Shown here in pieces: positions 1 to 64,000 of a stretch of DNA of 64,000 nt. The notes under the pieces were generated by a model. It made no database searches, was not told the origin of the DNA, and saw only the letters and a program-made list of their open reading frames with translations. The position numbers and the translations under genes were made by a program. Source of the DNA: Spirochaetes bacterium GWF1_51_8. GTDB lineage: Bacteria > Spirochaetota > Brevinematia > Brevinematales > GWF1-51-8. The stretch lies in NCBI GenBank assembly GCA_001829415.1, contig MIBE01000006.1, positions 52,300 through 116,299 of the forward strand, written 5' to 3'. Numbering within the stretch: position 1 is the first letter of the stretch; each line of letters opens with the position of its first letter.

Positions 1-377
1 ATAGTATAGGGCATCGGGACGAGCGAAAACGCGCCGACCATGCTGGAATAAATACTGGAGTTGGAATTCCCGGACGCAGTGGCAGGCATATAGTCGGTTT
101 GAAGTCCGCTCAGGATGTACTTGGAAAGCGAGGGAGATGCCACAACCCCTACACCGATACCGATCTTAATCCCGAGGAAATCCCGTACATCGGACGGATA
201 GACGCTTCCGGCCGAATTGTAAATCGTCATTGTCGGCGCCATCGGCGTGGATAACGCGGTCGCTATTTCCTGATATGTCCCCTGCATGTAGTCCATAAAA
301 CTTTGAGCGTTCGTTTCCGCGAACGTATAGGCGCCCGCGCATACTATAAGCCCCAAAACGACAGCAAATCTTTTCAT
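1..377 (-). CDS. secreted protein of unknown function, N-terminal part only (gene runs off the left edge)
   Basis: Absent from the ORF track because no stop lies in the window. ATG at 377 follows AGGAGG (revcomp of 382-387). My translation MKRFAVVLGLIVCAGAYTFAETNAQSFMDY... is a classical signal peptide. The listed 166..381 ORF is an out-of-frame shadow of it. Confidence 0.5.
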   Translation of the reverse strand, partial: MKRFAVVLGLIVCAGAYTFAETNAQSFMDYMQGTYQEIATALSTPMAPTMTIYNSAGSVYPSDVRDFLGIKIGIGVGVVASPSLSKYILSGLQTDYMPATASGNSNSSIYSSMVGAFSLVPMPYT

Positions 378-435
378 ACAACCTCCTGAAAATAACCGCA
401 TATTTTATTCAATTTACCATAGTAACCGGAAAATA

Positions 436-1137
436 TCAAATATATCGGGTAGAAAGTTTCACTTTCGAATGGGCGCCGGAATGCTCGAAAAGAACCTCGC
501 GGGTCTTTTCGTAGATCGAACGGAACGAGCTGTACGGGGAAAATTTCTTGCCGTTTCTCCGCATCAACTCGGCGAGAGAGTTGTTTTCCCGTGCGAACGC
601 GAAATCGGCGGCAATCGCGGCGGGGTAATCCGGCTCGCTGTCCCCCGCGAAGAACGTAAAATCGGCCTGACGGTTAATCCCTTCGACCACCTTGCCTTTG
701 TCCACACCCGTGCTCGGGGAATAGATATCGTCGTTGGGGTTGGGAAGGATATAGATATTACCGTCATGGTAGTACCCGGGATTCGCGACCAGTGTCACGA
801 GGCCGAGCAGGCCGTACTTTTCGAGCAGAATCTCGATATAATAACTGCATCCCGCGCTGACGATATAAAAAGGCCCGACTTCATTGACGAACCAGCGGAT
901 AAAATCGGCGGCATAGCTGTCGAGCGGGAGCGACAGAATGTCCTGCATGATCGTGAAACGGTCTTTGTGGATATTGTTGAAGACAAAGCCGAGCAGGTCG
1001 AGCACCGAGACCTCGCCCCGGTGAAACCGTTCGTAGATATCGGCGGCGCCGGGCGGGGAATACTTCTCAATAATCAGCGTGTAAAAATCCTTCAGGGTGA
1101 TCGTGTTGTCGAAGTCAGAAACAAAGGCGAAAGTCAT
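436..1137 (-). CDS. HAD-superfamily phosphatase/hydrolase
   Basis: N-terminal DxDxT nucleophile motif (FVSDFDNTIT) and a late acidic motif (FFAGDSEPD). ATG at 1137 with GAGGG upstream is preferred over the TTG at 1149 used by the track. Confidence 0.85.
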   Translation of the reverse strand: MTFAFVSDFDNTITLKDFYTLIIEKYSPPGAADIYERFHRGEVSVLDLLGFVFNNIHKDRFTIMQDILSLPLDSYAADFIRWFVNEVGPFYIVSAGCSYYIEILLEKYGLLGLVTLVANPGYYHDGNIYILPNPNDDIYSPSTGVDKGKVVEGINRQADFTFFAGDSEPDYPAAIAADFAFARENNSLAELMRRNGKKFSPYSSFRSIYEKTREVLFEHSGAHSKVKLSTRYI

Positions 1138-1257
1138 AAAAACCCTCAAATGTTATCCTTAATCCTATCATGAAATCGCGGGTTTGTAAAAGAATGAGAA
1201 AAATAACGTTGCGGAAAAGCGCTATTGCGTCTATAATTATCTATCGAAAGAACGGAG

Positions 1258-1782
1258 TTGGTTTTGGAAAATAAAGAGATCAGGTTGTACCAATCCAAGC
1301 GGATACTTTGGGTGATTCTCGCGGTGGCGCTCGCGTGTACCGGCGGTATCGCATGGGCTGTGTGGTTTCTTCTTTCGCGCGATTTGCCGTGGGTCATTAT
1401 CGGGGTGGTCTGCGCGGTGGGACTGTTCTTTGTCTGGATGGCCGTGATGGCCGTGGTTCAGCTATTCAATAAAGAACCGCTCCTTGTCATCAACGAGCAA
1501 GGCATTTCAGGAAGGTATATCCTGCCGAAGGGCGAGATGCTCCATTGGGAAGAGATCGATAAAGTTTTCATCTATCCGTTCCGTTTCCAGAAGTTTATCG
1601 GGATCGAGGTGAAAGACCCTGAGGCGATCCTTGAAAAACTTCCCGAGGGGAAACGCCGTTTGATTAACTGGTCGAGGAATATGGGCTATCCGACATTCAG
1701 TGTCTCGACCGGGCTGTTCAGTATGTCGCCCGCCGAGTTTGTCGGGGTGCTGGACGATTTCCAGAAAGACCGCCGGGATTAA
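1258..1782 (+). CDS. membrane protein with two N-terminal TM helices and a soluble PH-like (STM3941-type) C-terminal domain; product tentative
   Basis: TTG start. TM segments ILWVILAVALACTGGIAWAVWFLL and VIIGVVCAVGLFFVWMAVMAVV. C-terminal LVINEQGISGRY...HWEEIDKVF...IGIEVKDPEAILEKL resembles bacterial PH-like membrane proteins. 3-nt gap to the HIT gene. Confidence 0.75.
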   Translation: MVLENKEIRLYQSKRILWVILAVALACTGGIAWAVWFLLSRDLPWVIIGVVCAVGLFFVWMAVMAVVQLFNKEPLLVINEQGISGRYILPKGEMLHWEEIDKVFIYPFRFQKFIGIEVKDPEAILEKLPEGKRRLINWSRNMGYPTFSVSTGLFSMSPAEFVGVLDDFQKDRRD

Positions 1783-1785
1783 TCT

Positions 1786-2217
1786 ATGAATCCGGAATGT
1801 ATTTTCTGCAAAATCGCGGACGGCCGCGAACCGGCGCATATCGTTTTCGAGGACGAGATATCCGTCGCCTTCCTCGATATGAGGCCGGTCTATCACGGGC
1901 ATACGCTCCTTATCCCGAAACAGCATATTTCGACGGTCATGGAGTTTCCGGGCGAGTTTATCGAACGGTTCTTCCTGAATCTGAAACTAGTATCCCGCGC
2001 TGTCGAAGAAGGGATGGGGTGCCAGGGGATTTTTAACGCGATTAACAACCGGATCAGCCAGAGCGTCCCGCACCTGCATATCCACATCCTTCCGAGGAAC
2101 AAGGGCGACGGGATGCGGCATTTCCTGTGGCCGCGCGGCTGTTATGATACGATTGACGAGGCGATTGCCACCGCCGAGAAAATCCGGCTGTCCGTCCGGC
2201 GGATCAGGGAGCGCTGA
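1786..2217 (+). CDS. HIT-family (histidine triad) nucleotide hydrolase
   Basis: CIFCKI N-terminus and the histidine triad HLHIHILP (HxHxHxx). Typical ~140 aa length. Confidence 0.95.
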   Translation: MNPECIFCKIADGREPAHIVFEDEISVAFLDMRPVYHGHTLLIPKQHISTVMEFPGEFIERFFLNLKLVSRAVEEGMGCQGIFNAINNRISQSVPHLHIHILPRNKGDGMRHFLWPRGCYDTIDEAIATAEKIRLSVRRIRER

Positions 2218-2704
2218 CATCCTTGACAGCGGCGAGAAGCCTGCTGAGTGTTTGACGGAAATCGTCTGGAGTCTGAAATATCCCGGTGAGCATGATCAGA
2301 ATATACCTCTCTTTCTTATCCAACGTTCCGCAGTACCCGGACGCCTTCGCGCCGTTATCAAGGTAGTACATTCCCGTCATCGCGTAACCGGTCAATCCGG
2401 CGGTCTCCTCTTCGTAGATGTCGTCCGCGAAAAAGTCTTTCCCGATCTTCTGCCGGAATAGCCATTCCAAGAGGATATGCCGCTCATCGGGGGACTTCCC
2501 CGCCCCGTTAGTCGAAATAGACTCGATTGTCAGGCGGATATCGCCCTTCGGAGAGGTCAATACGAACATATCACCCTCGAAACCCGGCTTCCAACCCTCC
2601 GGCGTGTCGAAAAGGATTCCGCAGGAATCGATATAGACCGGCTCCGAGAAAAGGGCGGAGACGCAGACGGCGAGTAAGAAGAGCGCTAACCGGAGCAGAC
2701 GCAT
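2204..2704 (-). CDS. secreted protein, divergent member of the ~145-aa module family
   Basis: Signal peptide MRLLRLALFLLAVCVSALFS. The body follows the family pattern (ILFDTPEGWKP...MFVLTSPKGDIRL...ERYILIMLTGIFQTPDDFRQTLSRLL). Its ATG abuts the stop of 2705..3202 (TAAATG). Confidence 0.75.
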   Translation of the reverse strand: MRLLRLALFLLAVCVSALFSEPVYIDSCGILFDTPEGWKPGFEGDMFVLTSPKGDIRLTIESISTNGAGKSPDERHILLEWLFRQKIGKDFFADDIYEEETAGLTGYAMTGMYYLDNGAKASGYCGTLDKKERYILIMLTGIFQTPDDFRQTLSRLLAAVKDVSAP

Positions 2705-3202
2705 TTACTTCACGAGCCGTATCGTGGACATGAGCTTGTCGATCTGCCCGCCGAACTGGCGGTACTGGTCGACCGGCGCGATCAGGATCAGGGAATAGAA
2801 CGAATTGATCCCGAGGAAGACGACCGCCCTGCCGGAAAGGAAGACCGACGGCGATCCCTTTGTCTGGCCGTTGAACTCGAACTGGAAGAAATCGATACCG
2901 TTGTAGGTCATAGTCGGCTGGATCGTCACCCCGGCGGACTGGAGCGAGTTTGTGACGGAGAAAAGGTTCTGCCGGATCGCGAGTTCGCGGTCGAGCACGT
3001 CGAGCGGCGAGATATAGATCGTGACGTCCGTCCCGCTCAATACCGCTTCGAGATTATTATCGTTCGTGGTTTCGATCTTCCATTCTTCCGACGGGAACAT
3101 CATTTCGATCCCGGCGGCGCTGAGGACGAACGGCTTCTGGGCGGAGCAGGACACAAAGACCGCTAAAACAGCGGATAATAACAGGAAGTTCTTCATTTTC
3201 AT
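2705..3202 (-). CDS. lipoprotein, divergent member of the ~145-aa module family
   Basis: GAGGA SD, lipobox VFVSC. Module pattern IEMMFPSEEWKIETT...VTIYISPLD...YSLILIAPVDQYRQFGGQIDKLMSTI. Confidence 0.8.
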   Translation of the reverse strand: MKMKNFLLLSAVLAVFVSCSAQKPFVLSAAGIEMMFPSEEWKIETTNDNNLEAVLSGTDVTIYISPLDVLDRELAIRQNLFSVTNSLQSAGVTIQPTMTYNGIDFFQFEFNGQTKGSPSVFLSGRAVVFLGINSFYSLILIAPVDQYRQFGGQIDKLMSTIRLVK

Positions 3203-3307
3203 TTTTTTCCTCGGGTTTGGATTAAATACTTTTTTGCGCGGATTTAGTATATCATTTTTTTACGGAGTATTCAACTGTTTGGCGGATAGTGACCGGGGAG
3301 AAGGGAT

Positions 3308-3336
3308 AAAAAAAGGGAACGGCCGAAACCGTTCCC
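3308..3336 (-). terminator. rho-independent terminator after 3355..3852
   Basis: GGGAACGG (3315-3322) / CCGTTCCC (3329-3336) with a 6-nt loop. On the minus strand it is followed by seven U (A-run 3308-3314). Confidence 0.8.
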
Positions 3337-3354
3337 CGAATAGTAATTAATCGA

Positions 3355-3852
3355 TTACTTGAGAGCCTTGATGCTTCCTACTATTTCGTCCATAACTTCT
3401 TCGTAATCCTCGTAGCCGTCTTCCAATACGTCGACTGTAATGATCGAATAGGTTTCGCCAGCCATGATCACAAACGTGGTGCAGATTGCTACTCCGTAGT
3501 CGGGATCTTCATAAGAATAATCGACATAATAGATGTCCATATCGTTGATCGTCTCGAAACCCATTTCGCCGGTCTCGTAATCGTCGCCGATGTCATCGGT
3601 GATATAATCGAGGATCAACTGCTTTCCCTCTTCCTCATCCTCGGCGTCCTCGGCTTCGCTGAATTCTTCGATGAAGAACAACGCTACGTCACCCGGGGAA
3701 TACGCGGAAAGCTTACCGCCGGTGTTCTCAACTTCCCAATCGGAAGGGATATCGACCTGGATATTTCCAGCCTTGAACTTATAGACTTTAGCGAACGCGC
3801 CAACGCTCGCGAAGACGATTAAGGCCAAAACACCCAAAAGCATTCTTTTCAT
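3355..3852 (-). CDS. secreted acidic protein, one canonical ~145-aa module
   Basis: AAGGAGA SD, signal peptide ending SVGAFA. Module IQVDIPSDWEVENTGGKLSAYSPGDVALFFIEEF...YSIITVDVLEDGYEDYEEVMDEIVGSIKAL. Confidence 0.9.
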   Translation of the reverse strand: MKRMLLGVLALIVFASVGAFAKVYKFKAGNIQVDIPSDWEVENTGGKLSAYSPGDVALFFIEEFSEAEDAEDEEEGKQLILDYITDDIGDDYETGEMGFETINDMDIYYVDYSYEDPDYGVAICTTFVIMAGETYSIITVDVLEDGYEDYEEVMDEIVGSIKALK

Positions 3853-3922
3853 AGAAATCTCCTTATTTAAATCTCAAAATCAATATATCACTCTATAAAA
3901 GAGTCTTCAACTTTTCAGGAAA

Positions 3923-6472
3923 TTATTTCCAGGGATTCCAAATTCCTTCATAAGGAACCTGTATCACTTCGAGGGACTTTTTCACCTTCTCGATGATTTC
4001 CTGATAGTCCTTGATCCCCGAATCGAGCACATCTTCGATATAGACCGCGATGCCGTTTCCGGTATCGATAGCGATCGCTTTACAGAGGGCTTTGGTCTTA
4101 TCGTCGACCGGGTAATTGAAATCGATAAAGTAGGAATCCTTCGAGTTCAGCTTTTCAAATCCGGTTTTAGTGACTTTCGACACATCGAGACCTATCGAGG
4201 TCAGGTATTCCATCAATACGTCTTCCACTCCGGGATCGCGCAGGTTAGGATAGTCCTTCGACATACCGTAGACTTTCAGGATCGCCACATAGTCGGTGGA
4301 CGCCGCCCAGAAATGGTAATCGTAATCGGCCGAGACGGACTTGGGCTCGTCAATCGAGAAATTGTCGGGCACCCAAATCTTTAGGCAAAGCCGTTCGATC
4401 TTGTGGAACGAGCCTTTCTGGTCGACCTTGACCGTATCGCCGCCGCCCGAATCCTTACCGTCGTAGAACGCGACACTCGCGGTAATCTCCGCGATCGTGT
4501 CCTTGTACGGATCGGCTTCTTTACGGATAGCGTCGAAGATCAGCATGCTGATCCCCTTGCCGGTATCGACCGCGTGCACGACGACGTCGATTTCCCCGAA
4601 TGTGCTGTCGCTATAGGTCATCTCGAATTTCCAAGAGTCCATTCCGCCGATCTTCTCTTTCCCGGCGTCCTTCAGTTTATACTCCATACTGGAATAGTAA
4701 CGGTATTTGATAAACTCGTCGACCGCTTTGAGGAGTTCGTCCTTCTTCTTGTAGTCCTTGAGAGACTTGGTGTTTAACGGGATCAGGTACATGATGACCG
4801 TCGAATTGGGCGAGTAAGCGCTCAGATCGCTGTCATACGTGTAGGCCGTCCATTCGCCCGTGATCTTGAGCTGGAGATGTGACGCGGCATGGGTATAGTT
4901 CTTCGGGGTACCGTCCGGCTGGTCGGGCTCGACCGGCTGATCGGGTTCGGTATCGTTATACTTCACACTCGCGAGGATCGCGTCGTTGATCCCGGTATAG
5001 GAGTCTCCGCCGTCATTGAGAACATCGAAAATGATCGTCGATATCCCCTTGCCGGTATCGATTCCGTAGTACTCGCAGCTGATATCGCCGTAAGACTCGT
5101 CATAGTACGTGAACGGGTACGAGACAGCGGTCATACCGCCCACGGTGGCTTCTTCCGCTTTACCGAAAGTCAAATCATAGTTATATTCGCCTTCCGCGAA
5201 TGCTTTCATGTCTTTTGCGATCGCCTTGATCGAGTCGTAATCGGCAAAGTTCTTGCCGTTCATCTTCTCGACATACAGCAGAACCGTGTCGTTGGGGGAA
5301 TAAGCCGAAAGCTTATCGGGCGCGTTATCGGCATCCCAGTCGGACGGGATCGACAGTTCGAGCGAAGCGTTAGGTACGACCACAAGATTCATATCGCCCG
5401 GAACTTCAGGTTCATCCGAATCGCCGGCGACAAAGGACTTCAGCATCTTGTCGATGACGGGCTTGTATTCGTCCTTACCGCTTTCGAGGATATCGTATGT
5501 GAACATGACAACGCCTTTCGGGACGGACACGGCATAAGTAGAGGAATAAGCCTTACCGTAGCCGCCGTCTTCGTAGACATACTCTACGAAATAGGCGTCC
5601 ATTCCATTGATATCGGTTTTACCGCTATCGGTGACATCGAAATCGTCCCCGATATCGCCCGCGATATATTCTTTGATACTCTTTTCAGCTTTTTTTGAAA
5701 ACTTATCCCATGTATCGCCGGAGAACAATTCGAGAATAATCAGTGCGACGTCTCCTTCGGAGTATGCGCGGAGTTCCTCGGCCTCGTTGTAGGATTCCCA
5801 GTCGCTGGGCACCCAAATCTTTACACCGGTTTTCTTATGCAGGACGAGCTTCCCTTCGAGGTCTTCGGCGGGCGAGCCTTCGTAGTTCTTCAGGGTTTTC
5901 AGCATCTCGTCAATCGCGGGTTCGAATTCCTGAGAACCTTCGACCAGCATATCGACAGTGACCATCACCTTGGAGTTCTTCGTCTCGAACGCATACAGCC
6001 GGACTTTTGCCTTGCCGTAGTCGCCGTCCACATACTCGAATGTCCAATACTCGGCCTCGAAATCGCCAAGTTTTATTTTGCCGAAATTCCCGATCTCGAG
6101 ATCGTCCCCGGCATACTCGGCTTCGATATAGGATTTGAGGGCTTCCTTAGTGGAACCGTCGTAGTCCGTAGGGAACGGGTCGATGTAGAAAAGTACCACA
6201 TCGCTCGGGGAAAACGCGCTTAATAGAGTTTTTTCCGCCGAGACACTCCAATCATCGGGTATCTCGATCGAGACCGCCAGTCCGGACACGTTGTAGAGTT
6301 TCAGGGCGCTTTCCGACATCACGGCAACACCCGAATAATCGGTTATTCCGCGTCCGACAGCTTCGAATTCCTTGGAATATCCGCACAACGACGCTTCACG
6401 GTTTCTATCGGCGAATAGACCCTGCAGAGAAAGAACAGTAAAAAGCAAAACCGAGAAAATTATTCTCATCAT
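3923..6472 (-). CDS. 849-aa secreted protein made of five tandem ~145-aa modules
   Basis: GGAGGT SD, signal peptide MMRIIFSVLLFTVLSLQGLFA. Five internally repeated units each carry (I/V)P(S/D)DW, LSAYSP-D and IDTGKG...FDVL...Y motifs. Confidence 0.9.
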   Translation of the reverse strand: MMRIIFSVLLFTVLSLQGLFADRNREASLCGYSKEFEAVGRGITDYSGVAVMSESALKLYNVSGLAVSIEIPDDWSVSAEKTLLSAFSPSDVVLFYIDPFPTDYDGSTKEALKSYIEAEYAGDDLEIGNFGKIKLGDFEAEYWTFEYVDGDYGKAKVRLYAFETKNSKVMVTVDMLVEGSQEFEPAIDEMLKTLKNYEGSPAEDLEGKLVLHKKTGVKIWVPSDWESYNEAEELRAYSEGDVALIILELFSGDTWDKFSKKAEKSIKEYIAGDIGDDFDVTDSGKTDINGMDAYFVEYVYEDGGYGKAYSSTYAVSVPKGVVMFTYDILESGKDEYKPVIDKMLKSFVAGDSDEPEVPGDMNLVVVPNASLELSIPSDWDADNAPDKLSAYSPNDTVLLYVEKMNGKNFADYDSIKAIAKDMKAFAEGEYNYDLTFGKAEEATVGGMTAVSYPFTYYDESYGDISCEYYGIDTGKGISTIIFDVLNDGGDSYTGINDAILASVKYNDTEPDQPVEPDQPDGTPKNYTHAASHLQLKITGEWTAYTYDSDLSAYSPNSTVIMYLIPLNTKSLKDYKKKDELLKAVDEFIKYRYYSSMEYKLKDAGKEKIGGMDSWKFEMTYSDSTFGEIDVVVHAVDTGKGISMLIFDAIRKEADPYKDTIAEITASVAFYDGKDSGGGDTVKVDQKGSFHKIERLCLKIWVPDNFSIDEPKSVSADYDYHFWAASTDYVAILKVYGMSKDYPNLRDPGVEDVLMEYLTSIGLDVSKVTKTGFEKLNSKDSYFIDFNYPVDDKTKALCKAIAIDTGNGIAVYIEDVLDSGIKDYQEIIEKVKKSLEVIQVPYEGIWNPWK
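3965..6304 (-). repeat. five tandem coding repeats (protein modules) inside 3923..6472
   Basis: Module limits mapped from residue numbers: about 5879-6304, 5426-5851, 4955-5392, 4463-4903 and 3965-4411. Linkers are D/E/P/G-rich (e.g. DTEPDQPVEPDQPDG). Confidence 0.8.
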
Positions 6473-6511
6473 AACCTCCGGGTTATGGGATATAGAATCC
6501 TTTTTTTGAAA

Positions 6512-7060
6512 TTACTTAGCCTTTACGCTATTCTTGATGAGGCCGAGATCGGCTTTCATATCTTCAAGCGATTCTTCAAGTACATCGAAGGTCAAGAGAG
6601 CGACACCCTTACCGGTATTGATAGCGTAGGTATAGCAGACAGCGGTGCCGGTTTCGCCGGAATCGTAGGAATAATAGACATAGAACGACTTTAATCCGTT
6701 GATATCTTCTTCACCGTGCTTGATGACTTTATACTGGTAGTCGGAAAGGTCGTCGGCGAGGAATTCTTCGAGGTTCTTCTTAGGGTCCTTAGCGAAATCG
6801 TCCCATGCGAAATCGGTGAAATCGTCTACGAGAATGAGGGCGATATCGTCGGCGGAATTTGCCGTGAGGCGGTTCCCTTCTTCAGAGTACTCCCAGCCTA
6901 CGGGAAGGCCGATGCTGAGATTGGCAAAACTGACAGACTTTGTCTGAGCGGAGGCTATATCGCCGGTTTTCCCTTCGACACCGCCCTTCTGATCCTTACT
7001 GCCGCAGCCTACGGTCAATAACCCCATCAACACAAAAGCGAGAACAGTCAACTTCTTCAT
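6512..7060 (-). CDS. lipoprotein, one canonical ~145-aa module
   Basis: AAGGAG SD, lipobox LLTVGC. Module LSIGLPVGWEYSEEGNRLTANSADDIALILVDDF...AINTGKGVALLTFDVLEESLEDMKADL. Confidence 0.9.
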   Translation of the reverse strand: MKKLTVLAFVLMGLLTVGCGSKDQKGGVEGKTGDIASAQTKSVSFANLSIGLPVGWEYSEEGNRLTANSADDIALILVDDFTDFAWDDFAKDPKKNLEEFLADDLSDYQYKVIKHGEEDINGLKSFYVYYSYDSGETGTAVCYTYAINTGKGVALLTFDVLEESLEDMKADLGLIKNSVKAK

Positions 7061-7188
7061 GTGAAACTCCTTGATAAATTAGTATTATTACGTTGGAATC
7101 GTAAATAAATCACGCATATTATATTAGAAATTTGAAAAAATTCAAATTATTCAAGAAGATATTTGTTGTATTTTTAAAGGGGTAAATT

Positions 7189-7434
7189 ATGGATATATCT
7201 AAATTTAATGAACTGCTCGGATCGCTTCCCGAACTGCTGGAGAGTCCGAAAACCGCCATGGCTCTCGACCGTTTTATCCGCGATATGTCGCCGAAGGACG
7301 TGTTCGTCTCGCGCGAACATATGAAAAAAGTCCTGCTTAGGGATCAGGTGCTCGCGACACATTTCGTCGCTCAATACCTGCTCCATTCCGCGCCGGACGG
7401 ACCCTCAGGGGACGATCATATTGGTAAGGTATAG
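7189..7434 (+). CDS. small (81 aa) helical protein of unknown function
   Basis: ATG preceded by AAAGGGG. Third codon positions are G/C-biased like the bona fide genes of this window. Converges on and overlaps 7405..9492 by 30 nt. No recognisable motif. Confidence 0.5.
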   Translation: MDISKFNELLGSLPELLESPKTAMALDRFIRDMSPKDVFVSREHMKKVLLRDQVLATHFVAQYLLHSAPDGPSGDDHIGKV

Positions 7435-9492
7435 ATAAACCACGCCCTTCCCGGCGAGCGCGTCAGAGGCTTTTGCGATACACAGATCGAGCGCGGGGCG
7501 CAGTTCCTTATTGGGAGCGATATGCCATGCCAGCTCGAAGCATTGCTTCGAGATCGACATCTGGCCGCCCATATACGCCTTTTCGCCCTCGGTGAGCAGA
7601 CCGTTGAAGACCATGACACGGTAGTTGACAATCAGGAGTTTAATAATCTTCTTCTTCATCTCGTCGAACGGGGCATAGGGCGCGAAACGCGCTTTATACT
7701 CGAATATCTCACGCAGACACAAGAAATTCTTTAACGGGACGGACAGCTCTTTGTCCGCGACTATTGCCGCCATCCTCTTCAATGCCGAGATGTACTCGAA
7801 ACGCGATATATCCTGGTTGTGCAGCTTGTTGAGACTGCTGATCCGTTCGAACAAGTCCGGGGTGATATCCGGCGAGAGCGACATGAAGCCCGTGATCCTG
7901 AGCAATGCGGCGAGGTAGAGTCCCTGCTGTTCGAACTCGAGGCTTTTTTGGAGGATTTTCGCCGCGATCGCACCGGTCTTCCCTTTTTTCAGTTCGGAGA
8001 TCGACTGCGAGAAAAACGAATAATCCTTATCGATGTAGTAAACCATGAAGCTTGTCAGGGCGTAGTTCTCGAAATCGAAATTCCGGAAATAGGTTTCGCA
8101 GATCCTTCTCAGGTAAGCGGATGTGTCGCGGAGAAACTCGATCGCGCGCGAGTACTCTCCCGGAAGGCCTTCGGACTTCTCGAAGGAATAGAACTTCACG
8201 ATATCCTCGTAAGGCGAGGGCGGAAGATCGGTGAGGTTGTAGTAGCCGATATAATAATTCCATGTCTCCGGGGTGAGCGAACCCTGGGCATACTTCTTCC
8301 ATTCCGGGGTCTCGGCTGCGTCCTGTGCGAAGAGCGCCATGAGCGAGCAGGATAGGAGCAGTACGATCAACGGGAGCTTCTTCCCTTTCAATGCCTTCTT
8401 GAATGTCTTCTTCTTTGACGACGGAGGCTTCCTCGGAACTTCCACAGGGATCAGGGTTTCGAGGATCTCGAGCTTCCATTTCCGGATCAGTTCCTCCCGT
8501 CTTTTCCGCTTCCGTTCGTGGCGGTATAGCCAGAGCGCAATCAGTGCGAGGAGAATAAGCAGCCACCACCATGGGAAAATTCCGCTGTCCGGGTCGTTCT
8601 GGGGGAGGGCTATGTTCGTACCGGGCGGATTGGTCAGGATGAAGTTCGAGAGGATATTGCTCAGGCTTGTTAGCGCGACTTGCTTATTGGTATTCGTTGT
8701 CTGCGGGACGCCGGAATAGTTTGTATAGACCGGGAGCACGGGGACGTCGTCCGCCGGGACGATCATCATGTATTCGTTCTCGAGCACAGGCGGCTTCGTG
8801 ATCACCATATGGATAATCGGCTGGGAACGGACATCCTCGGATGTGCGCGGGTAGATCATCACTAAGTAGGAGTCTACCGGCTGGTCCTTCGCGAATGAAT
8901 AGCTGTTTCCCTGAACGGCAAGCGATTTAAAAACATTCCCCTGCGTGAAGTATTTCTCGAGATGGGGAACGGGAATCTTGTTTTTGTTGAGGTAGTAGAT
9001 CATGTTGAGAAGGGGAAGATTGTCGCTTTTTATGAACGTGACCGTAGCATTGGTCAGGAGCGGGCTTTCCCACGTGATCGAGACTGTTTCTCCGTTATCC
9101 GCGATCCCGCCCGGAAGGAATGTATTCTCAATATCGAACACGGTACGGATACATTCGGTCAGGTAGAATTGCAGTTTGTCGCTGAATCCGACTTCAAGGG
9201 CGTTGGAGAACGTCTGGATTGTTTTCAGGTAAAGCTTCTTATTGTAGTAGTCCTTACCCTCAAGGTAAACCTTGAGAAACTCGGTATACTTGTCATACAT
9301 TTTCTCGAGAAGCTCGTTCGCCCGGGTGTCGAGAGGATATTCTTCCATATACTCTTTCAGGATTTCCACCGCGCGGACATAATGCTTTTTTTCATACCAT
9401 TCGGCCGCAAGGTCGTATCCGCTTTTTTCCGTCTGGGAAAACACAGTCCCGGCCAGCAGGAGCATGAATGGAAGTATCCGGAAAATTTTCAT
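7405..9492 (-). CDS. envelope protein with signal peptide, two large extracytoplasmic domains and a central 2-TM hairpin
   Basis: Signal peptide MKIFRILPFMLLLAGTVFSQ, TPR-like N-terminal helices. TM1 is FPWWWLLILLALIALWLY, followed by a basic loop RHERKRKRRE... and a second hydrophobic stretch LPLIVLLLSCSLMALFA. Its ATG directly follows the stop of 9493..10641 (TAAATG). Confidence 0.8.
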   Translation of the reverse strand: MKIFRILPFMLLLAGTVFSQTEKSGYDLAAEWYEKKHYVRAVEILKEYMEEYPLDTRANELLEKMYDKYTEFLKVYLEGKDYYNKKLYLKTIQTFSNALEVGFSDKLQFYLTECIRTVFDIENTFLPGGIADNGETVSITWESPLLTNATVTFIKSDNLPLLNMIYYLNKNKIPVPHLEKYFTQGNVFKSLAVQGNSYSFAKDQPVDSYLVMIYPRTSEDVRSQPIIHMVITKPPVLENEYMMIVPADDVPVLPVYTNYSGVPQTTNTNKQVALTSLSNILSNFILTNPPGTNIALPQNDPDSGIFPWWWLLILLALIALWLYRHERKRKRREELIRKWKLEILETLIPVEVPRKPPSSKKKTFKKALKGKKLPLIVLLLSCSLMALFAQDAAETPEWKKYAQGSLTPETWNYYIGYYNLTDLPPSPYEDIVKFYSFEKSEGLPGEYSRAIEFLRDTSAYLRRICETYFRNFDFENYALTSFMVYYIDKDYSFFSQSISELKKGKTGAIAAKILQKSLEFEQQGLYLAALLRITGFMSLSPDITPDLFERISSLNKLHNQDISRFEYISALKRMAAIVADKELSVPLKNFLCLREIFEYKARFAPYAPFDEMKKKIIKLLIVNYRVMVFNGLLTEGEKAYMGGQMSISKQCFELAWHIAPNKELRPALDLCIAKASDALAGKGVVYLYLTNMIVP

Positions 9493-10641
9493 TTAGTATT
9501 CACCTTTTTCGCTTTCGATAATCAAGTTCAGCTTCAATAGCTCTTCCAGGTCGGTCAGTTTTTTCTTTACCAGTTTATTTTCGGGATCGAGCTCTAAGGC
9601 CTTTAACCATTTCTCCTTGGCCAGCTCGTATTGACCGTGGATGTAGTGATAAATACCTTCCTGATATAGGTGAGCGACCTGATCGACGAACACTGGGAAA
9701 TCGGCGTACACCGACACGTTATGGTTATTCCCGAGCGCGCCGAGGTAGGAGAACGCGTAATCGACGCGGAGGTCGTTGAAGTACTCGGGATAACGCAGTC
9801 CCAGCCCGAAGGCGAGATTGCCGGTCTCTTTGCCGAGATTGAATCCAGTCCGCAGGATCAGGATATTAAATAGCGTGTACTCGATCCCCATCTTATAGAG
9901 GAACGGTCTGCCGTACTCGATAGCCACGTCCATCGAGAGCATCAGTTCCTTGACAATCGCCATGGAGAGTCCGAGGGTCGCCTTGAGCGGAGTGACGGAA
10001 TCGCCCGTGAACCCGATGTTCTGCATGGCGAATCCGATATTGAACGGCATCTTGAAGAAGGCGTGGTCGTAATGCAGGCCGAGCTTATCGAGGGTGGCGG
10101 TGTAGTTGATCCCGGCGTCGAACGAGAGTCCCCATGTGCCGGTCTCGGTCATCGAACGGCCGATCACAGAGACACATCCTCCCACCGAGAACCCGGTCAG
10201 GAAGTCGAACAGCAGTCCGCCGTCCACCGATACAGCGGCCTTCCAGTTCAGGTCGAACGGGTGATAGGTGTTGACCGGCGCGCCGTAGAGATCGTACTGT
10301 GTGAAGCCGCCGTAGTCGATATAGTAGATGCTTGTCCCGATCACCACATCGTAGAACTTCATCGCGCCCGACAAGTAGCAGGAAAACGTGTTGTCTATCC
10401 AGTTCTGGAACATGAACGAGAGCGCGAGGTTGTCGATGGTGTTCATCGCGGCGGGATTGTATTCGATAGCGGTGGAGTCGCCTATGATGGACGTGTAGCT
10501 GTCGCCGAGGCCGATAGCGCGCGCGCTCCGCGGAATCTTCATAAAGTCCGACTCCGAGGTCAGGGCGCTTGTTTTGACAGGGTTGACGATCAGAAGAAGC
10601 ATTTCGACAGCCGCGAGGAGCAGTTTCCTTTCGCTATTCAT
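9493..10641 (-). CDS. PorV/FadL-like outer-membrane beta-barrel with short C-terminal TPR-like extension
   Basis: FMKIPRSARAIGLGDSYTSIIGDSTAIEYNPAAM matches the xIxxxARaxGmGd...NPA signature I associate with PorV / UPF0164 FadL-like barrels. An alternating-hydrophobic strand pattern follows, then YQEGIYHYIHGQYELAKEKWLKALELDPENKL. Its ATG abuts the upstream stop (TAAATG). Confidence 0.8.
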   Translation of the reverse strand: MNSERKLLLAAVEMLLLIVNPVKTSALTSESDFMKIPRSARAIGLGDSYTSIIGDSTAIEYNPAAMNTIDNLALSFMFQNWIDNTFSCYLSGAMKFYDVVIGTSIYYIDYGGFTQYDLYGAPVNTYHPFDLNWKAAVSVDGGLLFDFLTGFSVGGCVSVIGRSMTETGTWGLSFDAGINYTATLDKLGLHYDHAFFKMPFNIGFAMQNIGFTGDSVTPLKATLGLSMAIVKELMLSMDVAIEYGRPFLYKMGIEYTLFNILILRTGFNLGKETGNLAFGLGLRYPEYFNDLRVDYAFSYLGALGNNHNVSVYADFPVFVDQVAHLYQEGIYHYIHGQYELAKEKWLKALELDPENKLVKKKLTDLEELLKLNLIIESEKGEY

Positions 10642-11862
10642 TTATTTCACCATCACTTTACGCACTTCTTTCAGTCCCTCGGAGTCCACGACAATGAAGT
10701 ACATTCCCGCGCCGACCGCGATACCCTGGTCATCGGCGCCGTCCCATGCGTAGACTTGGTCGTCGAGGCGTCCCTCGAAAATATGCTTTACGAGGTCGCC
10801 CGCTATCGAGTAGATGTTGATCTTGCCGTATTGCCCGAGCGCGGACTCCGGGAGTTTCAGGTAGCAGGAGCCGGACGGGATGATATTGTTCATCACGACA
10901 GTCTGGTAGCCCTGGTCGTGCAGGTCTTTCAGCAGGTACGTGTAGTTCGTAAGCGAGTTGACGCCGTCGATCTCCAGCAGAAACGAGACATAGTTCCCGG
11001 ATTTGAGAATACCTTCGCCGATCTTCGCCTTGTACGTGTCGGAGTAAATTTCAGACATCGGGACGCTCTGGTCGGCGGGATTTCCGCCCGTACCGTCGGC
11101 GACGCTGTCCACCGCGAACCACAGGTTGATATTCGAGGCGCGCACCGGCGTATTCGAAAGGCGGGCGAAAATCGAATTTTCCGTCTTCCTCAGGTAGGCC
11201 GTGCCGTTGAAAATATGGATCGTATCGATGCCGTCGCTGGCGTACAGATCGAGAATCGAGTTGGGCTGAACGACCCGTATCGCGAACGAGGTTCCCGCCG
11301 AGGGATACCCGCCGTAAGTGAGGCCGTTAAACCCGGTGTAGACTGCCGCGACATGGTTGGAATTGCTGAGCGTCAACGCGCCGATAGAGAAATAGCCGTA
11401 GCTCCCGATAGACGCATCGGCGGGAATCTGCACCGCGAGTACGATATGCAGAATCGCTCCCGTGCCGAATAAGGCGAATGGAACGCTGTAGTTCGTCCCG
11501 ACATCGATTGCGGCGGACTCCATGTGATAACTCCACGCGGTATTCGTATACCCGATGGAATTCGAGAATGAAGATATAAAGACGCGGGCATCGTTATCGG
11601 CGTCGTTACCCATATTCGTCAGATAAAGATCGATGTTAATCGAATAATTCGGGTAGCCGTTGTACGATGTCCCGGAACTAATCCCGCGCAGGCCGAACAC
11701 GCTCCCCATCGTAAGCGAGGTGTCCATGATGTAATTTGTATAGCCCGTCTCGAAACCGATAGTGAGATTGGTCAGTACCGTCCCGGCGGGCGAGCCTAAC
11801 GCGGCGAATGACAAAGTTCTAGCCAAAACAAGCAGGATGATCGAGGCGAGAATTCTATTCAT
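10642..11862 (-). CDS. secreted surface protein with FlgD-Ig-like / type IX secretion C-terminal sorting domain
   Basis: ATG 11862 overlaps the upstream stop by 8 nt. Signal peptide MNRILASIILLVLARTLSFA. The last 60 aa GKINIYSIAGDLVKHIFEGRLDDQVYAWDGADDQGIAVGAGMYFIVVDSEGLKEVRKVMVK fit the Por_Secre_tail / FlgD_ig pattern. Confidence 0.85.
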   Translation of the reverse strand: MNRILASIILLVLARTLSFAALGSPAGTVLTNLTIGFETGYTNYIMDTSLTMGSVFGLRGISSGTSYNGYPNYSINIDLYLTNMGNDADNDARVFISSFSNSIGYTNTAWSYHMESAAIDVGTNYSVPFALFGTGAILHIVLAVQIPADASIGSYGYFSIGALTLSNSNHVAAVYTGFNGLTYGGYPSAGTSFAIRVVQPNSILDLYASDGIDTIHIFNGTAYLRKTENSIFARLSNTPVRASNINLWFAVDSVADGTGGNPADQSVPMSEIYSDTYKAKIGEGILKSGNYVSFLLEIDGVNSLTNYTYLLKDLHDQGYQTVVMNNIIPSGSCYLKLPESALGQYGKINIYSIAGDLVKHIFEGRLDDQVYAWDGADDQGIAVGAGMYFIVVDSEGLKEVRKVMVK

Positions 11863-12859
11863 ACGCCTCCAGCTCCATGAGCTGAACATAGTTTTTATAG
11901 TCCTGCAACGCATGCACGGCGGTATCCTTATCGACCCATACCCCGATATAGACCGCTTCGAAATCGACTTTGACCTCGTCGGTCATGACCGGCGAGTTGT
12001 CCTGTGCGAGCCCCTTTTTCAGATCGGTATCCTTTCTTTCGAAATACTCCCACTTCACCCCGTCCATACTGTGCATGATATAATATGAAAACGGATAGTA
12101 GTTCGCGTTCCAGATCACCTTAAAATTCTTCAAGTGATGCTTCCCTAACAGGTTGACAATTACCCATTGAGGCTCCATCCCTAATTCCGTACTCACCGCC
12201 ATACCCTTGTACCATTCGACCAGACCGTCATTGATACGTGTGATCGCGGGGGTGGAGTCGTCGACATACTGGCTCTCCGGCAGACGGTTGAATGTCCCGG
12301 TCACCGGCTTTCCCAGCGCGGCGTTATAGAGTGATGTGGAGAACGACTGTGCCATCGAAAAATCTTTACTTTTAAATTCCGCTTTGTAGCTTGTCCCTGA
12401 CGGTATCCCGTCGAACACGGCCTGACCCAGCTTCTTCAGTTCGATCCTCTGGTAAAACGCGGTCTGTCCGTTCGTGTAAAGATAGCACTCGATGAACATA
12501 TCTCCCGGCGCGGTGAGTTCGAACACGGCCTTTTTCGGTTCAGCGCTCAGAAGTTTCACATGGAACGGCAGCTTCATCGAAAGGGTGCCTTTCTCGAGCA
12601 CTTTCTTGTTCGCATCGGTAAGGATATACTGGTAATCGCCGTCGGGCAAGGGTAACGAAACAGTAAGTTCGGCGGCGTCTCCGATCAGGGCTTGAATATT
12701 GGTCACGGCCTTGGCAAATACTTTGAGGAACAGGGGCTTCGGGATCGCCTTCATGTTTTCGAGCCGCACCGAGACGACCCAGCCGTCTTGGTATTTTACC
12801 GAAACACCGGCCCACAAGACCACAGGGAGTAATAACAATATGAGAGCTATTCTTTTCAT
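11855..12859 (-). CDS. secreted protein with C-terminal F5/8 type C (discoidin, CBM32-like) domain
   Basis: Signal peptide MKRIALILLLLPVVLWA. C-terminal NAALGKPVTGT...DGLVEWYKG...QWVIVNLLGKHHLKNFKVIWN...YYIMHSMDGVKWEY...QLMELEAYE is the discoidin pattern. Confidence 0.85.
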   Translation of the reverse strand: MKRIALILLLLPVVLWAGVSVKYQDGWVVSVRLENMKAIPKPLFLKVFAKAVTNIQALIGDAAELTVSLPLPDGDYQYILTDANKKVLEKGTLSMKLPFHVKLLSAEPKKAVFELTAPGDMFIECYLYTNGQTAFYQRIELKKLGQAVFDGIPSGTSYKAEFKSKDFSMAQSFSTSLYNAALGKPVTGTFNRLPESQYVDDSTPAITRINDGLVEWYKGMAVSTELGMEPQWVIVNLLGKHHLKNFKVIWNANYYPFSYYIMHSMDGVKWEYFERKDTDLKKGLAQDNSPVMTDEVKVDFEAVYIGVWVDKDTAVHALQDYKNYVQLMELEAYE

Positions 12860-12880
12860 ATCCTATCCTTTTAATAGTCT

Positions 12881-12906
12881 GGAACCGCCCGTCGCGGGAC
12901 GGTTCC
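12881..12906 (-). promoter_or_regulatory. GC-rich intergenic hairpin without U-run (possible attenuator or mRNA-stabilising stem)
   Basis: GGAACCGCCCG (12881-12891) pairs with CGGGACGGTTCC (12895-12906): 11 bp, one bulge, 3-nt loop. It lies in the only sizeable gap (96 nt) of the surface locus, just downstream of 12956..14005. Confidence 0.5.
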
Positions 12907-12955
12907 ATCTATTATTAGCAAGCCTTTCTATCGGAGTCCGGGTTAAAACAGCGCG

Positions 12956-14005
12956 TTACTGTACCCAGTTCACGTAGTAGAACGCGCCTTTTCCGCCCAC
13001 GTTCACCGTGTTTCCGGCAAGCGGGGTAGCGGTAAACGGAGCGAAGATCACGACATTCTTGTTCGTACATGCGCCGGGATCGCCCACCGCGTTAGTGGTA
13101 AAGTTTGCAGCCGCCCAAGGATAAGCCCCGCCCCAGAAATTGGACTTCATGCTGTTTACTTGGAGCGTGACGTAGTTCGTGTTAAATACGTCAATGATCT
13201 TAACACTTGCCGCCGAAGCGTCGCCCGCGTTGGAGTAGTTCAATGTCCAGATCAGCTTACCGCCGGGGTACGGACGGGATGTGATCGCGCTGAACGGACC
13301 GGTATTCGAGACCAGAAGGGTTTTCGAGAGCACCATCTTCGCGGCCTGTACGGTCACAAGCCAGTTGGTATCGCCGGCGGCGTTCGTCAACTGCACGACG
13401 CCGTATCCGGCTTTGAACTTCGCCATATTACCGCCGTAAGCAGTACCGTTAAAACCGGTATAGTTGGTAGCAATAGCGGTAACGACAGGCCCTGTGGCCT
13501 TACAGATAAATCTGGCATAGGACGCATTCACTTCATTAGCGGGAACGTAAACCCGGAACCACATATAAGTGATTTGCGCCTGCGGGGAAGCCGACACTAC
13601 CAACGATGCGGCGTGGGTCTGCGCGGAAGTGTTGGTATACTCGTAGATCCACGTTCCCCATTGGCCGGCGGAATGCACTTCCGAGAAGCTGAACGTAAAG
13701 TTCACGGCGAGGTTACCGTCGTTCACGAAGGTCGTCTTGTTATAGACGTTCTGACCGGGATTGATATTGACATTGTTCGTCCCGATCCATGTCCCGCCAT
13801 AGTTCGTACCCACTTGGGTGGTCACCCCGGGAACGTTAGTCGACATACCGGTGCCCCATGACAGGGTCGCGGTATTGGTGATGGGAAATGCGGCGGGTGT
13901 AGGTACCGCGCCGATTTTCCCTGTCCCTAACGGTAACGTCACGAGGAGCGCTACCATCGCTATCAAAACCAGTGACAGCGGCAAAAGGCTTCTTCTGAGT
14001 TTCAT
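12956..14005 (-). CDS. secreted DUF11-like repeat protein (candidate major surface subunit)
   Basis: Strong AGGAGGA SD, signal/anchor MKLRRSLLPLSLVLIAMVALLVTLPLG. DUF11-like segment KTLLVSNTGPFS...PGGKLIWTLNYSNAGDASAASVKIIDVF. Shares the NYTGFNGTAYGG segment with 10642..11862 (VYTGFNGLTYGG). Confidence 0.85.
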   Translation of the reverse strand: MKLRRSLLPLSLVLIAMVALLVTLPLGTGKIGAVPTPAAFPITNTATLSWGTGMSTNVPGVTTQVGTNYGGTWIGTNNVNINPGQNVYNKTTFVNDGNLAVNFTFSFSEVHSAGQWGTWIYEYTNTSAQTHAASLVVSASPQAQITYMWFRVYVPANEVNASYARFICKATGPVVTAIATNYTGFNGTAYGGNMAKFKAGYGVVQLTNAAGDTNWLVTVQAAKMVLSKTLLVSNTGPFSAITSRPYPGGKLIWTLNYSNAGDASAASVKIIDVFNTNYVTLQVNSMKSNFWGGAYPWAAANFTTNAVGDPGACTNKNVVIFAPFTATPLAGNTVNVGGKGAFYYVNWVQ

Positions 14006-14025
14006 ACTCTATCCTCCTAAAAAGA

Positions 14026-15501
14026 TTATTTCGAAATCACGGCAATCTCGCATAGATACAAATTCGGCCACGGGAGCCATTTCTTCTCGCGCGTGCCCCT
14101 CTGCGCCTTCGCGAGGACATAGAGCCGAACAAAACGGGCGGCCTGATCGAGCGGGATCGAGTGAAGGACGAGATAGTCGCCCATCGGCGAACGCATATCC
14201 TTACCCTGCGCCGCGTCCAAATGCTCCTTCACGGTCTTCCAGTTCTTGCCGTCTATACTCACATCGATCCGGTAGTCCTTGCTGAACGACAGCGCCCACC
14301 AGTAGATGTCGAGCCGTTTGATATCCGAGACCTTCTCGAGATCGATCACGACATACTGGTCGGAATTGTCGGCGTTGTACGATATCGCCATCCCGCCGAA
14401 GTAGTTCAGGCTTCCGTCGACTACCTTGCCGACCGTCGACTCGCCGTAGCCCTTTTCCTTGATCGTCGGGTCGATATGATTAAACGTGCCCCATGCTTTT
14501 TTACCGAGCGCGATATTGTTCGGCGGGGTATTCAATGTCAGGACTGGGGTTTTGATCACGTTACCGGCGGCGTCCTTCAGGTAGATGACATAGTAATATC
14601 CGGTCTCCTGGGTCAATCCCGCGATATCGATATCCCTCGATACGGCGGGCGTTTTATCTTCCTTGATCTTTTTCAGCTTGTCCGGCGCGGGCCCAAAATG
14701 CAGTTCGTATGACACGGGCAGATTCGCTTCATAGAAGAGCTTAGCCGTAAACGGCGTAATGTTCTTCGCGGTTAATTGATGGAATTCGGGTAGGGGAACG
14801 CCGGGGGTCTTGAACTCGATCTGCTTGCTCTCGACACGGGTGCCGTCAGGCGATTCGCTCACTATCTTGAAGCTATACTCCGAACCTTTCATCAGGCCGT
14901 CGATCGTCACGGAATGATTGGTGATATAATTGACCTCGACCAGCATCTCGAGCTTGCCGTTATATTTTTTCTGGTAATAGAAAAAGTCCTGCGACTTGAT
15001 CTTCGTGTTCCATGTCACCTTCACGGAACTTTCCGTGATACCGGTAACTTTGATATCCGTGACGGCGTTCGGCGGGGATTTTTTCTCGAAGCAGACCACC
15101 TCGCGTATTTCAAATGCCGCGGGGGTTTCGATGACGATCTTCAGGAATATCGTCGCGATATTCTCGGCGTCCACTTCCAGCAGGTCGGTCTTCACATCCT
15201 TATACTCCGAGACCTTTTTCCAGTTCATGAAGTCGTCGGAAATAAAAATCTGGAACTTCCTGACGGCGGTCTCCTTGACGAAATAGATCTTTATTTTCCC
15301 TATATCGACAACCGTACCCATTTGGAGTGAAAACGTGTTTTCTCCGGAATTAAATTTAGTTACGGTTTCCTGTTTGCCGTCGATCAGGTTGCCGGCATCG
15401 GGCTGATTGAGGAAAACTCCTGGGATTTTCACCGCCCCGTAGAGATTGACGATCAGTGCCAGTGAAAAAATAAGCGTCCATGTTTTCAGGGTCATCTTCA
15501 T
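14026..15501 (-). CDS. secreted discoidin - FN3 - FN3 - discoidin protein
   Basis: Signal peptide. The N- and C-terminal F5/8 type C-like domains include the C-terminal NNIALGKKAWGT...QYVVIDLEKVSDIKRLDIYWW...YRIDVSIDGKNWKTV...YLCEIAVISK. Two FN3-like units, e.g. PPNAVTDIKVTGITESSVKVTWN...GSEYSFKIV. Confidence 0.9.
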   Translation of the reverse strand: MKMTLKTWTLIFSLALIVNLYGAVKIPGVFLNQPDAGNLIDGKQETVTKFNSGENTFSLQMGTVVDIGKIKIYFVKETAVRKFQIFISDDFMNWKKVSEYKDVKTDLLEVDAENIATIFLKIVIETPAAFEIREVVCFEKKSPPNAVTDIKVTGITESSVKVTWNTKIKSQDFFYYQKKYNGKLEMLVEVNYITNHSVTIDGLMKGSEYSFKIVSESPDGTRVESKQIEFKTPGVPLPEFHQLTAKNITPFTAKLFYEANLPVSYELHFGPAPDKLKKIKEDKTPAVSRDIDIAGLTQETGYYYVIYLKDAAGNVIKTPVLTLNTPPNNIALGKKAWGTFNHIDPTIKEKGYGESTVGKVVDGSLNYFGGMAISYNADNSDQYVVIDLEKVSDIKRLDIYWWALSFSKDYRIDVSIDGKNWKTVKEHLDAAQGKDMRSPMGDYLVLHSIPLDQAARFVRLYVLAKAQRGTREKKWLPWPNLYLCEIAVISK

Positions 15502-15511
15502 AGTTCCGTCC

Positions 15512-18500
15512 TTAATCGATAGTTACTCCAAGGTAAAATGTCCTTCCGTCCTCGGAAGGATAAACCAGCCCCTTCTTCCATCTCACCCATAAAGCGTTCG
15601 TAGGATTCGAGTGATAGTCCGCGGAATTGTATCCCTGGTTGGGGCTGGTGTTCGATGAAAACTGGACTGTCCAGCCCGCCGCCGTTCCCATATAATTCGT
15701 GTAGTAATGCGTATTCAGCGGGACTTTATCGTAAAGCACCACATTGTAGGCCCGGCCGTTGGATAAGCTCGAGTAGCTGATCTGGTACAGCAAGAGCGCG
15801 CCCGGCAAGGCAAGGTTGGTGGACATCACCTGAATACTCTGCACCGTCTTCACAAGTGTCAGGTAAGGCACTCCGCAGATCTGGTATGACGTATTCGAGA
15901 CCGCACCGTCCACCGGCCCGTCGTTCCAGCTCGCGAGCTGGATACCCGTATTGAACGTATGCGAGTACGGCGCGGGGTTAGCGGGCGTGAGGCCTTCTAT
16001 CGCCAGCTTCACTGTATTGCCGTCCAGTACCCCCGCGAGGATGTCCGCAGTGATAAAGAAACGCCATTTTGTCACAGCGCCCGTGTTCGGAACGGGGGTC
16101 GATCCGCTCCATGACCAGCGGTAACTGCCGAGGTAGACGAATGTCCCGACCAGCGCTTCATCGCCGTCATACCCGGAACTCGCGCTATCCTTCCATAGCT
16201 TAAGCGTTATATCAGTATCGATAGCCGTGCCGTTATTTTTAATAGTAATCATCTGAAGGGTATCGGCCGAGCCGTTATTGTTCGGAATGTAGAAATCGAG
16301 GATGAGGTTGTTCGTCGTACCGATATCGAGGCTGTAGTTCGAGATGTTCAGCAGGTTCATCTCGATAAAACGGAATCCGTTGAGGTAGCCCGGCGTACCG
16401 TGTTTGGCCGACGAGGCCTGATAGTTCGCCGGAAGATGCGTCCCCCACGGGTCGATAATCTCGACGGTATTTGAGAGAGCAGTATAGCTGTTGGTAAAAT
16501 CGATGATCGCGATGATGGTGGTGTTCTCCCGAATAATGCAGGGCGTATCGGCTGTCACCAGCCCGTTGGCTCCGATCTTCGTGTCGGCAGAGGTCATGAC
16601 GGGCGCGGACTGGTTTTCGGTATAAAAGTTCGTGAAAGCCTGTACTGTCGTCCCGCCGCCCGCGATCAGAAGGAATTGACCCGCTCCGAACGAGCTTTCC
16701 CGGTAGAATGCGAGATTGTCGTTCCCCTGCACGGTCGAGATATTCCATCCCGACGGCGTGACACTCGCGGAAGAGTTATTATAGATTTCGATAAATTGGT
16801 AGAGGTAATCGTTAGCGCCCGCCCATCCGCCGTCGGTGAACTCGTTCACCGTAAAATAACCGGACTTGACAGTCTGCGCCGCGGAATTGGTCAACGCGCC
16901 GTCCTTCGGCCCGGTAGCCTCGGGGTATGTCGACTGCATGATGATACTGTCCGCGAGGATGTAGGGCTTGATCGTCTGCGCGGCGGCCGCGTTAGTCGCG
17001 AGTTTGAGCGAGAAGTAAAGGGTCATTTTCCCGCCGTAGGGGGAATTGGCGATCAGGTTATTGGCAAGGTTCGAGAACACAAACCCGTTGACTGTATTGG
17101 AATAGACACCCGTCCCGAGCAGGAGATTGTTGGTGGCCGAATTGTTGCGCCAGCCGTAGTTGAATTGCCCCGCGCCGTTATCGTTCCAGAGCTTGGCTTC
17201 GAGGATGTTATTGACAGTTATAGTACCGCCGAGGCAGATTACGATGTTCGAGAGGCGGTCTCCTGCGGTCAACGTATCGTTCTCGGGGTCGGGAAGCTCA
17301 ATCTGATATGCGAGAATGATCGAACCCGCGTATCCGCCGGCGCTCTGGCTGATATTGCTGAGGTTCTGCAAAATGACAAACTTGTTGCCCCATTTCGGGG
17401 TCGCGGAATGGTCGACAGTCCAGTCCGAAGCGAGGTTGTTGTCGTCGCCGTCGGGTAGAAGGACAAGCGAGGAATTCGATGTACAGTTCGCTATCGAGGC
17501 GAACGCGCCCGATGTCCAAATCCCCGCCGTCACGGCAAGGTCGTCGCCGGCTCCGGCGTCGGCGCCGTAAGCTATAAAGTCAAGCAGTGTGTATTGGTTC
17601 TCCATTGTGGAGGAACAGTACAGTCCGATTTCGTCCTGCGATACCGATAGCATCCCCGCGCCCCATTCGCCGTAAAGAATGCCGCGTCCGTCCGTGAAGT
17701 TCAGGTCGTTTACGCCCGCGCCGTCCCGGAGCACGATATAATTCGACGACGGCAGGACGACCGTATTCGTGATCTTGTACATCGGGTACGCGCCGTCGTA
17801 ATCGTGGATCGCCCAGCCGTTCAGGTAGATAGGGCCGCTCTCACGGTTGAACAGTTCGATCCATTGGCCGTCGTTATTCGCGCCGGAAGGGTCGAACATG
17901 ACCTCGTTCACGACGACATCCGGGCGGTAGATCACGATCCATCCGCTCGTCCCGGTGATATTGGTGAACTGCGCGTCGCGAATAATGAGCTTGTTCGAGC
18001 CGAGGTAGTTGATGACGACGAAGTTCGTGGCGACGCCGTTCTTCCACGGGGTGTTCGATACGATGACCGAAGCGCCGCCGGAGAAGGTCTGCGGGATGAT
18101 TGCCCGGCTGAAGTCGTAGACCGTGCCGCCCAACGGCGCGAGCGCCTTGACTACCACTGGGAACGGCATTCCCGCGAGTGCGGACGAGGGGCAGGTCACT
18201 TGAAACCTGCTTTCTATGATGCGTCCGTTCGTGTTGAAATAAATATCCATATAGACGTTATTCTCGCCGTCGGAAAACTCGTCAGCGGCTGAAACGTTAT
18301 TTGTGGAAACGCAGTCGAGGAAATTGACCGCGCCGCCTACCTGCTGGAGGTTGTATATCCCGAGCCCGTCCACCACACGTCCGGTATCGACAACGATCCG
18401 GAGAGTCTCGGGTATTCCCGAAAAGCCGAGTTCTTCCCACGGGATGGCGATTTCACCGAGACCGGGATTGGCGGTGTGGGTGATCCAGTTCTCGCCGCAT

Positions 18501-20878
18501 TCGTGGAAGTTCGTTGTTACTCCGGTAACCGTGTAGTATCCGGTTCCATCGACATTCGCGATGATCTCCATTTCCCAACGGGATGCGGCGGGCGTCCCCA
18601 CTTCGCTCTCGACCATCTTGTTCACGCCCGAGCCGGATACCTTGTTGGTATCGATAGCGACGCTGATATATGGACGGGGTGAGTCGTAGGTGACGTCGTC
18701 GGAGAGGTCGGGTACGGTGAACATGAAGAAGAGGCATTTATCGTTCGCGGTCACACCGAACTTCAGTAGATCGAGATGGTCGTAGGGTAAGGCGTCGCCC
18801 GTGCTGAAGGCGTCGTTGGTCTTATCGTTCCACATCCATTGCCCGTTCGTGATAAAGTCGGTATTAACACCGCCGACCGCGGTGTTCCATTCGCTGAGAC
18901 TGCCGTCGAGCTTGATGTACGACGGGTTGACTCTAAACGAGTTCGTATCCGACCACGGCCCCCAGATAATACCGTCGGAGGCGCGTACCGACCAGTAGTA
19001 GGTGACGTTGTTCTGGAGATAGTTCGTGAACGGGGTCAGGAAGTTGGACGCTGTGGAGACGATGGTATAATTGAATAACGGCGACGCAAGCGAAGCGTTC
19101 GGCGATACGATGATCTGGTAATTGGTGACGGAGTTTCCGTCGGGATCGGACACCGGCGCCCATTTGTAACGGGGCTTGAGCAGATAGAAGTTCATGTCGC
19201 CGTTCGCAGGTATGGTCAAAACGGGTTTCGCCGGCGGATTGTTCGCTTTTACGATCACGGTATTAGTCGCCGAGTATTTCAGGTTCCGGGTGTCGTACGC
19301 GATGGTATAAAAATGGTTCGTACCGGGTTTCAGGATTCCGGCGGAGATGGAAAGGGTATAGTTGGTGTTGTAGTTCGTGACATAAACCGTTCCGTAAAGG
19401 GCGTTATAGTTCGTGTAGAATTCGACCTTATAGATGCCGATCTTGTCTATCGCTTTATTAGTCAGGATGATAGAATAGTTGGAATAGACCGTCTGGTTAT
19501 TCGCCGGGTAGAGAAGCACATTCGAGATCGGGGGGACCGGATCGAACGACTTATACGGCGTAGACCATGGGGTTTTGCTCATTTTCCATATATTCGTTTT
19601 GAATGAAATGAAATTGGACGGGTTAGCCTTAAAGCCGTCTGTCAGGGTGTTATTGGGAATTGCGCCGTAAGTCCATTCGGTGCCGCCCGCCTGATTCACC
19701 ATCTGGAGATAGACATCCAGATAGGCGGGGTTTTTCAGGCCGGACTTACTGACCCTGAACTCGATAAAATTCCCTGTTCGGAAAAGGTCTGTCAAGGTGA
19801 TAATTGTAAAAGGCGAGTTCCAGTTCCACGCGGAACCGTTCCATGACGCGCTGTTCCATGTGTAGTTATTGATGAAGTTAAACACATAGTCCGCGCGGAA
19901 CGGGAGTACGTGGAGCTGGTTGTTGTATTTTACCCCGTATGCAGAACCTGTGTTCGTGTTGGTCGATATGTAGACCACGAGAACGCAGTCCGCCGAGGCG
20001 TCATGGGCGATGTCCGCGCCCTTATACCCGATATAGAAATAGCTGTTATCCCACGTAATCCAGTTCGAGTAGCCTGACGATGCGGAAGTGGTCACGATGC
20101 ATTCGTTAGTGTAGAAGTCGTTGTTTCCGTCGATCACGATTGTGTGCCATGTTGTTTTCGGAACGGTGTAGGAATAGTTTGCGGCGCCGTTATTGTTGAT
20201 ACTGATACACAGAAGGTCTGGGTTGGCGGCGAGATCGCCGGAACTCGCGGATGTGGTCAGAGCGTAGTAACGGACGACGGTTCCGCCGGGCATGGCTGGG
20301 ATCACCGCGGAGTAGGCGGTTCCGGAGCCGGATGCCTGCACGAATGACGATGACGTCCAGTTGTTGGTCGTATAACGGACGTAAACCGCTTCCTCGGCGC
20401 ATTTCGAGCCGGAGAGCGTGAGATTGATCGAGACGTTCGATTGCGGAAGGACTGTGCCCGCCGAGACGGCGGAAATAGTGATCGGACTTGCGGAAATGGT
20501 CATAATACCGAAATCGCCGGTTCCGTTAGTAGGCGATACGAAAATCAGGTAGCTCTTCACCTGCGAGTAATTTGCCCCGTCGAACCGGGCATTGGCGCCG
20601 CCCGCGCCGATTGTCCACACCACGTTCATATTCGCGCTTCCGGGCACCCAGAATCCGTTACACCATTTTGTAGCATAAGATGAAGTTTGCCCGATCAGAA
20701 ACTCATTGCCTTGAGACACGCCTGTGAAAACATTCCGGCAATATCCCGGCGGCGAATTGGCAGTCGTGAAATCGACGCTCGACCAGCCGTTATACGCGCC
20801 CATCATACAAACGGCATAGGTTATCGAAACGGAACAAGCCGCAATCAGCAGAGAAAGAATAATCTTCCTAATTCGCAA
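15512..20878 (-). CDS. 1788-aa giant surface (lipo)protein with FN3-like, two lamin-tail (LTD) and C-terminal DUF11-like domains
   Basis: TTG start after GGGGG, signal peptide with possible lipobox LLIAAC. LTD patterns VVVNEVMFDPSGANNDGQWIELFNRESGPIYLNGWAI and FTVNEFTDGGWAGANDYLYQFIEIYNNSSASVTPSGWNI. FN3-like PPAKPVLTIPANG...YYWSVRASDG. DUF11-like LTLVKTVQS...PGALLLYQISYSSLSNGRAYNVVLYDKVP. Confidence 0.9.
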   Translation of the reverse strand: MRIRKIILSLLIAACSVSITYAVCMMGAYNGWSSVDFTTANSPPGYCRNVFTGVSQGNEFLIGQTSSYATKWCNGFWVPGSANMNVVWTIGAGGANARFDGANYSQVKSYLIFVSPTNGTGDFGIMTISASPITISAVSAGTVLPQSNVSINLTLSGSKCAEEAVYVRYTTNNWTSSSFVQASGSGTAYSAVIPAMPGGTVVRYYALTTSASSGDLAANPDLLCISINNNGAANYSYTVPKTTWHTIVIDGNNDFYTNECIVTTSASSGYSNWITWDNSYFYIGYKGADIAHDASADCVLVVYISTNTNTGSAYGVKYNNQLHVLPFRADYVFNFINNYTWNSASWNGSAWNWNSPFTIITLTDLFRTGNFIEFRVSKSGLKNPAYLDVYLQMVNQAGGTEWTYGAIPNNTLTDGFKANPSNFISFKTNIWKMSKTPWSTPYKSFDPVPPISNVLLYPANNQTVYSNYSIILTNKAIDKIGIYKVEFYTNYNALYGTVYVTNYNTNYTLSISAGILKPGTNHFYTIAYDTRNLKYSATNTVIVKANNPPAKPVLTIPANGDMNFYLLKPRYKWAPVSDPDGNSVTNYQIIVSPNASLASPLFNYTIVSTASNFLTPFTNYLQNNVTYYWSVRASDGIIWGPWSDTNSFRVNPSYIKLDGSLSEWNTAVGGVNTDFITNGQWMWNDKTNDAFSTGDALPYDHLDLLKFGVTANDKCLFFMFTVPDLSDDVTYDSPRPYISVAIDTNKVSGSGVNKMVESEVGTPAASRWEMEIIANVDGTGYYTVTGVTTNFHECGENWITHTANPGLGEIAIPWEELGFSGIPETLRIVVDTGRVVDGLGIYNLQQVGGAVNFLDCVSTNNVSAADEFSDGENNVYMDIYFNTNGRIIESRFQVTCPSSALAGMPFPVVVKALAPLGGTVYDFSRAIIPQTFSGGASVIVSNTPWKNGVATNFVVINYLGSNKLIIRDAQFTNITGTSGWIVIYRPDVVVNEVMFDPSGANNDGQWIELFNRESGPIYLNGWAIHDYDGAYPMYKITNTVVLPSSNYIVLRDGAGVNDLNFTDGRGILYGEWGAGMLSVSQDEIGLYCSSTMENQYTLLDFIAYGADAGAGDDLAVTAGIWTSGAFASIANCTSNSSLVLLPDGDDNNLASDWTVDHSATPKWGNKFVILQNLSNISQSAGGYAGSIILAYQIELPDPENDTLTAGDRLSNIVICLGGTITVNNILEAKLWNDNGAGQFNYGWRNNSATNNLLLGTGVYSNTVNGFVFSNLANNLIANSPYGGKMTLYFSLKLATNAAAAQTIKPYILADSIIMQSTYPEATGPKDGALTNSAAQTVKSGYFTVNEFTDGGWAGANDYLYQFIEIYNNSSASVTPSGWNISTVQGNDNLAFYRESSFGAGQFLLIAGGGTTVQAFTNFYTENQSAPVMTSADTKIGANGLVTADTPCIIRENTTIIAIIDFTNSYTALSNTVEIIDPWGTHLPANYQASSAKHGTPGYLNGFRFIEMNLLNISNYSLDIGTTNNLILDFYIPNNNGSADTLQMITIKNNGTAIDTDITLKLWKDSASSGYDGDEALVGTFVYLGSYRWSWSGSTPVPNTGAVTKWRFFITADILAGVLDGNTVKLAIEGLTPANPAPYSHTFNTGIQLASWNDGPVDGAVSNTSYQICGVPYLTLVKTVQSIQVMSTNLALPGALLLYQISYSSLSNGRAYNVVLYDKVPLNTHYYTNYMGTAAGWTVQFSSNTSPNQGYNSADYHSNPTNALWVRWKKGLVYPSEDGRTFYLGVTID

Positions 20879-21117
20879 AAATTACCCCCGCTTTCAGGAA
20901 GAAGACAAAGTCTAAGTATAATAGTTTTTCATTGAGGCGAGATAAACCGGATGGCATATTTATTGATTATATTTATACTTAACATATTACCCCAAAAGAT
21001 ATTATACCTTTAAAATCTATACTTTTCAAGCATGATTCTATTATATTTTCGTCATTTGGTTGCGATTCTCTTGAATTCTAAATAAAATATATGTTATTCT
21101 GATTGAAGGAGATAAAT

Positions 21118-22377
21118 GTGCGCGAAAAGGCCCTGGAATACCACCGGAACAACGGTATCGGTAACGGAAAGATCGAGACTATCCCGAAGGTTTCCGTGAA
21201 GTCAAGGGAGGAGCTTTCCCTCGCCTACACTCCCGGCGTGGCCGTCCCGTGCCTCGAGATAGCCGGTAATGAGGAAAAAGTATACGATTACACGATAAAG
21301 GGCAATACCGTACTTGTGGTGAGCGACGGATCGGCGGTGCTGGGCCTCGGGAATATCGGGTGCCGGGGTTCCATTCCGGTGATGGAGGGTAAGGCGCTCC
21401 TGTTCCGGATTTTCGGCGGAGTGGACGCGTATCCGATCGTCCTCGACTCTCAGGATACCGAAACGATCATCAGGACTGTCGAACTGATCTCGCCGATAGC
21501 GGGCGGGATCAACCTCGAGGATATCTCAGCCCCCCGCTGTTTCGAGATCGAGGACAGGCTGACCGAAAACCTCAACATCCCGATCTTTCACGACGACCAG
21601 CACGGAACGGCTGTCGTGTCGCTCGCGGGTTTGATGAACGCGCTGAAGATTGTCGGGAAAAAGATCGATGAGATAAAAGTCGTAGTGAACGGAAGCGGCG
21701 CGGCTGGGATAGCGTGCACGAAGCTGATGCTGTACGCGGGCGCGAAAAACGTCATCCTCTGCGACACCAAGGGCGCGATTTACACAGGCCGGACACAGAA
21801 TATGAACTCCATGAAGGACGAGATCGCCCGTTCGACCAATCCGTCGAATGAAAAAGGCCTGCTCGGCGATGTGATCAAGGGCGCCGACGTGTTCCTCGGG
21901 CTTTCCGCGAAGGGCGCGTTAACTGGCGAAATGGTAAAGACGATGGCGCCGAAAGCGATTGTGTTCGCGATGGCGAATCCCGACCCTGAAATTCTTCCCG
22001 ACGGGGCTTTAGCCTCGGGGGCAGCGGTGGTCGCCACCGGAAGAAGCGATTTCCCGAACCAGGTCAATAACTGCCTCGGATTCCCGGCGATATTCCGCGG
22101 TCTGCTCGATGTCCGCGCGAAACGCGTGACCGAAGAGATGAAGCGCGCGGCGGCGCTTGCCATAGCCGGACGGATCACGCCCAACGACCTCGATCAGGGC
22201 GTCATCATCCCGTCGGTGTACGATTTCGATGTGTTCGCTTACGAGGCGGAAGCGGTGGGGCAGCAGGCGGTCGAGGACGGAGTCGCGAGGATCAATCTTG
22301 AAAAAGGGGTTATTTTTAATAATATGATGAACATCCTCGAGGAAAACAAGCGGAGGTTCTTCGGTGAAAACGTTTAA
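21118..22377 (+). CDS. NAD(P)-dependent malic enzyme (oxaloacetate-decarboxylating malate dehydrogenase)
   Basis: [53 protein letters not shown] and [11 protein letters not shown] are hallmark malic-enzyme motifs. GTG at 21118, 7 nt after AAGGAG, is preferred over the TTG at 21103. Confidence 0.95.
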
Positions 22378-23161
22378 TAAAAAGGAATTGACCGAGGCTA
22401 AGGAATCTTTCCTCAAGCAGTACTCCGAGCCGGTTAAATGGGCGGCGGTAATGGGGTCGGGGCTTTCGGGCGTGTTCGACGATTTCAAGATCGTCAAACG
22501 TATCCCGTTCTCCTCGATAGCGCATATGCCGGTCTCCGGCGTGCAGGGGCATCCGGGCGAGTTTGTGGTCGCGGAGCATAACGGCAATACGGTGCTCGCC
22601 CAGCTCGGACGGGTACATCTCTACGAAGGCTACTCCGCCTACGAAGTGAGTTTCTCAATCGGCCTGTTCGGGGAACTGGGGATCAAGAACGTGCTCCTGA
22701 CTAACGCCGCCGGCGGGATAGCAGACGCCCTTAATGTGGGCGAATTGATGGTGATCGAGGACCATATCAATCTTCAGGCCGGGAGTCCGTTGACAACGGT
22801 ACAGGGCTCGGAGAAGTTTCTCGATATGTCCGAAACGTACGCGCCGGAACTGGTTTCCGAGCTGTCGCACCGTTTCAGGCTCGCGCGGGGTGTCTATGCC
22901 GCGGTACGCGGGCCCCATTTCGAAACCCCCGCCGAGATCCGTTACCTGCGGACTATCGGGACGGACGCGATCGGGATGTCCACTGTGATGGAAGCGATCA
23001 TGGCGCGGTTCTACGGGCTCAGGATCGCCGGGGTATCGCTGATTACCAACAAGGGGGCCGGGCTGATCAAACAGGTGCTCGACCACTCTGACGTAATGGA
23101 AGCGGCGAAAATCGGTAAAGACAATATGACAAAGGTGATCAAATTCCTGATTACGATATGA
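22364..23161 (+). CDS. punA: purine nucleoside phosphorylase (PNP/MTAP family, PunA-type)
   Basis: GHPGEFVV...LGRVHLYEGY, LLTNAAGGI, GPHFETPAEIRYLRTIGTDAIGMSTV and LITNKGAG. Overlaps the malic enzyme stop by 14 nt. Confidence 0.9.
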   Translation: MKTFNKKELTEAKESFLKQYSEPVKWAAVMGSGLSGVFDDFKIVKRIPFSSIAHMPVSGVQGHPGEFVVAEHNGNTVLAQLGRVHLYEGYSAYEVSFSIGLFGELGIKNVLLTNAAGGIADALNVGELMVIEDHINLQAGSPLTTVQGSEKFLDMSETYAPELVSELSHRFRLARGVYAAVRGPHFETPAEIRYLRTIGTDAIGMSTVMEAIMARFYGLRIAGVSLITNKGAGLIKQVLDHSDVMEAAKIGKDNMTKVIKFLITI

Positions 23162-23168
23162 GGCTTTT

Positions 23169-23462
23169 ATGGTGATCGGACTATTGACCATTCAAATCGA
23201 CGTTCCATACTTCGAGACGATCAAGGAACGGCGCAACCTGATCCGGAGTATCAAGGATAAGATACGCAAGAAGTTCAATGTCAGTGTGGCGGAGATAGTC
23301 GAAGAAGACCATTTCGGGCAGAAGACATTGATCGCGGTCGTAGCGGTATCTAACGAGACGGACTATCTCAACAGCGTCCTCGCCAATGTTTACAACCTGG
23401 TGGAGCGATTCCACCCGGATATTATCCATTCCTATAAGACGGATTTCGTAACCTACGAATAA
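23169..23462 (+). CDS. DUF503-family small protein (YlxP-like)
   Basis: IGLLTIQIDVPYFETIKERRNLIRSIKDKIRKKFNVSVAEI matches the DUF503 pattern (SLKeKR...FNvsvaE). Last gene of the mae-punA operon. Confidence 0.85.
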   Translation: MVIGLLTIQIDVPYFETIKERRNLIRSIKDKIRKKFNVSVAEIVEEDHFGQKTLIAVVAVSNETDYLNSVLANVYNLVERFHPDIIHSYKTDFVTYE

Positions 23463-23469
23463 ATACAAG

Positions 23470-23498
23470 ACCCCTCCCAGTGGAGGGGTTTCTTGTTT
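23470..23498 (+). terminator. rho-independent terminator of the malic enzyme-punA-DUF503 operon
   Basis: ACCCCTCC (23470-23477) / GGAGGGGT (23482-23489), loop CAGT, followed by TTCTTGTTT. Confidence 0.85.
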
Positions 23499-23806
23499 GG
23501 ATATATTTAAGGGGGCTTTATTAAAGCACCTCCTCTTACGAGGAGGTGGAATCCCGGCCAAAGCCGAGAGATATATTGGGGGGTGTAATAGTAATCTAGC
23601 AAATAATGTGCCATAAACCATTAAATTCATATCTCAATATCTATCAATAATATACGAGCTACGTGAATTAAACATATGCCGGAAACTGCACAGCCGCGCG
23701 TGCGAACGGCACATAAATGCACAGTGGCATATGTGTACATAAGTTTTAATTATTCCGCTTTACCATTCCCCGCTTTTTCCGATAATACTATTGAGGAGGA
23801 ATCCGT

Positions 23807-24562
23807 ATGCGCAGTCGGCTTCTCTTATTGACTGTTTTCACTCTGTTTACTTCACGGTCGGTTTGGGGAATCACGGTCTATCTCCCGAAAACCGTGTACA
23901 CAGCGTCGCCCTATATCAGCCTCGCGGCGTTATGCCAGACCTCCATCGGAAGTAATTATATCATCCCGCTTACAAACAGTAAAGTTTTTTCCAATAAAGA
24001 ACTCGGGCAGTATTTTGTTCAGGCCGGGTATGACGATTTTACCCTGATCGGCGGGGGTGTGGAGGTGAAATACTTCCCGTACCTGTCGACCGCGAAGGAT
24101 ATCGCCGACGGTCTTCTGGCGTACTACCCGAACGCCTTGCCGTCGATCAAGCCCGAGTCGCTGCCGGGGAAGTACTTTATCCAGTCCTCGGATTATTCAT
24201 TAAGCGGGGGAAAAGTGTTGGCTTCGCTTCAATGCATCGATTTTTCATCGGGAATCGGGGTGCCGAAGACGCTCCTTCTGACATTCGGAATGAAGAATCC
24301 CTCTCCGGCAGTACAGCCAATGCCACTTGTCAACACCGGCCTTAATCTCCAGCCGGCGTTACCTGTCCCGGCGAACGCGGTTGTCGAGGATGAAGTATAT
24401 ATCGTGAAGATCGAAGACTATAAAGCGTTTCTCGCGTACAAGATGGGCGGGCTTACGATCATCGTCGAGGCGAGGATTATCCGGAAGCTCGACGAGACTT
24501 CCTATCTGGTCGAGAACGTCAATTCCGGGAAAATGCTGATCGTGAAAATGCTGACAAAATAG
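23807..24562 (+). CDS. flgA: flagellar basal-body P-ring formation protein FlgA (tentative)
   Basis: GAGGAGGA SD, signal peptide. C-terminal SAF-like pattern VVEDEVYIVKI...GGLTIIVEARIIRKLDETSYLVENVNSGKMLIVKM. Located 9 nt upstream of flgI. Confidence 0.6.
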   Translation: MRSRLLLLTVFTLFTSRSVWGITVYLPKTVYTASPYISLAALCQTSIGSNYIIPLTNSKVFSNKELGQYFVQAGYDDFTLIGGGVEVKYFPYLSTAKDIADGLLAYYPNALPSIKPESLPGKYFIQSSDYSLSGGKVLASLQCIDFSSGIGVPKTLLLTFGMKNPSPAVQPMPLVNTGLNLQPALPVPANAVVEDEVYIVKIEDYKAFLAYKMGGLTIIVEARIIRKLDETSYLVENVNSGKMLIVKMLTK

Positions 24563-24571
24563 GGGAACCGA

Positions 24572-25588
24572 ATGAAAAAGTCAATCCTGCTCTTTACCAT
24601 GTTCATGATAACGGGCTCAATCTGGGCGGAAAGCGTCCAGTTAAAGAATATTATTTCCATCGAGGGTCTCCAGATGAACCCGGTGCTCGGGTACGGAATC
24701 GTTGTGGGGCTGAAGGGAACTGGCGACAGTATGACCGGCTCGCAGACGAAAGAAGTCCTTTCGACCATCGCGAACAATTTCGGCTTTGTTGTCGATCCGG
24801 CGCTGTTGAAACCCAAGAACTCCGCGATAGTTCTTGTCACCGCGCAGATTCCGCCGTTCGCGCCTGTCGGCAGTCAGATCGATATCAATGTCGCATCGGT
24901 GTTCGACGCTAAATCGCTCGAGGGCGGCGAACTGATCGTCACCCCGTTACTCGGCGGCGACAACATGATCTACGCCATCGCGCAGGGCAGGCTGATTACC
25001 GATAAAGAGACGAAAAGCGTCAGCGGAACCGTCATCATGGGCGGGATCGTGCAGCAGGAAATCCATCACCAGATACTCGATACGAACGGGCAGATCACGA
25101 TCTATATCAACGAGAAACTTGGGCTCGGCGTAGTCAGTAAGGTGAAAGAAGCGGTGTTTAAAAAGTTCCCCGATTCGATAGTCAAGGTCCAGAATTTCAA
25201 GCTCAAGCTCAATATCCCGAACGGGCTCGAGGTCAACGACTTCATCTTTGAAATCAATAAACTCTCGGTCGATATCGAACAGGAACCGCGCGTCCTGATC
25301 GACTCCAAGAACGGGGTAATCGTTTCCGGCGGTAACGTCATCATCACCGAGGCCGCGATCTCGTTCAAGGGCACGAAGGTGCAGATCGGCGGCGCGAGTC
25401 CGGCATGGGGCGGAGCGGGCGCGGGCGGGGCGGCGTCCGAGACGGTAAAAGTGATGCAGACGAGCACCACGGTCGCACAGCTCGCCGATGGCTTGAACAA
25501 GCTCGGCGCGAGTACCGAGGAAATTATCACCATACTTCAGCTCTTGTACAAGAACGGCAACCTGAAGGCGCAGCTTGTTGTGCAGTAG
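24572..25588 (+). CDS. flgI: flagellar P-ring protein FlgI
   Basis: IEGLQMNPVLGYGIVVGLKGTGDS, VTAQIPPFAPVGSQIDINVASVFDAKSLEGGELIVTPL and C-terminal TVAQLADGLNKLGASTEEIITILQLLYKNGNLKAQLVV align by eye with E. coli FlgI. Confidence 0.95.
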   Translation: MKKSILLFTMFMITGSIWAESVQLKNIISIEGLQMNPVLGYGIVVGLKGTGDSMTGSQTKEVLSTIANNFGFVVDPALLKPKNSAIVLVTAQIPPFAPVGSQIDINVASVFDAKSLEGGELIVTPLLGGDNMIYAIAQGRLITDKETKSVSGTVIMGGIVQQEIHHQILDTNGQITIYINEKLGLGVVSKVKEAVFKKFPDSIVKVQNFKLKLNIPNGLEVNDFIFEINKLSVDIEQEPRVLIDSKNGVIVSGGNVIITEAAISFKGTKVQIGGASPAWGGAGAGGAASETVKVMQTSTTVAQLADGLNKLGASTEEIITILQLLYKNGNLKAQLVVQ

Positions 25589-25684
25589 AAGCCTTTGTGC
25601 GCGAGTACCGATGGGATTATAAAAACACTGATGCAGCATTACGAGGGATTGGTGATAAATTTAGGAAATGCCGGGAAATGAACA

Positions 25685-25815
25685 GGGTTACAATAATAGG
25701 GGCAGTTCTAAAAACAATTAACATTTATAACATTACTAATGATATATCTTTAATATACGCCCAATGGTCACTTCCTTGCCGCCGAGAATCGGCGGTTATT
25801 AGAAGTGCCCATAGT
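25685..25815 (-). repeat. structured intergenic repeat, copy A (minus orientation)
   Basis: Revcomp reads ATGGGCACTTCTAATAACCGCCGATTCTCGGCGGCAAGGAAGTGACCATTGGGCG + AT-rich tail. 49 of the first 54 nt are identical to copy B (63254-63307). Nested hairpin: 25764-25774/25802-25812 outer, 25779-25785/25789-25795 inner. Confidence 0.7.
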
Positions 25816-25839
25816 TGATTGGGTCTGTGATCGGTGTTT

Positions 25840-27186
25840 CTACGCCTTGACTTGATTGAGCAGGATCATCTCGCCGTTCTCGAGTTTTATCTTATAAGTT
25901 TTCTGCACATAGAACTTCGTCCGCAGGTTGTCGATAGTCAGGTTGTCGGTCAGTAGCCTGACCTTGAGATTCCTCGAGATCGCGGCGATCTTGTGCGAGT
26001 TGTCGATCGACTCACCCACGACGCGGACTTCCTTGAGGTGCTTCCCGGGAGTGTTCATCGCGCCGAAAACAAGCGGCCCTGAGTATATCCCCGATGTGCA
26101 GGGGATATTCAGCCCTTCGCTCTGCGCGAACGTATCGATATCTCCCATCACTCGGGTCGTGCATTCGACTGCGTTGTACTTCTGGTGTTCGAAATAGAAC
26201 GGCACCCCGAATACGAGGATGGCGTGGTTGTGATAAAAGTACGGGTAGCCGTCATAGTCGCCCGCCATTTCACCGATCAGCCCGACAATCCGGTTATTGA
26301 TCCTCAGGATTTCCTCGGCGCTCTCGATGTCTTTCGGGATATCATAGAGGATGGTCGCGATCGTCGCGTTCTTGAGTTCGCCGTTCATCTGGATGCCGTA
26401 TCTCGCGGTGTGCTCGCGGATTTGCCCGGAGATGTAGTTATTGTAGAGTGTCACGGTTTCCTTCTCACGGATCAGGCGGGACACGAGTTCCTTTATTTCG
26501 GTCTGGATATACCCCATTTCGCAGTCGTCGTTCACGACGGTATGGTTCTTCTCGATGTAGACGTCGATAGGATGGAGAGAGATCGCGGTCTTGCGCGCGC
26601 GCCTGCTCCGCAGGACGGTGAGCCAGATCGTGACGATCCAGTTCACACCCAACGCTCCGCCCATCAGGTAAAAGTCGAGGATGTCGAAGGCCTGGGCATA
26701 GAAAAAGTGTTTGGCCGCGAAGTATGCGATCGGTACGGCAAAGGCGAAAAAGAGAAAGATCAGGGTCGAGATGAGGCCTGTGCCGTGAACCGTGATTTTA
26801 GTATGTTTCAGGATCGATCCGAGCACGGTCTTGTGTGCCGCGAAGTAGAGGTTGCCGATCAAAGCGCCGACCACGAAAATGTATTGCAGGGACTGGTAGG
26901 GATTGCGTAACATGAACAGGTAATACATCGACGCGCCCAGCGCGATCAGTTCCATGAAGTAGGTGATGGTCGAGGAGTAACGCTTCACCGCGATATCGCC
27001 GCCGGTTTTATTCCCCGCGAGCGTTCCGTAGATATAAAACGCGGTCTGAAACAGCGTCGCGCCGCCGTAGAACGCGGTCACCCAGATATCGGTTTTCAGC
27101 TGGAAGTACTGCATCAGAAAATATGCCGCGCCGACTTCGGCGGCTTTAAAAAACACGAATAGCAGAATGTTGATGACTACCGGCAT
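25840..27186 (-). CDS. 6-TM membrane protein with C-terminal degenerate class III nucleotidyl-cyclase-like domain
   Basis: Six hydrophobic helices in the first ~210 aa. The C-terminal ~190 aa align by eye to a cyclase homology domain but have ILYDIPKDI instead of FxDIxGFT, NHAILVFG instead of GDaxxaxFG and GESIDNSHKIA instead of GDxVNxAsR. Confidence 0.8.
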   Translation of the reverse strand: MPVVINILLFVFFKAAEVGAAYFLMQYFQLKTDIWVTAFYGGATLFQTAFYIYGTLAGNKTGGDIAVKRYSSTITYFMELIALGASMYYLFMLRNPYQSLQYIFVVGALIGNLYFAAHKTVLGSILKHTKITVHGTGLISTLIFLFFAFAVPIAYFAAKHFFYAQAFDILDFYLMGGALGVNWIVTIWLTVLRSRRARKTAISLHPIDVYIEKNHTVVNDDCEMGYIQTEIKELVSRLIREKETVTLYNNYISGQIREHTARYGIQMNGELKNATIATILYDIPKDIESAEEILRINNRIVGLIGEMAGDYDGYPYFYHNHAILVFGVPFYFEHQKYNAVECTTRVMGDIDTFAQSEGLNIPCTSGIYSGPLVFGAMNTPGKHLKEVRVVGESIDNSHKIAAISRNLKVRLLTDNLTIDNLRTKFYVQKTYKIKLENGEMILLNQVKA

Positions 27187-27266
27187 ATCGCCCCTCGGAT
27201 TCCTGATTCTATCTGAATGAATCGTATACAGTCTTTATCGGAAAATCAATTTTATATATTGAATTT

Positions 27267-28967
27267 TCAATACTTTATCTTCGGTACGATCAGTTTGCCC
27301 TTCGGTTTTTCCTGCTGGCTCAGGTGCTTCTTTTCCTCTTCCTCGATCAGGTTGAGCAGGTTCTCCACATCGGTCGGCGAGATCGGTTTGGTCGGCTGTT
27401 GAGCCGTTTTCTGCTGTTCCTTCGGGTCCTTGTCTTGAGGATTCTGCTGTTTCGGGTCCTTTTTGTCCTGCTCCTTCTTGTCCTTGTTCTCTTTATTCTG
27501 CTGGTCCTTTTGGTCTTTCTGATCCTCTTTCTGCTGTTGAGGCGGGAACTTCTGTTTCAGGAAGATGAAGTTCTTGAGGGCGCGCTGGTACACCTCGGAC
27601 TTGGGGTCGGCGTGGTCGAGGACGTACTTGTAGGACAGAAGGGCGTTTTTGTAGTCTTTGAGCGAGGCGAAACTGTTCCCGAGGTTATACATCGCCTTCA
27701 TCTGCATATCGGTGTTTTTGGTGTTCGTCAGCGCGAGATAAGAACTCGCGGCCTTCTCGTACTCCTTGAGCTGGAAGTAGATATTGCCCTCGTTGTAACG
27801 GAGCAGGTCGTTTTTGGGGTCGGCGGTGATCGCCTTCTGGAACGACTGGAGCGCTTTCTCGTATTCCTTCTGCTGGTATGCCTTTACGCCGTCGGACGCG
27901 CTCGACGCGAATCCCGGCGAGGGAGCCAAAAGCGCGATGACCGCGATCACCGCGGGCATGAACGGTTTCTTCGCGTTGAGTTTCCGGTCGGGCAGGAAGA
28001 CGAAGATCAACAGGAGCAGTACGGCGACAAGGAGAAAATACTGGTATTGCGGTTCCATAAACTCGTAGATATTGCTTCCGAACTTCGACTTCTGGAGCTC
28101 GTTCAGACGGTCGGCGATAGCGAGGACGCCGTTCTCGGTGCCGGGGGCGTAAATCCCGCCCGTCTCGTCCGCGATAGCCTGAAGAAGTTTCTCGTTCAGA
28201 GCCGACACGACGGTCTGGCCGCCCTCGTCCATATATCCCGCGAGCGCGCCGTCCTCGTCGTAGACCGGCACTTTTCCGCCTTCCTTCGTCCCGAGGCCGA
28301 CTGTGAAGATGCGGATACCGTTCTGCTTCGCGAGCGCGGCTTGTTCGAGCGGTTTGAACTCATAGTCCTCGCCGTCGGAAAAGATCACGATGGCCTTATG
28401 GGTCAGAGCCTGTTTGTCGAAAAGCTCGATAGCGTTGGCGATACCGTCCTCGAGGTTCGAGCCGGGGATGTCGACCATTGTCGTAGAAAGCTCGTTCAGG
28501 AACAGGCTCGCGGCGTTGATATCCGCTGTTAACGGGATGACCTTGAAGCCGTACCCGGCGTATGCCGCCACCGCGATCCGGTTGCCGATCAGGAGACTCA
28601 TCATCTGCTGGGAAAGCTGTTTCGCGTACTCGAGACGGCTCGGCTGAAGGTCGGCCACTTCCATACTCGCGGATAAGTCCATCAGGAAAACGACGTCTAT
28701 CCCGGACATCTCGCGTTCCACCGCCTTGGAGCCCCAACGGGGATCGAGGGCGGAGAAGCCGAGGAAGAACAACGCCGCGATGAGGATGATAGTGCGGAAT
28801 ATCCGCGCGCCCGGGCTGAAATTGGATAACAGCGCGGCCTTTTGGGTGTCCGAGAACGCCTTATCGACTATTTTCTTGCGGCGCAGGAATGCCCAGACTA
28901 TCAATCCGCTCAACCCGAGCATGGCGGCGAGGATGAACAACCAGATGTCTTTATTCGCGAAATGCAT
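27267..28967 (-). CDS. BatB-like membrane protein: vWA domain + TPR repeats + K/Q/D-rich tail
   Basis: GGAGGG SD before ATG 28967. N-terminal TM pair ending ALDPRWG, MIDAS DVVFLMDLSASM...IVIFSDGED. A third TM, then TPR-like repeats (YNEGNIYFQLKEYEKAASSY...) and a low-complexity QQQKEDQKDQKDQQNKENKDKKEQDKKD tail. Confidence 0.9.
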   Translation of the reverse strand: MHFANKDIWLFILAAMLGLSGLIVWAFLRRKKIVDKAFSDTQKAALLSNFSPGARIFRTIILIAALFFLGFSALDPRWGSKAVEREMSGIDVVFLMDLSASMEVADLQPSRLEYAKQLSQQMMSLLIGNRIAVAAYAGYGFKVIPLTADINAASLFLNELSTTMVDIPGSNLEDGIANAIELFDKQALTHKAIVIFSDGEDYEFKPLEQAALAKQNGIRIFTVGLGTKEGGKVPVYDEDGALAGYMDEGGQTVVSALNEKLLQAIADETGGIYAPGTENGVLAIADRLNELQKSKFGSNIYEFMEPQYQYFLLVAVLLLLIFVFLPDRKLNAKKPFMPAVIAVIALLAPSPGFASSASDGVKAYQQKEYEKALQSFQKAITADPKNDLLRYNEGNIYFQLKEYEKAASSYLALTNTKNTDMQMKAMYNLGNSFASLKDYKNALLSYKYVLDHADPKSEVYQRALKNFIFLKQKFPPQQQKEDQKDQKDQQNKENKDKKEQDKKDPKQQNPQDKDPKEQQKTAQQPTKPISPTDVENLLNLIEEEEKKHLSQQEKPKGKLIVPKIKY

Positions 28968-29051
28968 ATTTCCCTCCGGCACATATCATTTTAATGAAAA
29001 AATGGTGAAAAATCAAATCGCTTTGCCGTACTCCCGCATTATTTGATTCTG

Positions 29052-30701
29052 TCAGCCGGGAGAATTTATTTGTAACGGCCGGGTTTTTCCGATAGCCTGT
29101 TTATTCTTCAGTTCGTCCAAGTCGAGGACATCCGTCGCGATTCTCTGTGTGAAGACAGCGTCGTGCTCGACGAAAATCATCGTCGGACTCGATTCGATCA
29201 CCGCCTCTTCGATTCGTTCGCGCGCGGGCATATCCATATAGTTCAACGGTTCGTCCCAGATGAACAGATGCGCTGGGCTGACCAGCGATCCCGCTAGTTC
29301 GATTTTCCTCATCTCTCCCTCGCTGAAATCACCCGGGACTTTCGCGGAAAGATCGCCTTTAATACCCAGACACCCGAGGATCAGACGGAATTGGTCGAAG
29401 TCAAGTTTCTTCGTTTTCAGGTATTCCATGAACGAACCATCGCGCCATGAGTTTTCCTGACGGCAAACCGAAACGGAAAGATGCCGCGGAAAATAAATGT
29501 CTCCCGTAGCCGGTTTCAGTTCGCCTAAGAGGATTCTTATAAGAGTAGATTTTCCCGATCCGTTCGTCCCGGAAAGCGCGAGGCGCATTCCCTTGCGGAC
29601 TTCCAACCGGAAGTCGCGGAGGATTTCAAATCCGTCGTAACTGAAAAAAATACTATCTGCACGCACAAGTACCTCGGGAATTTTTTCCGCAACGGGTATT
29701 TTGATTCGATACTCCTTATCGATATTGAGAAGCAGCCCCTTCTTTTCTTCGATCTCCTCGAGTTTCCGGCGTTTGATGACAAGCGCCTGCTTCATCATTT
29801 TCGCCGCTTTATGCCCTATCGCTCCTTTGTTGTTTCCGACATCGTTGTTCCCGTTATACTTGTTCATCTCCTGTTTATCCGACCAGCCTCGACGTTGTCT
29901 CTCCGCCGATTCGAGCTTAACGATAGTCCTTTTTATTTTCTCGTTTCTCTTTTCTTCGGATGCGGTTTTCATCATGCGGGCGGAATCCCATTCGGCGAAA
30001 CCGTGGAGATGGATTTCAACACCCGTCTTTTCAAATGCGAGGGTGTGATCGGTACAGTTTTCCAGGAAACGTCTGTCGTGCGAGACGCAGAGGAAGCCTT
30101 GACGGGATTTAAGGTAGGCCGCGACTATTTCACGCCCGGCCGTGTCCAAATGATTTGTAGGCTCATCGATCAACGGGTAGACGTCCTTCTGCAGGAACAA
30201 TCCCGCGATCATAAGCCGGGTTTTTTCACCGGGGCTCAATGTCGCGAATGAGCGGGTCAATATATCCGGCGAGAATCCCAGCGCAGTAACTTCGCGTTCC
30301 AGCCGTACGTCGATATCATATCCCCCCGCGTTTCGGAATTGATCTTCCAGTAACGTATATTCGGAAAGCGCCTTTTCGCTTCCATCGGCAAGAAGTTCTT
30401 CGATCTTCGCCCAAATCCTGCGGTAGGGATAGAGCATCGATAATGCGCATTCCCGCACGCTTCGATTCCAGTCATCCGTATCGAACGGGAAATACGCCAC
30501 GGGTAATTCCGAGACGATGGCGCCTTTGACCGGATCGAGCGCGCCGGAGATAAGGCGGAGAAAGGTTGTTTTTCCACGCCCGTTTAAGCCGACCGCGCCT
30601 GTATGCCACGAGCAGTCGAGTTCTAACTCAAGGTTGTTGAATACTGAACGGTAAGGGGATGTATAATGAAACGAAACGCCCGAAAATCGAATCTTAGCCA
30701 T
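29052..30701 (-). CDS. ABC-F family ATPase (two ABC domains, no TMD; Lsa-like architecture)
   Basis: Walker A GLNGRGKTT and GTNGSGKST, signatures LSPGEKTR and FSEGEMRK, no membrane segment. The N-terminus FHYTSPYRSVFNNLELELDCSWHTGAVGLNGRGKTTFLRLISG resembles Lsa-type ABC-F proteins. GGAGGT SD. Confidence 0.9.
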   Translation of the reverse strand: MAKIRFSGVSFHYTSPYRSVFNNLELELDCSWHTGAVGLNGRGKTTFLRLISGALDPVKGAIVSELPVAYFPFDTDDWNRSVRECALSMLYPYRRIWAKIEELLADGSEKALSEYTLLEDQFRNAGGYDIDVRLEREVTALGFSPDILTRSFATLSPGEKTRLMIAGLFLQKDVYPLIDEPTNHLDTAGREIVAAYLKSRQGFLCVSHDRRFLENCTDHTLAFEKTGVEIHLHGFAEWDSARMMKTASEEKRNEKIKRTIVKLESAERQRRGWSDKQEMNKYNGNNDVGNNKGAIGHKAAKMMKQALVIKRRKLEEIEEKKGLLLNIDKEYRIKIPVAEKIPEVLVRADSIFFSYDGFEILRDFRLEVRKGMRLALSGTNGSGKSTLIRILLGELKPATGDIYFPRHLSVSVCRQENSWRDGSFMEYLKTKKLDFDQFRLILGCLGIKGDLSAKVPGDFSEGEMRKIELAGSLVSPAHLFIWDEPLNYMDMPARERIEEAVIESSPTMIFVEHDAVFTQRIATDVLDLDELKNKQAIGKTRPLQINSPG

Positions 30702-30895
30702 AAGCTACCTCCATTGGTTCACAAGAAAACACTCAAAGTCAAACCGAATGTGAGATAGTTAAAGCTTCATCCGTTACCCTCCGGGATTATTTTACGGAAC
30801 TGATTTAAGAATATAGAATTTTAGCGATCCTTAGAAAAAATTTCAAGTATTTAATTATTTGTCTTAAAAAAGACCTATCCGGCTATACCTAGCGC

Positions 30896-31732
30896 CTATT
30901 TATGTTCGTTGAAGAAAATGCTCAGGATCAGGAAGACTTCGTTGCCGGAGACCTTCACACCCTGCTTCTCCATTTCTTTCACGATCGCGTCCTTGCTCAT
31001 GGCGGGATTCGCTTTTTTGAAATCGACCACTTTCGCAATATTTTCGATGCTTACTGGATAAACTTCCATGAAGAAGCCCCTGTTCTGCAGGGTGACCATC
31101 GCGCATTTATATTTGAAGTTTTCGACCTTCAGCTCGTTCATCTCGTAGCTCATCATCGCGAGTTTAGCCTCGAGGTCCTCGAGCTTGTTCGCGAGGTACT
31201 CGATATCGCCGGTCTTGATGAACGCCTTGGGGTTCTGGACAGCGCCGGTGATCTGCTTGCGGAGTTCCTGCTCGTTGACATAGATACCCTTGACACGCAG
31301 GAAAAGGTTGCCTTTATAGTTCATACGGAAGTCGTAACGGAGGATGTAGTCGTTGAAGTCCACATAGAAGAAGAGGCCCGACGGGAAATAGGACATGTAG
31401 TCGACCGAGTCGATCTCGATCTTCTGGGGGATGAGGACGACCTCGATGCTCTTATCGTTGACAAGGAAACGGAGCTGTGAGATCGGGAAGGACTTCCATC
31501 CGAAGAATTCCGCGGCGACATCGGCGATCTTTTTCGCCTGCTTCGCGGTAATCTCGGCGACATAGAGCACCTTGAAACTGTTCGCGCCCGATTCGTCCTG
31601 TATCACGAGCGTCTTTTTATCTTCCTCCGTGCCCTCGCTCTGCACTGAAAAGCCGGTGTTCTCCCATACCGATGCGAAACCGCCTGTCGCGAGGCAGAAT
31701 ACCGATAAGAACGCGATTATCTTTACTTTCAT
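30896..31732 (-). CDS. secreted protein of unknown function with a central coiled coil
   Basis: AAGGAGA SD, signal peptide MKVKIIAFLSVFCLATGGFA. Heptad-like YLANKLEDLEAKLAMMSYEMNELKVENF. Last gene of the cyclase operon. Confidence 0.75.
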   Translation of the reverse strand: MKVKIIAFLSVFCLATGGFASVWENTGFSVQSEGTEEDKKTLVIQDESGANSFKVLYVAEITAKQAKKIADVAAEFFGWKSFPISQLRFLVNDKSIEVVLIPQKIEIDSVDYMSYFPSGLFFYVDFNDYILRYDFRMNYKGNLFLRVKGIYVNEQELRKQITGAVQNPKAFIKTGDIEYLANKLEDLEAKLAMMSYEMNELKVENFKYKCAMVTLQNRGFFMEVYPVSIENIAKVVDFKKANPAMSKDAIVKEMEKQGVKVSGNEVFLILSIFFNEHK

Positions 31733-31777
31733 TATTTTCTCCTTGTGGTCATTTCAATAATACTTATAAATAAATGA

Positions 31778-33130
31778 CTACTTGATATTGACGAGAATCC
31801 GGTCGAGCGGAAGGATCTGTTCGCCCTCGGCGAGCTCGATTATCTCTGCGATCACGGCGTCGGCCTGCGGGTCGAGCTTGATCTTCCCGATATACTCGTC
31901 GTCGTTACGGAACACGATGGCCGTGTCCCCTTTTTTGATCGGGTACGCTTTATTGATATAGACCACTATTTTCTTGCTGTCGCGCGGATCGAGGATATAT
32001 CCCGATTCGCGGCCGATCTTGGTGAAGTACTCGAACGCGTACTCGTAGGTGTCGATCAGCTTGTTCTTCTTCTCGACCGTTTTGAGGAGTTTCGACCACA
32101 ACATATCGTAGTCCTTGAGCGTGCCGTCGAAATAGTACTTCATCGAAAGGAGCGCGGCCGGTACGGTGTTGGTATACGGCACCGCCGCTATCCGGGTGTA
32201 GATAGTGATGAAATTCGCGGCCTTTTTCTTCAATGAATCGAACTCGTCCTTGGTGAGGACATTTTCCTTCCCGAGCAGCATGTTATACTCCGGCGAGGTC
32301 CCGGCGGGAGCGCCCTTCGCGACCAGTAAGGACTTCACATTGTCTTCTTTAATAACAGGATTGTATTTCAGGATGAGCACACGGATCAGTTCCTTATGGA
32401 GTTTCTGGATTTTCGAAATATCGGTCAGGTGCTGTTTATTCATCTCTTTGATCTTCTGTTCGTAGTAGAGCTTGGTCTTCTCGAGGCGGATTTCGAAGAT
32501 TTTTTCATATTCGGAGTAGGCCGCTTCTTCGCCTGACGAGGCTGCGCCCGGGGCGTCCTTCATAGTGCTGAGGTTCTGCTTGATATCGTCGACCTCTTCC
32601 TGTTTCATCGCGATCTTGGAGTCGTATTTCGACTCCGCGGAATAAGCCTTGGCTTGGCCTTGTTTCTTCAATGCCGCGATTTCGGCTTCGGTCTCGGCGG
32701 GAGACATCCCTTTCTGTTTGGCGATCTCGATCAACTGGTCTGTTTCCGAATAGATCTGGGAGAGTTCAAGGTCTTTCTGGAACTTCAGTTGTTTGATATC
32801 CTGTTCGAGGAACTTCATCCTCGACTTCTCAGAACTCGAGTTCTTCAGCAGTTCGGTCAGCTTTAGGTCTTCGAATTCCGTGATATCGACCTGGACATTC
32901 GTCTGCCTCTGCTGGATGATCTGCACGGTGAAGAACGACGCCCCGGCAAGAAGCACGAGAAAGAAGATGATCGCCCAGACTATCAGGACGCGCTTGTTCT
33001 TCTTCGACTTCGAGAATTCTTTCTCAAGGGAATACTCGATCACTTCACGGGTGGTATCGACTACCTCGCCCCTGAGAAAGTTCGATTTAGCCTGATTGAT
33101 GATTTGATTTATTTGCTTGTCATTGCCCAT
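31778..33130 (-). CDS. single-pass membrane coiled-coil protein of unknown function
   Basis: GGAGCGG SD. One TM (VLIVWAIIFFLVLLAGASFFTV), then a long K/E/Q-rich coiled coil and a C-terminal beta-rich domain. Start overlaps the cyclase gene by 22 nt. Confidence 0.75.
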   Translation of the reverse strand: MGNDKQINQIINQAKSNFLRGEVVDTTREVIEYSLEKEFSKSKKNKRVLIVWAIIFFLVLLAGASFFTVQIIQQRQTNVQVDITEFEDLKLTELLKNSSSEKSRMKFLEQDIKQLKFQKDLELSQIYSETDQLIEIAKQKGMSPAETEAEIAALKKQGQAKAYSAESKYDSKIAMKQEEVDDIKQNLSTMKDAPGAASSGEEAAYSEYEKIFEIRLEKTKLYYEQKIKEMNKQHLTDISKIQKLHKELIRVLILKYNPVIKEDNVKSLLVAKGAPAGTSPEYNMLLGKENVLTKDEFDSLKKKAANFITIYTRIAAVPYTNTVPAALLSMKYYFDGTLKDYDMLWSKLLKTVEKKNKLIDTYEYAFEYFTKIGRESGYILDPRDSKKIVVYINKAYPIKKGDTAIVFRNDDEYIGKIKLDPQADAVIAEIIELAEGEQILPLDRILVNIK

Positions 33131-34818
33131 ATTCCGCTCCAGTTACTTGGGGGTATTTTCTTCTGGGTTCTTTCGATAAATACATCAGCGATCGGAAGTC
33201 CGACCTTGGTAAATTTATCGTAAGCCTTGACCCAGTCGCCTTTATAATAATCGTTCAGCGCATCGTTAAATGTTTTCAGCTTCTCGCTGAGTTCCTTACT
33301 CAGGCGGTCGGGCGGTATCGGCCAGTAGATGGTTACCCCCTCTGTTTTTCCCTTTACCTGTACCGTATCGATCTCGGCGAAGTAAATGCCGAAGTTCTTG
33401 GATGTCTTTTCGATCTCGTCCTTGACAAACTCTGAACAGATCACCGGCACCTTATACACACGTGTCAATCCCTCGAGACGGGATGCGGAGTTGACCTTGT
33501 CTCCGATCACGGTGTTGGTCATGCGGACATACGACCCGATATTACCGTAAAATACGTTACCGCTGTCGATACCGACACCGACTTCGAGAAGCACGGCCTT
33601 GTAGACCTTTTCCTCGAGTTCGGACAATGCGCCGTTAAGACGGAGGATATCTTCCTTGCGTTTGTGCATTTCCATACGGAGCATTTCAGCGACTTCCTGT
33701 ATCTTGTACCCGGAAAGCACCGCTTTCAGGGACTTATTCTGCTGGTTCTCGTCGATCACGCCGAACACCGCGAGAAGCGCGTCGCCGATAATAGAGCCGA
33801 TGATTCCGTCGAGAGTGACAATCTCGCGGATCGCGCGGTCGTAATGGATATTCAGGAGTTTGATAATATCGGTACCGAGCGTTTCGGTGATATAGGTGAA
33901 ACTCTTGATATCCGTAAAGAGTATCGTCAGTTCGAGCTGGGTTCCCTCGAGGCGAACTTCTTTTTCGTTGTACGCCTTACGGACGATATCTTTATTCACG
34001 AATTTCCGGAATATGAGGAGCAGGTTGTTGATCGTGGTCGAGAGCGAGTTAAACGCCATCCCGAGGAAGGTCACATCGTCGTTGGGCGCGCGTTTGACGT
34101 CGATCAGATCCATAGACTGAGTATCGCTCATCTTCATGATCGAATCGGTGATATGCCCGATGAAGTGAGTGATGCGTTTGATCACGACGATCCCGACGAA
34201 CATACTGATGACCGTGATGATTGCGATGATGAGCGCGATATTAAGGAAGATCGCCTGCGAAGGCTCGTTAAACTCGTTCATCTCTTCCGCGCGGATGATA
34301 TAAATACCCCATTTTGAGTTGTATTTGTAGATACCGAGGTAGTTCTCGCCGTGGAACTTGAAGTTGAGCACGCCTTCGGTTGCGGTATTCGTCCCCGATG
34401 TGAGCATCAGCTGCAGTGAAGCATGGTCGCCGAATACAGCCTGCTTCTCGAACTTCGAGGCCTGGAAAAAGAACGATCCGTCCGCCTTTACACCGAGGGT
34501 GACCGACTTCTTGTTCTTAAATGTGTTCATCGAGCGAAGTTCGATATTCGAAACCGCTGTGTCAAGCTTCGAGTTGAACTCGTAGATTTCGCGCTGGTTG
34601 TTACAGAAGGTGTAGATTTCCTTGAGGTCCTTGATCAGGAGCTGTTTCATCGATTGGATGAGTTCGCCCTGGTTCAGGATCAGGTTGATGTAGTTTGTCG
34701 CGAAGTTCGACGCGAGAATAAAAACGACGAATACCAGCAGGATTTTGGTGGTTAACGGGACAACACGCGCGGTCCCGACCTTTTTACCGAGTAGAAATTC
34801 GGAAAATGTCTTTTTCAT
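33109..34818 (-). CDS. membrane-bound sensor adenylate/guanylate cyclase (2 TM, periplasmic sensor, HAMP, class III cyclase)
   Basis: Intact catalytic motifs LTILFTDIKSFT, GSIIGDALLAVFG and TVIGDKVNSASRLEGLT. TM helices LTTKILLVFVVFILASNFA and IFLNIALIIAIITVISMFVGIVVI flank a ~150-aa outside domain. Confidence 0.92.
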   Translation of the reverse strand: MKKTFSEFLLGKKVGTARVVPLTTKILLVFVVFILASNFATNYINLILNQGELIQSMKQLLIKDLKEIYTFCNNQREIYEFNSKLDTAVSNIELRSMNTFKNKKSVTLGVKADGSFFFQASKFEKQAVFGDHASLQLMLTSGTNTATEGVLNFKFHGENYLGIYKYNSKWGIYIIRAEEMNEFNEPSQAIFLNIALIIAIITVISMFVGIVVIKRITHFIGHITDSIMKMSDTQSMDLIDVKRAPNDDVTFLGMAFNSLSTTINNLLLIFRKFVNKDIVRKAYNEKEVRLEGTQLELTILFTDIKSFTYITETLGTDIIKLLNIHYDRAIREIVTLDGIIGSIIGDALLAVFGVIDENQQNKSLKAVLSGYKIQEVAEMLRMEMHKRKEDILRLNGALSELEEKVYKAVLLEVGVGIDSGNVFYGNIGSYVRMTNTVIGDKVNSASRLEGLTRVYKVPVICSEFVKDEIEKTSKNFGIYFAEIDTVQVKGKTEGVTIYWPIPPDRLSKELSEKLKTFNDALNDYYKGDWVKAYDKFTKVGLPIADVFIERTQKKIPPSNWSGIWAMTSK

Positions 34819-34911
34819 GCCCCTTCCTTGGATTTATTCTATGACCGTTATGAATTATATACCCGTGTTAAAAAAATGGCAATAAAAATCTTTAATTGAG
34901 CGGTTAATTTT

Positions 34912-34985
34912 TTATGGGCACTTCTATATAACGCCGTTTCACGGCGCAAAGCAGCGCCCATTGGGCGAAATATTTGAAAAAATAA
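34912..34985 (+). repeat. structured intergenic repeat, copy C (5' ~60 nt conserved)
   Basis: TATGGGCACTTCTATATAACGCCGTTTCACGGCGCAAAGCAGCGCCCATTGGGCG. Outer arms ATGGGC (34914-34919) / GCCCAT (34956-34961), inner CGCCG (34932-34936) / CGGCG (34942-34946). Shares the left arm and the CCATTGGGCG flank with copies A and B. Confidence 0.55.
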
Positions 34986-35024
34986 CCTTTTATGTGAAAA
35001 TGCAAAGTGGTTTTTAACCCACCC

Positions 35025-36152
35025 TTAACTCTTTGCCTTGGATGTCCGGCGCTTTTTCTGGATCACATCGAAAAGCACGGCAAAGATGATGATGAAACCC
35101 TTGACAACATTCTGCACAGGCTCCTGGATAGACAGGATGCTCATCCCGTTCTTGAGTATCTGGATAAAGAGCGCGCCGACTATCGCGCCGAAGATGGTTC
35201 CGACCCCGCCCGAGAGACTCGTCCCGCCGATCACCACCGCGGCGATAACATCGAGCTCCAGCATATTGCCCTCGTTAGGCGACGCAGAACTCAGGCGCGA
35301 CGACGCGACGATCCCCGCGACCGCCGAGAGCACGGTCACTATCGTGTACACCCCGAGCTTCACCCCGAACACGTTGATACCCGACAGACGCGCGGCTTCC
35401 TGGTTCCCGCCTATCGCGTAAATCTTCCGCCCGAAGCGAGTGTTGGTCAGCATAAAATGACCGAGGAAGACGATCACGCCCATCAGCGCGACGGGTACGG
35501 GGATTCCCGATGTCCCGATAAAAATCCAGCCGGAGAAGCCGAACGCGAGGATTCCGGTGATGAAGCGGGGAAGCCAGTCGAGTACCTTGACCGCGATCTC
35601 GTAGCGTTTCTTCCGGGCGATTCCGGCGAATACGCTGTATAGGTATCCCGCGAACGCGACCGCCATGAGGACGATCGATATCTCCTTCGGGATGTACCCG
35701 TTACCGATAAAATAATAGTCTTCGCTGGGGATGGATGGCGTAGTGCCGCCGGTCAGGATATGCGCCAGCCCGCGCGCGATCGTCATCATACCCAGCGTAA
35801 TGATAAACGCCGGGACTTGGAACTTCGCGATCCAGAACCCGTTCCACAGCCCGAGCAGGAGTCCGCATGTCAGGAGCATGATGACTATGGCGAGCCATAT
35901 ATTCACCCCGGACTGCATGAGCAGCGCGATCTCCACACCCGCGAGCGCGGCGATCGAGCCCACCGACAGATCGATCCCGCCTAATAGGATGACCATCGTC
36001 ATACCCACCGCGACTATTCCCGTGATACACATCTGCCTCACGAGGTTCGAGAAGTTTTCCGGCGAGCGGAACGTATCGGAGATGATGGAGAGTAACGCGC
36101 CCAACGCGATCATCGCGAGCAATGTGCCGTTATCTTTGAGGAATTTCGCCAT
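35025..36152 (-). CDS. sugar ABC transporter permease (RbsC/AraH-type), orphan
   Basis: ATG at 36152 (MAKFLKDNGTLLAMIALGALL); the track ORF extends 59 codons further upstream into non-coding sequence. C-terminal LDVIAAVVIGGTSLSGGVGTIFGAIVGALFIQIL is the family signature. No ATPase or binding-protein gene is adjacent. Confidence 0.85.
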   Translation of the reverse strand: MAKFLKDNGTLLAMIALGALLSIISDTFRSPENFSNLVRQMCITGIVAVGMTMVILLGGIDLSVGSIAALAGVEIALLMQSGVNIWLAIVIMLLTCGLLLGLWNGFWIAKFQVPAFIITLGMMTIARGLAHILTGGTTPSIPSEDYYFIGNGYIPKEISIVLMAVAFAGYLYSVFAGIARKKRYEIAVKVLDWLPRFITGILAFGFSGWIFIGTSGIPVPVALMGVIVFLGHFMLTNTRFGRKIYAIGGNQEAARLSGINVFGVKLGVYTIVTVLSAVAGIVASSRLSSASPNEGNMLELDVIAAVVIGGTSLSGGVGTIFGAIVGALFIQILKNGMSILSIQEPVQNVVKGFIIIFAVLFDVIQKKRRTSKAKS

Positions 36153-36185
36153 AGGAAGCCCCTTTTCTGTGATTATTAGAGTAAC

Positions 36186-36214
36186 ATTGTAATACCGAAA
36201 CTCCGGAAACGCAA
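36186..36214 (-). promoter_or_regulatory. candidate sigma70 promoter of the orphan permease
   Basis: On the minus strand TTGCGT (36214-36209) - 17 nt - TACAAT (36191-36186), about 34 nt upstream of the ATG. Confidence 0.35.
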
Positions 36215-36625
36215 CGGTTTTTTTATTCAGTGACAAGTATAAAGTTACAAGTGGAAAGTGGAAAGCGACTCCCATGGATGGGGGAAGTCCCGCGAGGACA
36301 TGGATGTCCATGAGCGGGGCGACTCGCACGATGCGAAAAGTTCCGTGAGCACAAGGATGTCAAAAAGCGGAAAACAGCAGGGGAAAGAACAGGTTCGCGC
36401 GGAGGACGCTGAGAGAAGAATATAAAAGAAATTTTTTTAGAGAGTCTCTGTTTTTTCCTTAGCGTACTCTGCGTGAAATTCTATTCTATCGCGGACAGGA
36501 AAAGCCGGATCGTCGAGGTTTCAAAGAAAGTATAATATATAGTTATTTATAGGTATCGTTTGTACCGATTTTTGCGTTTTTGATATTATGAGTATAAAAT
36601 AGCGGAGTGAAGGAAGGAGGTTCGT

Positions 36626-37651
36626 GTGAAAACATTATCTTTGTGTAAATTAGCGGCGGTTTCTGTCTTAATTTTCGGAATATCGGCATGCGATTCTATT
36701 ACCAAGGTGAGATTTTATTTTTATTCTTCATATCATACGAATGTACTTCTTGTTAAATCGCCTTTCACCAATAAAAACGATTTTATTCTCTTGGAAAAGA
36801 CTAATGATTATTTTTTTATAGATATTGTAGTTACCAATAAATTGCACTACTACTTTGTTGCGGACGGTCAGGATACGATCGACCCGTTTGCGAATAAAAT
36901 ATATGCTCAATATATTGTTTTTCAACCTACATCCAGTTCGTCTACATCTAATATTCAACAGAAGCTGTTTATCAGCGATCATTTCGATTACTTTTCCCGG
37001 TCGGGAGTAGATAAAAGCGGAGAATTAGAAGGGTATTTTATAAAACTCACCAATTTCCTCTATCCTCTGAGTCCTAAAATGATGAAACCGAAAATTCGCT
37101 ACTATACACCGGAATTTGTATCGATACCCGTAAGCTTGTTTGCGAAATACGATACCAGCGAGATTTTCGATTCATGGGACTGTTCCTCCTCACATGAAAT
37201 GATTCACACGTTAATAAATATCAGCAACCATCCCTTAAACGAAGGGCAAGCGCAGTGTTTTCAAAAAGAGGGTAATCTTATTTATAAAGAACAGAATGTG
37301 AATCTCGTCAGTCAGAAATATATGAAGCAAGTCGTAGAAGGAACTGTAAAAGCTAAAACAAGCATTTATAGTTTAATATCGGATCAAAATATGTTTTATA
37401 ACAACAAAAAAATATATGGTAATTCTTACCATCTTGTCGGTTCGTTTATTTTCTATAACTGGTATGTACTGGACGATGCGGCAAGATTTTCGAAATTTCT
37501 GTTAAGCCTGAATACCAACGATAACGGTGATGCAATGACCAATAAATATACCCAGTATACCGGCAGAGATTTTTCGGAAGTCGAAACTCAGTGGGCTGAC
37601 TGGTTACTGACAATAAATTCGAACTCTGACATCTATGTAGGGTGGGATTAA
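36626..37651 (+). CDS. AT-rich lipoprotein with HExxH motif (putative zinc metallopeptidase), N-terminal E-set/CBM48-like domain
   Basis: GTG start after AAGGAAGGAGG, lipobox IFGISAC. N-terminal VRFYFYSSYHTNVLLVKSPFTNKNDF...YYFVADGQDTIDPFAN. HEMIH in CSSSHEMIHTLINIS. Codon usage is visibly A/T-rich compared with the neighbours. Confidence 0.8.
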   Translation: MKTLSLCKLAAVSVLIFGISACDSITKVRFYFYSSYHTNVLLVKSPFTNKNDFILLEKTNDYFFIDIVVTNKLHYYFVADGQDTIDPFANKIYAQYIVFQPTSSSSTSNIQQKLFISDHFDYFSRSGVDKSGELEGYFIKLTNFLYPLSPKMMKPKIRYYTPEFVSIPVSLFAKYDTSEIFDSWDCSSSHEMIHTLINISNHPLNEGQAQCFQKEGNLIYKEQNVNLVSQKYMKQVVEGTVKAKTSIYSLISDQNMFYNNKKIYGNSYHLVGSFIFYNWYVLDDAARFSKFLLSLNTNDNGDAMTNKYTQYTGRDFSEVETQWADWLLTINSNSDIYVGWD

Positions 37652-37664
37652 AAATAAAGAAATA

Positions 37665-38459
37665 TTATTCCCCGCTGCCGTCGTCGGGACTGAGGGTGCT
37701 CGACACCGCGCCCTTGGCCTTCAGGTAGTCGATCATTTTTTTATCGCCGAGTTTTTCGGCGATATCGAGCGGGGTGGGGAAGAGAAGTTTGGCGCCGGAC
37801 TGTACCTTCATCGGCATATTGACATCCCCGCCGAGCGCGGCGAGCAGTTTGAGCATATCGAGGTTGCCGGATTCGACCGCGATGATCATCACGTTCTTTT
37901 CATCGAAATAGTCCTTCGACTTGAAACTCGCGCCGCCCTTTACAAGGAGCTTCACCGCTTCCTTCTGCCCGGCCTTCACCGCGTACATGAGCGCCGTCCA
38001 GCTGAAGTTGTTGATGGCGTCGATCTCCGCGCCCTGTTCGAGAAGGACCTTGATCGAGTTCGTGAGGCCTTTTTCCGCGGCGAGCATGAGCGGCGTATGG
38101 ATCCCGGAGAACATATCGGGATTGACGCCTTTATTCTTCAGGAGAACGATCATCTGGGTGAGTTCGTGTTCGACGGCGAAATGGAGGGCGGTGGTTTCGC
38201 CGGTCTTGTTGGAGAAGTTCGCGCCGGCCGAGATCAGGTATTCCACTGCGGCGGTACTGCCGTTCGTCATCGCGAAAAGGAGCGCCGTCCACCCGTTCGT
38301 AGCGGCCGAGTTGACGTTCGTGCCCTTCGAGATCAGGAGCTTCATCCCTTCGATATCGCCCGAGGCGGCGAGTTTGAAGAAGTCGGTCTCTATTTTCGGC
38401 CCGCACGAGACCGTAAATATTAAAATGAATACGAACAGGATACTGAACTTCCCCCGCAT
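37665..38459 (-). CDS. ankyrin-repeat lipoprotein
   Basis: ATG at 38459 after AAGGAGG (MRGKFSILFVFILIFTVSCG, lipobox). Six or so ANK units (GWTALLFAMTNGSTAAVEYLISAGANF, TALHFAVEHELTQMIVLLKNKGVNP, TPLMLAAEKGLTNSIKVLLEQGAEI, WTALMYAVKAGQKEAVKLLVKGGAS). The 185 extra upstream codons in the track are spurious. Confidence 0.9.
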   Translation of the reverse strand: MRGKFSILFVFILIFTVSCGPKIETDFFKLAASGDIEGMKLLISKGTNVNSAATNGWTALLFAMTNGSTAAVEYLISAGANFSNKTGETTALHFAVEHELTQMIVLLKNKGVNPDMFSGIHTPLMLAAEKGLTNSIKVLLEQGAEIDAINNFSWTALMYAVKAGQKEAVKLLVKGGASFKSKDYFDEKNVMIIAVESGNLDMLKLLAALGGDVNMPMKVQSGAKLLFPTPLDIAEKLGDKKMIDYLKAKGAVSSTLSPDDGSGE

Positions 38460-38597
38460 GATGTCCTCCTTGCGCGGAATAGCGGTAATAGTATATTTTC
38501 GGCAAAAGCATGCCGGATTCTGAAGAACGGGGCGGACACTTGCGATTTTTTCACGGAAGAGGTATAGTTCTATACTTCGATTTTCCGGGAGGGACGT

Positions 38598-38960
38598 ATG
38601 GCGCGGTTTATTCCGAAACCGACTATTATCAAAGCGGCGGGAAATATGCCCAAGGAGATCGCCGAGTATGTCGGCAATGTCAACACAGACTCGTCCGATA
38701 TCAGTATCGCGAAAATGACAAGTCCCGAGGGCTGGGTCGAGCCGGGGCAGACGCCCGGGTTCACGGAGTACACTATCGTGCTGAAAGGCCTGCTTCGGGC
38801 GGAATGCCATGACCGGGCTTACGATATCCGCGCCGGGGAAGCGATCCGTATCGGACCGGACGAATGGGTGCGTTACAGCTCCCCCCATCCCGGCGGCGCG
38901 GAGTATATCGCGGTCTGCCTGCCGGCGTTTTCGCCCGATACCGTCCGCCGTGACGAATAG
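38598..38960 (+). CDS. cupin-domain protein
   Basis: GGGAGGGA SD. The ~120-aa size and the WVEPGQTPGFTEYTIVLKGLLRAE...IRAGEAIRIGPDEWVRYS...AEYIAVCLPAFSPDTV pattern are those of small cupins. Confidence 0.85.
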   Translation: MARFIPKPTIIKAAGNMPKEIAEYVGNVNTDSSDISIAKMTSPEGWVEPGQTPGFTEYTIVLKGLLRAECHDRAYDIRAGEAIRIGPDEWVRYSSPHPGGAEYIAVCLPAFSPDTVRRDE

Positions 38961-38968
38961 GAGACGAT

Positions 38969-39628
38969 ATGGAACTCGCACGCCCCAATAAACCGGTCCT
39001 GATCGTTTACCCATTCCTGCTCATCGCGAGCACGGCCATCGTGTTCTATTTCGGGACGCGTTACCTCGGACAGTTCGCGGGTTACCTGATCGGCTTCGGG
39101 TTTTACTGGCTGTTCTGGTGCCTCCTGATCCCGTTACTCCTCCTCAAGAAAAACTTCCCCACGGTGTTCAGGAATAAAAAGCCTCTTTTCACCCTGAAGA
39201 ACTGGTGGATTCTGCTCCTTCTGGCATCGACGATCATCGCGCCTGTTTTCATGTATTTCATTCCGGGACTGCCGGTTACGCCGCTTTTCGTTGTTCTCGC
39301 CGGGATCGCGTTCGGGTTCGTGCACGCGTTCTTCGAGGAACTATTCTGGCGCGGGGTGTACATCTCGTTTTTCCCCGACGACTGGGTGATGGGTGTGGTC
39401 TTCCCGACTGTCATGTTCAGCCTGTGGCATTTCGCCCCGCAGATCGCGATCCCCGACCCGAATATGCCCGTGTTCGTCGCCTCGACACTGCCTCTCGGTA
39501 TCGTGTACGCGTTGACCGCGCGCGCGTCCGGGTCGGCGTTATGGAGCGCGATCGCTCACGGCATCAGCGGGGCGCTGGCGTTCGGCGGATTCCTCGCGAC
39601 CAGCCTGTATGCGTTAATCAATGGGTAG
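38969..39628 (+). CDS. CPBP-family (CAAX/Abi) intramembrane glutamic endopeptidase
   Basis: Multi-pass membrane protein with EExxxR (FFEELFWRG), FxxxH (FSLWHF) and the late His (AIAHGISG). Confidence 0.85.
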   Translation: MELARPNKPVLIVYPFLLIASTAIVFYFGTRYLGQFAGYLIGFGFYWLFWCLLIPLLLLKKNFPTVFRNKKPLFTLKNWWILLLLASTIIAPVFMYFIPGLPVTPLFVVLAGIAFGFVHAFFEELFWRGVYISFFPDDWVMGVVFPTVMFSLWHFAPQIAIPDPNMPVFVASTLPLGIVYALTARASGSALWSAIAHGISGALAFGGFLATSLYALING

Positions 39629-40625
39629 CGCTATGGAATTCATGCCGGGCATCGATCTCAACAGGGCTTTTTATTATGAAGCCGTCGCACCTCTTATCAA
39701 AAAAAATTTTCCCGATTTAAAGTATTCCGCGGCGTTGATGGGCTGCGGTTCCGACGTCCTCGGTTTCGATAATCCGACATCCATGGATCATAATTGGGGG
39801 CCGAGGTTTCAAATTTTCTTGAGCGAAGATCGTTTTCCGGTGATTTCCGCAGAGTTGAACGAGATGCTCCGGAAGAAACTGCAGTTCGAGTTCAAGGGAT
39901 TTCCGGTGAATTTCACCCCGCCCCGTTACGACCACACTCAATCCATGGAACCGGTGACGTCCCATCCGGTCAATCACCTGATCGAGATTGTAACCTCGCA
40001 GGAGTATCTCAGGAAATACCTGGAAATCGACACGGTTGAAAACCTGACCGTGCAGGATTGGAAGAAGTTTCCCGAGCAGAAACTCCTTGAGTTGACTGCG
40101 GGCGCGGTATTCCATGACGGGCTAAAATCGCTTGTCCCGCTTCGGGATACTCTTCGTTATTATCCTCCTGAAATCCGGCTCCTGCGGATGTCGGAATTAT
40201 GGCAGGCGGTATGGGAAGAAGAGGCGTTTATCGGCAGGAATATCGAACTCGGCGAATCCGCCGCAGTGAAAATTATTTCCGTACGGGTGACCGAAATCAT
40301 CATCCGGCTCTGTTTCTGTATCGAGCGAACATACGCGCCGTATTCCAAATGGCTTCTGACCGCGTTACGGAAATTGAGATGTTATCCCGAAATCAGCACT
40401 ATCATCGACAGCGTCCTTTACGAGAACGACCCCCTGAAGATCGAAACCGCGCTTTGCGCGCTTTATGAAAAAACGGTCGAGCTTCATAACAACGATGAAG
40501 GACTGCCCCGGCTGGAGAATAAAATCCGGGACTTTTTCGGGCGGCCGTACCGTGTTATTTTCGCCGAAACAATTGTCGAAAAACTTCACGGCGCTATCTC
40601 GGACAAAAGCCTCTTCGGGAAGTAA
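39621..40625 (+). CDS. DUF4037-like protein (uncharacterised, nucleotidyltransferase-associated family); call tentative
   Basis: GCGSDVLGFDNPTSMDHNWGPRFQIFL matches the pattern I remember for DUF4037 proteins. Overlaps the CPBP gene stop by 8 nt. Confidence 0.8.
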   Translation: MGSAMEFMPGIDLNRAFYYEAVAPLIKKNFPDLKYSAALMGCGSDVLGFDNPTSMDHNWGPRFQIFLSEDRFPVISAELNEMLRKKLQFEFKGFPVNFTPPRYDHTQSMEPVTSHPVNHLIEIVTSQEYLRKYLEIDTVENLTVQDWKKFPEQKLLELTAGAVFHDGLKSLVPLRDTLRYYPPEIRLLRMSELWQAVWEEEAFIGRNIELGESAAVKIISVRVTEIIIRLCFCIERTYAPYSKWLLTALRKLRCYPEISTIIDSVLYENDPLKIETALCALYEKTVELHNNDEGLPRLENKIRDFFGRPYRVIFAETIVEKLHGAISDKSLFGK

Positions 40626-41038
40626 TTCCTCCTATCCGCTAGCGCTATTCCTTGTTTTTCTGATTTAATCTTTTTGCAGTTACTTTTAACTTCTTACTGA
40701 ATAGGGGAACCTTTCGACTCTGATTCACTCGGGGCAAGCTCGGTGTCCGGAGATTTCTGTATTTGTATTTTTCCCTGCCTTTTTGTATTCCGGCTGTTTC
40801 TCCCCCTCACTTTCGCCGTGCGTGGCTCGTTCGGGGCTAACACCTCCTGTGTGTCGCCCCCGCCTCTATGCAGTAACGAAATTATTTCTTCGCATCCCAT
40901 ATGATTTCCCCGCGTTCCTCGCTGTTACTGCTTGTCACCGAAAGGGGGATTTGACGGCTAATTTTTTCTTTGCCTTCGGCTGTTTCTGTATTAGGCTGTT
41001 TGGCTTTTTTCCCGCGCGCTTTGAAGCGCGTTGTACTC

Positions 41039-41110
41039 CCGGGAAATCCGAGAAAAAGGCATATGTTTGACGACCGAAGGGAGGAGTTATGCCTTTTTCG
41101 GATTTCCCGG
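41039..41110. repeat. 23-bp inverted repeat (one 2-nt bulge) with 24-nt loop in a 640-nt non-coding region
   Basis: CCGGGAAATCCGAGAAAAAGGCATA (41039-41063) versus TATGCCTTTTTCGGATTTCCCGG (41088-41110). The loop carries GGGAGGAG and the right arm begins with ATG (41089). Confidence 0.7.
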
Positions 41111-41265
41111 CTCTTCTCCCAAGCTTCATCCTGCGCGGGCACTCTTTGGATACTTTCTGGTGACAGAAAGTATCATTTAACTTTCCCCTCACCCCAAGCC
41201 CTTCGGAAGGCTGATTTTTATATAGTTCGCCGGATTGTTAGGTTCGTGCATATTTGGCATCCTCA

Positions 41266-41706
41266 TTATGGATTATTACTTTCATAAATCTCTGTTCCAT
41301 AGCCAGCTAACTCTGCCCCTGCTACAATAAATAGGATTAATACTATTAATGCGAACAACACCAATAAATATCTGAAAATTTTTATTCTTTTATCATTCAG
41401 ATTATCATAATATTCTATTATCTTTTCAACCCTACTCTTATTAAAGTAAAAAATATTAAATATAAAAATAATCAAAATTAATGGTATTGTAATATAATAC
41501 TGGTAAAACACTTTTGAAAGACGATATAGTTTAAACACAGAAACAACAAGAAAATAGTATATTCCAGCTACCGTAACGGCAATTTCTGTTTTTGGAAGCC
41601 ACCTTGCGTAAATGGGATCCCCATCTACTAAAATGGTTTCCTTTGATAGGTTGATTTGATTTCTATAAATAGCATAAAATATTAAATCATAAAAGTTGAA
41701 ATACAT
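41266..41706 (-). CDS. AT-rich orphan membrane protein (3-4 TM), unknown function
   Basis: ATG at 41706 after AGGAGA (MYFNFYDLIFYAIY...). Hydrophobic stretches IAVTVAGIYYFLVVSVF, ITIPLILIIFIFNIFYF and LLVLFALIVLILFIVAGA. Very A/T-rich codons unlike the flanks. Confidence 0.65.
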   Translation of the reverse strand: MYFNFYDLIFYAIYRNQINLSKETILVDGDPIYARWLPKTEIAVTVAGIYYFLVVSVFKLYRLSKVFYQYYITIPLILIIFIFNIFYFNKSRVEKIIEYYDNLNDKRIKIFRYLLVLFALIVLILFIVAGAELAGYGTEIYESNNP

Positions 41707-41871
41707 TTTTATTCTCCTATCCCAAACCGTCCTCAATTATTCAACTCATTGTAATCTGTTTCACAAAAGATGTCACGGAATCCCCGCTGCCGCCCCGATC
41801 CCGCCCTAAACTTCCCTTTTTCGACGATTCCGGTTAAAATATGTCTCACTGCTTTTCCGGCGAGGTGTCCT

Positions 41872-43356
41872 ATGCGTTATGTCAGCACACGGGGTAATTA
41901 CCCTCCCGTTCCGAGCGCCGAAACGATCCGGCTGGGGATGGTGCCGAAGGGCGGACTGTTCTGCCCGGAGTCCGTACCGGAAGTCGACCTGTTCTCGCTC
42001 AGGGGACTTTCTTACCATGAGACGGCGTTCGAGATACTGAAGCTATTCCTGACCGACTATACGGACAACGAGCTCCAGTATGCGATCGCCGAGGCGTACA
42101 GCCCCGAACGGTTCGAGACGATGAACCCGGCGCCGCTGAAACTCCTCCGCGATAACCTCGCGGTGCTGGAACTCTGGCACGGCCCTACCGCCGCGTTCAA
42201 AGACCTCGCGCTTCAGATCATGCCGCATCTTCTGACTATCGCCGTCCAGAAGCAGAAAACCGAAAAAGAGATCGTCATCCTCGTCGCGACATCGGGCGAC
42301 ACCGGAAAGGCCGCTCTCGAGGGATACAAGGACGTACCCGGTACGAAGATCATCGTGTTCTATCCCAAGAACGGGGTCAGCCGTGTGCAGGAACTCCAGA
42401 TGGTGACGACCGGCGGGTCGAACACATACACGATCGGCGTGCAGGGGAATTTCGACGACTGCCAGACGATGGTCAAGGACATCTTCGGCGACAGGGAATT
42501 CAACCGCGAACTCTCGGATGCGGGTATGGAGTTCTCCTCGGCGAATTCAATCAACTGGGGACGGCTCGCGCCTCAGATCGTCTATTACTTCTGGGCATAC
42601 TTCCAGATGGTCGACCGGCGGAAGGTGTTCATGGGCGATCCGGTGAACTTTAACGTTCCTACCGGGAACTTCGGCAACATCTTAGCCGGGTACTACGCCC
42701 AGCAGATGGGGCTTCCCGTGAATAAGTTCGTCTGCTCGTCCAACAAGAACAAGATCCTGACCGACTTCATTGCGGACGGGATATATGATAAAAACCGTCA
42801 GTTCTTCTCGACCGTTTCGCCGTCGATGGACATCCTCATCTCGTCGAACCTCGAACGTTACCTCTACGCGATCAGCGGGAACAATCCCGAGAAGATTGTG
42901 CGATGGTACGACGACCTGAAGACGAAGGGCAAGTTCAAGGTGGACGAGTCCACGCGTGAACGGGTGTTCGGGTCGCTGTACGGCGGGTTCGCCGACGAGG
43001 AACAGACTATCGCGGAGATCAAACGGGTCTATACCGAGGAGCGTTATCTTGTCGATACCCATACGGCAGTCGGTTTCCATGTCCACCGGCAGTATACCGC
43101 CGAGACAGGCGACACTACGCCGACAGTGATCGATTCCACGGCGTCGCCCTTCAAGTTCAATAAAGCGGTTTATCAGGCGGTCACGGGCGATAAGTCGATT
43201 GACGACGAGTTCGTCCTTTTAGAGAAGCTGCAGGATCAGACCGGAGTCCCGGTGCACCGTTCACTTGCCGGGCTGGATAAGCTCCCGGTGCGTCACGATA
43301 AGGTGATCCGGATAGAAGAAGGGCGTTCCGCGATAAAGAGTATTCTAAAAATATAG
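41872..43356 (+). CDS. thrC: threonine synthase
   Basis: ATG at 41872 after GAGGTG (MRYVSTRGN...). PLP-lysine motif HGPTAAFKDLALQ, ATSGDTGKAA, SANSINWGRL. The track start at 41770 adds 34 implausible codons. Confidence 0.95.
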   Translation: MRYVSTRGNYPPVPSAETIRLGMVPKGGLFCPESVPEVDLFSLRGLSYHETAFEILKLFLTDYTDNELQYAIAEAYSPERFETMNPAPLKLLRDNLAVLELWHGPTAAFKDLALQIMPHLLTIAVQKQKTEKEIVILVATSGDTGKAALEGYKDVPGTKIIVFYPKNGVSRVQELQMVTTGGSNTYTIGVQGNFDDCQTMVKDIFGDREFNRELSDAGMEFSSANSINWGRLAPQIVYYFWAYFQMVDRRKVFMGDPVNFNVPTGNFGNILAGYYAQQMGLPVNKFVCSSNKNKILTDFIADGIYDKNRQFFSTVSPSMDILISSNLERYLYAISGNNPEKIVRWYDDLKTKGKFKVDESTRERVFGSLYGGFADEEQTIAEIKRVYTEERYLVDTHTAVGFHVHRQYTAETGDTTPTVIDSTASPFKFNKAVYQAVTGDKSIDDEFVLLEKLQDQTGVPVHRSLAGLDKLPVRHDKVIRIEEGRSAIKSILKI

Positions 43357-43375
43357 ACACAAACCCGGAGGCGGC

Positions 43376-44923
43376 ATGAAACGAGCGTTATTCAGCGTGT
43401 ATAAGAAGGACGGGATCGAGATTTTCGCGAATTACCTCGCCCGCAGGGGATACGAGATCGTATCGAGCGGCGGGACATATAAATATCTCAAGGATAAGGG
43501 CGTCGAAGTGACCGAGATCAGTACGATCACCGGATTCCCGGAAGTGCTCGGCGGACGGGTGAAGACCCTTCATCCCGCCGTCCATGCCGGAATCCTCGCA
43601 TGCACCGATAATCCCTCGCATATCGCCGACCTCGAGAAGCACAAGATCGAGCCTATCGAGTTCGTGGTCGTCAGCCTTTACCCGTTCGAGGAGACCGCCG
43701 CCGACCCGAAGTCGACCCCGGCGGATATCATCGAACAGATCGATATCGGCGGTGTCACCCTGATCCGCGCGGCGGCGAAAAACTGCCGCTTCGTGAATAT
43801 CGTTGTCGAGAATACCGATTTCGAGATGATTATGGAAGAGATTGACGCGCACGGGAGCACATCGGAGGAAACCCGTCTCGCTCTCACCGCTAAGGCGTTC
43901 GGGCATACCGCGTACTACGACGGTCTGATCTCGAACTGGTATCTTCAGCGCGCGGGGAAGACACTTTTTCCGAAGGAAGGCTCGGTTCCGGTGAAGATGC
44001 TGGATGAGATGCGTTACGGCGAAAACCCGCACCAGGCGGCAGCGCTGTATGTTTCCGGGGTGGAGAAGAACATTTCCATCCCTAACGCGATGGTGCATGG
44101 CGGAAAGAAGCTGTCGTATAACAATATCATGGACGCGGACGCGGCTGTGGATATCCTACGCGAGTTTCAGGGCGGCGACCCGTTCTGCGTCATCATCAAG
44201 CACACCAACCCGTGCGGCGCGTCTGTCGCCGGATCGGTGAAGGAAGCCTACGAACGTGCACTGGCAGCGGACCCGGATTCGGCGTTCGGCGGGATTATCG
44301 GGCTGAACACCACGCTGGACTCCGCGACTGCGGCGATGATCAACGAGCGGTTTTACGAGATCGTGATCGCGACAGGTTACGCACCCGAGGCGCTCGAGAT
44401 ATTGAAGAAGAAACAGAACCTGAGAATTATCGAGATACAGGGTAACGACTGGTCGAAGAAGGGGATGTCCTACCGGCGAATCGAGGGCGGAATGCTTGTG
44501 CAGGGATGGGATCATCCGGGGATGGGCACTGAGAAGTTCGAGACGGTGACCGCTAACGAGCCTAAAGGACTGATGGACGACCTCAAGTTCGCGTGGATCA
44601 TCTGCAAGCATGTCAAGTCCAACGCGATTGTTTACGCGCGCGGCGGTCAGGTGATCGGCGCGGGCGCGGGACAAACCAAACGTGTCGATTCGGCGAGGAT
44701 CGCCGCGATGAAGGCGAAAGAAGCCGGTTTCTCGCTCGAGGGTTCGGTCATGGCGTCGGACGCGTTCTTCCCGTTCCGCGACACTGTGGACAGCGCGGCG
44801 AAGGACGGAGTGAAGGCGATCATCCAGCCCGGCGGATCGATGCGTGACCGGGAGTCTATCGACGCCGCGAACGATCACGGGATCGCGATGGTGTTTACCG
44901 GCGTGCGCCACTTTAGGCATTAA
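43376..44923 (+). CDS. purH: bifunctional AICAR formyltransferase / IMP cyclohydrolase
   Basis: RALFSVYKKDGI...SSGGTYKYLKDKGV...GGRVKTLHPAVHAGIL, KHTNPCG, and QPGGSMRD...GIAMVFTGVRHFRH at the C-terminus. Confidence 0.97.
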   Translation: MKRALFSVYKKDGIEIFANYLARRGYEIVSSGGTYKYLKDKGVEVTEISTITGFPEVLGGRVKTLHPAVHAGILACTDNPSHIADLEKHKIEPIEFVVVSLYPFEETAADPKSTPADIIEQIDIGGVTLIRAAAKNCRFVNIVVENTDFEMIMEEIDAHGSTSEETRLALTAKAFGHTAYYDGLISNWYLQRAGKTLFPKEGSVPVKMLDEMRYGENPHQAAALYVSGVEKNISIPNAMVHGGKKLSYNNIMDADAAVDILREFQGGDPFCVIIKHTNPCGASVAGSVKEAYERALAADPDSAFGGIIGLNTTLDSATAAMINERFYEIVIATGYAPEALEILKKKQNLRIIEIQGNDWSKKGMSYRRIEGGMLVQGWDHPGMGTEKFETVTANEPKGLMDDLKFAWIICKHVKSNAIVYARGGQVIGAGAGQTKRVDSARIAAMKAKEAGFSLEGSVMASDAFFPFRDTVDSAAKDGVKAIIQPGGSMRDRESIDAANDHGIAMVFTGVRHFRH

Positions 44924-44947
44924 TCGGTTTATCCTCAGGAGCGCGAA

Positions 44948-45259
44948 ATGGATAAGAAAACCTTGATTTCCCTCGGGGAACTGAAAAAACGATATTTACC
45001 GGAAGGATTTTCTATTATCGGGGTTTTCGGTTCATTTGCAAGAGGGCAGGAAACCGAGAAAAGCGATATCGATATCCTTTACGAGGTCGATGAAAAATTC
45101 CTGAATAAATATACCGGTCTGGACGCCTATGTCCGGCTCGATAAAATCAGACTTGAAATCCGGAGGTCAATACACAGGAATATTGATCTTGTGAACAAAA
45201 ACTCTCTCAGAAAGTCCGGTAAGAAAAATATATTGTCGGAAACCGTGTATGTCGAATGA
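44948..45259 (+). CDS. mntA: MNT-type nucleotidyltransferase antitoxin (MntA)
   Basis: GVFGSFARGQETEKSDIDILYEV (GSxxRG...DxD minimal nucleotidyltransferase motif). Overlaps the hepT start. Confidence 0.9.
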   Translation: MDKKTLISLGELKKRYLPEGFSIIGVFGSFARGQETEKSDIDILYEVDEKFLNKYTGLDAYVRLDKIRLEIRRSIHRNIDLVNKNSLRKSGKKNILSETVYVE

Positions 45260-45596
45260 ATCCGATATTGTCAGGCTTCAATTCATTTATGACCTGATCG
45301 ACGATTTGGAGGAAATCCTGGCAAAGTATCGCGATATAAACGAAGCATTCGAGGATGTCGCCGGATACCATGCCCTGACAATGTGCCTGCTTCAAATCGG
45401 GGAGAAAATGGCGAAAATCCAATCTCCTGAGTATAAGAAGCGGCTGCCGGTGAAAAAAATCTACCATTTTAGAAATATTTTAGCGCATGAATATGAGAAC
45501 ATAGATATTCAATTAGCGAAAAGTTTGATACAGAACAGTATGCCCGGATTGAAAAAAGAAATAGAAGAAATTTTATCCAAAGGTAAAAAACAGTGA
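45249..45596 (+). CDS. hepT: HepT (DUF86, HEPN) toxin
   Basis: Rx4HxY HEPN motif in FRNILAHEYENID. 115 aa. 11-nt overlap with mntA. Confidence 0.9.
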   Translation: MSNESDIVRLQFIYDLIDDLEEILAKYRDINEAFEDVAGYHALTMCLLQIGEKMAKIQSPEYKKRLPVKKIYHFRNILAHEYENIDIQLAKSLIQNSMPGLKKEIEEILSKGKKQ

Positions 45597-45700
45597 TACT
45601 GCTCGCGAGTACCATTGGCTTGTGAATTGCTGCGCATGTTGACAAATTCGGTTTATCCTTTAGAATAAATATAGAGAATAAAATCATCAAGGCGGTGAGA

Positions 45701-46981
45701 ATGGGAACAATTAGAAGGAATCCTTACGAAACCCGGATAGTCGTCACCGGATTAGGGACGATCAATCCGCTTGGGAACACAGTGAGGGAATTCTGGGACA
45801 ACCTAAAAATAGGAAAAACAGGAATTCGGTTATCACAAAGATATGCCAAGGAACTCGAGAACTTTCCGGTGAAGATCGCCGGTGAAGTGGATTATCCCGC
45901 GAATATCACGGACTATATCCAGAAGAAAATGCTGAACCGATTCGGGCGTTACGCGATTTTCGCGCATGTCGCCGCCACACAGGCATACAGGGATACCGGT
46001 ATCACTAAAGAAGAGGTCGAGATCGATCCCACACGTTATGGGGCGATCATCGGCACGGGCGAGGCCGGATTGGGTATGCATTGGGACGCGTTCATCAATA
46101 TGCGGGAGTACGGACTGGATCACACCTCGCCGTTTTATGTGGTCGGGGTGATCCCCAACACTCCTCCCGGATACTTCGCTAAAGAAAACAACTTCCAGGG
46201 CCCGAACTTTTCGGTAAACTCGGCCTGCGCCTCCAGCAACCATGCTATCGGCAACGCGGCGATGATGATACGGATGGGGATGGCCGATGTGATGATGGCG
46301 GGCGGGACGGAAGCTGTGGTGATTCTGCCGGGCTTCTCCGGGTTTAACGCGATCTTCGCACTCTCGAGAAGGAGCGATTCTCCCGAGACCGCGAGCCGTC
46401 CGTTCGATAAAGACCGCGACGGGTTCGTGCTTGCCGAGGGATCGGGGATTATCTGCCTCGAAGAGCTCGAACACGCCAAGAAGCGCGGCGCGAAGATTTA
46501 CGCCGAACTGAAGGGCTTCGGATTCTCGTGCGACGCCTACGATCTGGTCGCGCCGCATCCCGACGGAAAGGGCGGAGCGGGTGCTATTCTCAACGCGCTC
46601 GAAGACGCGCAGATCGATAAATCGCAGGTGGAACTGATCAACGCCCACGGGACTTCCACCCAGCTCGGCGACCTGACCGAATCTCGCGGTATCAACAGGG
46701 TTTTCGGCGAGAAGACGATGGACGTCATGGTACAGAGCACGAAGTCGATGACCGGGCACCTGATCGGCGCGGCCGGCGGCATCGAAGCTATCGCGACTAT
46801 CATGGCCTTCGAGGAAGGCGTGATCCACCCGAGTGTGAACGTATTCGAACAGGACCCCGAGATTCACCTGAACGTCGTCAAGAACAGGGCGATTGAGAAG
46901 AAGATCAAGGTCGCGTTATCGAACTCTTTCGGTTTCGGCGGGCAGAACTCGTCGATAGTCCTGACTAGGTACGAGGGGTAA
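45701..46981 (+). CDS. fabF: beta-ketoacyl-ACP synthase II (FabF-like)
   Basis: Active-site Cys in VNSACASSNHAIG, His in INAHGTSTQLGD and KSMTGHLIGAAGG, C-terminal SNSFGFGGQNSSIVL. Confidence 0.92.
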   Translation: MGTIRRNPYETRIVVTGLGTINPLGNTVREFWDNLKIGKTGIRLSQRYAKELENFPVKIAGEVDYPANITDYIQKKMLNRFGRYAIFAHVAATQAYRDTGITKEEVEIDPTRYGAIIGTGEAGLGMHWDAFINMREYGLDHTSPFYVVGVIPNTPPGYFAKENNFQGPNFSVNSACASSNHAIGNAAMMIRMGMADVMMAGGTEAVVILPGFSGFNAIFALSRRSDSPETASRPFDKDRDGFVLAEGSGIICLEELEHAKKRGAKIYAELKGFGFSCDAYDLVAPHPDGKGGAGAILNALEDAQIDKSQVELINAHGTSTQLGDLTESRGINRVFGEKTMDVMVQSTKSMTGHLIGAAGGIEAIATIMAFEEGVIHPSVNVFEQDPEIHLNVVKNRAIEKKIKVALSNSFGFGGQNSSIVLTRYEG

Positions 46982-47639
46982 TTCCCGGGATCGAATGTCC
47001 CTTAGCGCAGAACGATAAAGAAAACACATATCCGTTTTCAATCCGGTATTCGCCGGGATGGAACGCTTTTCCTCGGGGGGTTTCGAAATGGTACTCGACA
47101 GAGCCGTTCGTCTCCCCCGGGAAAACGGATACCCTGTCGAACCAGAACGGCATATCGGTCAGCCGTCTCGTCATTTTGAAAAACGCCTCTTTTAACGAAA
47201 AAACCGTCAGTATTCCGTCGGGGACGGATTTCCAGAACTCTTCCTCAGGATTGAGGATTTGCCCGGCGGCGTCAGCGCTCACAGGGCGTCCCAGTATCTG
47301 GACGTCGACGCCTATCGCGCGGAACTGAGCGGAATCTCCCGCGACCGCGCAGGTCAGCCCGTCGGTATGCGATATGCTCCCGACTGTGCCGTGAGGGAAA
47401 ACCGGCTCACGGAACGGGCCGCGCGGGAGACAGACACCGGGGCCGTATCCCAAACCCGAGAGAGCCTGCCGCGCGCAATAACGTCCGGTAGCGAATTCCT
47501 TACGGCGGGTGTCGTTGGAATCGCGGACAAGCTCGAACTCCTCGGGAAGAAGGGTCTCGTCCCCGAGCAGCATCCCGGTAAAAAAGTAACATATTTTCAA
47601 TTCGGCAAGCCGCGGCGCGGCGGATTTCAAAATGCGCAT
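46965..47639 (-). CDS. 4'-phosphopantetheinyl transferase (Sfp/EntD type)
   Basis: RRKEFATGRYCARQAL, PVFPHGTVGSISHT, IGVDVQ and FSLKEAFFK are the PPTase motifs. Converges on and overlaps the fabF-like gene by 17 nt. Confidence 0.85.
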   Translation of the reverse strand: MRILKSAAPRLAELKICYFFTGMLLGDETLLPEEFELVRDSNDTRRKEFATGRYCARQALSGLGYGPGVCLPRGPFREPVFPHGTVGSISHTDGLTCAVAGDSAQFRAIGVDVQILGRPVSADAAGQILNPEEEFWKSVPDGILTVFSLKEAFFKMTRRLTDMPFWFDRVSVFPGETNGSVEYHFETPRGKAFHPGEYRIENGYVFSLSFCAKGHSIPGITPRT

Positions 47640-47674
47640 ACATGATTATAAAGCATAGTTCGGTTCTGTCAATG

Positions 47675-47700
47675 AAAAAAGCCCCGCCGGATAGCGGGGC
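47675..47700 (-). terminator. rho-independent terminator after 47716..49524
   Basis: GCCCCGC (47681-47687) / GCGGGGC (47694-47700). On the minus strand it is followed by UUUUUU (A-run 47675-47680). Confidence 0.85.
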
Positions 47701-47715
47701 TCGTTCGGAAATCTA

Positions 47716-49524
47716 TCAGTAAATCAGGGTGATATTGGTCGCGGCGATGTAGGTGTTGTTTGTGACGCGCTGTGAAATAATCGTGTCCCCTCCGCCGAAT
47801 TTGCCGTCGCCGTTATTGTCCTCGAACACGTAAATCTTCAGGTTGTAACTTTCCGAATAAGTGTTCCAGTAGTTCGTCATAACGATGTTCCTGACCGGAC
47901 TGTAGAGCTTCGACGTCCCGATACCGAAATAGAGAAGCGGATTGGTATAAGGGGCAATGTCGCCGTTAGTTGAAATACCCGCGACCGTTCTCATCATATT
48001 GAAATTCGTCGAATAGACCGAGAGGTTTGACAGCACAAACGAGTAGGTATAGATCACGTCGATACCGGGATCGGGTGCGGCATTACCGTTCCAGTCACGG
48101 ATCGCGCTCAGGATGATGCTATTCGTGCCGTCGCCGAAAACGTAGGAATTCCATGTATGCGACGGCCCCGCCAATGTTTCATTATTCCAATTATCCTTAT
48201 ACTGGATCAGGAATAACGAACTATCGTCCCCGGCGATACCTGCGGTGACGGAAAACTTTTTCACAAAGAAGTCGGCGGTGTTGGTCGAAACTGAGAAGCC
48301 GTTTTCGATCTGGATGTTGTTCGTATAAGCGACATTGTCCTCGCCGGTGCTCCAGAAACCGTCGCCGTCAGCGTCATGATAAACGATCATCTTCGCGGCG
48401 TTGACATTCACCACGGACGAATTGGTCAGGAGATAGTAAGCGAGTGAATAGTTCCCCGCGGCGATAGGGGCATGGAACACGGCAGAAGTAAAGGCAATGC
48501 GGAAATAGTTCATATCGCCCGCCCCGTTACCGCCGACAGCGCCTTTGAAGAGCTTCGCTTGAAGCGGAATATCGACCGTGTTTGTCAGATTGATCAACCC
48601 GAACTCGGAGACCAGCAGGCAGTTTTCAGCATCGAGGTTGAGCGGATTGGGATTGACAGTATTCCATATCCCGTCGCCGTTCCTGTCGATATAATAGTAC
48701 ACTTTGATTTCATTGCTGATAGCGCCGATAAACGAAATCGTGTAAGATGAATTTTGAAGTATCGACGGAGCGGAGTAGAGCACCGCGAGGGAGTCGTTAT
48801 TGAATACCGCCGCGCCGACCCGGAGGCCGTAGGTATTCCCGGAAATGTTCCCTTTCACGGTGTAGGTTTTTAGTATCGGGATGACGACCGAGATATTCGA
48901 GATGTTGTTCGATACGACATTGACGACAGGCTGACTGCCGGAGACCGGTTCACCGTCGTCGAAAGAGTTATTCCCGTTATCGTCTCTGAACGCGATCAGT
49001 TTCAGGTTGCCGATACCGGATTCCACCGCGATAGAGAAACTTCCATCCGATGTATCCACTGTGCCGAAAAACTCCCGGCTCAGGCTGTCGCCGTAAACCT
49101 TCCATGCCGCGGTATAATTGCTGACGAGCGTGCCTGTGACATACACGAGGAACGCGGACGTACCGTTATTGGTAATAAGAAGGGAAAGCGATAGGGTCTG
49201 CACGGTAGAGCCGAGCGAATCCTTTCCGTTGATCGTAAAAATGAGGTTGCCCAAGCTGACTTCGTTAGTACCGAAGACTACCGACCAGTTCCCGGCGGAA
49301 AGTCCGGCGTTTTTCGTCCCCGCCCCGGAACTGATTGTCACCTGTGCGATACCGGAACCGTATACGCCGGATACGGTAAAGGGAACGGCTATTTCGGAGC
49401 CCTGCGCGGGCGATGTGACTGTCAGGTAGTCCGAAGGCAAAACCCCCGGCCCCGAAGACGAAACCGGTACCGGCGCGCACCCTGCTATCAGAATAAAAAG
49501 CGCGAATAACGAAAAAACTTTCAT
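47716..49524 (-). CDS. lipoprotein with five ~100-aa beta-rich repeats each carrying a D-x-[DN]-G-[DN]-[GN] calcium-loop-like motif (SdrD-B/CnaB-like)
   Basis: ATG 49524 after AAGGAGGA, lipobox LIAGC. Loops FRDDNGNNSFDDGEP, YIDRNGDGIWN, YHDADGDGFWSTGED, IRDWNGNAAPDPG and VFEDNNGDGKFGGGD. Confidence 0.85.
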   Translation of the reverse strand: MKVFSLFALFILIAGCAPVPVSSSGPGVLPSDYLTVTSPAQGSEIAVPFTVSGVYGSGIAQVTISSGAGTKNAGLSAGNWSVVFGTNEVSLGNLIFTINGKDSLGSTVQTLSLSLLITNNGTSAFLVYVTGTLVSNYTAAWKVYGDSLSREFFGTVDTSDGSFSIAVESGIGNLKLIAFRDDNGNNSFDDGEPVSGSQPVVNVVSNNISNISVVIPILKTYTVKGNISGNTYGLRVGAAVFNNDSLAVLYSAPSILQNSSYTISFIGAISNEIKVYYYIDRNGDGIWNTVNPNPLNLDAENCLLVSEFGLINLTNTVDIPLQAKLFKGAVGGNGAGDMNYFRIAFTSAVFHAPIAAGNYSLAYYLLTNSSVVNVNAAKMIVYHDADGDGFWSTGEDNVAYTNNIQIENGFSVSTNTADFFVKKFSVTAGIAGDDSSLFLIQYKDNWNNETLAGPSHTWNSYVFGDGTNSIILSAIRDWNGNAAPDPGIDVIYTYSFVLSNLSVYSTNFNMMRTVAGISTNGDIAPYTNPLLYFGIGTSKLYSPVRNIVMTNYWNTYSESYNLKIYVFEDNNGDGKFGGGDTIISQRVTNNTYIAATNITLIY

Positions 49525-49644
49525 AAAATCCTCCTTAACCTGCAACGATATACTTGCCCCCTTCGAATTAGGTTACAGAAAATTTTTAGCTTGACAAAAG
49601 TTTCTCCTCAAAGTACAATATTTAAAATATTGATGGAGGATAAC

Positions 49645-50115
49645 ATGAAAGGCAACGACAAACTGATTGCGGTGCTGAATTCGCTTCTCGCGGATGAGTT
49701 GACCGCGATAAACCAGTATATGGTTCATTCCGAGATGTGCGACAACTGGGGTTATCTGAAACTGCATAAGGTGATCGAGAAACGCGCGATCGGCGAAATG
49801 AAGCACGCCGAGAAGCTGATCGGGCGTATTCTTTTCCTCGAGGGCTTGCCTGTGGTGAGCGAATTGAAAAAGATCAATATCGGCGCCGATGTAACGAAGA
49901 TGTTTGTCAACGACCATATCGCGGAAGAAGACGCGATCAAGGCCTATAACGACGCGATCATTCTCGCGGGCGAAGTGAAGGATTATGCCACACGCGATAT
50001 CCTCCAGAGCATTCTTGACGACGAAGACGCGCATATCGACGGGATCGAAGAGGTTCAGGATCAGATCGGGCATATGACCCTCCCGATCTTCCTCACCACC
50101 CAGACAAAGGAATAA
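49645..50115 (+). CDS. bfr: bacterioferritin
   Basis: ATG 49645 after GGAGGA. MKGNDKLIAVLNSLLADELTAINQYMVHSEMCDNWGY...GEMKHAEKLIGRILFLEG...DDEDAHIDGIE aligns by eye along its whole length with E. coli Bfr, including the heme Met and the ferroxidase Glu/His. Confidence 0.97.
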   Translation: MKGNDKLIAVLNSLLADELTAINQYMVHSEMCDNWGYLKLHKVIEKRAIGEMKHAEKLIGRILFLEGLPVVSELKKINIGADVTKMFVNDHIAEEDAIKAYNDAIILAGEVKDYATRDILQSILDDEDAHIDGIEEVQDQIGHMTLPIFLTTQTKE

Positions 50116-50121
50116 CAATCG

Positions 50122-50149
50122 AGCCTCGGCGGAAGCCGGGGCTTTTTTT
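50122..50149. terminator. bidirectional rho-independent terminator between bfr and the PIN pair
   Basis: AGCCTCGGC (50122-50130) / GCCGGGGCT (50135-50143), GGAA loop, T-run 50143-50149. Confidence 0.85.
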
Positions 50150-50534
50150 ATTCTGTGGTGATTTGAATTTCAGTAGACAGAAAATTGTTTTTAAGGATTT
50201 CAATTTCTTTTTTACATTGGGATTTTGTAGGAAAGCTCTCACTCGAATAAATGATATCTCCGGTAGAATTCTTTAGTCTAAACTGATACTCGTTATTTTT
50301 ATTTTTAAAAATTTCATATTTTAAAATAGAACTATGTTGAATGTTTTCCGAATACTTCTTAGCCTCATTAAATAATTCTTCCGCGCTTATTCCTTTGAAT
50401 ATATCTTTTCGCCACTCAGTATAATCGAAATTATCTTTTTTAATAAGATTGATAAACTTTTCCGATTCAACCAACCCAAGGTTTTCCCGCAGGACTTTCA
50501 TTCCCTCATATCTGATAACGCTATCGGCTTTCAT
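50148..50534 (-). CDS. PIN-partner protein: short N-terminal antitoxin-like region fused to a YegP/DUF1508-like domain
   Basis: ATG 50534 overlaps the PIN stop (ATGA). N-terminal LGLVESEKFINLIKKDNFDYTEWRKDIF. C-terminal KYEIFKNKNNEYQFRLKNSTGDIIYSSESFPTKSQCKKEIEILKNN fits the YegP repeat pattern. A/T-rich. Confidence 0.75.
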   Translation of the reverse strand: MKADSVIRYEGMKVLRENLGLVESEKFINLIKKDNFDYTEWRKDIFKGISAEELFNEAKKYSENIQHSSILKYEIFKNKNNEYQFRLKNSTGDIIYSSESFPTKSQCKKEIEILKNNFLSTEIQITTE

Positions 50535-50980
50535 TTCGCCTCCCACATTAAAACAAAATCTACTGGATTGAATACTTCAATCACTTCAAGATTTTTGCTT
50601 TTTCTTAAAATATCCTTGTCTGTGGTTAAAAAGTATTCGCATTTCGCATAAATCGCACATGCTAAGTGAAGGGAATCTAAAGACTTCATTCTGTTTTTTA
50701 CCTCAATTTCCCTCGCAATGGATTTTATCTCTAATTTCGCAGGAATATACTTTGCAGATAAAAATCTCCAGACACTAATATTATCACGTTTATCGTTGTA
50801 GGGATTTTTAGAGTTTTCGAAATCCAATGCGAAAGACCAAACCAAACTCAGATTCTTCATTCTAATTTGATCCTGAATAGACAGTTTTGCTTCAGATTCA
50901 AGAATTATCGTTTCATTTACTGGATCGTCAAAAGGTCTGTTATAACAGCAATTGTCTAAATATATAAGCAGTTTCTCCAT
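50531..50980 (-). CDS. PIN-domain ribonuclease toxin (VapC-like)
   Basis: Acidic quartet candidates in IYLDNCCYNRPFDD, LESEA, SLDSLHLACAI and FLTTDKDIL. 149 aa. A/T-rich. Confidence 0.85.
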   Translation of the reverse strand: MEKLLIYLDNCCYNRPFDDPVNETIILESEAKLSIQDQIRMKNLSLVWSFALDFENSKNPYNDKRDNISVWRFLSAKYIPAKLEIKSIAREIEVKNRMKSLDSLHLACAIYAKCEYFLTTDKDILRKSKNLEVIEVFNPVDFVLMWEAK

Positions 50981-51046
50981 TCATTCATCCTAATATAAAT
51001 CCTTTGATATTTTAGCACTTTTATTAGAATTCGACAAATATTTAAT

Positions 51047-51076
51047 TAAAAACCGCCCCCATTGCTGAGAGCGGCT
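51047..51076 (-). terminator. weak candidate terminator after the biosynthetic operon
   Basis: Minus strand GCCGC...GCGGU (5 bp including one G-U, 14-nt loop) followed by UUUU. Weak. Confidence 0.3.
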
Positions 51077-51117
51077 ATTATCTACTGATCACTTTTAACT
51101 TGTTACTTTTCACTCAT

Positions 51118-51675
51118 TCATTCGTCCAAGAACATCACCTCGGCGATCGATACCGAGCAGATTTTGCCGTCGGATATAATCTGACTCAATACCGTGCCGA
51201 ACGTGCCGTCGTATTCGAGGCGTTTCGCGATCATCTGCGCGGTCTTACCCGGCAGAAGCTGATCGAGGAACATCGCGCCGAGAACCTTTGTCACAAGAAC
51301 GCTCACCGGTTTCGCGCCGGGGGCGATGTCCGTCCGCTTGTTCACCACAAAGTAGGTGAGGCAGAGACCCAATTGCCCGCCCATTTCGAGCTGGAGCGAT
51401 CCCGGATAGACCGGATGCCCCGGGAAATGCCCCGCGAAAAGCGGCTCGGCCGGATCGATATAACGGGAACCGAAAATCAGTTCCTCGTTCTCGGTCAGGT
51501 CGACACCTTGAAGGCTGTCGACGAGCAGGAACGGGGCGCGGTGCGGGATAATCCGTTCGATAGCGTCACGCCCGTACTCGAGCTTCGCGAAGGAACCGCG
51601 TTCCTTTAACGATTCAATATCCGCGATAGGCTTTTTCCGGTAACGCCGAAGGAGCGTTTCATGAGCTTCATTCAC
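51118..51675 (-). CDS. FabZ/FabA-like 3-hydroxyacyl-ACP dehydratase (hot-dog fold)
   Basis: IIPHRAPFLLVDSL and FAGHFPGHPVYPGSLQLEMGGQL are the FabZ catalytic His/Glu motifs. Overlaps the AOS stop by 8 nt. Confidence 0.88.
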   Translation of the reverse strand: MNEAHETLLRRYRKKPIADIESLKERGSFAKLEYGRDAIERIIPHRAPFLLVDSLQGVDLTENEELIFGSRYIDPAEPLFAGHFPGHPVYPGSLQLEMGGQLGLCLTYFVVNKRTDIAPGAKPVSVLVTKVLGAMFLDQLLPGKTAQMIAKRLEYDGTFGTVLSQIISDGKICSVSIAEVMFLDE

Positions 51676-52948
51676 CGAGCATCCCTTTCGCTTTTAGTTT
51701 CTTAACAATCACGTCTTCGATAATATTCAGCGCTTCGTCCATCACTTCCCGTTCGATCTGCGCGGTCATCGAGAGGCGGAAACGGCGCTCGTGCGCGGGG
51801 ACGGCGGGGAAGTCCACCGGCTGAAGGAACAAGCCTTTCAACTGGAGCTCGGTCGCCAATTCGAACAAGAGTTCTCCGGACGACCCGACGATGATCGGAA
51901 TGACCTGAGATTGGGTACCGCCGAGATTGAGCTTCATCGCCTGGAGCTTATCTTTGAAATACTTGGTGTTTTCCCAGAGCTTATCGCGCAGGGACGAATC
52001 GCGGGTGGCGACTTCGAGCGACTTCATCAACCCGCAGACAATCGCGGGCGAGGGAGCGCAGGAGAAGTTGAACGCCGAGGCGTAACCGCGGAGATACTTC
52101 ACGATCAGCGCGTTCGAGCAGATAAATCCGCCTACGCCGCCGAACGATTTCGACAGTGTCCCGTAGTCCATGCCGACCTTATCTTCGAGACCGAAATGCT
52201 CTCCGACCCCGCGTCCGTTCTTGCCGAACATGAGCGAGGAATGGGCTTCGTCGAGATACAGCGCGACATTCGGGTAGGAACTGTCGATCATCTGGGTAAT
52301 CTCGGGAAGTTTCACAAGGTCTCCGTCCATCGAATAAACCCCTTCGACGGCGAGAAGGGTGCGCTTTCCTTTATGCTCGGAAAGGATCTGATCCAGATGC
52401 TGCATATCGTTATGCTTGAAAAAGATCATTTTCGCGCCGGATAGAATACCGCCGTCAACAAGACTCTTATGAATCTTCTCGTCCATGACTAAAATATCGC
52501 CTTTGCGGAGCAAGCCCTGCAATGCGCCTACATTGCCGCCCAATCCGCTCGAGAAAAGGATACAATCCTCTTTCTTCTTGAAGTCGGCGAGCTTTTTGGC
52601 GAACTGCACGTGGACGTCGAACGTACCGGAAAGCATCGGCGAACCCGATGCGCCCATCCCGTACTTCTTGACCCCGTCGATAACAGCCTGGATAACTTCA
52701 GGATGAGTGGAAAGGCCGAGGTAGTTATACGACGTGAAATTGATCACACGGCGGTCTTTACCGTCGATATTGCTGTGAATTTTCGTCACTGAACGGGGCG
52801 CGTCCAACAGCATCTGATGGAAAAAGCTGAAACCCGCCTGGATTTGAGGGTCCTGTATCCACTCGAGGAAATCCGAAGGGGGAGTTAATACGTTCGGACT
52901 ATCGTTATAGAAAAAGTCCGCTAAACTAAAACTTAATGCGTTTTTCAT
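51668..52948 (-). CDS. alpha-oxoamine synthase family PLP enzyme (serine palmitoyltransferase / CqsA / BioF-like acyl-thioester:amino acid C-acyltransferase)
   Basis: NFTSYNYLGLSTHPEV, AVEGVYSMDGD, DEAHSSLMFG and PLP lysine in GTLSKSFGGVGGF. ATG 52948 (MKNALSF...) lies 16 nt after the ACP stop. Confidence 0.92.
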   Translation of the reverse strand: MKNALSFSLADFFYNDSPNVLTPPSDFLEWIQDPQIQAGFSFFHQMLLDAPRSVTKIHSNIDGKDRRVINFTSYNYLGLSTHPEVIQAVIDGVKKYGMGASGSPMLSGTFDVHVQFAKKLADFKKKEDCILFSSGLGGNVGALQGLLRKGDILVMDEKIHKSLVDGGILSGAKMIFFKHNDMQHLDQILSEHKGKRTLLAVEGVYSMDGDLVKLPEITQMIDSSYPNVALYLDEAHSSLMFGKNGRGVGEHFGLEDKVGMDYGTLSKSFGGVGGFICSNALIVKYLRGYASAFNFSCAPSPAIVCGLMKSLEVATRDSSLRDKLWENTKYFKDKLQAMKLNLGGTQSQVIPIIVGSSGELLFELATELQLKGLFLQPVDFPAVPAHERRFRLSMTAQIEREVMDEALNIIEDVIVKKLKAKGMLGE

Positions 52949-52964
52949 AATTTCTCTTCCGATT

Positions 52965-53207
52965 TTATTTTGCCTGCTCCATGAACTTGTCGGCAAGCTG
53001 GTCGATTGTAGAAATGTCCGCGAGTTCTGACCTAGGGATCTTGATATTCAGTTCGCGCATCGAGGTGGAAACGACTTCGATAATATCGAGGCTGTTGGCA
53101 CCGTAATCCTTCATCGACTTCTTAGGATCGATGTCGGCTTCGTTCAAATCCTCAAGGTTATCGAGGATGTTTTTCTTGATAACCTTAATCACATCTGCTT
53201 TCGTCAT
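52965..53207 (-). CDS. acyl carrier protein
   Basis: 80 aa, GGAGGA SD, phosphopantetheine Ser in DYGANSLDIIEVV. Confidence 0.9.
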   Translation of the reverse strand: MTKADVIKVIKKNILDNLEDLNEADIDPKKSMKDYGANSLDIIEVVSTSMRELNIKIPRSELADISTIDQLADKFMEQAK

Positions 53208-53227
53208 TTTTATTCCTCCAAACTGAT

Positions 53228-54043
53228 TTATTCTTTATTCTGGGTTTCTTTCCATGTCAGGTACTGGGTCATGATATTGTCCTGGAACGGGTAGCCTTTA
53301 TCGACCGTGACGATCTGACCGTTCATCGCATCGAAGAGGCCCGAGCAGAGTCCGAACACGGCCTTTCCGCATTCGTCGGGATTGAGGATCGTTTCCTCGG
53401 GGATACCGCGCTGACGGACGAAGTCGAAGAACGATTCGCCGAAGATATACATAAACGACTCGGTTTTGACCGGGCCGAAACGGATGACGTTGACACGGCT
53501 TCCTTCCTTCTGGAGATGCACCGAGAGGTATTTCCCGAAGAACTCGAGAAGCGCCTTCGACGCCGCGACAAAATCGTAGCCCTTGTAGTAATGCGACGGG
53601 CCGTCGCTGGAAATACCGATCACATGATCGGGGTATTTGCCGAACACCCTTTTGATCTGGCGGGTGTATTCGATCAACGGCCATGTGCTGTAGTCGAGAG
53701 TTTTATAGAGCGAACGTTTCTGGTACTCGTCGAGGTTCTTGGGGCTTTGGGCGAATCCCACGTTACTGATGAAATAATCGATAGCGGTCTCTTTCTCCTT
53801 TACCTGTGCGAGGAGCGCGGCGGTGTCTTCGTCGTTGGAGACGTCGGCCTGGATCAGGACCGGTTTGATCGCGCCGGCGTTCTCGAACTCGGCGAAAAGA
53901 GGAGCATAGTCGTCCGAACCCCACTTGTAGGAGAGGTATGTCCGCGCGCCCGCTTTCGCGAAATACAGCGCAGACGATAGTCCGATACCCTTCGTGCCCC
54001 CAGTGATTAGAACCGCTTTATCCTTCATATCGATCGAAAACAT
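53228..54043 (-). CDS. SDR-family reductase, enoyl-ACP reductase-like (FabI/FabL-type Y-x6-K)
   Basis: Rossmann VLITGGTKGIGLS. The catalytic spacing YDFVAASK (Y-x6-K) is typical of enoyl reductases rather than the Y-x3-K of ketoreductases. Confidence 0.85.
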   Translation of the reverse strand: MFSIDMKDKAVLITGGTKGIGLSSALYFAKAGARTYLSYKWGSDDYAPLFAEFENAGAIKPVLIQADVSNDEDTAALLAQVKEKETAIDYFISNVGFAQSPKNLDEYQKRSLYKTLDYSTWPLIEYTRQIKRVFGKYPDHVIGISSDGPSHYYKGYDFVAASKALLEFFGKYLSVHLQKEGSRVNVIRFGPVKTESFMYIFGESFFDFVRQRGIPEETILNPDECGKAVFGLCSGLFDAMNGQIVTVDKGYPFQDNIMTQYLTWKETQNKE

Positions 54044-54070
54044 ATGTACCCCTATGCAGATGATAGATTT

Positions 54071-54820
54071 CTATTGTCCCGCGTAGAACTCTTCGATTGT
54101 CTTCCGGGTTTCAGGAAAACCGAACGAAAGCTTGTGCATCATGTCTTCCTGGAGCCGGGCATCGACAAGAAGTTTCCTGCGCCTTGCGCTGAGAGTGTAT
54201 TTTAATAGCTGAATAGATTTTATATTCTTTTCCGCGATTTGTAAAGCAATATCACCGGCCTTTTTCATGACATCGGCGCGCGGAACGATGTAATTGATGT
54301 TCGTGCCCATCCCTGCAAGCTCGCTTCCCTTGTAGCGCTTTCCCGTATACATCATCTCGTTCGACACAAACACGCCGAACAGGTCGGGCAGGAGGGTAGT
54401 GCATCCCATCCCGGGAGTGAAACCGAGCGACATGAACACGACGCCGTAACGGCTTTCGCGCGCGGCGATCACGATATCACAGCACGCCGCCATCACCAGC
54501 CCGCCGCCTACGGCATGGCCTTCCATCGCCGCGATCACGGGGACTGTCGAATGCACGAGGCGTTCGGAGATCACGAGGTCCTTGACATGCACGGTGCCGT
54601 CGCAGAGGTCCATCAGGTTCTTCTTTTCGGCGCCCGCCGCGAATACGTCGGACAAGCCGTGCAGGACGATTACCTTCGGATTCATCGACTCGGCCTTTTC
54701 CATACCGGCGACCAGTTCGGCGATGAAGTCGTCGGAAAACACATTCTTCTTCGCCTCGTCGCACATATGCAGGTAAACAATCCCGTGTTCGTCGGCGCGG
54801 ATTTTAATTCTATCGCTCAT
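54071..54820 (-). CDS. crotonase-superfamily enzyme, ECH2 (PksI-like decarboxylase) position
   Basis: Crotonase oxyanion-hole pattern LHGLSDVFAAGAE and IAAMEGHAVGGGLVMAACCDIVIAA. ACGGAG SD lies in the 11-nt gap after the inserted cassette. Confidence 0.88.
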   Translation of the reverse strand: MSDRIKIRADEHGIVYLHMCDEAKKNVFSDDFIAELVAGMEKAESMNPKVIVLHGLSDVFAAGAEKKNLMDLCDGTVHVKDLVISERLVHSTVPVIAAMEGHAVGGGLVMAACCDIVIAARESRYGVVFMSLGFTPGMGCTTLLPDLFGVFVSNEMMYTGKRYKGSELAGMGTNINYIVPRADVMKKAGDIALQIAEKNIKSIQLLKYTLSARRRKLLVDARLQEDMMHKLSFGFPETRKTIEEFYAGQ

Positions 54821-54831
54821 GTTAACTCCGT

Positions 54832-55590
54832 TTAATGATATTCTCTATTGAAAAATGCTACACTATTTGACTGAAAGTCTTGAAAATCGGGAAAGATTTT
54901 GTCCGAAGCGGATTCTAAGCGTCTTCTATCTTTGTTTCTGATCACATCAAAATCACGTAATACGCTTACGCTTCTAAACTGGATATTTCTTTTTTGAAAC
55001 TCCAATAAACAAATGGTAGCGATTTTTGATTTATCCGAGTTGTTTATTCCAAATAAATATATCGGTTTAGATAATGAATTAAAAACATAATCTACCTCAA
55101 GATCGTCCCGCTCGGGAATAGGGAAAACATTTTTCTCAAAAGGAAACTCCGATAGATTATCCTGGATAAATTCTTCCAGCATTTCATAAAACAAATCTTG
55201 TATTATCTCTCGTTTGAAGTATTCCATTGTAGAAACTTTTAAAACAGCCTCAATAAAAGTCATAATGGAATTAAATAGTAATGGTAAATCGCAAATTAGA
55301 TAAATACTCATATTATCTTCATTAACTCTATTTTGCGCAATGATTTTTTTAAAAATTTCTTCCTTTTTTGGCGTATCAATTTCATATGAATAGGAGAGAC
55401 GCATCACAGTCATTCCTAAATCCGAAATTTTTATTTTATTATCCGATAAAGGAATAATATAGACTTCAACAATATCACCATCCTCATAAAAAAAAGGAAT
55501 GATGACCTGATATATACCTTCTCTTCGTTCACGGATAATGAATTGTCCATGGCATTGAGTATTCAGGGCTTTTTCAATTATTTCTCTCAT
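54832..55590 (-). CDS. AT-rich protein resembling DUF1828/DUF1829 proteins (unknown function)
   Basis: ATG 55590 preferred (track TTG 55599). N-terminal YQVIIPFFYEDGDIVEVYIIPLSDNKIKISDLGMTV and C-terminal VDYVFNSLSKPIYLFGINNSDKSK...FRSVSVLRDFD recall the DUF1828 + DUF1829 architecture. This is recognition from memory, not a search. Confidence 0.7.
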   Translation of the reverse strand: MREIIEKALNTQCHGQFIIRERREGIYQVIIPFFYEDGDIVEVYIIPLSDNKIKISDLGMTVMRLSYSYEIDTPKKEEIFKKIIAQNRVNEDNMSIYLICDLPLLFNSIMTFIEAVLKVSTMEYFKREIIQDLFYEMLEEFIQDNLSEFPFEKNVFPIPERDDLEVDYVFNSLSKPIYLFGINNSDKSKIATICLLEFQKRNIQFRSVSVLRDFDVIRNKDRRRLESASDKIFPDFQDFQSNSVAFFNREYH

Positions 55591-55611
55591 ATAAAACAAC
55601 TCTTTTTTACA

Positions 55612-56091
55612 TTAATTAAAAAGCGGTATTTCATCTATGCCGTTCAAACAATTGAAGTATTGTTTCGCCTCAATCATATTTGTAAATTCCAAAAAATATA
55701 ATAAAGCGCTTTCAAAACTAGTATATTTATCGGTCTTTTCAGCGAAATTTTCCGCTTTGTACCCATTTTCTATCGCGTTTTGTGTAGCGATATGAATATG
55801 AAATCCTGAAACAATTGACCCGTCTTCATTTTTATGATCACCGTGGTTTCCATTAAATCGTAATAGAACAATTTGTGCTTCGTTTTTTGGGTGATAGATT
55901 AAACCAATCGAAAAGGCATCGATTAGATTTTTATTCTTTCTCATGAAAACTGAAAACGTATTATCTTTATTATCCGATACAACTAACAATTTATTTCTTA
56001 AATCCTGCCCGCAGTCCTTAAACTCTCTAAGCGGTTTTTCAAGCACATTCTTTTTTTGACGAATAAGGTTTGTTATTTCCTCATTATTCAT
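55612..56091 (-). CDS. AT-rich 159-aa protein of unknown function (His-rich core)
   Basis: ATG 18 nt after the ECH1 stop with AAAGGA upstream. Only salient motif is LLRFNGNHGDHKNEDGSIVSGFHIHIAT. No TM, no signal peptide. Confidence 0.7.
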   Translation of the reverse strand: MNNEEITNLIRQKKNVLEKPLREFKDCGQDLRNKLLVVSDNKDNTFSVFMRKNKNLIDAFSIGLIYHPKNEAQIVLLRFNGNHGDHKNEDGSIVSGFHIHIATQNAIENGYKAENFAEKTDKYTSFESALLYFLEFTNMIEAKQYFNCLNGIDEIPLFN

Positions 56092-56109
56092 TCTTCAATC
56101 CTTTTTCTC

Positions 56110-56922
56110 TTAGTCGATCCGCACGAGCGGATTCGAAAATTTCGCTTTCCCGAACCACGGCGGCGTCGATCCTTCGCTGAACGCTTTTATTCCCTCGAGG
56201 ACGTCGTCCCGCGAGATCAGTTCTATTAATGTTTTCTTGGCGTGGTTGCACGATTCGTCTATTGTCTTGGAGAGGAGTTCACGCGTGAAATGCTTGGTCA
56301 CAGCCACCGCGGAAGGCGCGGTACGGAATAGGCTCTTGATGAGCGCTTTTGCCCCTTTCTCCAGCTCGTCCATCGGGTAGACCTCGTCGATAATCCCGAT
56401 CGACTGCGCATCGAGGGCGTTCAGCCGTTTCGCGGTCATGATGAGATAGCGCGCTTTTTGAGGGGAGATCCGGAGCGAAAACAGGAACGGCAGGACGTTC
56501 GCGGGGATCAGCCCGAGCAGGGCTTCGCTCAGTTCGACCGTGGTGTCGTCCGACGCGATTACTATGTCGCACGCGGATACAAGCCCGGTGCCGCCGGCCT
56601 TGATATCGCCGTAGACTAATGCCACGACCGGTTTAGGAGCCTCAAAGATTTTTAACAGGAGATCGGTGTAGAGACCGACTGCTTCCTCGGCGAGCGTTGT
56701 GTCGCCCCGCGCGTCCAGCAGGAACTGCAAGTCCATCCCGAGGGAAAAGTTTTTCCCGTTTGAACGGAGCAATATGACGCGGATTTCGTCGTGCATGATC
56801 GCGGCATTGAAAGCGTGGGACAATTCGGCGAGGGTTTCATGGTTCAGGCGGTTCCCGTTCGCGGAGTCCGCGAGGGTGATAATTCCCAGACCGTTATCGG
56901 CCAGAAACTCGACTTTTCCCAT
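56110..56922 (-). CDS. crotonase-superfamily enzyme, ECH1 (PksH-like dehydratase) position
   Basis: LLRSNGKNFSLGMDL and VALVYGDIKAGGTGLVSACDIVIAS crotonase motifs. 3-nt gap after the HMGS gene. Confidence 0.88.
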   Translation of the reverse strand: MGKVEFLADNGLGIITLADSANGNRLNHETLAELSHAFNAAIMHDEIRVILLRSNGKNFSLGMDLQFLLDARGDTTLAEEAVGLYTDLLLKIFEAPKPVVALVYGDIKAGGTGLVSACDIVIASDDTTVELSEALLGLIPANVLPFLFSLRISPQKARYLIMTAKRLNALDAQSIGIIDEVYPMDELEKGAKALIKSLFRTAPSAVAVTKHFTRELLSKTIDESCNHAKKTLIELISRDDVLEGIKAFSEGSTPPWFGKAKFSNPLVRID

Positions 56923-56925
56923 TTG

Positions 56926-58155
56926 TTACACCCGTTCGTAGGTCCTGAAAAAGTCCTTGACTTCCTTCAGAACCAGTTTGCCCGATCCTTTATAAAACTT
57001 ATCGTACCAGTTATCCGCTACCGAGAAATCGGGAGTGAAATTCGGATTCTCGATATAGCTTTCGCGGAGATTTTCGATTTTCTCATACTCGGCGACCGAT
57101 ACTTTCCGGCGCGCGTCGAAAGCCTCGTCGATCTTCATCGAGTCGATGGTCTTTCTCGCCTCGGGGCAGACAAGGGCGCTGTAATACTCGCCCATACATC
57201 CCGAGCCGTAGGAGAACAGTCCGATACGGTCGCCCGCTTTGAGGGCGTCGTTCGTCTTGATCACTCCGCAGAGGCCGACAAAGTTGCTGGCGCCGTAGGT
57301 CGAACCCACACGTTTCGCGTAACGGAGCGAGGGTAAAGTCTTGATCTTGAAATGCTCTTCGATCTGGGACTTCTTGCTGATCCCGGCGATCTTGCAGAGC
57401 ACTCTGTGCCCATGGAACGCCATTCCGGGGAAGGGCATATGATAGATGTTGTTGACAAAATACTTATCGAAGTCGATCGTGCCGCCGACCTTGGCGAGAT
57501 AGTCCATATACGCGCCTTCGAGCGCGTCCTGGTAGCTGTAAAGGCTGACTTCGTTATTCCCGACTTCGGCATGCGCGGACGGCCTGAACGTATCGTAGAC
57601 ATTGGTCGTCCACGAACCCTTCTTCTCGATCTCATACTCGATGACCTTCGGGGTGTCGCTGACTAATACCGCGGCCGCTGTTCCGCCGAGGACGAACTCG
57701 TGGTCTTTATTGAAATGCTTCCTGCTGAAGTCGGCGGCGATCACAAGCGCCTTTTTACCGTGGTTCAGCCCCGATGCGATCCAGTTGATCGCGGTATCGA
57801 GAGCGGCGACGCCGCTGTAGCATGCATGCTTCGTTTCATAGGTACGGACATTGGGATTGAGGCCGAGCGCGGCGTGGATATTTGTCGAGATCGGCTTCCC
57901 GAAATCGACGGAACCTTCCGTACCGACAATCAGCATCCCGATATCTTTCTTATCTTCTTCGGATATGATCGGGATCGCGGCGTTCGCGCCCATAGTGACC
58001 GTATCCTCATATGGGGGGTTGAGCGAACGGGTATCGATCATGAAATCGGTGAGGACACGTTCGGGATCGCGGCCGCGCGCCTTCGCGAGGTCGACCTGTT
58101 CCATCGAGAGCGAACACCCGTAGATATTGATTTTCTCTATACCGACTTTCTTCAT
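56926..58155 (-). CDS. HMG-CoA synthase family enzyme (PksG-type HMG-ACP synthase by context)
   Basis: Catalytic triad motifs LIVGTEGSVDFGKP (Glu), ETKHACYSGVAAL (Cys) and NIYHMPFPGM (His), plus FSYGSG. ATG 58155 sits 9 nt after GGAGG. Confidence 0.92.
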   Translation of the reverse strand: MKKVGIEKINIYGCSLSMEQVDLAKARGRDPERVLTDFMIDTRSLNPPYEDTVTMGANAAIPIISEEDKKDIGMLIVGTEGSVDFGKPISTNIHAALGLNPNVRTYETKHACYSGVAALDTAINWIASGLNHGKKALVIAADFSRKHFNKDHEFVLGGTAAAVLVSDTPKVIEYEIEKKGSWTTNVYDTFRPSAHAEVGNNEVSLYSYQDALEGAYMDYLAKVGGTIDFDKYFVNNIYHMPFPGMAFHGHRVLCKIAGISKKSQIEEHFKIKTLPSLRYAKRVGSTYGASNFVGLCGVIKTNDALKAGDRIGLFSYGSGCMGEYYSALVCPEARKTIDSMKIDEAFDARRKVSVAEYEKIENLRESYIENPNFTPDFSVADNWYDKFYKGSGKLVLKEVKDFFRTYERV

Positions 58156-58183
58156 AATAAGCATCCTCCAGAAATTTTTCAGG

Positions 58184-58924
58184 TTACGGGGCGTAAGTCA
58201 ATCCGCCGGATACGCGGATTACCTCGCCGTTTATAAAACTTGCTTCATCGGAACTCAGAAAATAAACAGTACTCGCGATATCCTCGCCCGTACCGACACG
58301 TTTCAACGGACAGTACTGCATCCAGAACTCATGCAGGGGTTTCGCGAGATTGTCCTTCGTCATATCGGTCTCGACATATCCCACCGTGACGACATTGGAC
58401 GTGATGCCCTTAGGGCCGTATTCCTTAGCGAGAGTCTGGGTCATCCCGATCAAACCCGCTTTCGCGGCTGAATAGTTGACCTGTCCCGAACACCCGGCTT
58501 GCGCGAGCGACGAGATATTGATGATCCGTCCGTCGCGGTTCGAGATAAAATGCATGAGGAACATGCGGATGATATAGAAGGGACCCGAAAGGTCGGCCGC
58601 GATCACTTCTTCCCATTCCTCGTTGCTCATAAGAGCCGCGGCGTTATTCCTGACCACGGCGGCGTTGTTCACCACCGCGCGGATATCTCCGAAATCGTCG
58701 AGCGCTTTTTCGACGACCGTTTCCACTTCAGCCGACGACTTGACGTCGAGACGGTAGTAACGGACTTCCGCTTTGGGATTGATCTCTTTAGCGAGTTTAA
58801 CTGTTTCCTTAGCGGCGTCTTCGTTGCCGACATAAGTAAACCCGCAGCCCCATCCTTCCTTAATATATTTCAGGACGATGGCTCTGCCGATACCGCGCGA
58901 GCCTCCAGTCACAAAAGCGTTCAT
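58184..58924 (-). CDS. 3-oxoacyl-ACP reductase (FabG-like SDR)
   Basis: FVTGGSRGIGRA, NNAAVV and YSAAKAG (Y-x3-K). 246 aa. 3-nt gap after the KS gene. Confidence 0.92.
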   Translation of the reverse strand: MNAFVTGGSRGIGRAIVLKYIKEGWGCGFTYVGNEDAAKETVKLAKEINPKAEVRYYRLDVKSSAEVETVVEKALDDFGDIRAVVNNAAVVRNNAAALMSNEEWEEVIAADLSGPFYIIRMFLMHFISNRDGRIINISSLAQAGCSGQVNYSAAKAGLIGMTQTLAKEYGPKGITSNVVTVGYVETDMTKDNLAKPLHEFWMQYCPLKRVGTGEDIASTVYFLSSDEASFINGEVIRVSGGLTYAP

Positions 58925-58927
58925 AGT

Positions 58928-60217
58928 CTATCCTTCATATTTTTTTATCAGGGAACAGCAGTTGAGGCCGCCGAAACCGAACGAGTTCTTGATGAAGATG
59001 TTTACCGGGTAATCGACGGGGCCGTCCTTGCAGACATCGAGATCGATCGAGGGATCGAGTTCGTCTATGTTGATAGTCTGGTGAAGCCTGCCGTGGTTCA
59101 TCTGGAGCACCGCGCCGACCAATTCGACCAGCGGAGCCGCCCAGCAGGTGTGACCCATCAATGACTTGGGAGCGTTTACTTTCATCTTGTATGCATGCGC
59201 TCCGAACGCCTTCTTGATAGCGGCGAGCTCGGTGTCGTCGCCGAGCGGGGTTCCGGTAGCATGACAACTGATAAAATCGACTTGTTCGGGACGGATGCCG
59301 CCCATCTTCATGAGGTTGAGCATCAGCGCCGATTGCGCGTCCGCGGACGGCTGGGGCAGATGGTTCGCGTTGGCGTTCGCGGCCACACCGAGTATCTCGG
59401 CGTAAATCTTCGCGCCGCGCGCTTTCGCGTGATCGAGATCTTCTATCACGACCGTCGCCGCGCCGTGCGAGGCGATGAAACCGGATCGTTTTATATCGAA
59501 CGGGCGCGAGGCCTTCTCGGGGCACTCGAGCCATTGCGGGTCGACCACGAGCGCGCTCAGGTAACCCATCGCGTGAACATCGGATTCGTTCATATCCCAT
59601 ATCGGGCCGGAGATGACCGAAGCGTCGCATTCGCCGGTAACGATATCGCGGAAACCGTCACGCAGGGCGATATTCCCGCTCGCGCATGCCGCGCCGAGGT
59701 TGTACGCCGGGCCCTGGATACCGAGCACTTCGCTGATCGTGCCGGGGATGTTCGGGTCGAGCGCCTCGATACCGTAAAGCGGATCGATATATTCCGGTTC
59801 CTTATCGAATTGGTGAATCTGTTCCATCACATACTTGGTGTTGAAATTGTGCCCGCCGACCATGGCGCTGATCCGGTACGGGTCAAAATCCTTACCGAAC
59901 AACCCGGCGTCGATAAACGCCTCGAGAGCGGTGATGACCGCGGACTTGTTTGAAAAGGTCATATTGCGGTAGAGCTTGCGGATTTTCTTGTACTGCTCTT
60001 CGCTGAGAAACGGTTTTTTACGTTCGAGCGCGGCGGCAAAATCGTAGTCGCCGAGGTCGCCCCCGAGTTTGCACTCGACCTTCGATACGTCGATCGAATG
60101 CCATTTCTTGACACCGGATTTTCCGGCCATCATGCTTTCATAATATCCTTCAAGGGTGTCGCCTATCGGATTGATAGTCGCCATTCCCGTAATCACAACG
60201 CGTTTAAGATTTGCCAT
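58928..60217 (-). CDS. beta-ketoacyl synthase (KS, Cys-His-His intact)
   Basis: LGAACASGNIAL (Cys), ISCHATGTPLGD (His), KSLMGHTCWAAP (His), NSFGFGGLNCCSLI. ATG 60217 with AAGAGGGA upstream is preferred, because ATG 60250 would lie only ~20 nt from the -10 box. Confidence 0.92.
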   Translation of the reverse strand: MANLKRVVITGMATINPIGDTLEGYYESMMAGKSGVKKWHSIDVSKVECKLGGDLGDYDFAAALERKKPFLSEEQYKKIRKLYRNMTFSNKSAVITALEAFIDAGLFGKDFDPYRISAMVGGHNFNTKYVMEQIHQFDKEPEYIDPLYGIEALDPNIPGTISEVLGIQGPAYNLGAACASGNIALRDGFRDIVTGECDASVISGPIWDMNESDVHAMGYLSALVVDPQWLECPEKASRPFDIKRSGFIASHGAATVVIEDLDHAKARGAKIYAEILGVAANANANHLPQPSADAQSALMLNLMKMGGIRPEQVDFISCHATGTPLGDDTELAAIKKAFGAHAYKMKVNAPKSLMGHTCWAAPLVELVGAVLQMNHGRLHQTINIDELDPSIDLDVCKDGPVDYPVNIFIKNSFGFGGLNCCSLIKKYEG

Positions 60218-60270
60218 CCCCAAGTCCCTCTTGTTTATTGTAAGTAACATATCTCTATTCTAACTCTAAT

Positions 60271-60299
60271 ATAATAATGGCAACCCCTATTTTTGTCAA
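60271..60299 (-). promoter_or_regulatory. near-consensus sigma70 promoter of the KS-...-DH operon
   Basis: Minus strand TTGACA (60299-60294) - 17 nt - TATTAT (60276-60271). Confidence 0.6.
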
Positions 60300-60656
60300 G
60301 GGACTGCGTACCCTAGTGCCGGTACAAAATTGCTGCCGGAATAGAGACTTCACCCGGAAAGAAAGGGAAATAAAAAACGAGGGACACCCACGGATGGGTG
60401 GAGTGCAGAGCGCCGCACCTTCCGCCCGCCTTCCATCTCCGAAGAAAGGCATGTCTGCTTCTGCCCGTCTTCCGTTGTTAGACGGACAGGCGAAGCAGAA
60501 TGCAGGTGGACAGGCCGATGGCATCGGCGGACAGGATGGCAGGATGCCGAAGACTGACGGCTAAACCCGGTACAAAGCAGAGTAACAGTATCGGGATATG
60601 ACCCGGGACGGATGCGGGGATAAAAAAGAGTTCAGGCATAGCAATAGAATAGGATG

Positions 60657-60687
60657 AAAAAGCGCGGACATTTTTCGATGCCCGCGC
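60657..60687 (-). terminator. rho-independent terminator after 60696..61301
   Basis: GCGCGGACAT (60662-60671) / ATGCCCGCGC (60678-60687), one G-U. On the minus strand it is followed by UUUUU (A-run 60657-60661). Confidence 0.8.
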
Positions 60688-60695
60688 CGGATTGT

Positions 60696-61301
60696 TTAAA
60701 GGTCGTCGCTTTTCTGGGGAACTTTCGAAAGGCCGATTACGAGGCTGGAAAACTCTTTCACTTTCCAGATACCCTTGTCGTTCTTTATCAAGGTCACGGG
60801 ACGGGGCATGTTTCCGCCCGATGTCGGGATAAATACCTTGACCGTGGTCTCGTTGATCACGCTGTATTTATTGGTGCTGAAATAGAGCGTGTAGGGGGCG
60901 GACGGCAGCGCGTAACTGTCGTCGACGGATGTCCCGTCGATATACGAGTTCGGGACATAGGGATACTTTGCCAGCTGGGTCATGAGATAAACAACGCTTC
61001 CATTGGGAGACTTGCCGCCGAAACCCTTAGCATCGTCTTTCAGCATCGAGCCGTCGTTGACAAGGATCGCCGTCATGCACTTGAGGCCGAGACTCTCGTC
61101 CTTGACATAGTTCAAGAGCGCGATCACCAGCATCGCCGCCCCGCCTGTCGGGGTTAACGCGATCTCATCGCGCATTTTCACAAATTCCTCGATAGTGGAC
61201 GGTAACCCGTCAATTGTCACCTTCATGGGGATCTGTATCGCTGGGAACGCCAGCCCGATAGTCAATGCCACAACTGCCGCGGCTAAAATCACTTTTTTCA
61301 T
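60696..61301 (-). CDS. secreted protein of unknown function
   Basis: AGGAGG SD, signal peptide MKKVILAAAVVALTIGLAFPA. The conserved-looking C-terminus SGGNMPRPVTLIKNDKGIWKVKEFSSLV recalls an uncharacterised DUF family I cannot name with certainty. Confidence 0.8.
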   Translation of the reverse strand: MKKVILAAAVVALTIGLAFPAIQIPMKVTIDGLPSTIEEFVKMRDEIALTPTGGAAMLVIALLNYVKDESLGLKCMTAILVNDGSMLKDDAKGFGGKSPNGSVVYLMTQLAKYPYVPNSYIDGTSVDDSYALPSAPYTLYFSTNKYSVINETTVKVFIPTSGGNMPRPVTLIKNDKGIWKVKEFSSLVIGLSKVPQKSDDL

Positions 61302-61433
61302 ATCGGCCTCCTAAATTCATACATCGCATATCTGAATATTATAATATATCATGTACTTGGAATTATTACAAGTTCCCGCTCATAAAGTAACGTTTTTCGG
61401 CGGATGAATTGTTTTATCTGTAAGGAGAAATAG

Positions 61434-61622
61434 ATGCTGAGGAAAGCATACACCGTAGTCAGGATCATTTTAGGCTTGCCCTTCGCGGTAAGCGCATGGG
61501 ACGGAGGCGGGGTCGCGGTGAGCATTCCGTCCACCGCCGAAGTATCTATATGCGGCAGTGTAAGTCTTATCGAAACGATGACGGTTAACATCAATAACAA
61601 CACACCCATCTCGCTTCCATAA
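61434..61622 (+). CDS. possible small secreted peptide (62 aa)
   Basis: AAGGAGAA 4-5 nt before the ATG. N-terminal signal-like MLRKAYTVVRIILGLPFAVSA, followed directly by the bidirectional terminator. No homology recognised and codon bias is weak. Confidence 0.3.
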   Translation: MLRKAYTVVRIILGLPFAVSAWDGGGVAVSIPSTAEVSICGSVSLIETMTVNINNNTPISLP

Positions 61623-61656
61623 AAAAAAGGGGCTGCCTTTTGGGACAGCCCCTTTT
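61621..61656. terminator. bidirectional rho-independent terminator (mainly for lipoprotein gene 61676..62005)
   Basis: GGGGCTG (61629-61635) / CAGCCCC (61646-61652) flanked by an A-run (61621-61628) and a T-run (61653-61656). Confidence 0.85.
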
Positions 61657-61675
61657 GATTCAAGAAGACGCTTAA

Positions 61676-62005
61676 TTACATTCCGAGACCGGAATCTTTA
61701 AGTCCCTGTTCGATTCTTTCTTTTTCAGCATCGAAAGCCTTCTTCTCAGCGTCGGACAAAGTGGGATAGATCGCATCGAGTTCAGCGCCGAGCTTTTCGA
61801 GTTCGACACCGACAGTTTCGATACGTGAAGCGGCGTTAGTATCGCCGGTGAACGCCTTCATGACCAATTCGAGCATTTCGGTGGTCAAGGATTCAACTTT
61901 GGCCATTTTGGCCTTCCAGTCTCCGCCGGTAGCGGTGTTTCCGCAGCTTACGACAACAGACATACCCATAGCAAGAACAACGGCGGCGATTAAAAGTTTC
62001 CGCAT
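61676..62005 (-). CDS. small helical lipoprotein, paralogue 1 of 6
   Basis: ATG 62005 after GGAGGA, lipobox VVVSC. GGDWKAKM...GDTNAASRIETVGVELEKLGAELDAIYPTLSDAEKKAF. Confidence 0.85.
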   Translation of the reverse strand: MRKLLIAAVVLAMGMSVVVSCGNTATGGDWKAKMAKVESLTTEMLELVMKAFTGDTNAASRIETVGVELEKLGAELDAIYPTLSDAEKKAFDAEKERIEQGLKDSGLGM

Positions 62006-62122
62006 AACATCCTCCAAACGATATTTTTCGGATTTTCCGATTCCCATAATATAAAAGGCGGTGCCTATTTTGTCAAAATATCTCGGGGATTCGGGCGGAA
62101 ATTCCGGCTTATCAACCGAAAA

Positions 62123-62464
62123 TCACTTCTGTTTCATATACCGGTCGAAATTGTTCGTAAAGAACCAGATTTCATTACTCACCAGTTCCCGCTGGGTCAG
62201 GTTGTATAACGCCTGCTGATCCGGCGGAAGCGTCTGGTAGATCGTGTTGAGTTCCCCGCCCAGCTTCTCCATTTCGGCGTTGATTTTGTTCATCTCCGCG
62301 ATCATGTTCGTGTCGCCCATCCGGAGAGCCTCGTACTTGACCTTCGCCTGCGCGATCAATTCGGACGCCCGCGCGAACTTGGCTTTCCATTCCGGGGCGG
62401 TATTGTTCCCGCATCCCGCCGCCGACAGTCCGGCGATCATCAAGACGGCAATCAATTTCTTCAT
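62123..62464 (-). CDS. small helical lipoprotein, paralogue 2 of 6
   Basis: Lipobox SAAGC. APEWKAKF...GDTNMIAEMNKINAEMEKLGGELNTIYQTLPPDQQ. Confidence 0.85.
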   Translation of the reverse strand: MKKLIAVLMIAGLSAAGCGNNTAPEWKAKFARASELIAQAKVKYEALRMGDTNMIAEMNKINAEMEKLGGELNTIYQTLPPDQQALYNLTQRELVSNEIWFFTNNFDRYMKQK

Positions 62465-62485
62465 AGTTTCTCCATCATTCTCGGC

Positions 62486-62824
62486 TTACTCGACGGTCAG
62501 CGCGTCGATCAGCTCGTCGTTCGTCAGATCCATCGCCTCCTGAAGCATGTTCATCGACGCCTGTTCGACCTTCTTCTGCTCTTCGGGCGGAAGTTTCGCG
62601 TAGACCTCGTCCAGCTCGGTCTGCACCTTAACAAGTTCGGCGTCGATCGCCTCGATCCGCTTGACCGCGTTCGTGTCGCCCTTCTTCAGCTCCATCATCT
62701 CGGCCTTCATCTGTTTTGTCAACTGGGCGATCTTCTCGATCTTCGGCTTCCAGTCCGGCAACGGGGCCTGCGCGCATGCAACAGCCAAACCAATCGCCGC
62801 CAATCCTATCAAAATCGCTTTCAT
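62486..62824 (-). CDS. small helical lipoprotein, paralogue 3 of 6
   Basis: Lipobox LAVAC. LPDWKPKI...GDTNAVKRIEAIDAELVKVQTELDEVYAKLPPEEQKK. Confidence 0.85.
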   Translation of the reverse strand: MKAILIGLAAIGLAVACAQAPLPDWKPKIEKIAQLTKQMKAEMMELKKGDTNAVKRIEAIDAELVKVQTELDEVYAKLPPEEQKKVEQASMNMLQEAMDLTNDELIDALTVE

Positions 62825-62841
62825 ATATCCTCCAGTGCTTT

Positions 62842-63225
62842 TTATTCGCCGTAGCTCATTTCGGGGATTTCGGCAATCGACATAATTTTATCGTACCTTT
62901 CCTTGAACTGAGCCTTCGATTCTTCCGAAAGCTGAGGCGCGATATACCCGAGTTCCATTTCCATCCCGCGAAGCTCGGATTCCATCTGGCCGCATTTCGC
63001 CTTGGCGTCCTCGTCGCCGGATTCCGCCGCCTGTTTTGTCGCGGCATAATCCTTCATCAGCGCTTCCATCTTATCCAGGCGCCCCTTCCAGTCCGGCTCG
63101 TCCGACGCGGACGCCGCCGCGGAGTTCGTGACCGGCTTCCCGCCGGAGTTCCCGCAGCCCGCGAACATGACGGTACACACCGCGGTCAATCCCAAGAGCG
63201 CTATTCCTTTCCACACAATTTTCAT
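62842..63225 (-). CDS. small helical lipoprotein, paralogue 4 of 6
   Basis: ATG 63225 after GGAGGAG (MKIVWKGIALLGLTAVCTVMFAGC). EPDWKGRL...GDEDAKAKCGQMESELRGMEMELGYIAPQLSEESK. The 48 extra codons in the track run into repeat copy B. Confidence 0.8.
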   Translation of the reverse strand: MKIVWKGIALLGLTAVCTVMFAGCGNSGGKPVTNSAAASASDEPDWKGRLDKMEALMKDYAATKQAAESGDEDAKAKCGQMESELRGMEMELGYIAPQLSEESKAQFKERYDKIMSIAEIPEMSYGE

Positions 63226-63251
63226 AACTCCTCCTTCACGTGATATGAGAA

Positions 63252-63380
63252 ATATGGTCACCCCTAATACCCGCCGATTCTCGGCGGCGAGGAAGTGACC
63301 ATTGGGCATCTTCAAAAGATATATCATTATTAATGTTAAAAATAGTAACTGTTTTATAGAACAGCCCATATTTTAACACA
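63252..63380 (+). repeat. structured intergenic repeat, copy B (plus orientation)
   Basis: ATGGTCACCCCTAATACCCGCCGATTCTCGGCGGCGAGGAAGTGACCATTGGGCA + AT-rich tail alignable with copy A for ~75 further nt. Outer arms 63254-63261/63295-63302, inner 63271-63277/63281-63287. Confidence 0.7.
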
Positions 63381-63418
63381 TGTCCGGGAATTGTCAATCG
63401 CCGGCGGGAATTCCGCGT

Positions 63419-63443
63419 AAAAAAAGCCCCGTTCGCGCGGGGC
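63419..63443 (-). terminator. rho-independent terminator after 63480..63788
   Basis: GCCCCG (63426-63431) / CGGGGC (63438-63443). On the minus strand it is followed by seven U (A-run 63419-63425). Confidence 0.85.
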
Positions 63444-63479
63444 TTCCTATTCGATCATAATCTACTGTCATTAAGAAAT

Positions 63480-63788
63480 CTACATCGAGTCGATCATCTT
63501 CTCGACCGCGTCTTTGCGTGCGTCGAACTCCTTCTTGTCCGCCTCGGACAGCGAGGGATACATCTTATCGAGCTCTTCGCCGTACTTCTCGATCTCGGTT
63601 TCCAACGCCTCGATCCGCTTCTCGTCGACGGCTTCGCCAGCGAGGTACTTCACGAGCAGTGTCTGCATCTCAGCCGCCAATGTTTCGACCTTAGTCATTT
63701 TCCCCTTCCAGTCGCCGCCGCCCGCGCATGACGAGAGAAGCCCCGCCGCGATGATGAGCGCCGCGAACACCGCGAAAAATCTTTTCAT
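63480..63788 (-). CDS. small helical lipoprotein, paralogue 5 of 6
   Basis: Lipobox LLSSC. GGDWKGKM...EAVDEKRIEALETEIEKYGEELDKMYPSLSEADKKEF. Confidence 0.85.
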   Translation of the reverse strand: MKRFFAVFAALIIAAGLLSSCAGGGDWKGKMTKVETLAAEMQTLLVKYLAGEAVDEKRIEALETEIEKYGEELDKMYPSLSEADKKEFDARKDAVEKMIDSM

Positions 63789-63875
63789 TTCGACCTCCGT
63801 AAAAGTGTTTCGTTTATCGAAATACGCCCCGTACGGGGCTGCCTATTCGATTTTAAACTAATGTCATTGAGAAAT

Positions 63876-64000
63876 CTACATCAAGTCGATCAGTTTCTCG
63901 GCCGCGTCCATACGGGTCTCGAGCTCTTTCTTGTCCGCATCGGAAAGGGTAGGATAGATGTCTTTCAGTTCTTCACTGAGCTTGGTGATTTCGGCTTCGA
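63876..64000 (-). CDS. small helical lipoprotein, paralogue 6 of 6, C-terminal part only (runs off right edge)
   Basis: Not in the track. My translation of the minus strand gives ...EAEITKLSEELKDIYPTLSDADKKELETRMDAAEKLIDLM-stop (TAG at 63876-63878). The coding end and 3' flank are near-duplicates of those of paralogue 5. Confidence 0.6.
   Translation of the reverse strand, partial: EAEITKLSEELKDIYPTLSDADKKELETRMDAAEKLIDLM

Follow-up and report, generated by a model that had tools for sequence, protein, structure and literature searches.

The operon described here, conserved in uncultured anaerobic bacteria and so far uncharacterised, probably directs the synthesis of a new branched sphingolipid-type base, as judged from sequence. 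Together with a second ketosynthase (KS2) and a PPTase encoded nearby, it would form a self-contained pathway on one ACP, in which an iso-branched acyl-ACP is made and then turned into a branched 3-ketosphinganine-type base; we hold this reading with a little more confidence than doubt. What we observe directly is the gene set, the enzyme classes, the conservation of catalytic residues, the synteny and the genomic context.

Organisation of the operon

The DNA analysed, a stretch of 64,000 nucleotides (hereafter, the window), is part of the MAG Spirochaetes bacterium GWF1_51_8. ORF calls and Pfam/NCBIfam domains reveal nine co-directional minus-strand genes bounded by a strong promoter and a terminator-like hairpin (Table 1; gene coordinates follow the calls made on the source scaffold). 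All nine ORFs of the initial annotation are present where it had placed them, with domains in agreement, and every motif that it quoted (for KS, HMGS, the second SDR, ACP, AOS and DH) was found. The intergenic gaps measure 3 nt (KS1/KR), 28 nt (KR/HMGS), 3 nt (HMGS/ECHa), 27 nt (ECHb/ER), 20 nt (ER/ACP) and 16 nt (ACP/AOS), and AOS and DH overlap by 8 nt, matching the range of -8 to 28 nt given earlier. The promoter, also recognised in the initial annotation, is the top sigma-70-type match across 50-61.5 kb (11/12), and its exact pattern has a single occurrence in the window, where chance predicts 0.02. The terminator-like hairpin of the upstream gene (60688-60661) lies upstream of this promoter, and a second such hairpin directly follows the DH stop codon.

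Table 1. Features of the operon and of the linked genes, in window coordinates
Feature	Position	Strand	Remarks
KS1	58928-60217	-	Pfam ketoacyl-synt N and C domains; accession OHD57424.1
KR, FabG-type 3-ketoacyl-ACP reductase	58184-58924	-	adh_short_C2 and KR domains
HMGS, predicted ACP-dependent (HCS; PksG/CurD type)	56926-58155	-	OHD57422.1, locus tag A2Y33_08025
Crotonase 1 (ECHa), proposed ECH1 role	56110-56922	-	ECH_1 domain
Two-gene insertion, predicted foreign	54832-56091	-	DUF6978 55612-56091; DUF1828 54832-55599
Crotonase 2 (ECHb), predicted PksI/CurF-type decarboxylase	54071-54820	-	NF005496 passed
SDR/ER, FabL/FabI-like enoyl-ACP reductase	53228-54043	-	adh_short_C2 domain
ACP, dedicated	52965-53207	-	PP-binding domain
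AOS, SPT-like	51668-52948	-	Aminotran_1_2 domain
DH, FabZ/ApeI-like 3-hydroxyacyl-ACP dehydratase	51118-51675	-	FabA domain
Promoter TTGACA-N17-TATTAT, sigma-70-type	60271-60299	-	sequence read and pattern scan
Terminator-like hairpin, operon end	51051-51076	-	11-bp stem with 6 G-C pairs, then T-rich tail
PPTase, Sfp/PptT-type	46965-47639	-	4PPT_N and ACPS domains
KS2, near-canonical FabF-type	45701-46981	+	fabF model

A two-ORF insertion, with a GC content of 0.31 where the remaining operon has 0.54, separates ECHa from ECHb. It occupies precisely the spacer of about 25 nt that, in relatives, runs from the ECHa stop codon to the ECHb ribosome-binding site, and it is missing from all 80 related genome loci, including those of relatives at 85-87% identity; the one insertion noted initially is thus real. 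Its genes match components A and B of the PADLOC candidate defence system PDC-M24. By composition and distribution, the DUF6978/DUF1828 pair is predicted to be foreign and to lie outside the pathway.

The beta-branching cassette

HMGS carries the motifs VGTEGS, KHACYSG and YHMPF, and its residues E80, C112 and H239 are invariant in 69/69 orthologues. It scores 250 bits with CurD and 234 with PksG, against at most 204 with MvaS types, and fails the curated MvaS model (255.7 vs a cutoff of 360); the alignment is full length and includes the C-terminal extension, which is typical of PKS-type HMGSs (PMC11522927). By these scores HMGS belongs with the ACP-dependent CurD/PksG enzymes and not with MvaS, a placement on which the initial reading of the locus depended. 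It differs from CurD and PksG, however, in having none of their loop insertions and in carrying EFVLGG in place of EPSxGAGA, which leaves the acceptor specificity open; a comparison of HMGS loop lengths gave no indication of acceptor size.

The solved structures closest to ECHa are an unnamed Legionella crotonase (3i47, 115 bits), 5jbw/5jbx (89) and isohexenylglutaconyl-CoA hydratase (78), with PksH at 68. We take 5jbw/5jbx to be LiuC of M. xanthus, acting on the C6 HMG/3-methylglutaconyl pair, and closeness to an enzyme with such a substrate fits a small acceptor. Asp64 (kept in 55/58 orthologues) and Glu133 (58/58) are inferred from motif position to correspond to Asp68 and Glu137 of PksH (PMC7501309), and we propose that ECHa is an HMG-thioester dehydratase with the ECH1 role. 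ECHb passes the curated model NF005496 (255.7 vs a cutoff of 215) and scores 135 bits with PksI and 122 with CurF, the next match being at 82; its catalytic His aligns with the catalytic His230 of PksI (PMC7501309) and is kept in 54 of 55 orthologues. These matches identify ECHb as a putative ECH2-type decarboxylase of the PksI/CurF type. Thus, of the ECH1 and ECH2 assignments expected for the two crotonases, the second stands, but ECHa falls outside the PksH clade.

The reductive loop and the carrier protein

A complete reductive loop is encoded alongside the complete beta-branching set, as judged by domain annotation, and the proposed catalytic residues of the system show no or almost no variation across 35-69 orthologues. 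KR matches TIGR01830 (236 bits) and has a Ser/Tyr/Lys triad invariant in 64/64 orthologues. The ER, the second SDR, has the Y-x6-K motif YDFVAASK (Y156 and K163 invariant in 56/56) and FabL as its top NCBIfam model, below cutoff. DH (motif HFPGHP; H83 and E97 invariant in 35/35) scores 59-63 bits with FabZ models, also below cutoff. The ACP, with the motif GANSLD and Ser39 invariant in 41/41, is better conserved than any other protein of the cluster (median identity 75%), and its top model is PRK07117 (56 bits vs a cutoff of 79). A weakness of the pathway proposed below is that this single ACP would serve HMGS as both donor and acceptor, which is unusual compared with known cassettes; another is that the same beta-keto intermediates would be contested by KR and HMGS, with no sign of how the choice is made.

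Two ketosynthases and a PPTase

KS1 has the motifs ACASG, CHATGT and GHTCW, and C178, H319 and H356 are invariant in 62/62 orthologues. Its top NCBIfam model is the PksF-type PRK07103 (319.5 bits, vs 302 for fabF; both below cutoff), and it scores 234 bits with FabF structures. KS1 is thus a divergent FabF-like, cassette-associated KS, and the candidate for malonyl-ACP decarboxylase and/or initiating condensing enzyme. KS2, in which C178 is invariant in 43/43 orthologues, scores 492 bits with the fabF model against 243 with the PksF-type model, and 369 with FabF structures. That KS1 leans to the PksF type and KS2 is a true FabF supports, at the level of model scores, a division of labour between them.

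Among its nine genes, domain annotation found no AT, TE or Cys-less KS in the operon, as had been stated initially. Since KS1 scores best on the model of PksF-type cassette KSs, the decarboxylating KS thought to be missing may be KS1 itself, with its Cys retained. The initial view of a stand-alone nine-gene set needs extension: it overlooked KS2 and the PPTase, about 4 kb from the operon and both syntenic with the cluster in other genomes. KS2 adjoins the cluster in 34 of the 39 genomes with enough flanking sequence; the PPTase, which matches PptT and Npt models (E ~1e-19), lies 3' of DH in about 35 related loci and is presumed to activate the dedicated ACP. From this synteny, KS2, as the elongating enzyme, and the PPTase are predicted to be part of the system, which in many genomes also takes in a FabD-like malonyl acyltransferase (AT), a neighbour of the cluster in 25 related loci. 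No FabH-type primer enzyme was found among the annotated genes of the window or the neighbours of related loci.

The alpha-oxoamine synthase

The AOS contains TLSKSFG, with the PLP Lys, and DEAHS; K267, D233 and H236 are invariant in 45/45 orthologues. Its closest solved structure is the Sphingobacterium SPT (260 bits), followed by BioF/KBL (225), KBL (203), ALAS (180), E. coli BioF (165) and CqsA (85). It aligns with SPT at the PLP Lys, DEAHS and SMDGD, and its loop PAVPAHE resembles PAVPAEE of SPT. It also falls short of the bioF model (314 vs a cutoff of 426) and of the CqsA-type NF005526 (168 vs 428). The AOS is thus placed closest to SPT, and not to BioF or CqsA, which removes the concern that it might group with BioF. 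Nevertheless, it fails every curated Spt model cutoff (310 vs 640) and is 33% identical to Rosettibacter Spt, so that the amino-acid substrate remains undetermined. Outside the cluster, the proteins most closely related to it carry fusions to ACP, FAAL-ACP, AT or type I PKS. We infer that the AOS couples the chain to an amino acid by decarboxylative Claisen condensation and so releases it.

Conservation of the cluster

The KS-KR-HMGS-ECH-ECH-ER-ACP-AOS-DH set recognised initially is strictly kept, with the nine genes in one order in 43 of the 46 testable species-level MAGs. Among the carriers are MAGs of Spirochaetota, Aminicenantes and FCPU426 as well as unclassified ones; all the carrier genomes found are MAGs of uncultured organisms. 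In Polyangia, Nannocystis and Phycisphaeraceae the same set recurs in permuted order, at about 45% identity.

Proposed pathway and alternative readings

How the steps follow one another, where the branch lies (iso-terminal or mid-chain), how long the chain is, which amino acid is used and what lipid results are all inferred. In the proposed pathway, the PPTase would activate the ACP, to be loaded by a malonyl transferase (encoded beside the cluster in many relatives; here presumably the housekeeping FabD), and KS1 would decarboxylate malonyl-ACP to acetyl-ACP. KS1 or KS2 would then form acetoacetyl-ACP, to which HMGS would add an acetyl unit, giving HMG-ACP; dehydration by ECHa to 3-methylglutaconyl-ACP, decarboxylation by ECHb to 3-methylcrotonyl-ACP and reduction by the Y-x6-K reductase (ER) would yield isovaleryl-ACP. 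This primer would be extended by KS2, KR, DH and ER to an iso-branched acyl-ACP, which the SPT-like AOS would join to an amino acid, most likely serine, to give a branched 3-ketosphinganine-type base. Precedents exist for an Spt that uses acyl-ACP with a dedicated ACP (PMC11324152), for sphinganines of PKS origin that a KBL-like AOS releases (bioRxiv 10.1101/2024.02.06.579051) and for a CoA-level route from HMG to isovaleryl in Myxococcus (PMC5389471). Full-text literature searches turned up no description of an HMGS cassette combined with an AOS, in line with the earlier statement that no characterised pathway joins the two modules. The construction of a beta-branched chain on ACP followed by AOS release, as first suggested, is supported by enzyme placement and synteny; no product has been observed.

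With the same machinery and release, the HMGS cassette could act instead on a longer beta-ketoacyl-ACP, either towards the end of elongation or in one particular cycle of it, and set the methyl branch mid-chain or near the carboxyl end (for example, a 3-methylacyl-ACP leading to a 5-methyl sphingoid base and not to an iso terminus). Elongated intermediates are the substrates of most characterised HCS cassettes (PMC11522927, PMC7501309), the loop-poor HMGS with its distinctive EFVLGG motif leaves acceptor specificity open, and the position of KS1, first in the operon and just before KR and HMGS, would suit a dedicated last-cycle KS. We nevertheless think this unlikely, though not to be dismissed: CurD, the closest solved relative of HMGS, uses acetoacetyl-ACP (PMC11522927), ECHa is closer to 3i47, 5jbw/5jbx and isohexenylglutaconyl-CoA hydratase than to PksH, and a system without a FabH-type primer enzyme needs a chain start, which the isovaleryl starter provides. 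The methyl branch is probably iso-terminal, with the qualification that this is read from enzyme relationships. The conservation together of exactly two condensation-competent KSs, one reductive and one branching loop and a single ACP would also suit a system that imitates isoprenoid synthesis iteratively: the two KSs would alternate fully reducing (KR, DH, ER) and beta-methylating (HMGS, ECH1, ECH2, ER) cycles, and neither the mevalonate nor the MEP pathway would be needed for the resulting poly-methyl-branched, phytanoyl-like chain. This seems very improbable, as direct evidence is lacking, the literature searched offers no precedent for a type II system that uses HCS iteratively, and the strict alternation needed has no visible control element. 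Finally, primary metabolism could have been misread, the locus supplying HMG-CoA to the mevalonate pathway or pimeloyl-ACP/KAPA for biotin; HMG-CoA-S_prok and bioF are among the NCBIfam matches, and one public source labels the AOS cluster 'glycine C-acetyltransferase'. Both matches are below cutoff, however, HMGS and AOS lie with CurD/PksG and SPT, and HMG-CoA reductase, mevalonate kinase, bioA, bioB and bioD are neither in the window nor recurrent in the 80 related loci; moreover, we infer that HMGS chemistry does not lead to a C7 straight-chain diacid. Mevalonate or biotin supply, which the initial annotation had named as the finding that would refute it, is excluded on these grounds, and we give it next to no credence.

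The product might also be a short- or medium-chain branched alpha-amino-ketone, serving as a diffusible signal or pyrazine precursor and not as a membrane lipid. CqsA/LqsA-type AOS enzymes make signals of this kind (CAI-1/LAI-1-like), no result constrains the chain length, and no counterpart of the N-acyltransferase, reductase, AT or desaturase of relatives was found in the window, the first two being absent beside the operon. We find this doubtful, as of the AOS classes CqsA lies farthest away, the full KR/DH/ER loop and the dedicated FabF-type KS2 argue for several elongation rounds, and genes for receptors or regulators are not recurrent neighbours of the cluster in related loci. Recurrent neighbours are instead of lipid type: a tandem GNAT in 22 related loci, an epimerase-type SDR in 10 and a flippase-like protein in 9, with a sphingolipid delta-4 desaturase directly downstream of the cluster in one locus (L047). 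Of the two products first envisaged, the tandem GNAT, the epimerase-type reductase and the one desaturase favour the sphingoid-type base over the CAI-1-like signal.

In relatives, the branched base would be converted to a ceramide-like membrane lipid by the tandem-GNAT N-acyltransferase, epimerase-type reductase, desaturase and flippase-like protein. No CerR-like gene was found from the genome of the window, which has two copies of the tandem-GNAT family elsewhere; the model of this family is a tandem GNAT whose closest resemblance is to acyl-CoA amine N-acyltransferases. The same GNAT family occurs in the cultured Rosettibacter firmus, within an epimerase-SDR/Spt/GNAT triad whose Spt scores 362 bits with SPT.

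A nine-gene operon with defined ends

Nine minus-strand ORFs had been recognized in the initial annotation, coding for a ketosynthase (KS1), a FabG-type ketoreductase (KR), an HMG synthase (HMGS), two crotonases (ECHa, for the ECH1 role, and ECHb, for that of the ECH2 decarboxylase), a Y-x6-K SDR taken as the enoyl reductase (ER), an acyl carrier protein (ACP), an alpha-oxoamine synthase (AOS) and a dehydratase (DH); all are present where they had been placed, and their domains were confirmed with profile HMMs. Start sites were taken from the gene calls of the source scaffold; intergenic gaps are of 3 to 28 nt, and AOS and DH overlap by 8 nt. The promoter proposed for the operon, TTGACA-N17-TATTAT, was also found, as the top match in the region (11/12), and the exact pattern occurs only once in the window (chance expectation 0.02). 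Since terminator-like hairpins are found both upstream of this promoter and past DH, the transcription unit is well delimited. In public records the majority of the operon proteins are labelled 'hypothetical protein', so that the operon is effectively unannotated.

Features of the operon and of the nearby KS2/PPTase pair (window coordinates)
Feature	Position	Strand	Basis or remark
Terminator-like hairpin	60688-60661		upstream of promoter
Promoter	60299-60271		TTGACA-N17-TATTAT
KS1	58928-60217	-	gene calls of source scaffold, profile HMMs
KR, FabG-type	58184-58924	-	gene calls of source scaffold, profile HMMs
HMGS	56926-58155	-	gene calls of source scaffold, profile HMMs
Crotonase 1 (ECHa)	56110-56922	-	gene calls of source scaffold, profile HMMs
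Two-gene insert	54832-56091	-	low GC
DUF6978	55612-56091	-	insert gene
DUF1828	54832-55599	-	insert gene
Crotonase 2 (ECHb)	54071-54820	-	gene calls of source scaffold, profile HMMs
ER, Y-x6-K SDR	53228-54043	-	gene calls of source scaffold, profile HMMs
ACP	52965-53207	-	gene calls of source scaffold, profile HMMs
AOS	51668-52948	-	gene calls of source scaffold, profile HMMs
DH, FabZ/ApeI-like	51118-51675	-	gene calls of source scaffold, profile HMMs
Terminator-like hairpin	51076-51051		past DH
PPTase, PptT-type	46965-47639		tail to tail with KS2
KS2	45701-46981	+	tail to tail with PPTase

The two-gene insert (GC 0.31 vs 0.54) sits exactly within the spacer of about 25 nt that separates the stop codon of crotonase 1 from the ribosome-binding site of crotonase 2; its genes are on the same strand, with spacers of 11-18 nt, and are thus presumably transcribed as part of the operon. 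In PADLOC, the pair corresponds to the two components of the candidate defence system PDC-M24 (E 5.8e-10 and 1.2e-15). The insert is absent from all the related genome loci fetched, including relatives with 85-87% identity. At this junction a further Spirochaetota MAG (locus L012, ~5883-6219) also has an insert, in its case some 335 nt of unrelated, AT-rich and apparently non-coding sequence; insertions may recur in the spacer. The operon terminator is followed directly, on the minus strand, by two genes that overlap by 16 nt and may form a toxin-antitoxin-like pair, one with a PIN domain (50531-50980) and one with DUF1508 (50148-50546); neither gave a PADLOC match.

Distribution and conservation of the gene set

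The genome of origin, GWF1_51_8, is, to judge by its name, a groundwater MAG of the Rifle aquifer. For HMGS, over 2,000 relatives were found, and identity to it is 64% or more in all of the top 120. When 185,579 species-representative genomes were scanned, 80 related loci were obtained, every one from a MAG. Among those with at least 55% identity the Spirochaetota predominate (Brevinematales, Spirochaetales and a Salinispira MAG), the remainder coming from Aminicenantes, FCPU426, Firestonebacteria, one Chlamydiae MAG and one deltaproteobacterial MAG. The nine genes occur in identical order in 43 of the 46 genomes with adequate flanking sequence. In a second, more distant set of loci, with identity of about 45% and from Polyangia, Nannocystis, Phycisphaeraceae and a Gemmatimonadetes MAG, the gene set is the same and its order is permuted to AOS-DH-KS-KR-HMGS-ECH-ECH-SDR-SDR-ACP. 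The gene combination is widespread in uncultured anaerobes. The proposed catalytic residues, including the Cys of both KSs (see below), are invariant or nearly so across 35-69 orthologues, from which we infer that all ten enzymes have apparently been kept catalytically active. Full-text searches of the literature yielded no account of this gene combination, and a survey of Spt in the Black Sea mentions neither Spirochaetes nor Aminicenantes nor HMG synthase (PMC11334938).

Individual loci depart from this arrangement. In the Salinispira sp. MAG (L079, 12204-15559), a gene for a DUF285/fibronectin-type surface protein and a YhgA-like transposase split the cluster between crotonase 2 and ER; a 613-aa ORF of this locus, considered as an AOS-DH fusion, was rejected as such, being the unrelated DUF285/fn3 protein that adjoins the transposase. 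In the complete 1.88-Mb chromosome of a Spirochaetia MAG (OY843583.1; L078, 7950-12801), only KS1-KR-HMGS-ECHa-ECHb are found, the ER, ACP, AOS and DH genes being absent over the next 8 kb; this cluster is either split or decaying.

The HMG synthase and the two crotonases

By score, HMGS is closest to CurD (250 bits) and PksG (234), ahead of the Myxococcus HMG-CoA synthase 5HWO (204; PMC11522927) and of the Staphylococcus type (175). A C-terminal extension sets the PKS-type enzymes apart from HMG-CoA synthases, which lack it (PMC11522927), and the alignments of HMGS to CurD, PksG and 8s81 extend to residues 409-411, whereas those to MvaS end at about 362-366. With this extension and a Glu/Cys/His triad that is invariant in 69/69 orthologues, HMGS satisfies both criteria for an ACP-dependent HMG synthase. 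Grouping with MvaS, in a genome with HMG-CoA reductase and mevalonate kinase, had been named at the outset as an outcome that would refute a role in beta-branching. The protein fails the MvaS model HMG-CoA-S_prok (TIGR01835; 255.7, cutoff 360), and genes for HMG-CoA reductase or mevalonate kinase are neither present in the window nor recurrent in the 80 related loci, the rest of the genome being outside the scope of the search; a mevalonate function is rejected on these grounds together with the greater proximity to CurD and PksG. A comparison of loop lengths with CurD, PksG and VirC gave no indication of the size of the acceptor.

Crotonase 2 passes the PksI-type model NF005496 (255.7, cutoff 215), and PksI and CurF are its best matches, far ahead of others. 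Judging from its motifs and those of the rat enoyl-CoA hydratase, without an alignment, it presumably lacks both canonical hydratase glutamates. Its His aligns with PksI His230, the universally conserved catalytic His of ECH2 (PMC7501309), and is kept in 54/55 orthologues, as required of an ECH2 decarboxylase. Crotonase 1 has a conserved Asp64 and Glu133, which take the places of the catalytic pair of PksH, Asp68 and Glu137 (PMC7501309), a correspondence of motifs only, made without direct alignment to PksH. The best score of crotonase 1 is with 3i47, an unnamed Legionella crotonase (115 bits), followed by 5jbw/5jbx and by 4zu2, an isohexenylglutaconyl-CoA hydratase (78-89), with PksH at only 68. 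We believe 5jbw/5jbx to be LiuC of M. xanthus.

Ketosynthases, carrier protein and reductive enzymes

The best model for KS1 is the PksF-type PRK07103 (319.5 bits, cutoff 445; fabF, 302), whereas KS2, encoded with a 4'-phosphopantetheinyl transferase (PPTase) about 4 kb from the operon, is a true FabF (492 bits, vs 243 for the PksF-type model). A second KS adjoins the cluster in 34 of 39 genomes. The Cys is retained by KS1 in 62/62 orthologues and, more generally, by both KSs in all orthologues, and a hidden decarboxylating KS without Cys was rejected on this ground; KS1 itself is a candidate supplier of acetyl-ACP by decarboxylation, an activity that is only inferred. Directly upstream of KS2 (window ~44948-45596, plus strand, converted from the gene table of L001), an NTP_transf_2 nucleotidyltransferase gene is paired with a HepT-like gene, a known type of toxin-antitoxin pair.

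Discrete KS, KR, DH, ER and ACP proteins, with invariant catalytic residues, satisfy the criterion for a type II FAS. The window encodes no acyltransferase (AT); in 25 of the related loci a FabD-like AT lies immediately upstream of KS1. The ACP gene is the immediate upstream neighbour of AOS, with a gap of 16 nt, in the window and in every locus long enough, so that the criterion of bacterial sphingolipid synthesis, a dedicated ACP beside the AOS, is met. With a single ACP per locus, that of HMGS-based beta-branching (HCS) cassettes, a separate donor ACP and an acceptor ACP on a PKS module, fails. A modular PKS is lacking from the window and from the sequence flanking the 80 loci. AMP-binding enzymes (AasR-type acyl-ACP synthetase) are absent at the window locus and are not recurrent among its relatives.

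An SPT-like alpha-oxoamine synthase outside the curated families

Among solved structures, the best match to AOS is the Sphingobacterium SPT (260 bits), followed by Thermus BioF/KBL (225), KBL (203), ALAS (180), cysteate acyltransferase (172), E. coli BioF (165) and, as the lowest class, CqsA (85). The PLP-binding motifs can be aligned, and in its substrate loop the enzyme resembles SPT. AOS nonetheless fails the criterion of membership in a curated Spt family, scoring 310 with SerpalmtaseCFB (cutoff 640) and likewise falling below the cutoffs of the BetaP and AlphaP Spt models; as it stays under the cutoff of every curated AOS subfamily, it forms a separate clade. A role in biotin supply, which the initial annotation had listed as a possible refutation, is rejected: the bioF model TIGR00858 is missed (314, cutoff 426), SPT and not E. 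coli BioF is closest, and bio genes are neither present in the window nor recurrent in the related loci. The nearest relatives outside the cluster, at 50% clustering, include AOS-AT, ACP-AOS, FAAL-ACP-AOS, type I PKS-AOS and AOS-FemAB-like fusions; to judge by these architectures, this part of the AOS family is carrier-protein-dependent.

Lipid-type neighbours in the relatives

Recurrent neighbours were identified by all-against-all clustering of the ORFs of the 80 loci, followed by tblastn. In addition to the AT, they comprise PPTases of two types (about 35 loci), a GNAT-like protein of about 380 aa (22 loci), an epimerase/3-beta-HSD-type SDR (10 loci) and a flippase-like membrane protein (9 loci). 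In the Chlamydiae MAG (L047, JABDAE010000006.1, 7940-17246), a variant cluster without a DH gene, AOS precedes the GNAT-like gene, which in turn is followed by a sphingolipid delta-4 desaturase (Lipid_DES, E 8e-15; FA_desaturase, E 7e-29), the only desaturase among the 80 loci. None of these accessory genes (AT, GNAT-like, epimerase-type SDR, flippase-like or desaturase) is in the window.

The GNAT-like family is large and reaches the cultured Rosettibacter firmus, where the gene has as neighbours a stand-alone Spt (362 bits to SPT) and an epimerase-type SDR; by analogy, this triad matches the Spt/CerS/CerR arrangement of bacterial ceramide synthesis, homology to the Caulobacter proteins not being shown (PMC11087976, PMC11324152, PMC11334938). 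The AlphaFold model of the protein (pLDDT 88.7) is a tandem GNAT, for which fold searches gave acyl-CoA-dependent amine N-acyltransferases at TM 0.6-0.7 and FemX and L-PGS at TM 0.35-0.48; an MprF-like function is disfavoured on the strength of this predicted fold. BLAST showed no similarity between the GNAT-like neighbour and the C-terminal fusion domains, FemAB-like or unknown, of related AOSs. The genome of the window itself carries two tandem GNAT-like copies, A2Y33_13090 and A2Y33_13095, far from the operon (L090, scaffold_152, 7634-11158); the pair is preceded by a protein of similar length (388 aa) with only a faint Hexapep match. Among the best 120 matches, no CerR-like gene came from this genome.

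A proposed route to an iso-branched sphingoid base, and its alternatives

In the pathway that we propose, the PPTase would activate ACP and a malonyl transferase would load it; KS1 would provide acetyl-ACP, and KS1 or KS2 acetoacetyl-ACP, which HMGS, ECHa, ECHb and ER would convert through HMG-, 3-methylglutaconyl- and 3-methylcrotonyl-ACP to isovaleryl-ACP. KS2, KR, DH and ER would lengthen this primer, and AOS would release the chain by condensation with an amino acid, probably serine, as an iso-branched analogue of 3-ketosphinganine. The interpretation first given to the operon, beta-branching coupled to release by an AOS, is supported overall; the mechanism as a whole is inferred, and there is no experimental evidence for the identity of the product.

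The branching enzymes could also act on a longer chain and place a methyl group in its middle instead of at an iso terminus, and this is not excluded. We prefer synthesis of a branched starter because CurD, the closest HMGS, uses acetoacetyl-ACP, because ECHa scores non-PKS crotonases including 5jbw/5jbx above PksH, and because the system lacks a FabH-type primer enzyme. It is also conceivable, though we give it very little credence, that the two KSs alternate cycles on the single ACP, one fully reducing (KR, DH, ER) and the other beta-methylating (HMGS, ECH1, ECH2, ER), so that an isoprenoid-like poly-methyl chain would be built from acetate alone, without the mevalonate or MEP pathways, and released as an isoprenoid-mimicking sphingoid base. 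Turning to the released product, a short signal molecule is not excluded either; AOS fails the CqsA/LqsA model NF005526 (168.6 bits, cutoff 428), and a sphingoid base is the favoured reading.

Comparison with known systems

In common with the bacillaene (PksF/AcpK/PksG/PksH/PksI) and curacin (CurB-CurF) cassettes, the operon encodes an ACP-type HMG synthase and a His-dependent ECH2, together with a small ACP, a KS-like enzyme and a crotonase that would act as the dehydratase; in curacin, as proposed here, HMG-ACP is made from acetoacetyl-ACP, by CurD, and an ER acts later. In contrast to both, the operon has one discrete ACP and no modular PKS or acceptor-ACP module, its cassette KS retains the Cys, crotonase 1 falls outside the PksH clade, and the cassette forms part of a type II FAS-like set whose chain AOS would release. 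Fogacin of Actinoplanes missouriensis is reportedly an aromatic type II polyketide made with beta-alkylation machinery and two KS-CLF sets (ref. 12 of PMC11522927). Judged from the title of that report alone, it resembles the operon in having at least two KSs and an HMGS cassette that works alongside discrete type II enzymes, but fogacin has KS-CLF pairs whereas both KSs of the operon keep their Cys, the chain would be fully reduced and an AOS would release it.

With ceramide synthesis in Caulobacter (Spt, AcpR, AasR, CerS/bCerS, CerR) the operon shares an SPT-like AOS beside a dedicated ACP, and its relatives, not the window, carry an adjacent putative tandem-GNAT N-acyltransferase and an epimerase/NDUFA9-type reductase. 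It differs in that AOS lies outside the curated Spt families, the accessory genes lie outside the window, and AasR is missing, so that the chain would be built de novo on ACP and not loaded from a free fatty acid. The sgaAB genes of Pseudomonas fluorescens MYb115, coding for an iterative type I PKS and a KBL-like AOS that together make sphinganines (bioRxiv 10.1101/2024.02.06.579051), likewise combine a full reductive loop that builds the chain on a carrier protein with a non-canonical AOS that adds serine as SPT does; in SgaA, however, one type I megasynthase extends palmitoyl-CoA and branching enzymes are lacking, whereas the operon encodes discrete type II enzymes and an HMGS cassette.

The AIB pathway of Myxococcus xanthus (MvaS, LiuC, AibA/AibB, AibC) is an alternative route to isovaleryl-CoA (PMC5389471). 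The chemistry proposed here, from acetoacetyl through HMG, 3-methylglutaconyl and 3-methylcrotonyl to isovaleryl, is identical, and the product would likewise be a leucine-independent primer for iso-branched lipids; AIB, however, uses CoA thioesters and decarboxylation by the glutaconate-CoA-transferase-like AibA/B, whereas the operon would use ACP-bound intermediates and an ECH2 crotonase. We thus regard the two as analogues, not homologous pathways, with the operon as the putative ACP-level counterpart. By inference from these analogies, the proposed pathway would join AIB-like chemistry to an acyl-ACP-dependent Spt (PMC11324152) and to the logic of PKS-made sphinganines.

An HCS cassette, a type II FAS and Spt-type release are each known; their combination and its role are previously undescribed. 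If the proposal is true, the operon would provide the first case of an HMGS beta-branching cassette that works away from polyketide assembly lines, within a discrete fatty-acid-type synthase that feeds a membrane lipid, and bacteria would have a way of making methyl-branched sphingoid bases from acetate alone, independently of leucine. The candidate sphingolipid producers would then come to include Spirochaetota, Aminicenantes, FCPU426 and further lineages of uncultured anaerobes, and a new class of branched long-chain bases, potential environmental biomarkers, would be predicted. Being small, discrete and highly conserved, the enzymes would also be attractive for reconstitution and for the engineering of branched amino-lipids.

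Other features of the window

A tandem array of at least five paralogous genes for putative lipoproteins of 100-125 aa occupies 61676-63788 (minus strand) and runs past the end of the window (L001, 637-3145); its members have a signal peptide with Cys, followed by a conserved 'DWKxKxxK...' helical region, and no Pfam match. A DUF6935 lipoprotein is encoded just downstream of the array (60696-61301). At 15512-20878 (minus strand), an ORF of 1,788 aa with lamin-tail (LTD) and Ig-like domains lies within a run, from about 7.4 to 20.9 kb, of putative surface proteins of the F5/8 type C and fibronectin types.

Follow-up and report, generated by a model that had tools for sequence, protein, structure and literature searches.

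The A/T-rich block at positions 54832-56091 (minus strand) of the window, the 64,000-nucleotide stretch of DNA analysed here, is a foreign insertion and not a part of the pathway whose genes surround it. The host is the uncultured groundwater MAG Spirochaetes bacterium GWF1_51_8, whose close relatives are labelled Brevinematales. The block consists of two closely packed genes sitting between the crotonase genes ECH1 and ECH2 of a lipid/polyketide operon that also contains KS, KR, HMGS, SDR, ACP, aminotransferase and FabA-like genes. It is probably a horizontally acquired, promoter-less, defence-type module of a DUF6978 gene and a DUF1828 gene (PADLOC phage-defence candidate PDC-M24) embedded in a biosynthetic operon. 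As such, it offers a clear natural instance of this kind of cassette in a metabolic rather than a defence operon. Because the family is already on the list of candidates, it counts as an instructive case and not as a new class.

The GC content of the cassette is 0.310, compared with 0.511 for the whole window, and the lowest value among all 1260-nt windows of the 64 kb lies at 54831 (z = -5.1 versus the rest). GC3 is 0.30 in gene 1 and 0.27 in gene 2, against 0.64-0.73 in the remaining operon genes, and GC drops from ~0.55 to ~0.33 inside ~40-80 nt at both borders. ECH1 (56110..56922; Pfam ECH_1, E 4.8e-44), gene 1 (55612..56091; 159 aa), gene 2 (54832..55590; 252 aa) and ECH2 (54071..54820; Pfam ECH_1, E 1.2e-43) all lie on the minus strand. 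The spacers between them were read directly. Between the ECH1 stop codon (56110-56112) and the gene 1 ATG (56091) are 18 nt (56092..56109, minus strand), with a Shine-Dalgarno-like AAGGA at 56099-56103. The two cassette genes are 21 nt apart (55591..55611, minus strand), and the gene 2 stop codon (54832-54834) is followed by 11 nt (ACGGAGTTAAC; 54821..54831, minus strand) before the ECH2 ATG (54820). This last spacer contains the ECH2 Shine-Dalgarno GGAG, which is also found at empty sites (L009 and L010 sequences). The sliding-window GC check and these distances bear out an earlier note on this DNA, which described an A/T-rich block with sharp, co-oriented borders in a GC3-biased operon and proteins of 159 and 252 aa. 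The size of gene 2 applies to the ATG at 55590; an upstream TTG would give 255 aa, and a database protein matches the shorter, 252-aa form exactly.

The searches recovered none of the flanking integrases, transposases, direct repeats or tRNA genes that the earlier note had likewise failed to see. There is no tRNA gene in the whole window, no Rfam family in the 49-62 kb region and no integrase or transposase among the called genes within ~10 kb of the cassette, and no repeat above short chance-level matches brackets it. A 12-nt repeat, AGCGGATTC(G/T)AA at 56126 and 54907, was considered as a bounding repeat and rejected as chance because it lies off the composition and homology borders. An integron gene cassette was rejected for want of an attC site, as only 11 nt separate the gene 2 stop from the ECH2 start, with no hairpin and no nearby integrase. 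A transposon or insertion sequence was also rejected, since neither a transposase nor terminal inverted repeats were found, and empty and occupied sites, when compared, show no target-site duplication. The window contains other A/T-rich islets, namely an MNT+HepT pair at 44948-45596 and a PIN+DUF1508 pair at 50148-50980.

The evidence for insertion comes from related operons. No gene separates ECH1 from ECH2 in 29 orthologous operons (13 + 16) from several phyla, as expected from the earlier statement that these genes are normally contiguous, and the cassette is absent from all 29 of these other junction-spanning operons (29/29). One empty-site strain is ~98% identical to the other carrier of the cassette, L007. 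Because ECH1 and ECH2 adjoin each other in all these operons, that strain included, the cassette is an insertion, and the foreign origin proposed in the earlier note stands. The same comparison bears on the idea that the cassette genes belong to the beta-branching pathway as integral tailoring enzymes, such as a recruited lipid-modifying pair. Such enzymes would be co-oriented and tightly packed inside the operon, as the pair is, and would be kept under purifying selection at the same place in two diverged lineages. However, tailoring enzymes would not be missing from 29 orthologous operons and from a nearly identical strain, nor be expected to have a foreign composition, and the homologues of the pair lie beside prophage repressors and restriction-modification genes, with no polyketide or fatty-acid gene next to them in any context read. 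This alternative is extremely improbable and is effectively refuted. A copy of the pair at this position in a relative would have favoured it had its composition been host-like, but the copy in L007 is also at GC 0.28-0.29.

L007 is the second carrier, and only these two occupied lineages were found against the 29 empty operons. Its cassette occupies the same nucleotide position as in the window (within 1-3 nt), and the 18-nt ECH1-gene 1 spacer of the window is homologous to its left junction. The flanking genes of L007 are ~72-82% identical in DNA to those of the window (lineages ~20% diverged), while synonymous sites between the two cassettes are saturated (pS 0.69-0.73) and dN/dS values of 0.09 and 0.05 for the two genes indicate strong purifying selection. 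Both copies must therefore go back at least to the host split, and the earlier suggestion of a recent acquisition is unsupported by this comparison, or too simple. Two relatives, L009 and L031, have an empty site despite flanks 96-99% identical to those of L007; the empty-site sequence of L009 is GACGAAGACACTAAGGAATAACGGAGAGCC. Compared with an empty strain of the L009/L031 type, L007 has a single mismatch over ~300 nt on the left and none over ~120 nt on the right, and the comparison of empty and occupied sites reveals no target-site duplication.

The two lineages share the insertion point to the nucleotide, and their copies have diverged as much as the hosts; most simply, the history is that of a single old insertion, still dispensable. 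The cassette may have been lost, or swapped for an empty allele, by homologous recombination among related strains. Against this history, at least two clean losses are required, and the empty alleles of L009 and L010 have in common an ACTAAG that occupied alleles do not contain. Despite the saturated synonymous sites, GC3 is still 0.15-0.30, a range that sits awkwardly with a long stay in a host whose own GC3 is ~0.7. An empty allele within the window's own population was sought and not found, as 5/5 contigs with identical ECH2 carry the cassette. Import together with diverged flanks by homologous recombination was rejected, since the flanks of the L007 cassette are essentially identical to those of the empty-site strain. 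An 8% divergent patch does occur in ECH1, 300-670 nt from the cassette, with derived sites contributed by both strains. The longer ECH1-ECH2 spacers of three other relatives contain small palindromic repeat elements and no cassette remnants.

Beyond these spirochaetes, the two genes form a conserved unit under purifying selection. At least 22 of 23 contexts preserve the order DUF6978 then DUF1828, in agreement with the co-occurrence expected of a two-gene module, and a gene 1 homologue lies immediately upstream of a gene 2 homologue in L007, in eight further genomic contexts and in 12 viral contigs. Most contexts are prophages, with the pair directly downstream of a CI-type repressor, or lie beside restriction-modification genes (three contexts). 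The usual home of the pair is thus the temperate-phage immunity region, directly downstream of the repressor gene. In at least five prophages or phages, a co-oriented CI-type HTH+S24 repressor is directly upstream, and the gap between repressor and pair can be as small as 14-44 nt. An integrase lies downstream of the homologues in two of these, and an ImmA-like protease lies upstream of them in one other context. These locations agree with the mobile or defence-type character proposed in the earlier note, and a repressor-proximal position in temperate phages points to lysogen-expressed exclusion as a candidate role. The pair may act as an anti-phage exclusion or abortive-infection module.

A comparable arrangement is known in phage lambda, in which rexA and rexB lie directly downstream of the repressor gene in cI-rexA-rexB and are co-transcribed defence genes of the immunity region. 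Like rexAB, the pair homologues are downstream of, and co-oriented with, a CI-type repressor, and by analogy the two-gene module in the window may be expressed from another's promoter. In contrast to the lambda system, the driving operon in the window is chromosomal and metabolic, with no prophage present, and neither protein is related to RexA or RexB in sequence or in fold.

Both genes match models of PDC-M24, an assignment that rests on matches to the PADLOC HMM library. Gene 1 matches PDC-M24A almost over its full length (E 5.8e-10), whereas gene 2 matches PDC-M24B with its N-terminal half alone (E 1.2e-15; residues 21-158 to model positions 20-156 of 255). The A gene comes directly before the B gene on the same strand, with 21 nt between them. 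PDC-M24B is matched by 45/45 gene 2 relatives and PDC-M24A by only 17/73 gene 1 relatives. Judged by these profile matches, the window pair is a divergent member of the catalogued candidate kind, because the scores are modest, the B model reaches residues 21-158 only and M24A is recovered in 17/73 relatives. PDC-M24 (A+B) originates in a 'guilt-by-embedding' screen (Payne et al., bioRxiv 10.1101/2024.01.29.577857), in which PDC candidates were defined by embedding inside other operons and were co-oriented in 96.7% of cases. The window cassette is likewise nested and co-oriented inside another operon, although this operon is biosynthetic and not BREX, DISARM, type I restriction-modification or Hma. 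Some other PDC candidates failed when tested. The earlier note had called the function of the pair unexplained. This is no longer quite accurate, since the pair is already catalogued as a defence candidate; it still applies in that the literature searched for PDC-M24, DUF6978, DUF1828 and DUF1829 contains no functional study of the pair and no demonstration of phage defence by any PDC-M24 member.

Gene 1 is a member of Pfam DUF6978 (PF22398), scoring 54.4 bits (E 2e-14) where the gathering cut-off is 29.6, and its residues 1-138 cover model positions 1-132 of 133. It also matches PHROG phrog_27326 (E 1.4e-21) and has 699 representative homologues. Residues conserved in the family alignment are K14, R78, N80, G81, H83, H98 and H100. 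The AlphaFold2 model (pLDDT 95.8, pTM 0.89) has no significant Foldseek match in PDB or BFVD. Its best matches, 25-phosphosteroid lyase, p32 and AFV1 ORF157, have probabilities of at most 0.2 in PDB and E values of at least 0.06 in BFVD. Sequence-profile searches with the family of either gene over every PDB chain returned nothing even at E <= 10, and neither protein matched NCBIfam. Two readings of motifs were rejected: the R-x4-H stretch (RFNGNH) is not a HEPN motif, as in the beta-rich model it falls among beta-strands and not in a helical bundle, and H-I-H-I is not a HIT motif, as HIT proteins are absent from the fold matches. The cluster of conserved histidines with Lys, Arg and Asn on a beta-sheet suggests that gene 1 could be a catalytic or metal-binding partner of gene 2.

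Gene 2 begins with a DUF1828 domain (PF08861; E 5e-16, 59.2 bits, gathering cut-off 22), covering model positions 2-91 of 91, and the domain is matched in 45/45 gene 2 relatives. The protein also matches PHROG phrog_5059 (E 1.5e-25) across its full length. The DUF1828 + DUF1829 architecture named in the earlier note was reproduced in its first half only, as DUF1829 (PF08862) was undetected at E <= 1 in gene 2 and in 45 family members. According to Pfam, DUF1829 is usually paired with DUF1828. The sole validated DUF1829-involving defence system in the literature searched is DS-6 / HipAD, a HipA-like kinase with a DUF3037/DUF1829 protein (DefensePredictor, PMC13092281). The window pair differs from it in having no detectable DUF1829, no kinase and a DUF6978 protein as partner.

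A long helix connects DUF1828 to a C-terminal domain that is predicted to be restriction-endonuclease-like. In the AlphaFold2 model (pLDDT 88), the predicted order of secondary structures in this domain fits the alpha-beta-beta-beta-alpha-beta core of PD-(D/E)xK enzymes, and nearly all Foldseek matches are PD-(D/E)xK proteins. These matches are all weak, with probabilities up to 0.97 but E values of at least 2.5e-3 and low TM-scores; the top ones are Cdn1, VC1899, Can2, Hjc, AF1548, Bax1 and R2 RLE. E36-D-G-D39, D57, K118, E165, D221, R224 and D230-K231 are invariant in the family alignment, and D162, D163, D167 and K187 are nearly so. An acidic cluster (D162, D163, E165, D167) and K187 are thus conserved, and the canonical (D/E)xK motif could not be placed. 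DUF4143 is matched in three family members. The best matches, Can2, Card1, Cdn1 and VC1899 (E 2.5e-3 to 3e-2), act in type III CRISPR signalling and join a sensor domain to a PD-(D/E)xK nuclease, and the modelled layout of gene 2 resembles theirs in placing an N-terminal domain before a restriction-endonuclease-like one. In other respects, the likeness ends: TM-scores are at most 0.3 with rmsd >10 A, sequence similarity is absent, the N-terminal domain of gene 2 is a beta-meander with helices, unlike the Rossmann-like CARF of Can2-type proteins, and no cyclic-oligonucleotide synthase is near the cassette. Gene 2 may nevertheless couple a sensing or partner-binding domain (DUF1828) to a PD-(D/E)xK-like nuclease.

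A nuclease-like domain raises the question of homing, in which the gene 2 protein would cut the empty ECH1-ECH2 junction and repair would copy the cassette in, by analogy with free-standing homing endonuclease genes between conserved phage genes. Besides the predicted fold, this reading would account for an insertion point shared within 1-3 nt by lineages ~20% diverged, for the presence/absence polymorphism with near-perfect flanks between strains 96-99% identical, and for the lack of target-site duplication, inverted repeats, integrase and transposase. Repeated re-introduction fits a GC3 that has not moved towards that of the host despite saturated divergence, and recombination patches lie nearby in ECH1. 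However, family members occur in many unrelated contexts without ECH genes, such as the repressor-integrase region and restriction-modification genes, and a strictly conserved two-gene unit is atypical of homing endonuclease genes. No known homing endonuclease family (LAGLIDADG, GIY-YIG, HNH or other) was matched, and two occupied lineages against 29 empty operons give no sign of spread. Homing of a purely selfish element is accordingly considered quite improbable. Equally doubtful is a combined reading, in which the pair is a self-mobilising, promoter-less defence cassette, gene 2 encodes a nuclease-like protein that steers its homology-assisted (homing-like) insertion into the short spacers of actively transcribed operons, and gene 1 is an enzyme with a fold absent from solved structures. 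If true, it would explain why two diverged spirochaete lineages carry the cassette at the same nucleotide, why near-identical strains differ cleanly in having or lacking it and, in general, why small defence systems are found 'embedded' within other operons.

A toxin-antitoxin addiction module without a role in phage defence, the loss of which kills the cell, is unlikely, though somewhat less so than homing. Perhaps the His/Lys/Arg-rich gene 1 protein would be an RNase toxin that the other protein neutralises. The pair is small, tightly linked and A/T-rich, like the MNT+HepT and PIN+DUF1508 islets, and is under strong purifying selection. In two contexts, moreover, gene 1 is split by a transposase gene and gene 2 is intact, as expected if gene 1 were a dispensable toxin. 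On the other hand, the clean loss in a near-identical strain argues against strong addiction, and proteins of 252 and 159 aa, with a nuclease-like domain in the larger, are atypical of type II pairs. Known toxin or antitoxin families are unmatched in Pfam and NCBIfam, and no DNA-binding antitoxin domain was found, RelB-like similarity appearing only at E 0.2. Phage defence is also a function of many toxin-antitoxin pairs, and this alternative therefore overlaps with the preferred reading of the block as a defence-type module.

The cassette brings together three entries that were catalogued separately, Pfam DUF6978, Pfam DUF1828 and PDC-M24 of PADLOC (with PHROGs 27326 and 5059), as one obligate pair. 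Empty and occupied alleles in near-identical strains make the nesting of small defence systems in operons concrete and testable. An A/T-rich island at GC3 ~0.15-0.30 with saturated synonymous sites is also relevant to the practice of dating gene acquisition by base composition.

The cassette lies within one predicted transcription unit, as judged from gene spacing and consensus scans. The best candidate promoter of the region, TTGACA-17-TATTAT (11/12; 60271..60299, minus strand), is just upstream of KS, the first gene, and a candidate terminator-like hairpin (51051..51076, minus strand) follows the FabA-like gene, the last. Because the consensus scan found no convincing promoter or terminator inside the cassette, it is plausible that the cassette rides on operon transcription. 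It would then be transcribed by read-through from the operon promoter, and its genes would be translated from their own Shine-Dalgarno sequences. At the upstream junction, ECH1 ends in ...VRID*, a few residues shorter than the ...RIDEDTKE* of the empty-site relatives.

The crotonase genes ECH1 and ECH2 of the beta-branching cassette are separated in the window by a compact A/T-rich block of two ORFs, gene 1 (55612-56091, minus strand, 159 aa) and gene 2 (54832-55590, minus strand, 252 aa). GC is 0.310 in 54832-56091 versus 0.511 in the whole window, and the lowest-GC stretch among all 1260-nt windows of the 64 kb starts at 54831 (z = -5.1); the sliding-window check proposed in an earlier note on this DNA thus places the minimum on the block which that note had described by eye. 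GC3 is 0.30 in gene 1 and 0.27 in gene 2, compared with 0.64-0.73 in the neighbouring operon genes. The genes on either side encode crotonases (Pfam ECH_1, E about 1e-43 to 1e-44). The ECH1 stop (56110-56112) is separated from the gene 1 ATG (56091) by 18 nt, and the gene 2 stop (54832-54834) from the ECH2 ATG (54820) by 11 nt (ACGGAGTTAAC), the same borders as first read. Searches likewise agreed with the earlier note: the window has no tRNA, none of the called genes near the cassette encodes an integrase or transposase, and no repeat brackets the cassette; Rfam families were absent across 49-62 kb.

Comparison with orthologous operons identifies the cassette as an insertion. A scan of the HMGS protein against 185,579 species genomes recovered 14 orthologous operons, distributed over Brevinematales/Spirochaetota, FCPU426, Aminicenantes, and Firestonebacteria. 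Thirteen of them extend to the junction, and each has ECH1 next to ECH2 (gaps of about 10-335 nt) with neither gene 1 nor gene 2 in between; ECH2 as a metagenome query contributed 16 further junction-spanning operons, 16 of 16 adjacent (gaps 13-97 nt). The adjacency that the earlier note had proposed to look for in relatives therefore holds in 29 orthologous operons, including that of a strain near-identical to the second carrier. Because the cassette is absent from all of these, its genes do not form a tailoring enzyme pair. Within the window's own population, the cassette is present in five of five contigs, and the only second cassette-bearing lineage found, JGI contig L007 (seen also in Logan assembly L008), carries it in the same place. 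As a separate observation, the ECH1-ECH2 spacer is enlarged to 112-335 nt in three distant operons (L011 5884-6218, L012 6429-6616, and L014 8929-9040) by small palindromic or repeat elements, such as GTAGGGAACGGTCGCGACCG in L014, which occurs directly repeated and as a palindrome; in several lineages, this spacer apparently accommodates insertions.

The window and L007 junctions are homologous to within 1-3 nt. The left junction reads GAC TAA GAG AAAAAGGATTGAAGA ATG in the window and GAC GAA GAC AGAAAAGGAACTTTAA ATG in L007, and on the right, both sequences continue into (A)ACGGAG ahead of the ECH2 ATG. The near-identical strain, Spirochaetes bacterium GWF1_49_6 (L009, also L031), shares 96-99% identity with L007 across KR, HMGS, ECH1, and ECH2, and has an empty site (GACGAAGACACTAAGGAATAACGGAGAGCCTATG); beside the cassette, the two differ by one mismatch in about 300 nt on the left and zero in about 120 nt on the right. 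The site is also empty in Brevinematales DeMMO6_14 (L010, about 88% identical to L007), which has ACTAAG in common with L009. No target duplication, inverted repeat, attC site, or recombinase was found at the cassette. Given the same-site occupancy and clean presence/absence polymorphism, homing-like or recombination-mediated allele exchange is on the table as the entry route. Recombination exchange is also favored by ECH1 itself, where L007 and L009 show patches of 6-8% divergence with derived sites in both strains. One such patch (L007 9313-9686, 374 nt) is about 8% diverged between strains otherwise about 98-99% identical, and its derived sites on both sides suggest recombination mosaicism. 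The ECH1 C-terminus differs as well: in L007 (9169-10008), the frame continues for nine codons inside the cassette, so that it shares 8 nt with the start of gene 1, whereas the window protein terminates early at VRID, compared with RIDEDTKE in empty-site relatives. The insertion thus reshaped this C-terminus differently in the two lineages.

Between the window and L007, the flanking genes share 72-83% DNA and 74-93% protein identity, and the cassette genes 75% and 75-76%, respectively. Synonymous divergence (pS, Nei-Gojobori) is saturated, at 0.69 for gene 1 and 0.73 for gene 2. Since these values are at least as high as those of host genes (0.54-0.66), the two copies split at least as long ago as their hosts, and dN/dS values of 0.09 and 0.05, respectively, at such pS indicate that both genes are functional. 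On the tree (window, ((L007, L009), L010)), the cassette is present, present, absent, and absent, respectively. This pattern fits a single old insertion and, later, two or more clean losses or allele swaps, although long residence is at odds with a cassette GC3 still at 0.15-0.30; it also fits repeated entry of the cassette at a single site. The L007 copy is similarly low in GC (0.28-0.29), and host-like cassette composition at this site was not seen. Family members elsewhere follow host GC, at 0.50-0.54 where the host is at 0.57 and at 0.31 where the host is at 0.31, so A/T-richness is not required by the family. Of the recent acquisition proposed at first reading, the foreign origin stands, whereas recency is contradicted or left unclear by saturated pS on one side and low GC3 on the other.

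Gene 1 belongs to Pfam DUF6978 (54.4 bits, cut-off 29.6) and matches PADLOC PDC-M24A (E 5.8e-10) and phrog_27326 (E 1.4e-21). An exhaustive search yielded 699 cluster representatives. In the family alignment, K14, N80, H98, and H100 are invariant and R78, G81, and H83 nearly so. The very confident AlphaFold2 model (pLDDT 95.8, pTM 0.89) places an antiparallel sheet of about seven strands between an N-terminal helix and C-terminal helices; it has no significant structural match in the PDB or BFVD, and a sequence-profile search gave none. Gene 2 belongs to Pfam DUF1828 (59.2 bits, cut-off 22) and matches phrog_5059 over its full length (E 1.5e-25) and PADLOC PDC-M24B in its N-terminal half only (E 1.2e-15). 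The DUF1829 portion suggested in the earlier note was undetected in gene 2 and 44 relatives. Mean column identity in the family is 62%, with E36-D-G-D39, D57, K118, E165, D221, R224, and D230-K231 invariant and D162, D163, D167, and K187 near-invariant. The model (pLDDT 88) has a 44-residue helix between an N-terminal beta/alpha domain and a C-terminal alpha/beta domain. Its best Foldseek PDB matches (Cdn1, VC1899, Can2, Hjc resolvases, AF1548, and Bax1, then R2 restriction-like endonuclease, RecU, OkrAI, and HincII) are almost all PD-(D/E)xK proteins, none better than E 2.5e-3 and with low TM-scores, and the C-terminal domain is probably restriction-endonuclease-like.

The cassette is a divergent representative of a two-gene module that is widespread and phage-borne. 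Profile HMMs built from the two alignments placed a gene 1 homologue directly upstream of its gene 2 counterpart wherever the context left room for one, which bears out the co-occurrence in question; the pair is kept in L007, eight other compared loci (L023, L027, L030, L059, L060, L062, L078, and L081), and 12 IMG/VR viral contigs. A co-oriented CI-type repressor (HTH_3 + Peptidase_S24) directly precedes the pair in three viral contigs, a Dehalobacterium prophage, and the Pseudomonas phages 5399, phita81A, and 5371, and an ImmA-like protease lies upstream of it in one more viral contig; an integrase follows in two contexts. Some pairs adjoin type I or IIG restriction-modification genes, and one is upstream of hisS-aspS. 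The module is usually placed for transcription from another gene's promoter. In L060 and L061 (2920-5756), the pair directly follows, co-oriented, the infC-rpmI-rplT operon of strongly expressed core genes. In a hot-spring genome (L025 and L026, 4245-6765), a Transposase_mut gene splits the gene 1 homologue, the DUF1828 gene downstream is intact, and an integrase follows; the survival of gene 2 next to a disrupted gene 1 in L025 hints that gene 2 by itself does no harm.

PADLOC PDC families are 145 untested candidates, defined by being embedded inside BREX, DISARM, type I restriction-modification, or Hma operons, and 96.7% are co-oriented (bioRxiv 10.1101/2024.01.29.577857). A literature search found no test of PDC-M24, DUF6978, or DUF1828. 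Association in several independent contexts, together with the nuclease-like domain, makes defence or exclusion the best-supported role, as we infer it. The foreign, defence-type module first proposed is accordingly upheld in its foreignness by the insertion and its GC of 0.310, and in its type by prophage and restriction-modification contexts and PDC-M24. PDC-M24 was already catalogued; what is new is a divergent member in an unusual host context, a biosynthetic operon.

That operon (51118-60250, minus strand) runs KS, KR, HMGS, ECH1, the cassette, ECH2, SDR, ACP, a class I/II aminotransferase (alpha-oxoamine-synthase-like), and a FabA-like gene. Its order is kept in Spirochaetota, FCPU426, Aminicenantes, Firestonebacteria, and many metagenome contigs (L009-L022, L031-L050), and proteins identical to the window's occur on Rifle aquifer groundwater metagenome contigs. 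The product is perhaps a beta-branched amino-lipid. By consensus match only, the region's best promoter-like site (TTGACA-17-TATTAT) is located shortly before KS, and the FabA-like gene is followed by a terminator-like hairpin; the scan gave no convincing promoter or terminator at the cassette borders. Transcription of the cassette would be supplied by the biosynthetic operon.

Small A/T-rich accessory insertions are generally characteristic of this part of the genome, as several further islets show. At 41266-41736 (minus), a 156-aa ORF (GC 0.28) has no Pfam or PADLOC match, and at 36626-37651 (plus), a 341-aa ORF (GC 0.36) has only a weak Peptidase_MA_2 match. The islet at 50148-50980 (minus, GC 0.32-0.33) sits just past the operon's terminator-like hairpin with its own promoter-like site, and its gene for a PIN-domain protein (149 aa) overlaps that of a 132-aa protein with a C-terminal DUF1508; at the equivalent position, L007 has a PIN gene only 54% identical, more diverged than host genes, and then a shorter partner. 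At 44948-45596 (plus, GC 0.39-0.40), an MNT-type nucleotidyltransferase (also PADLOC PDC-S09) and then a HepT-like RNase form a classical toxin-antitoxin pair amid host genes of GC 0.56-0.58.
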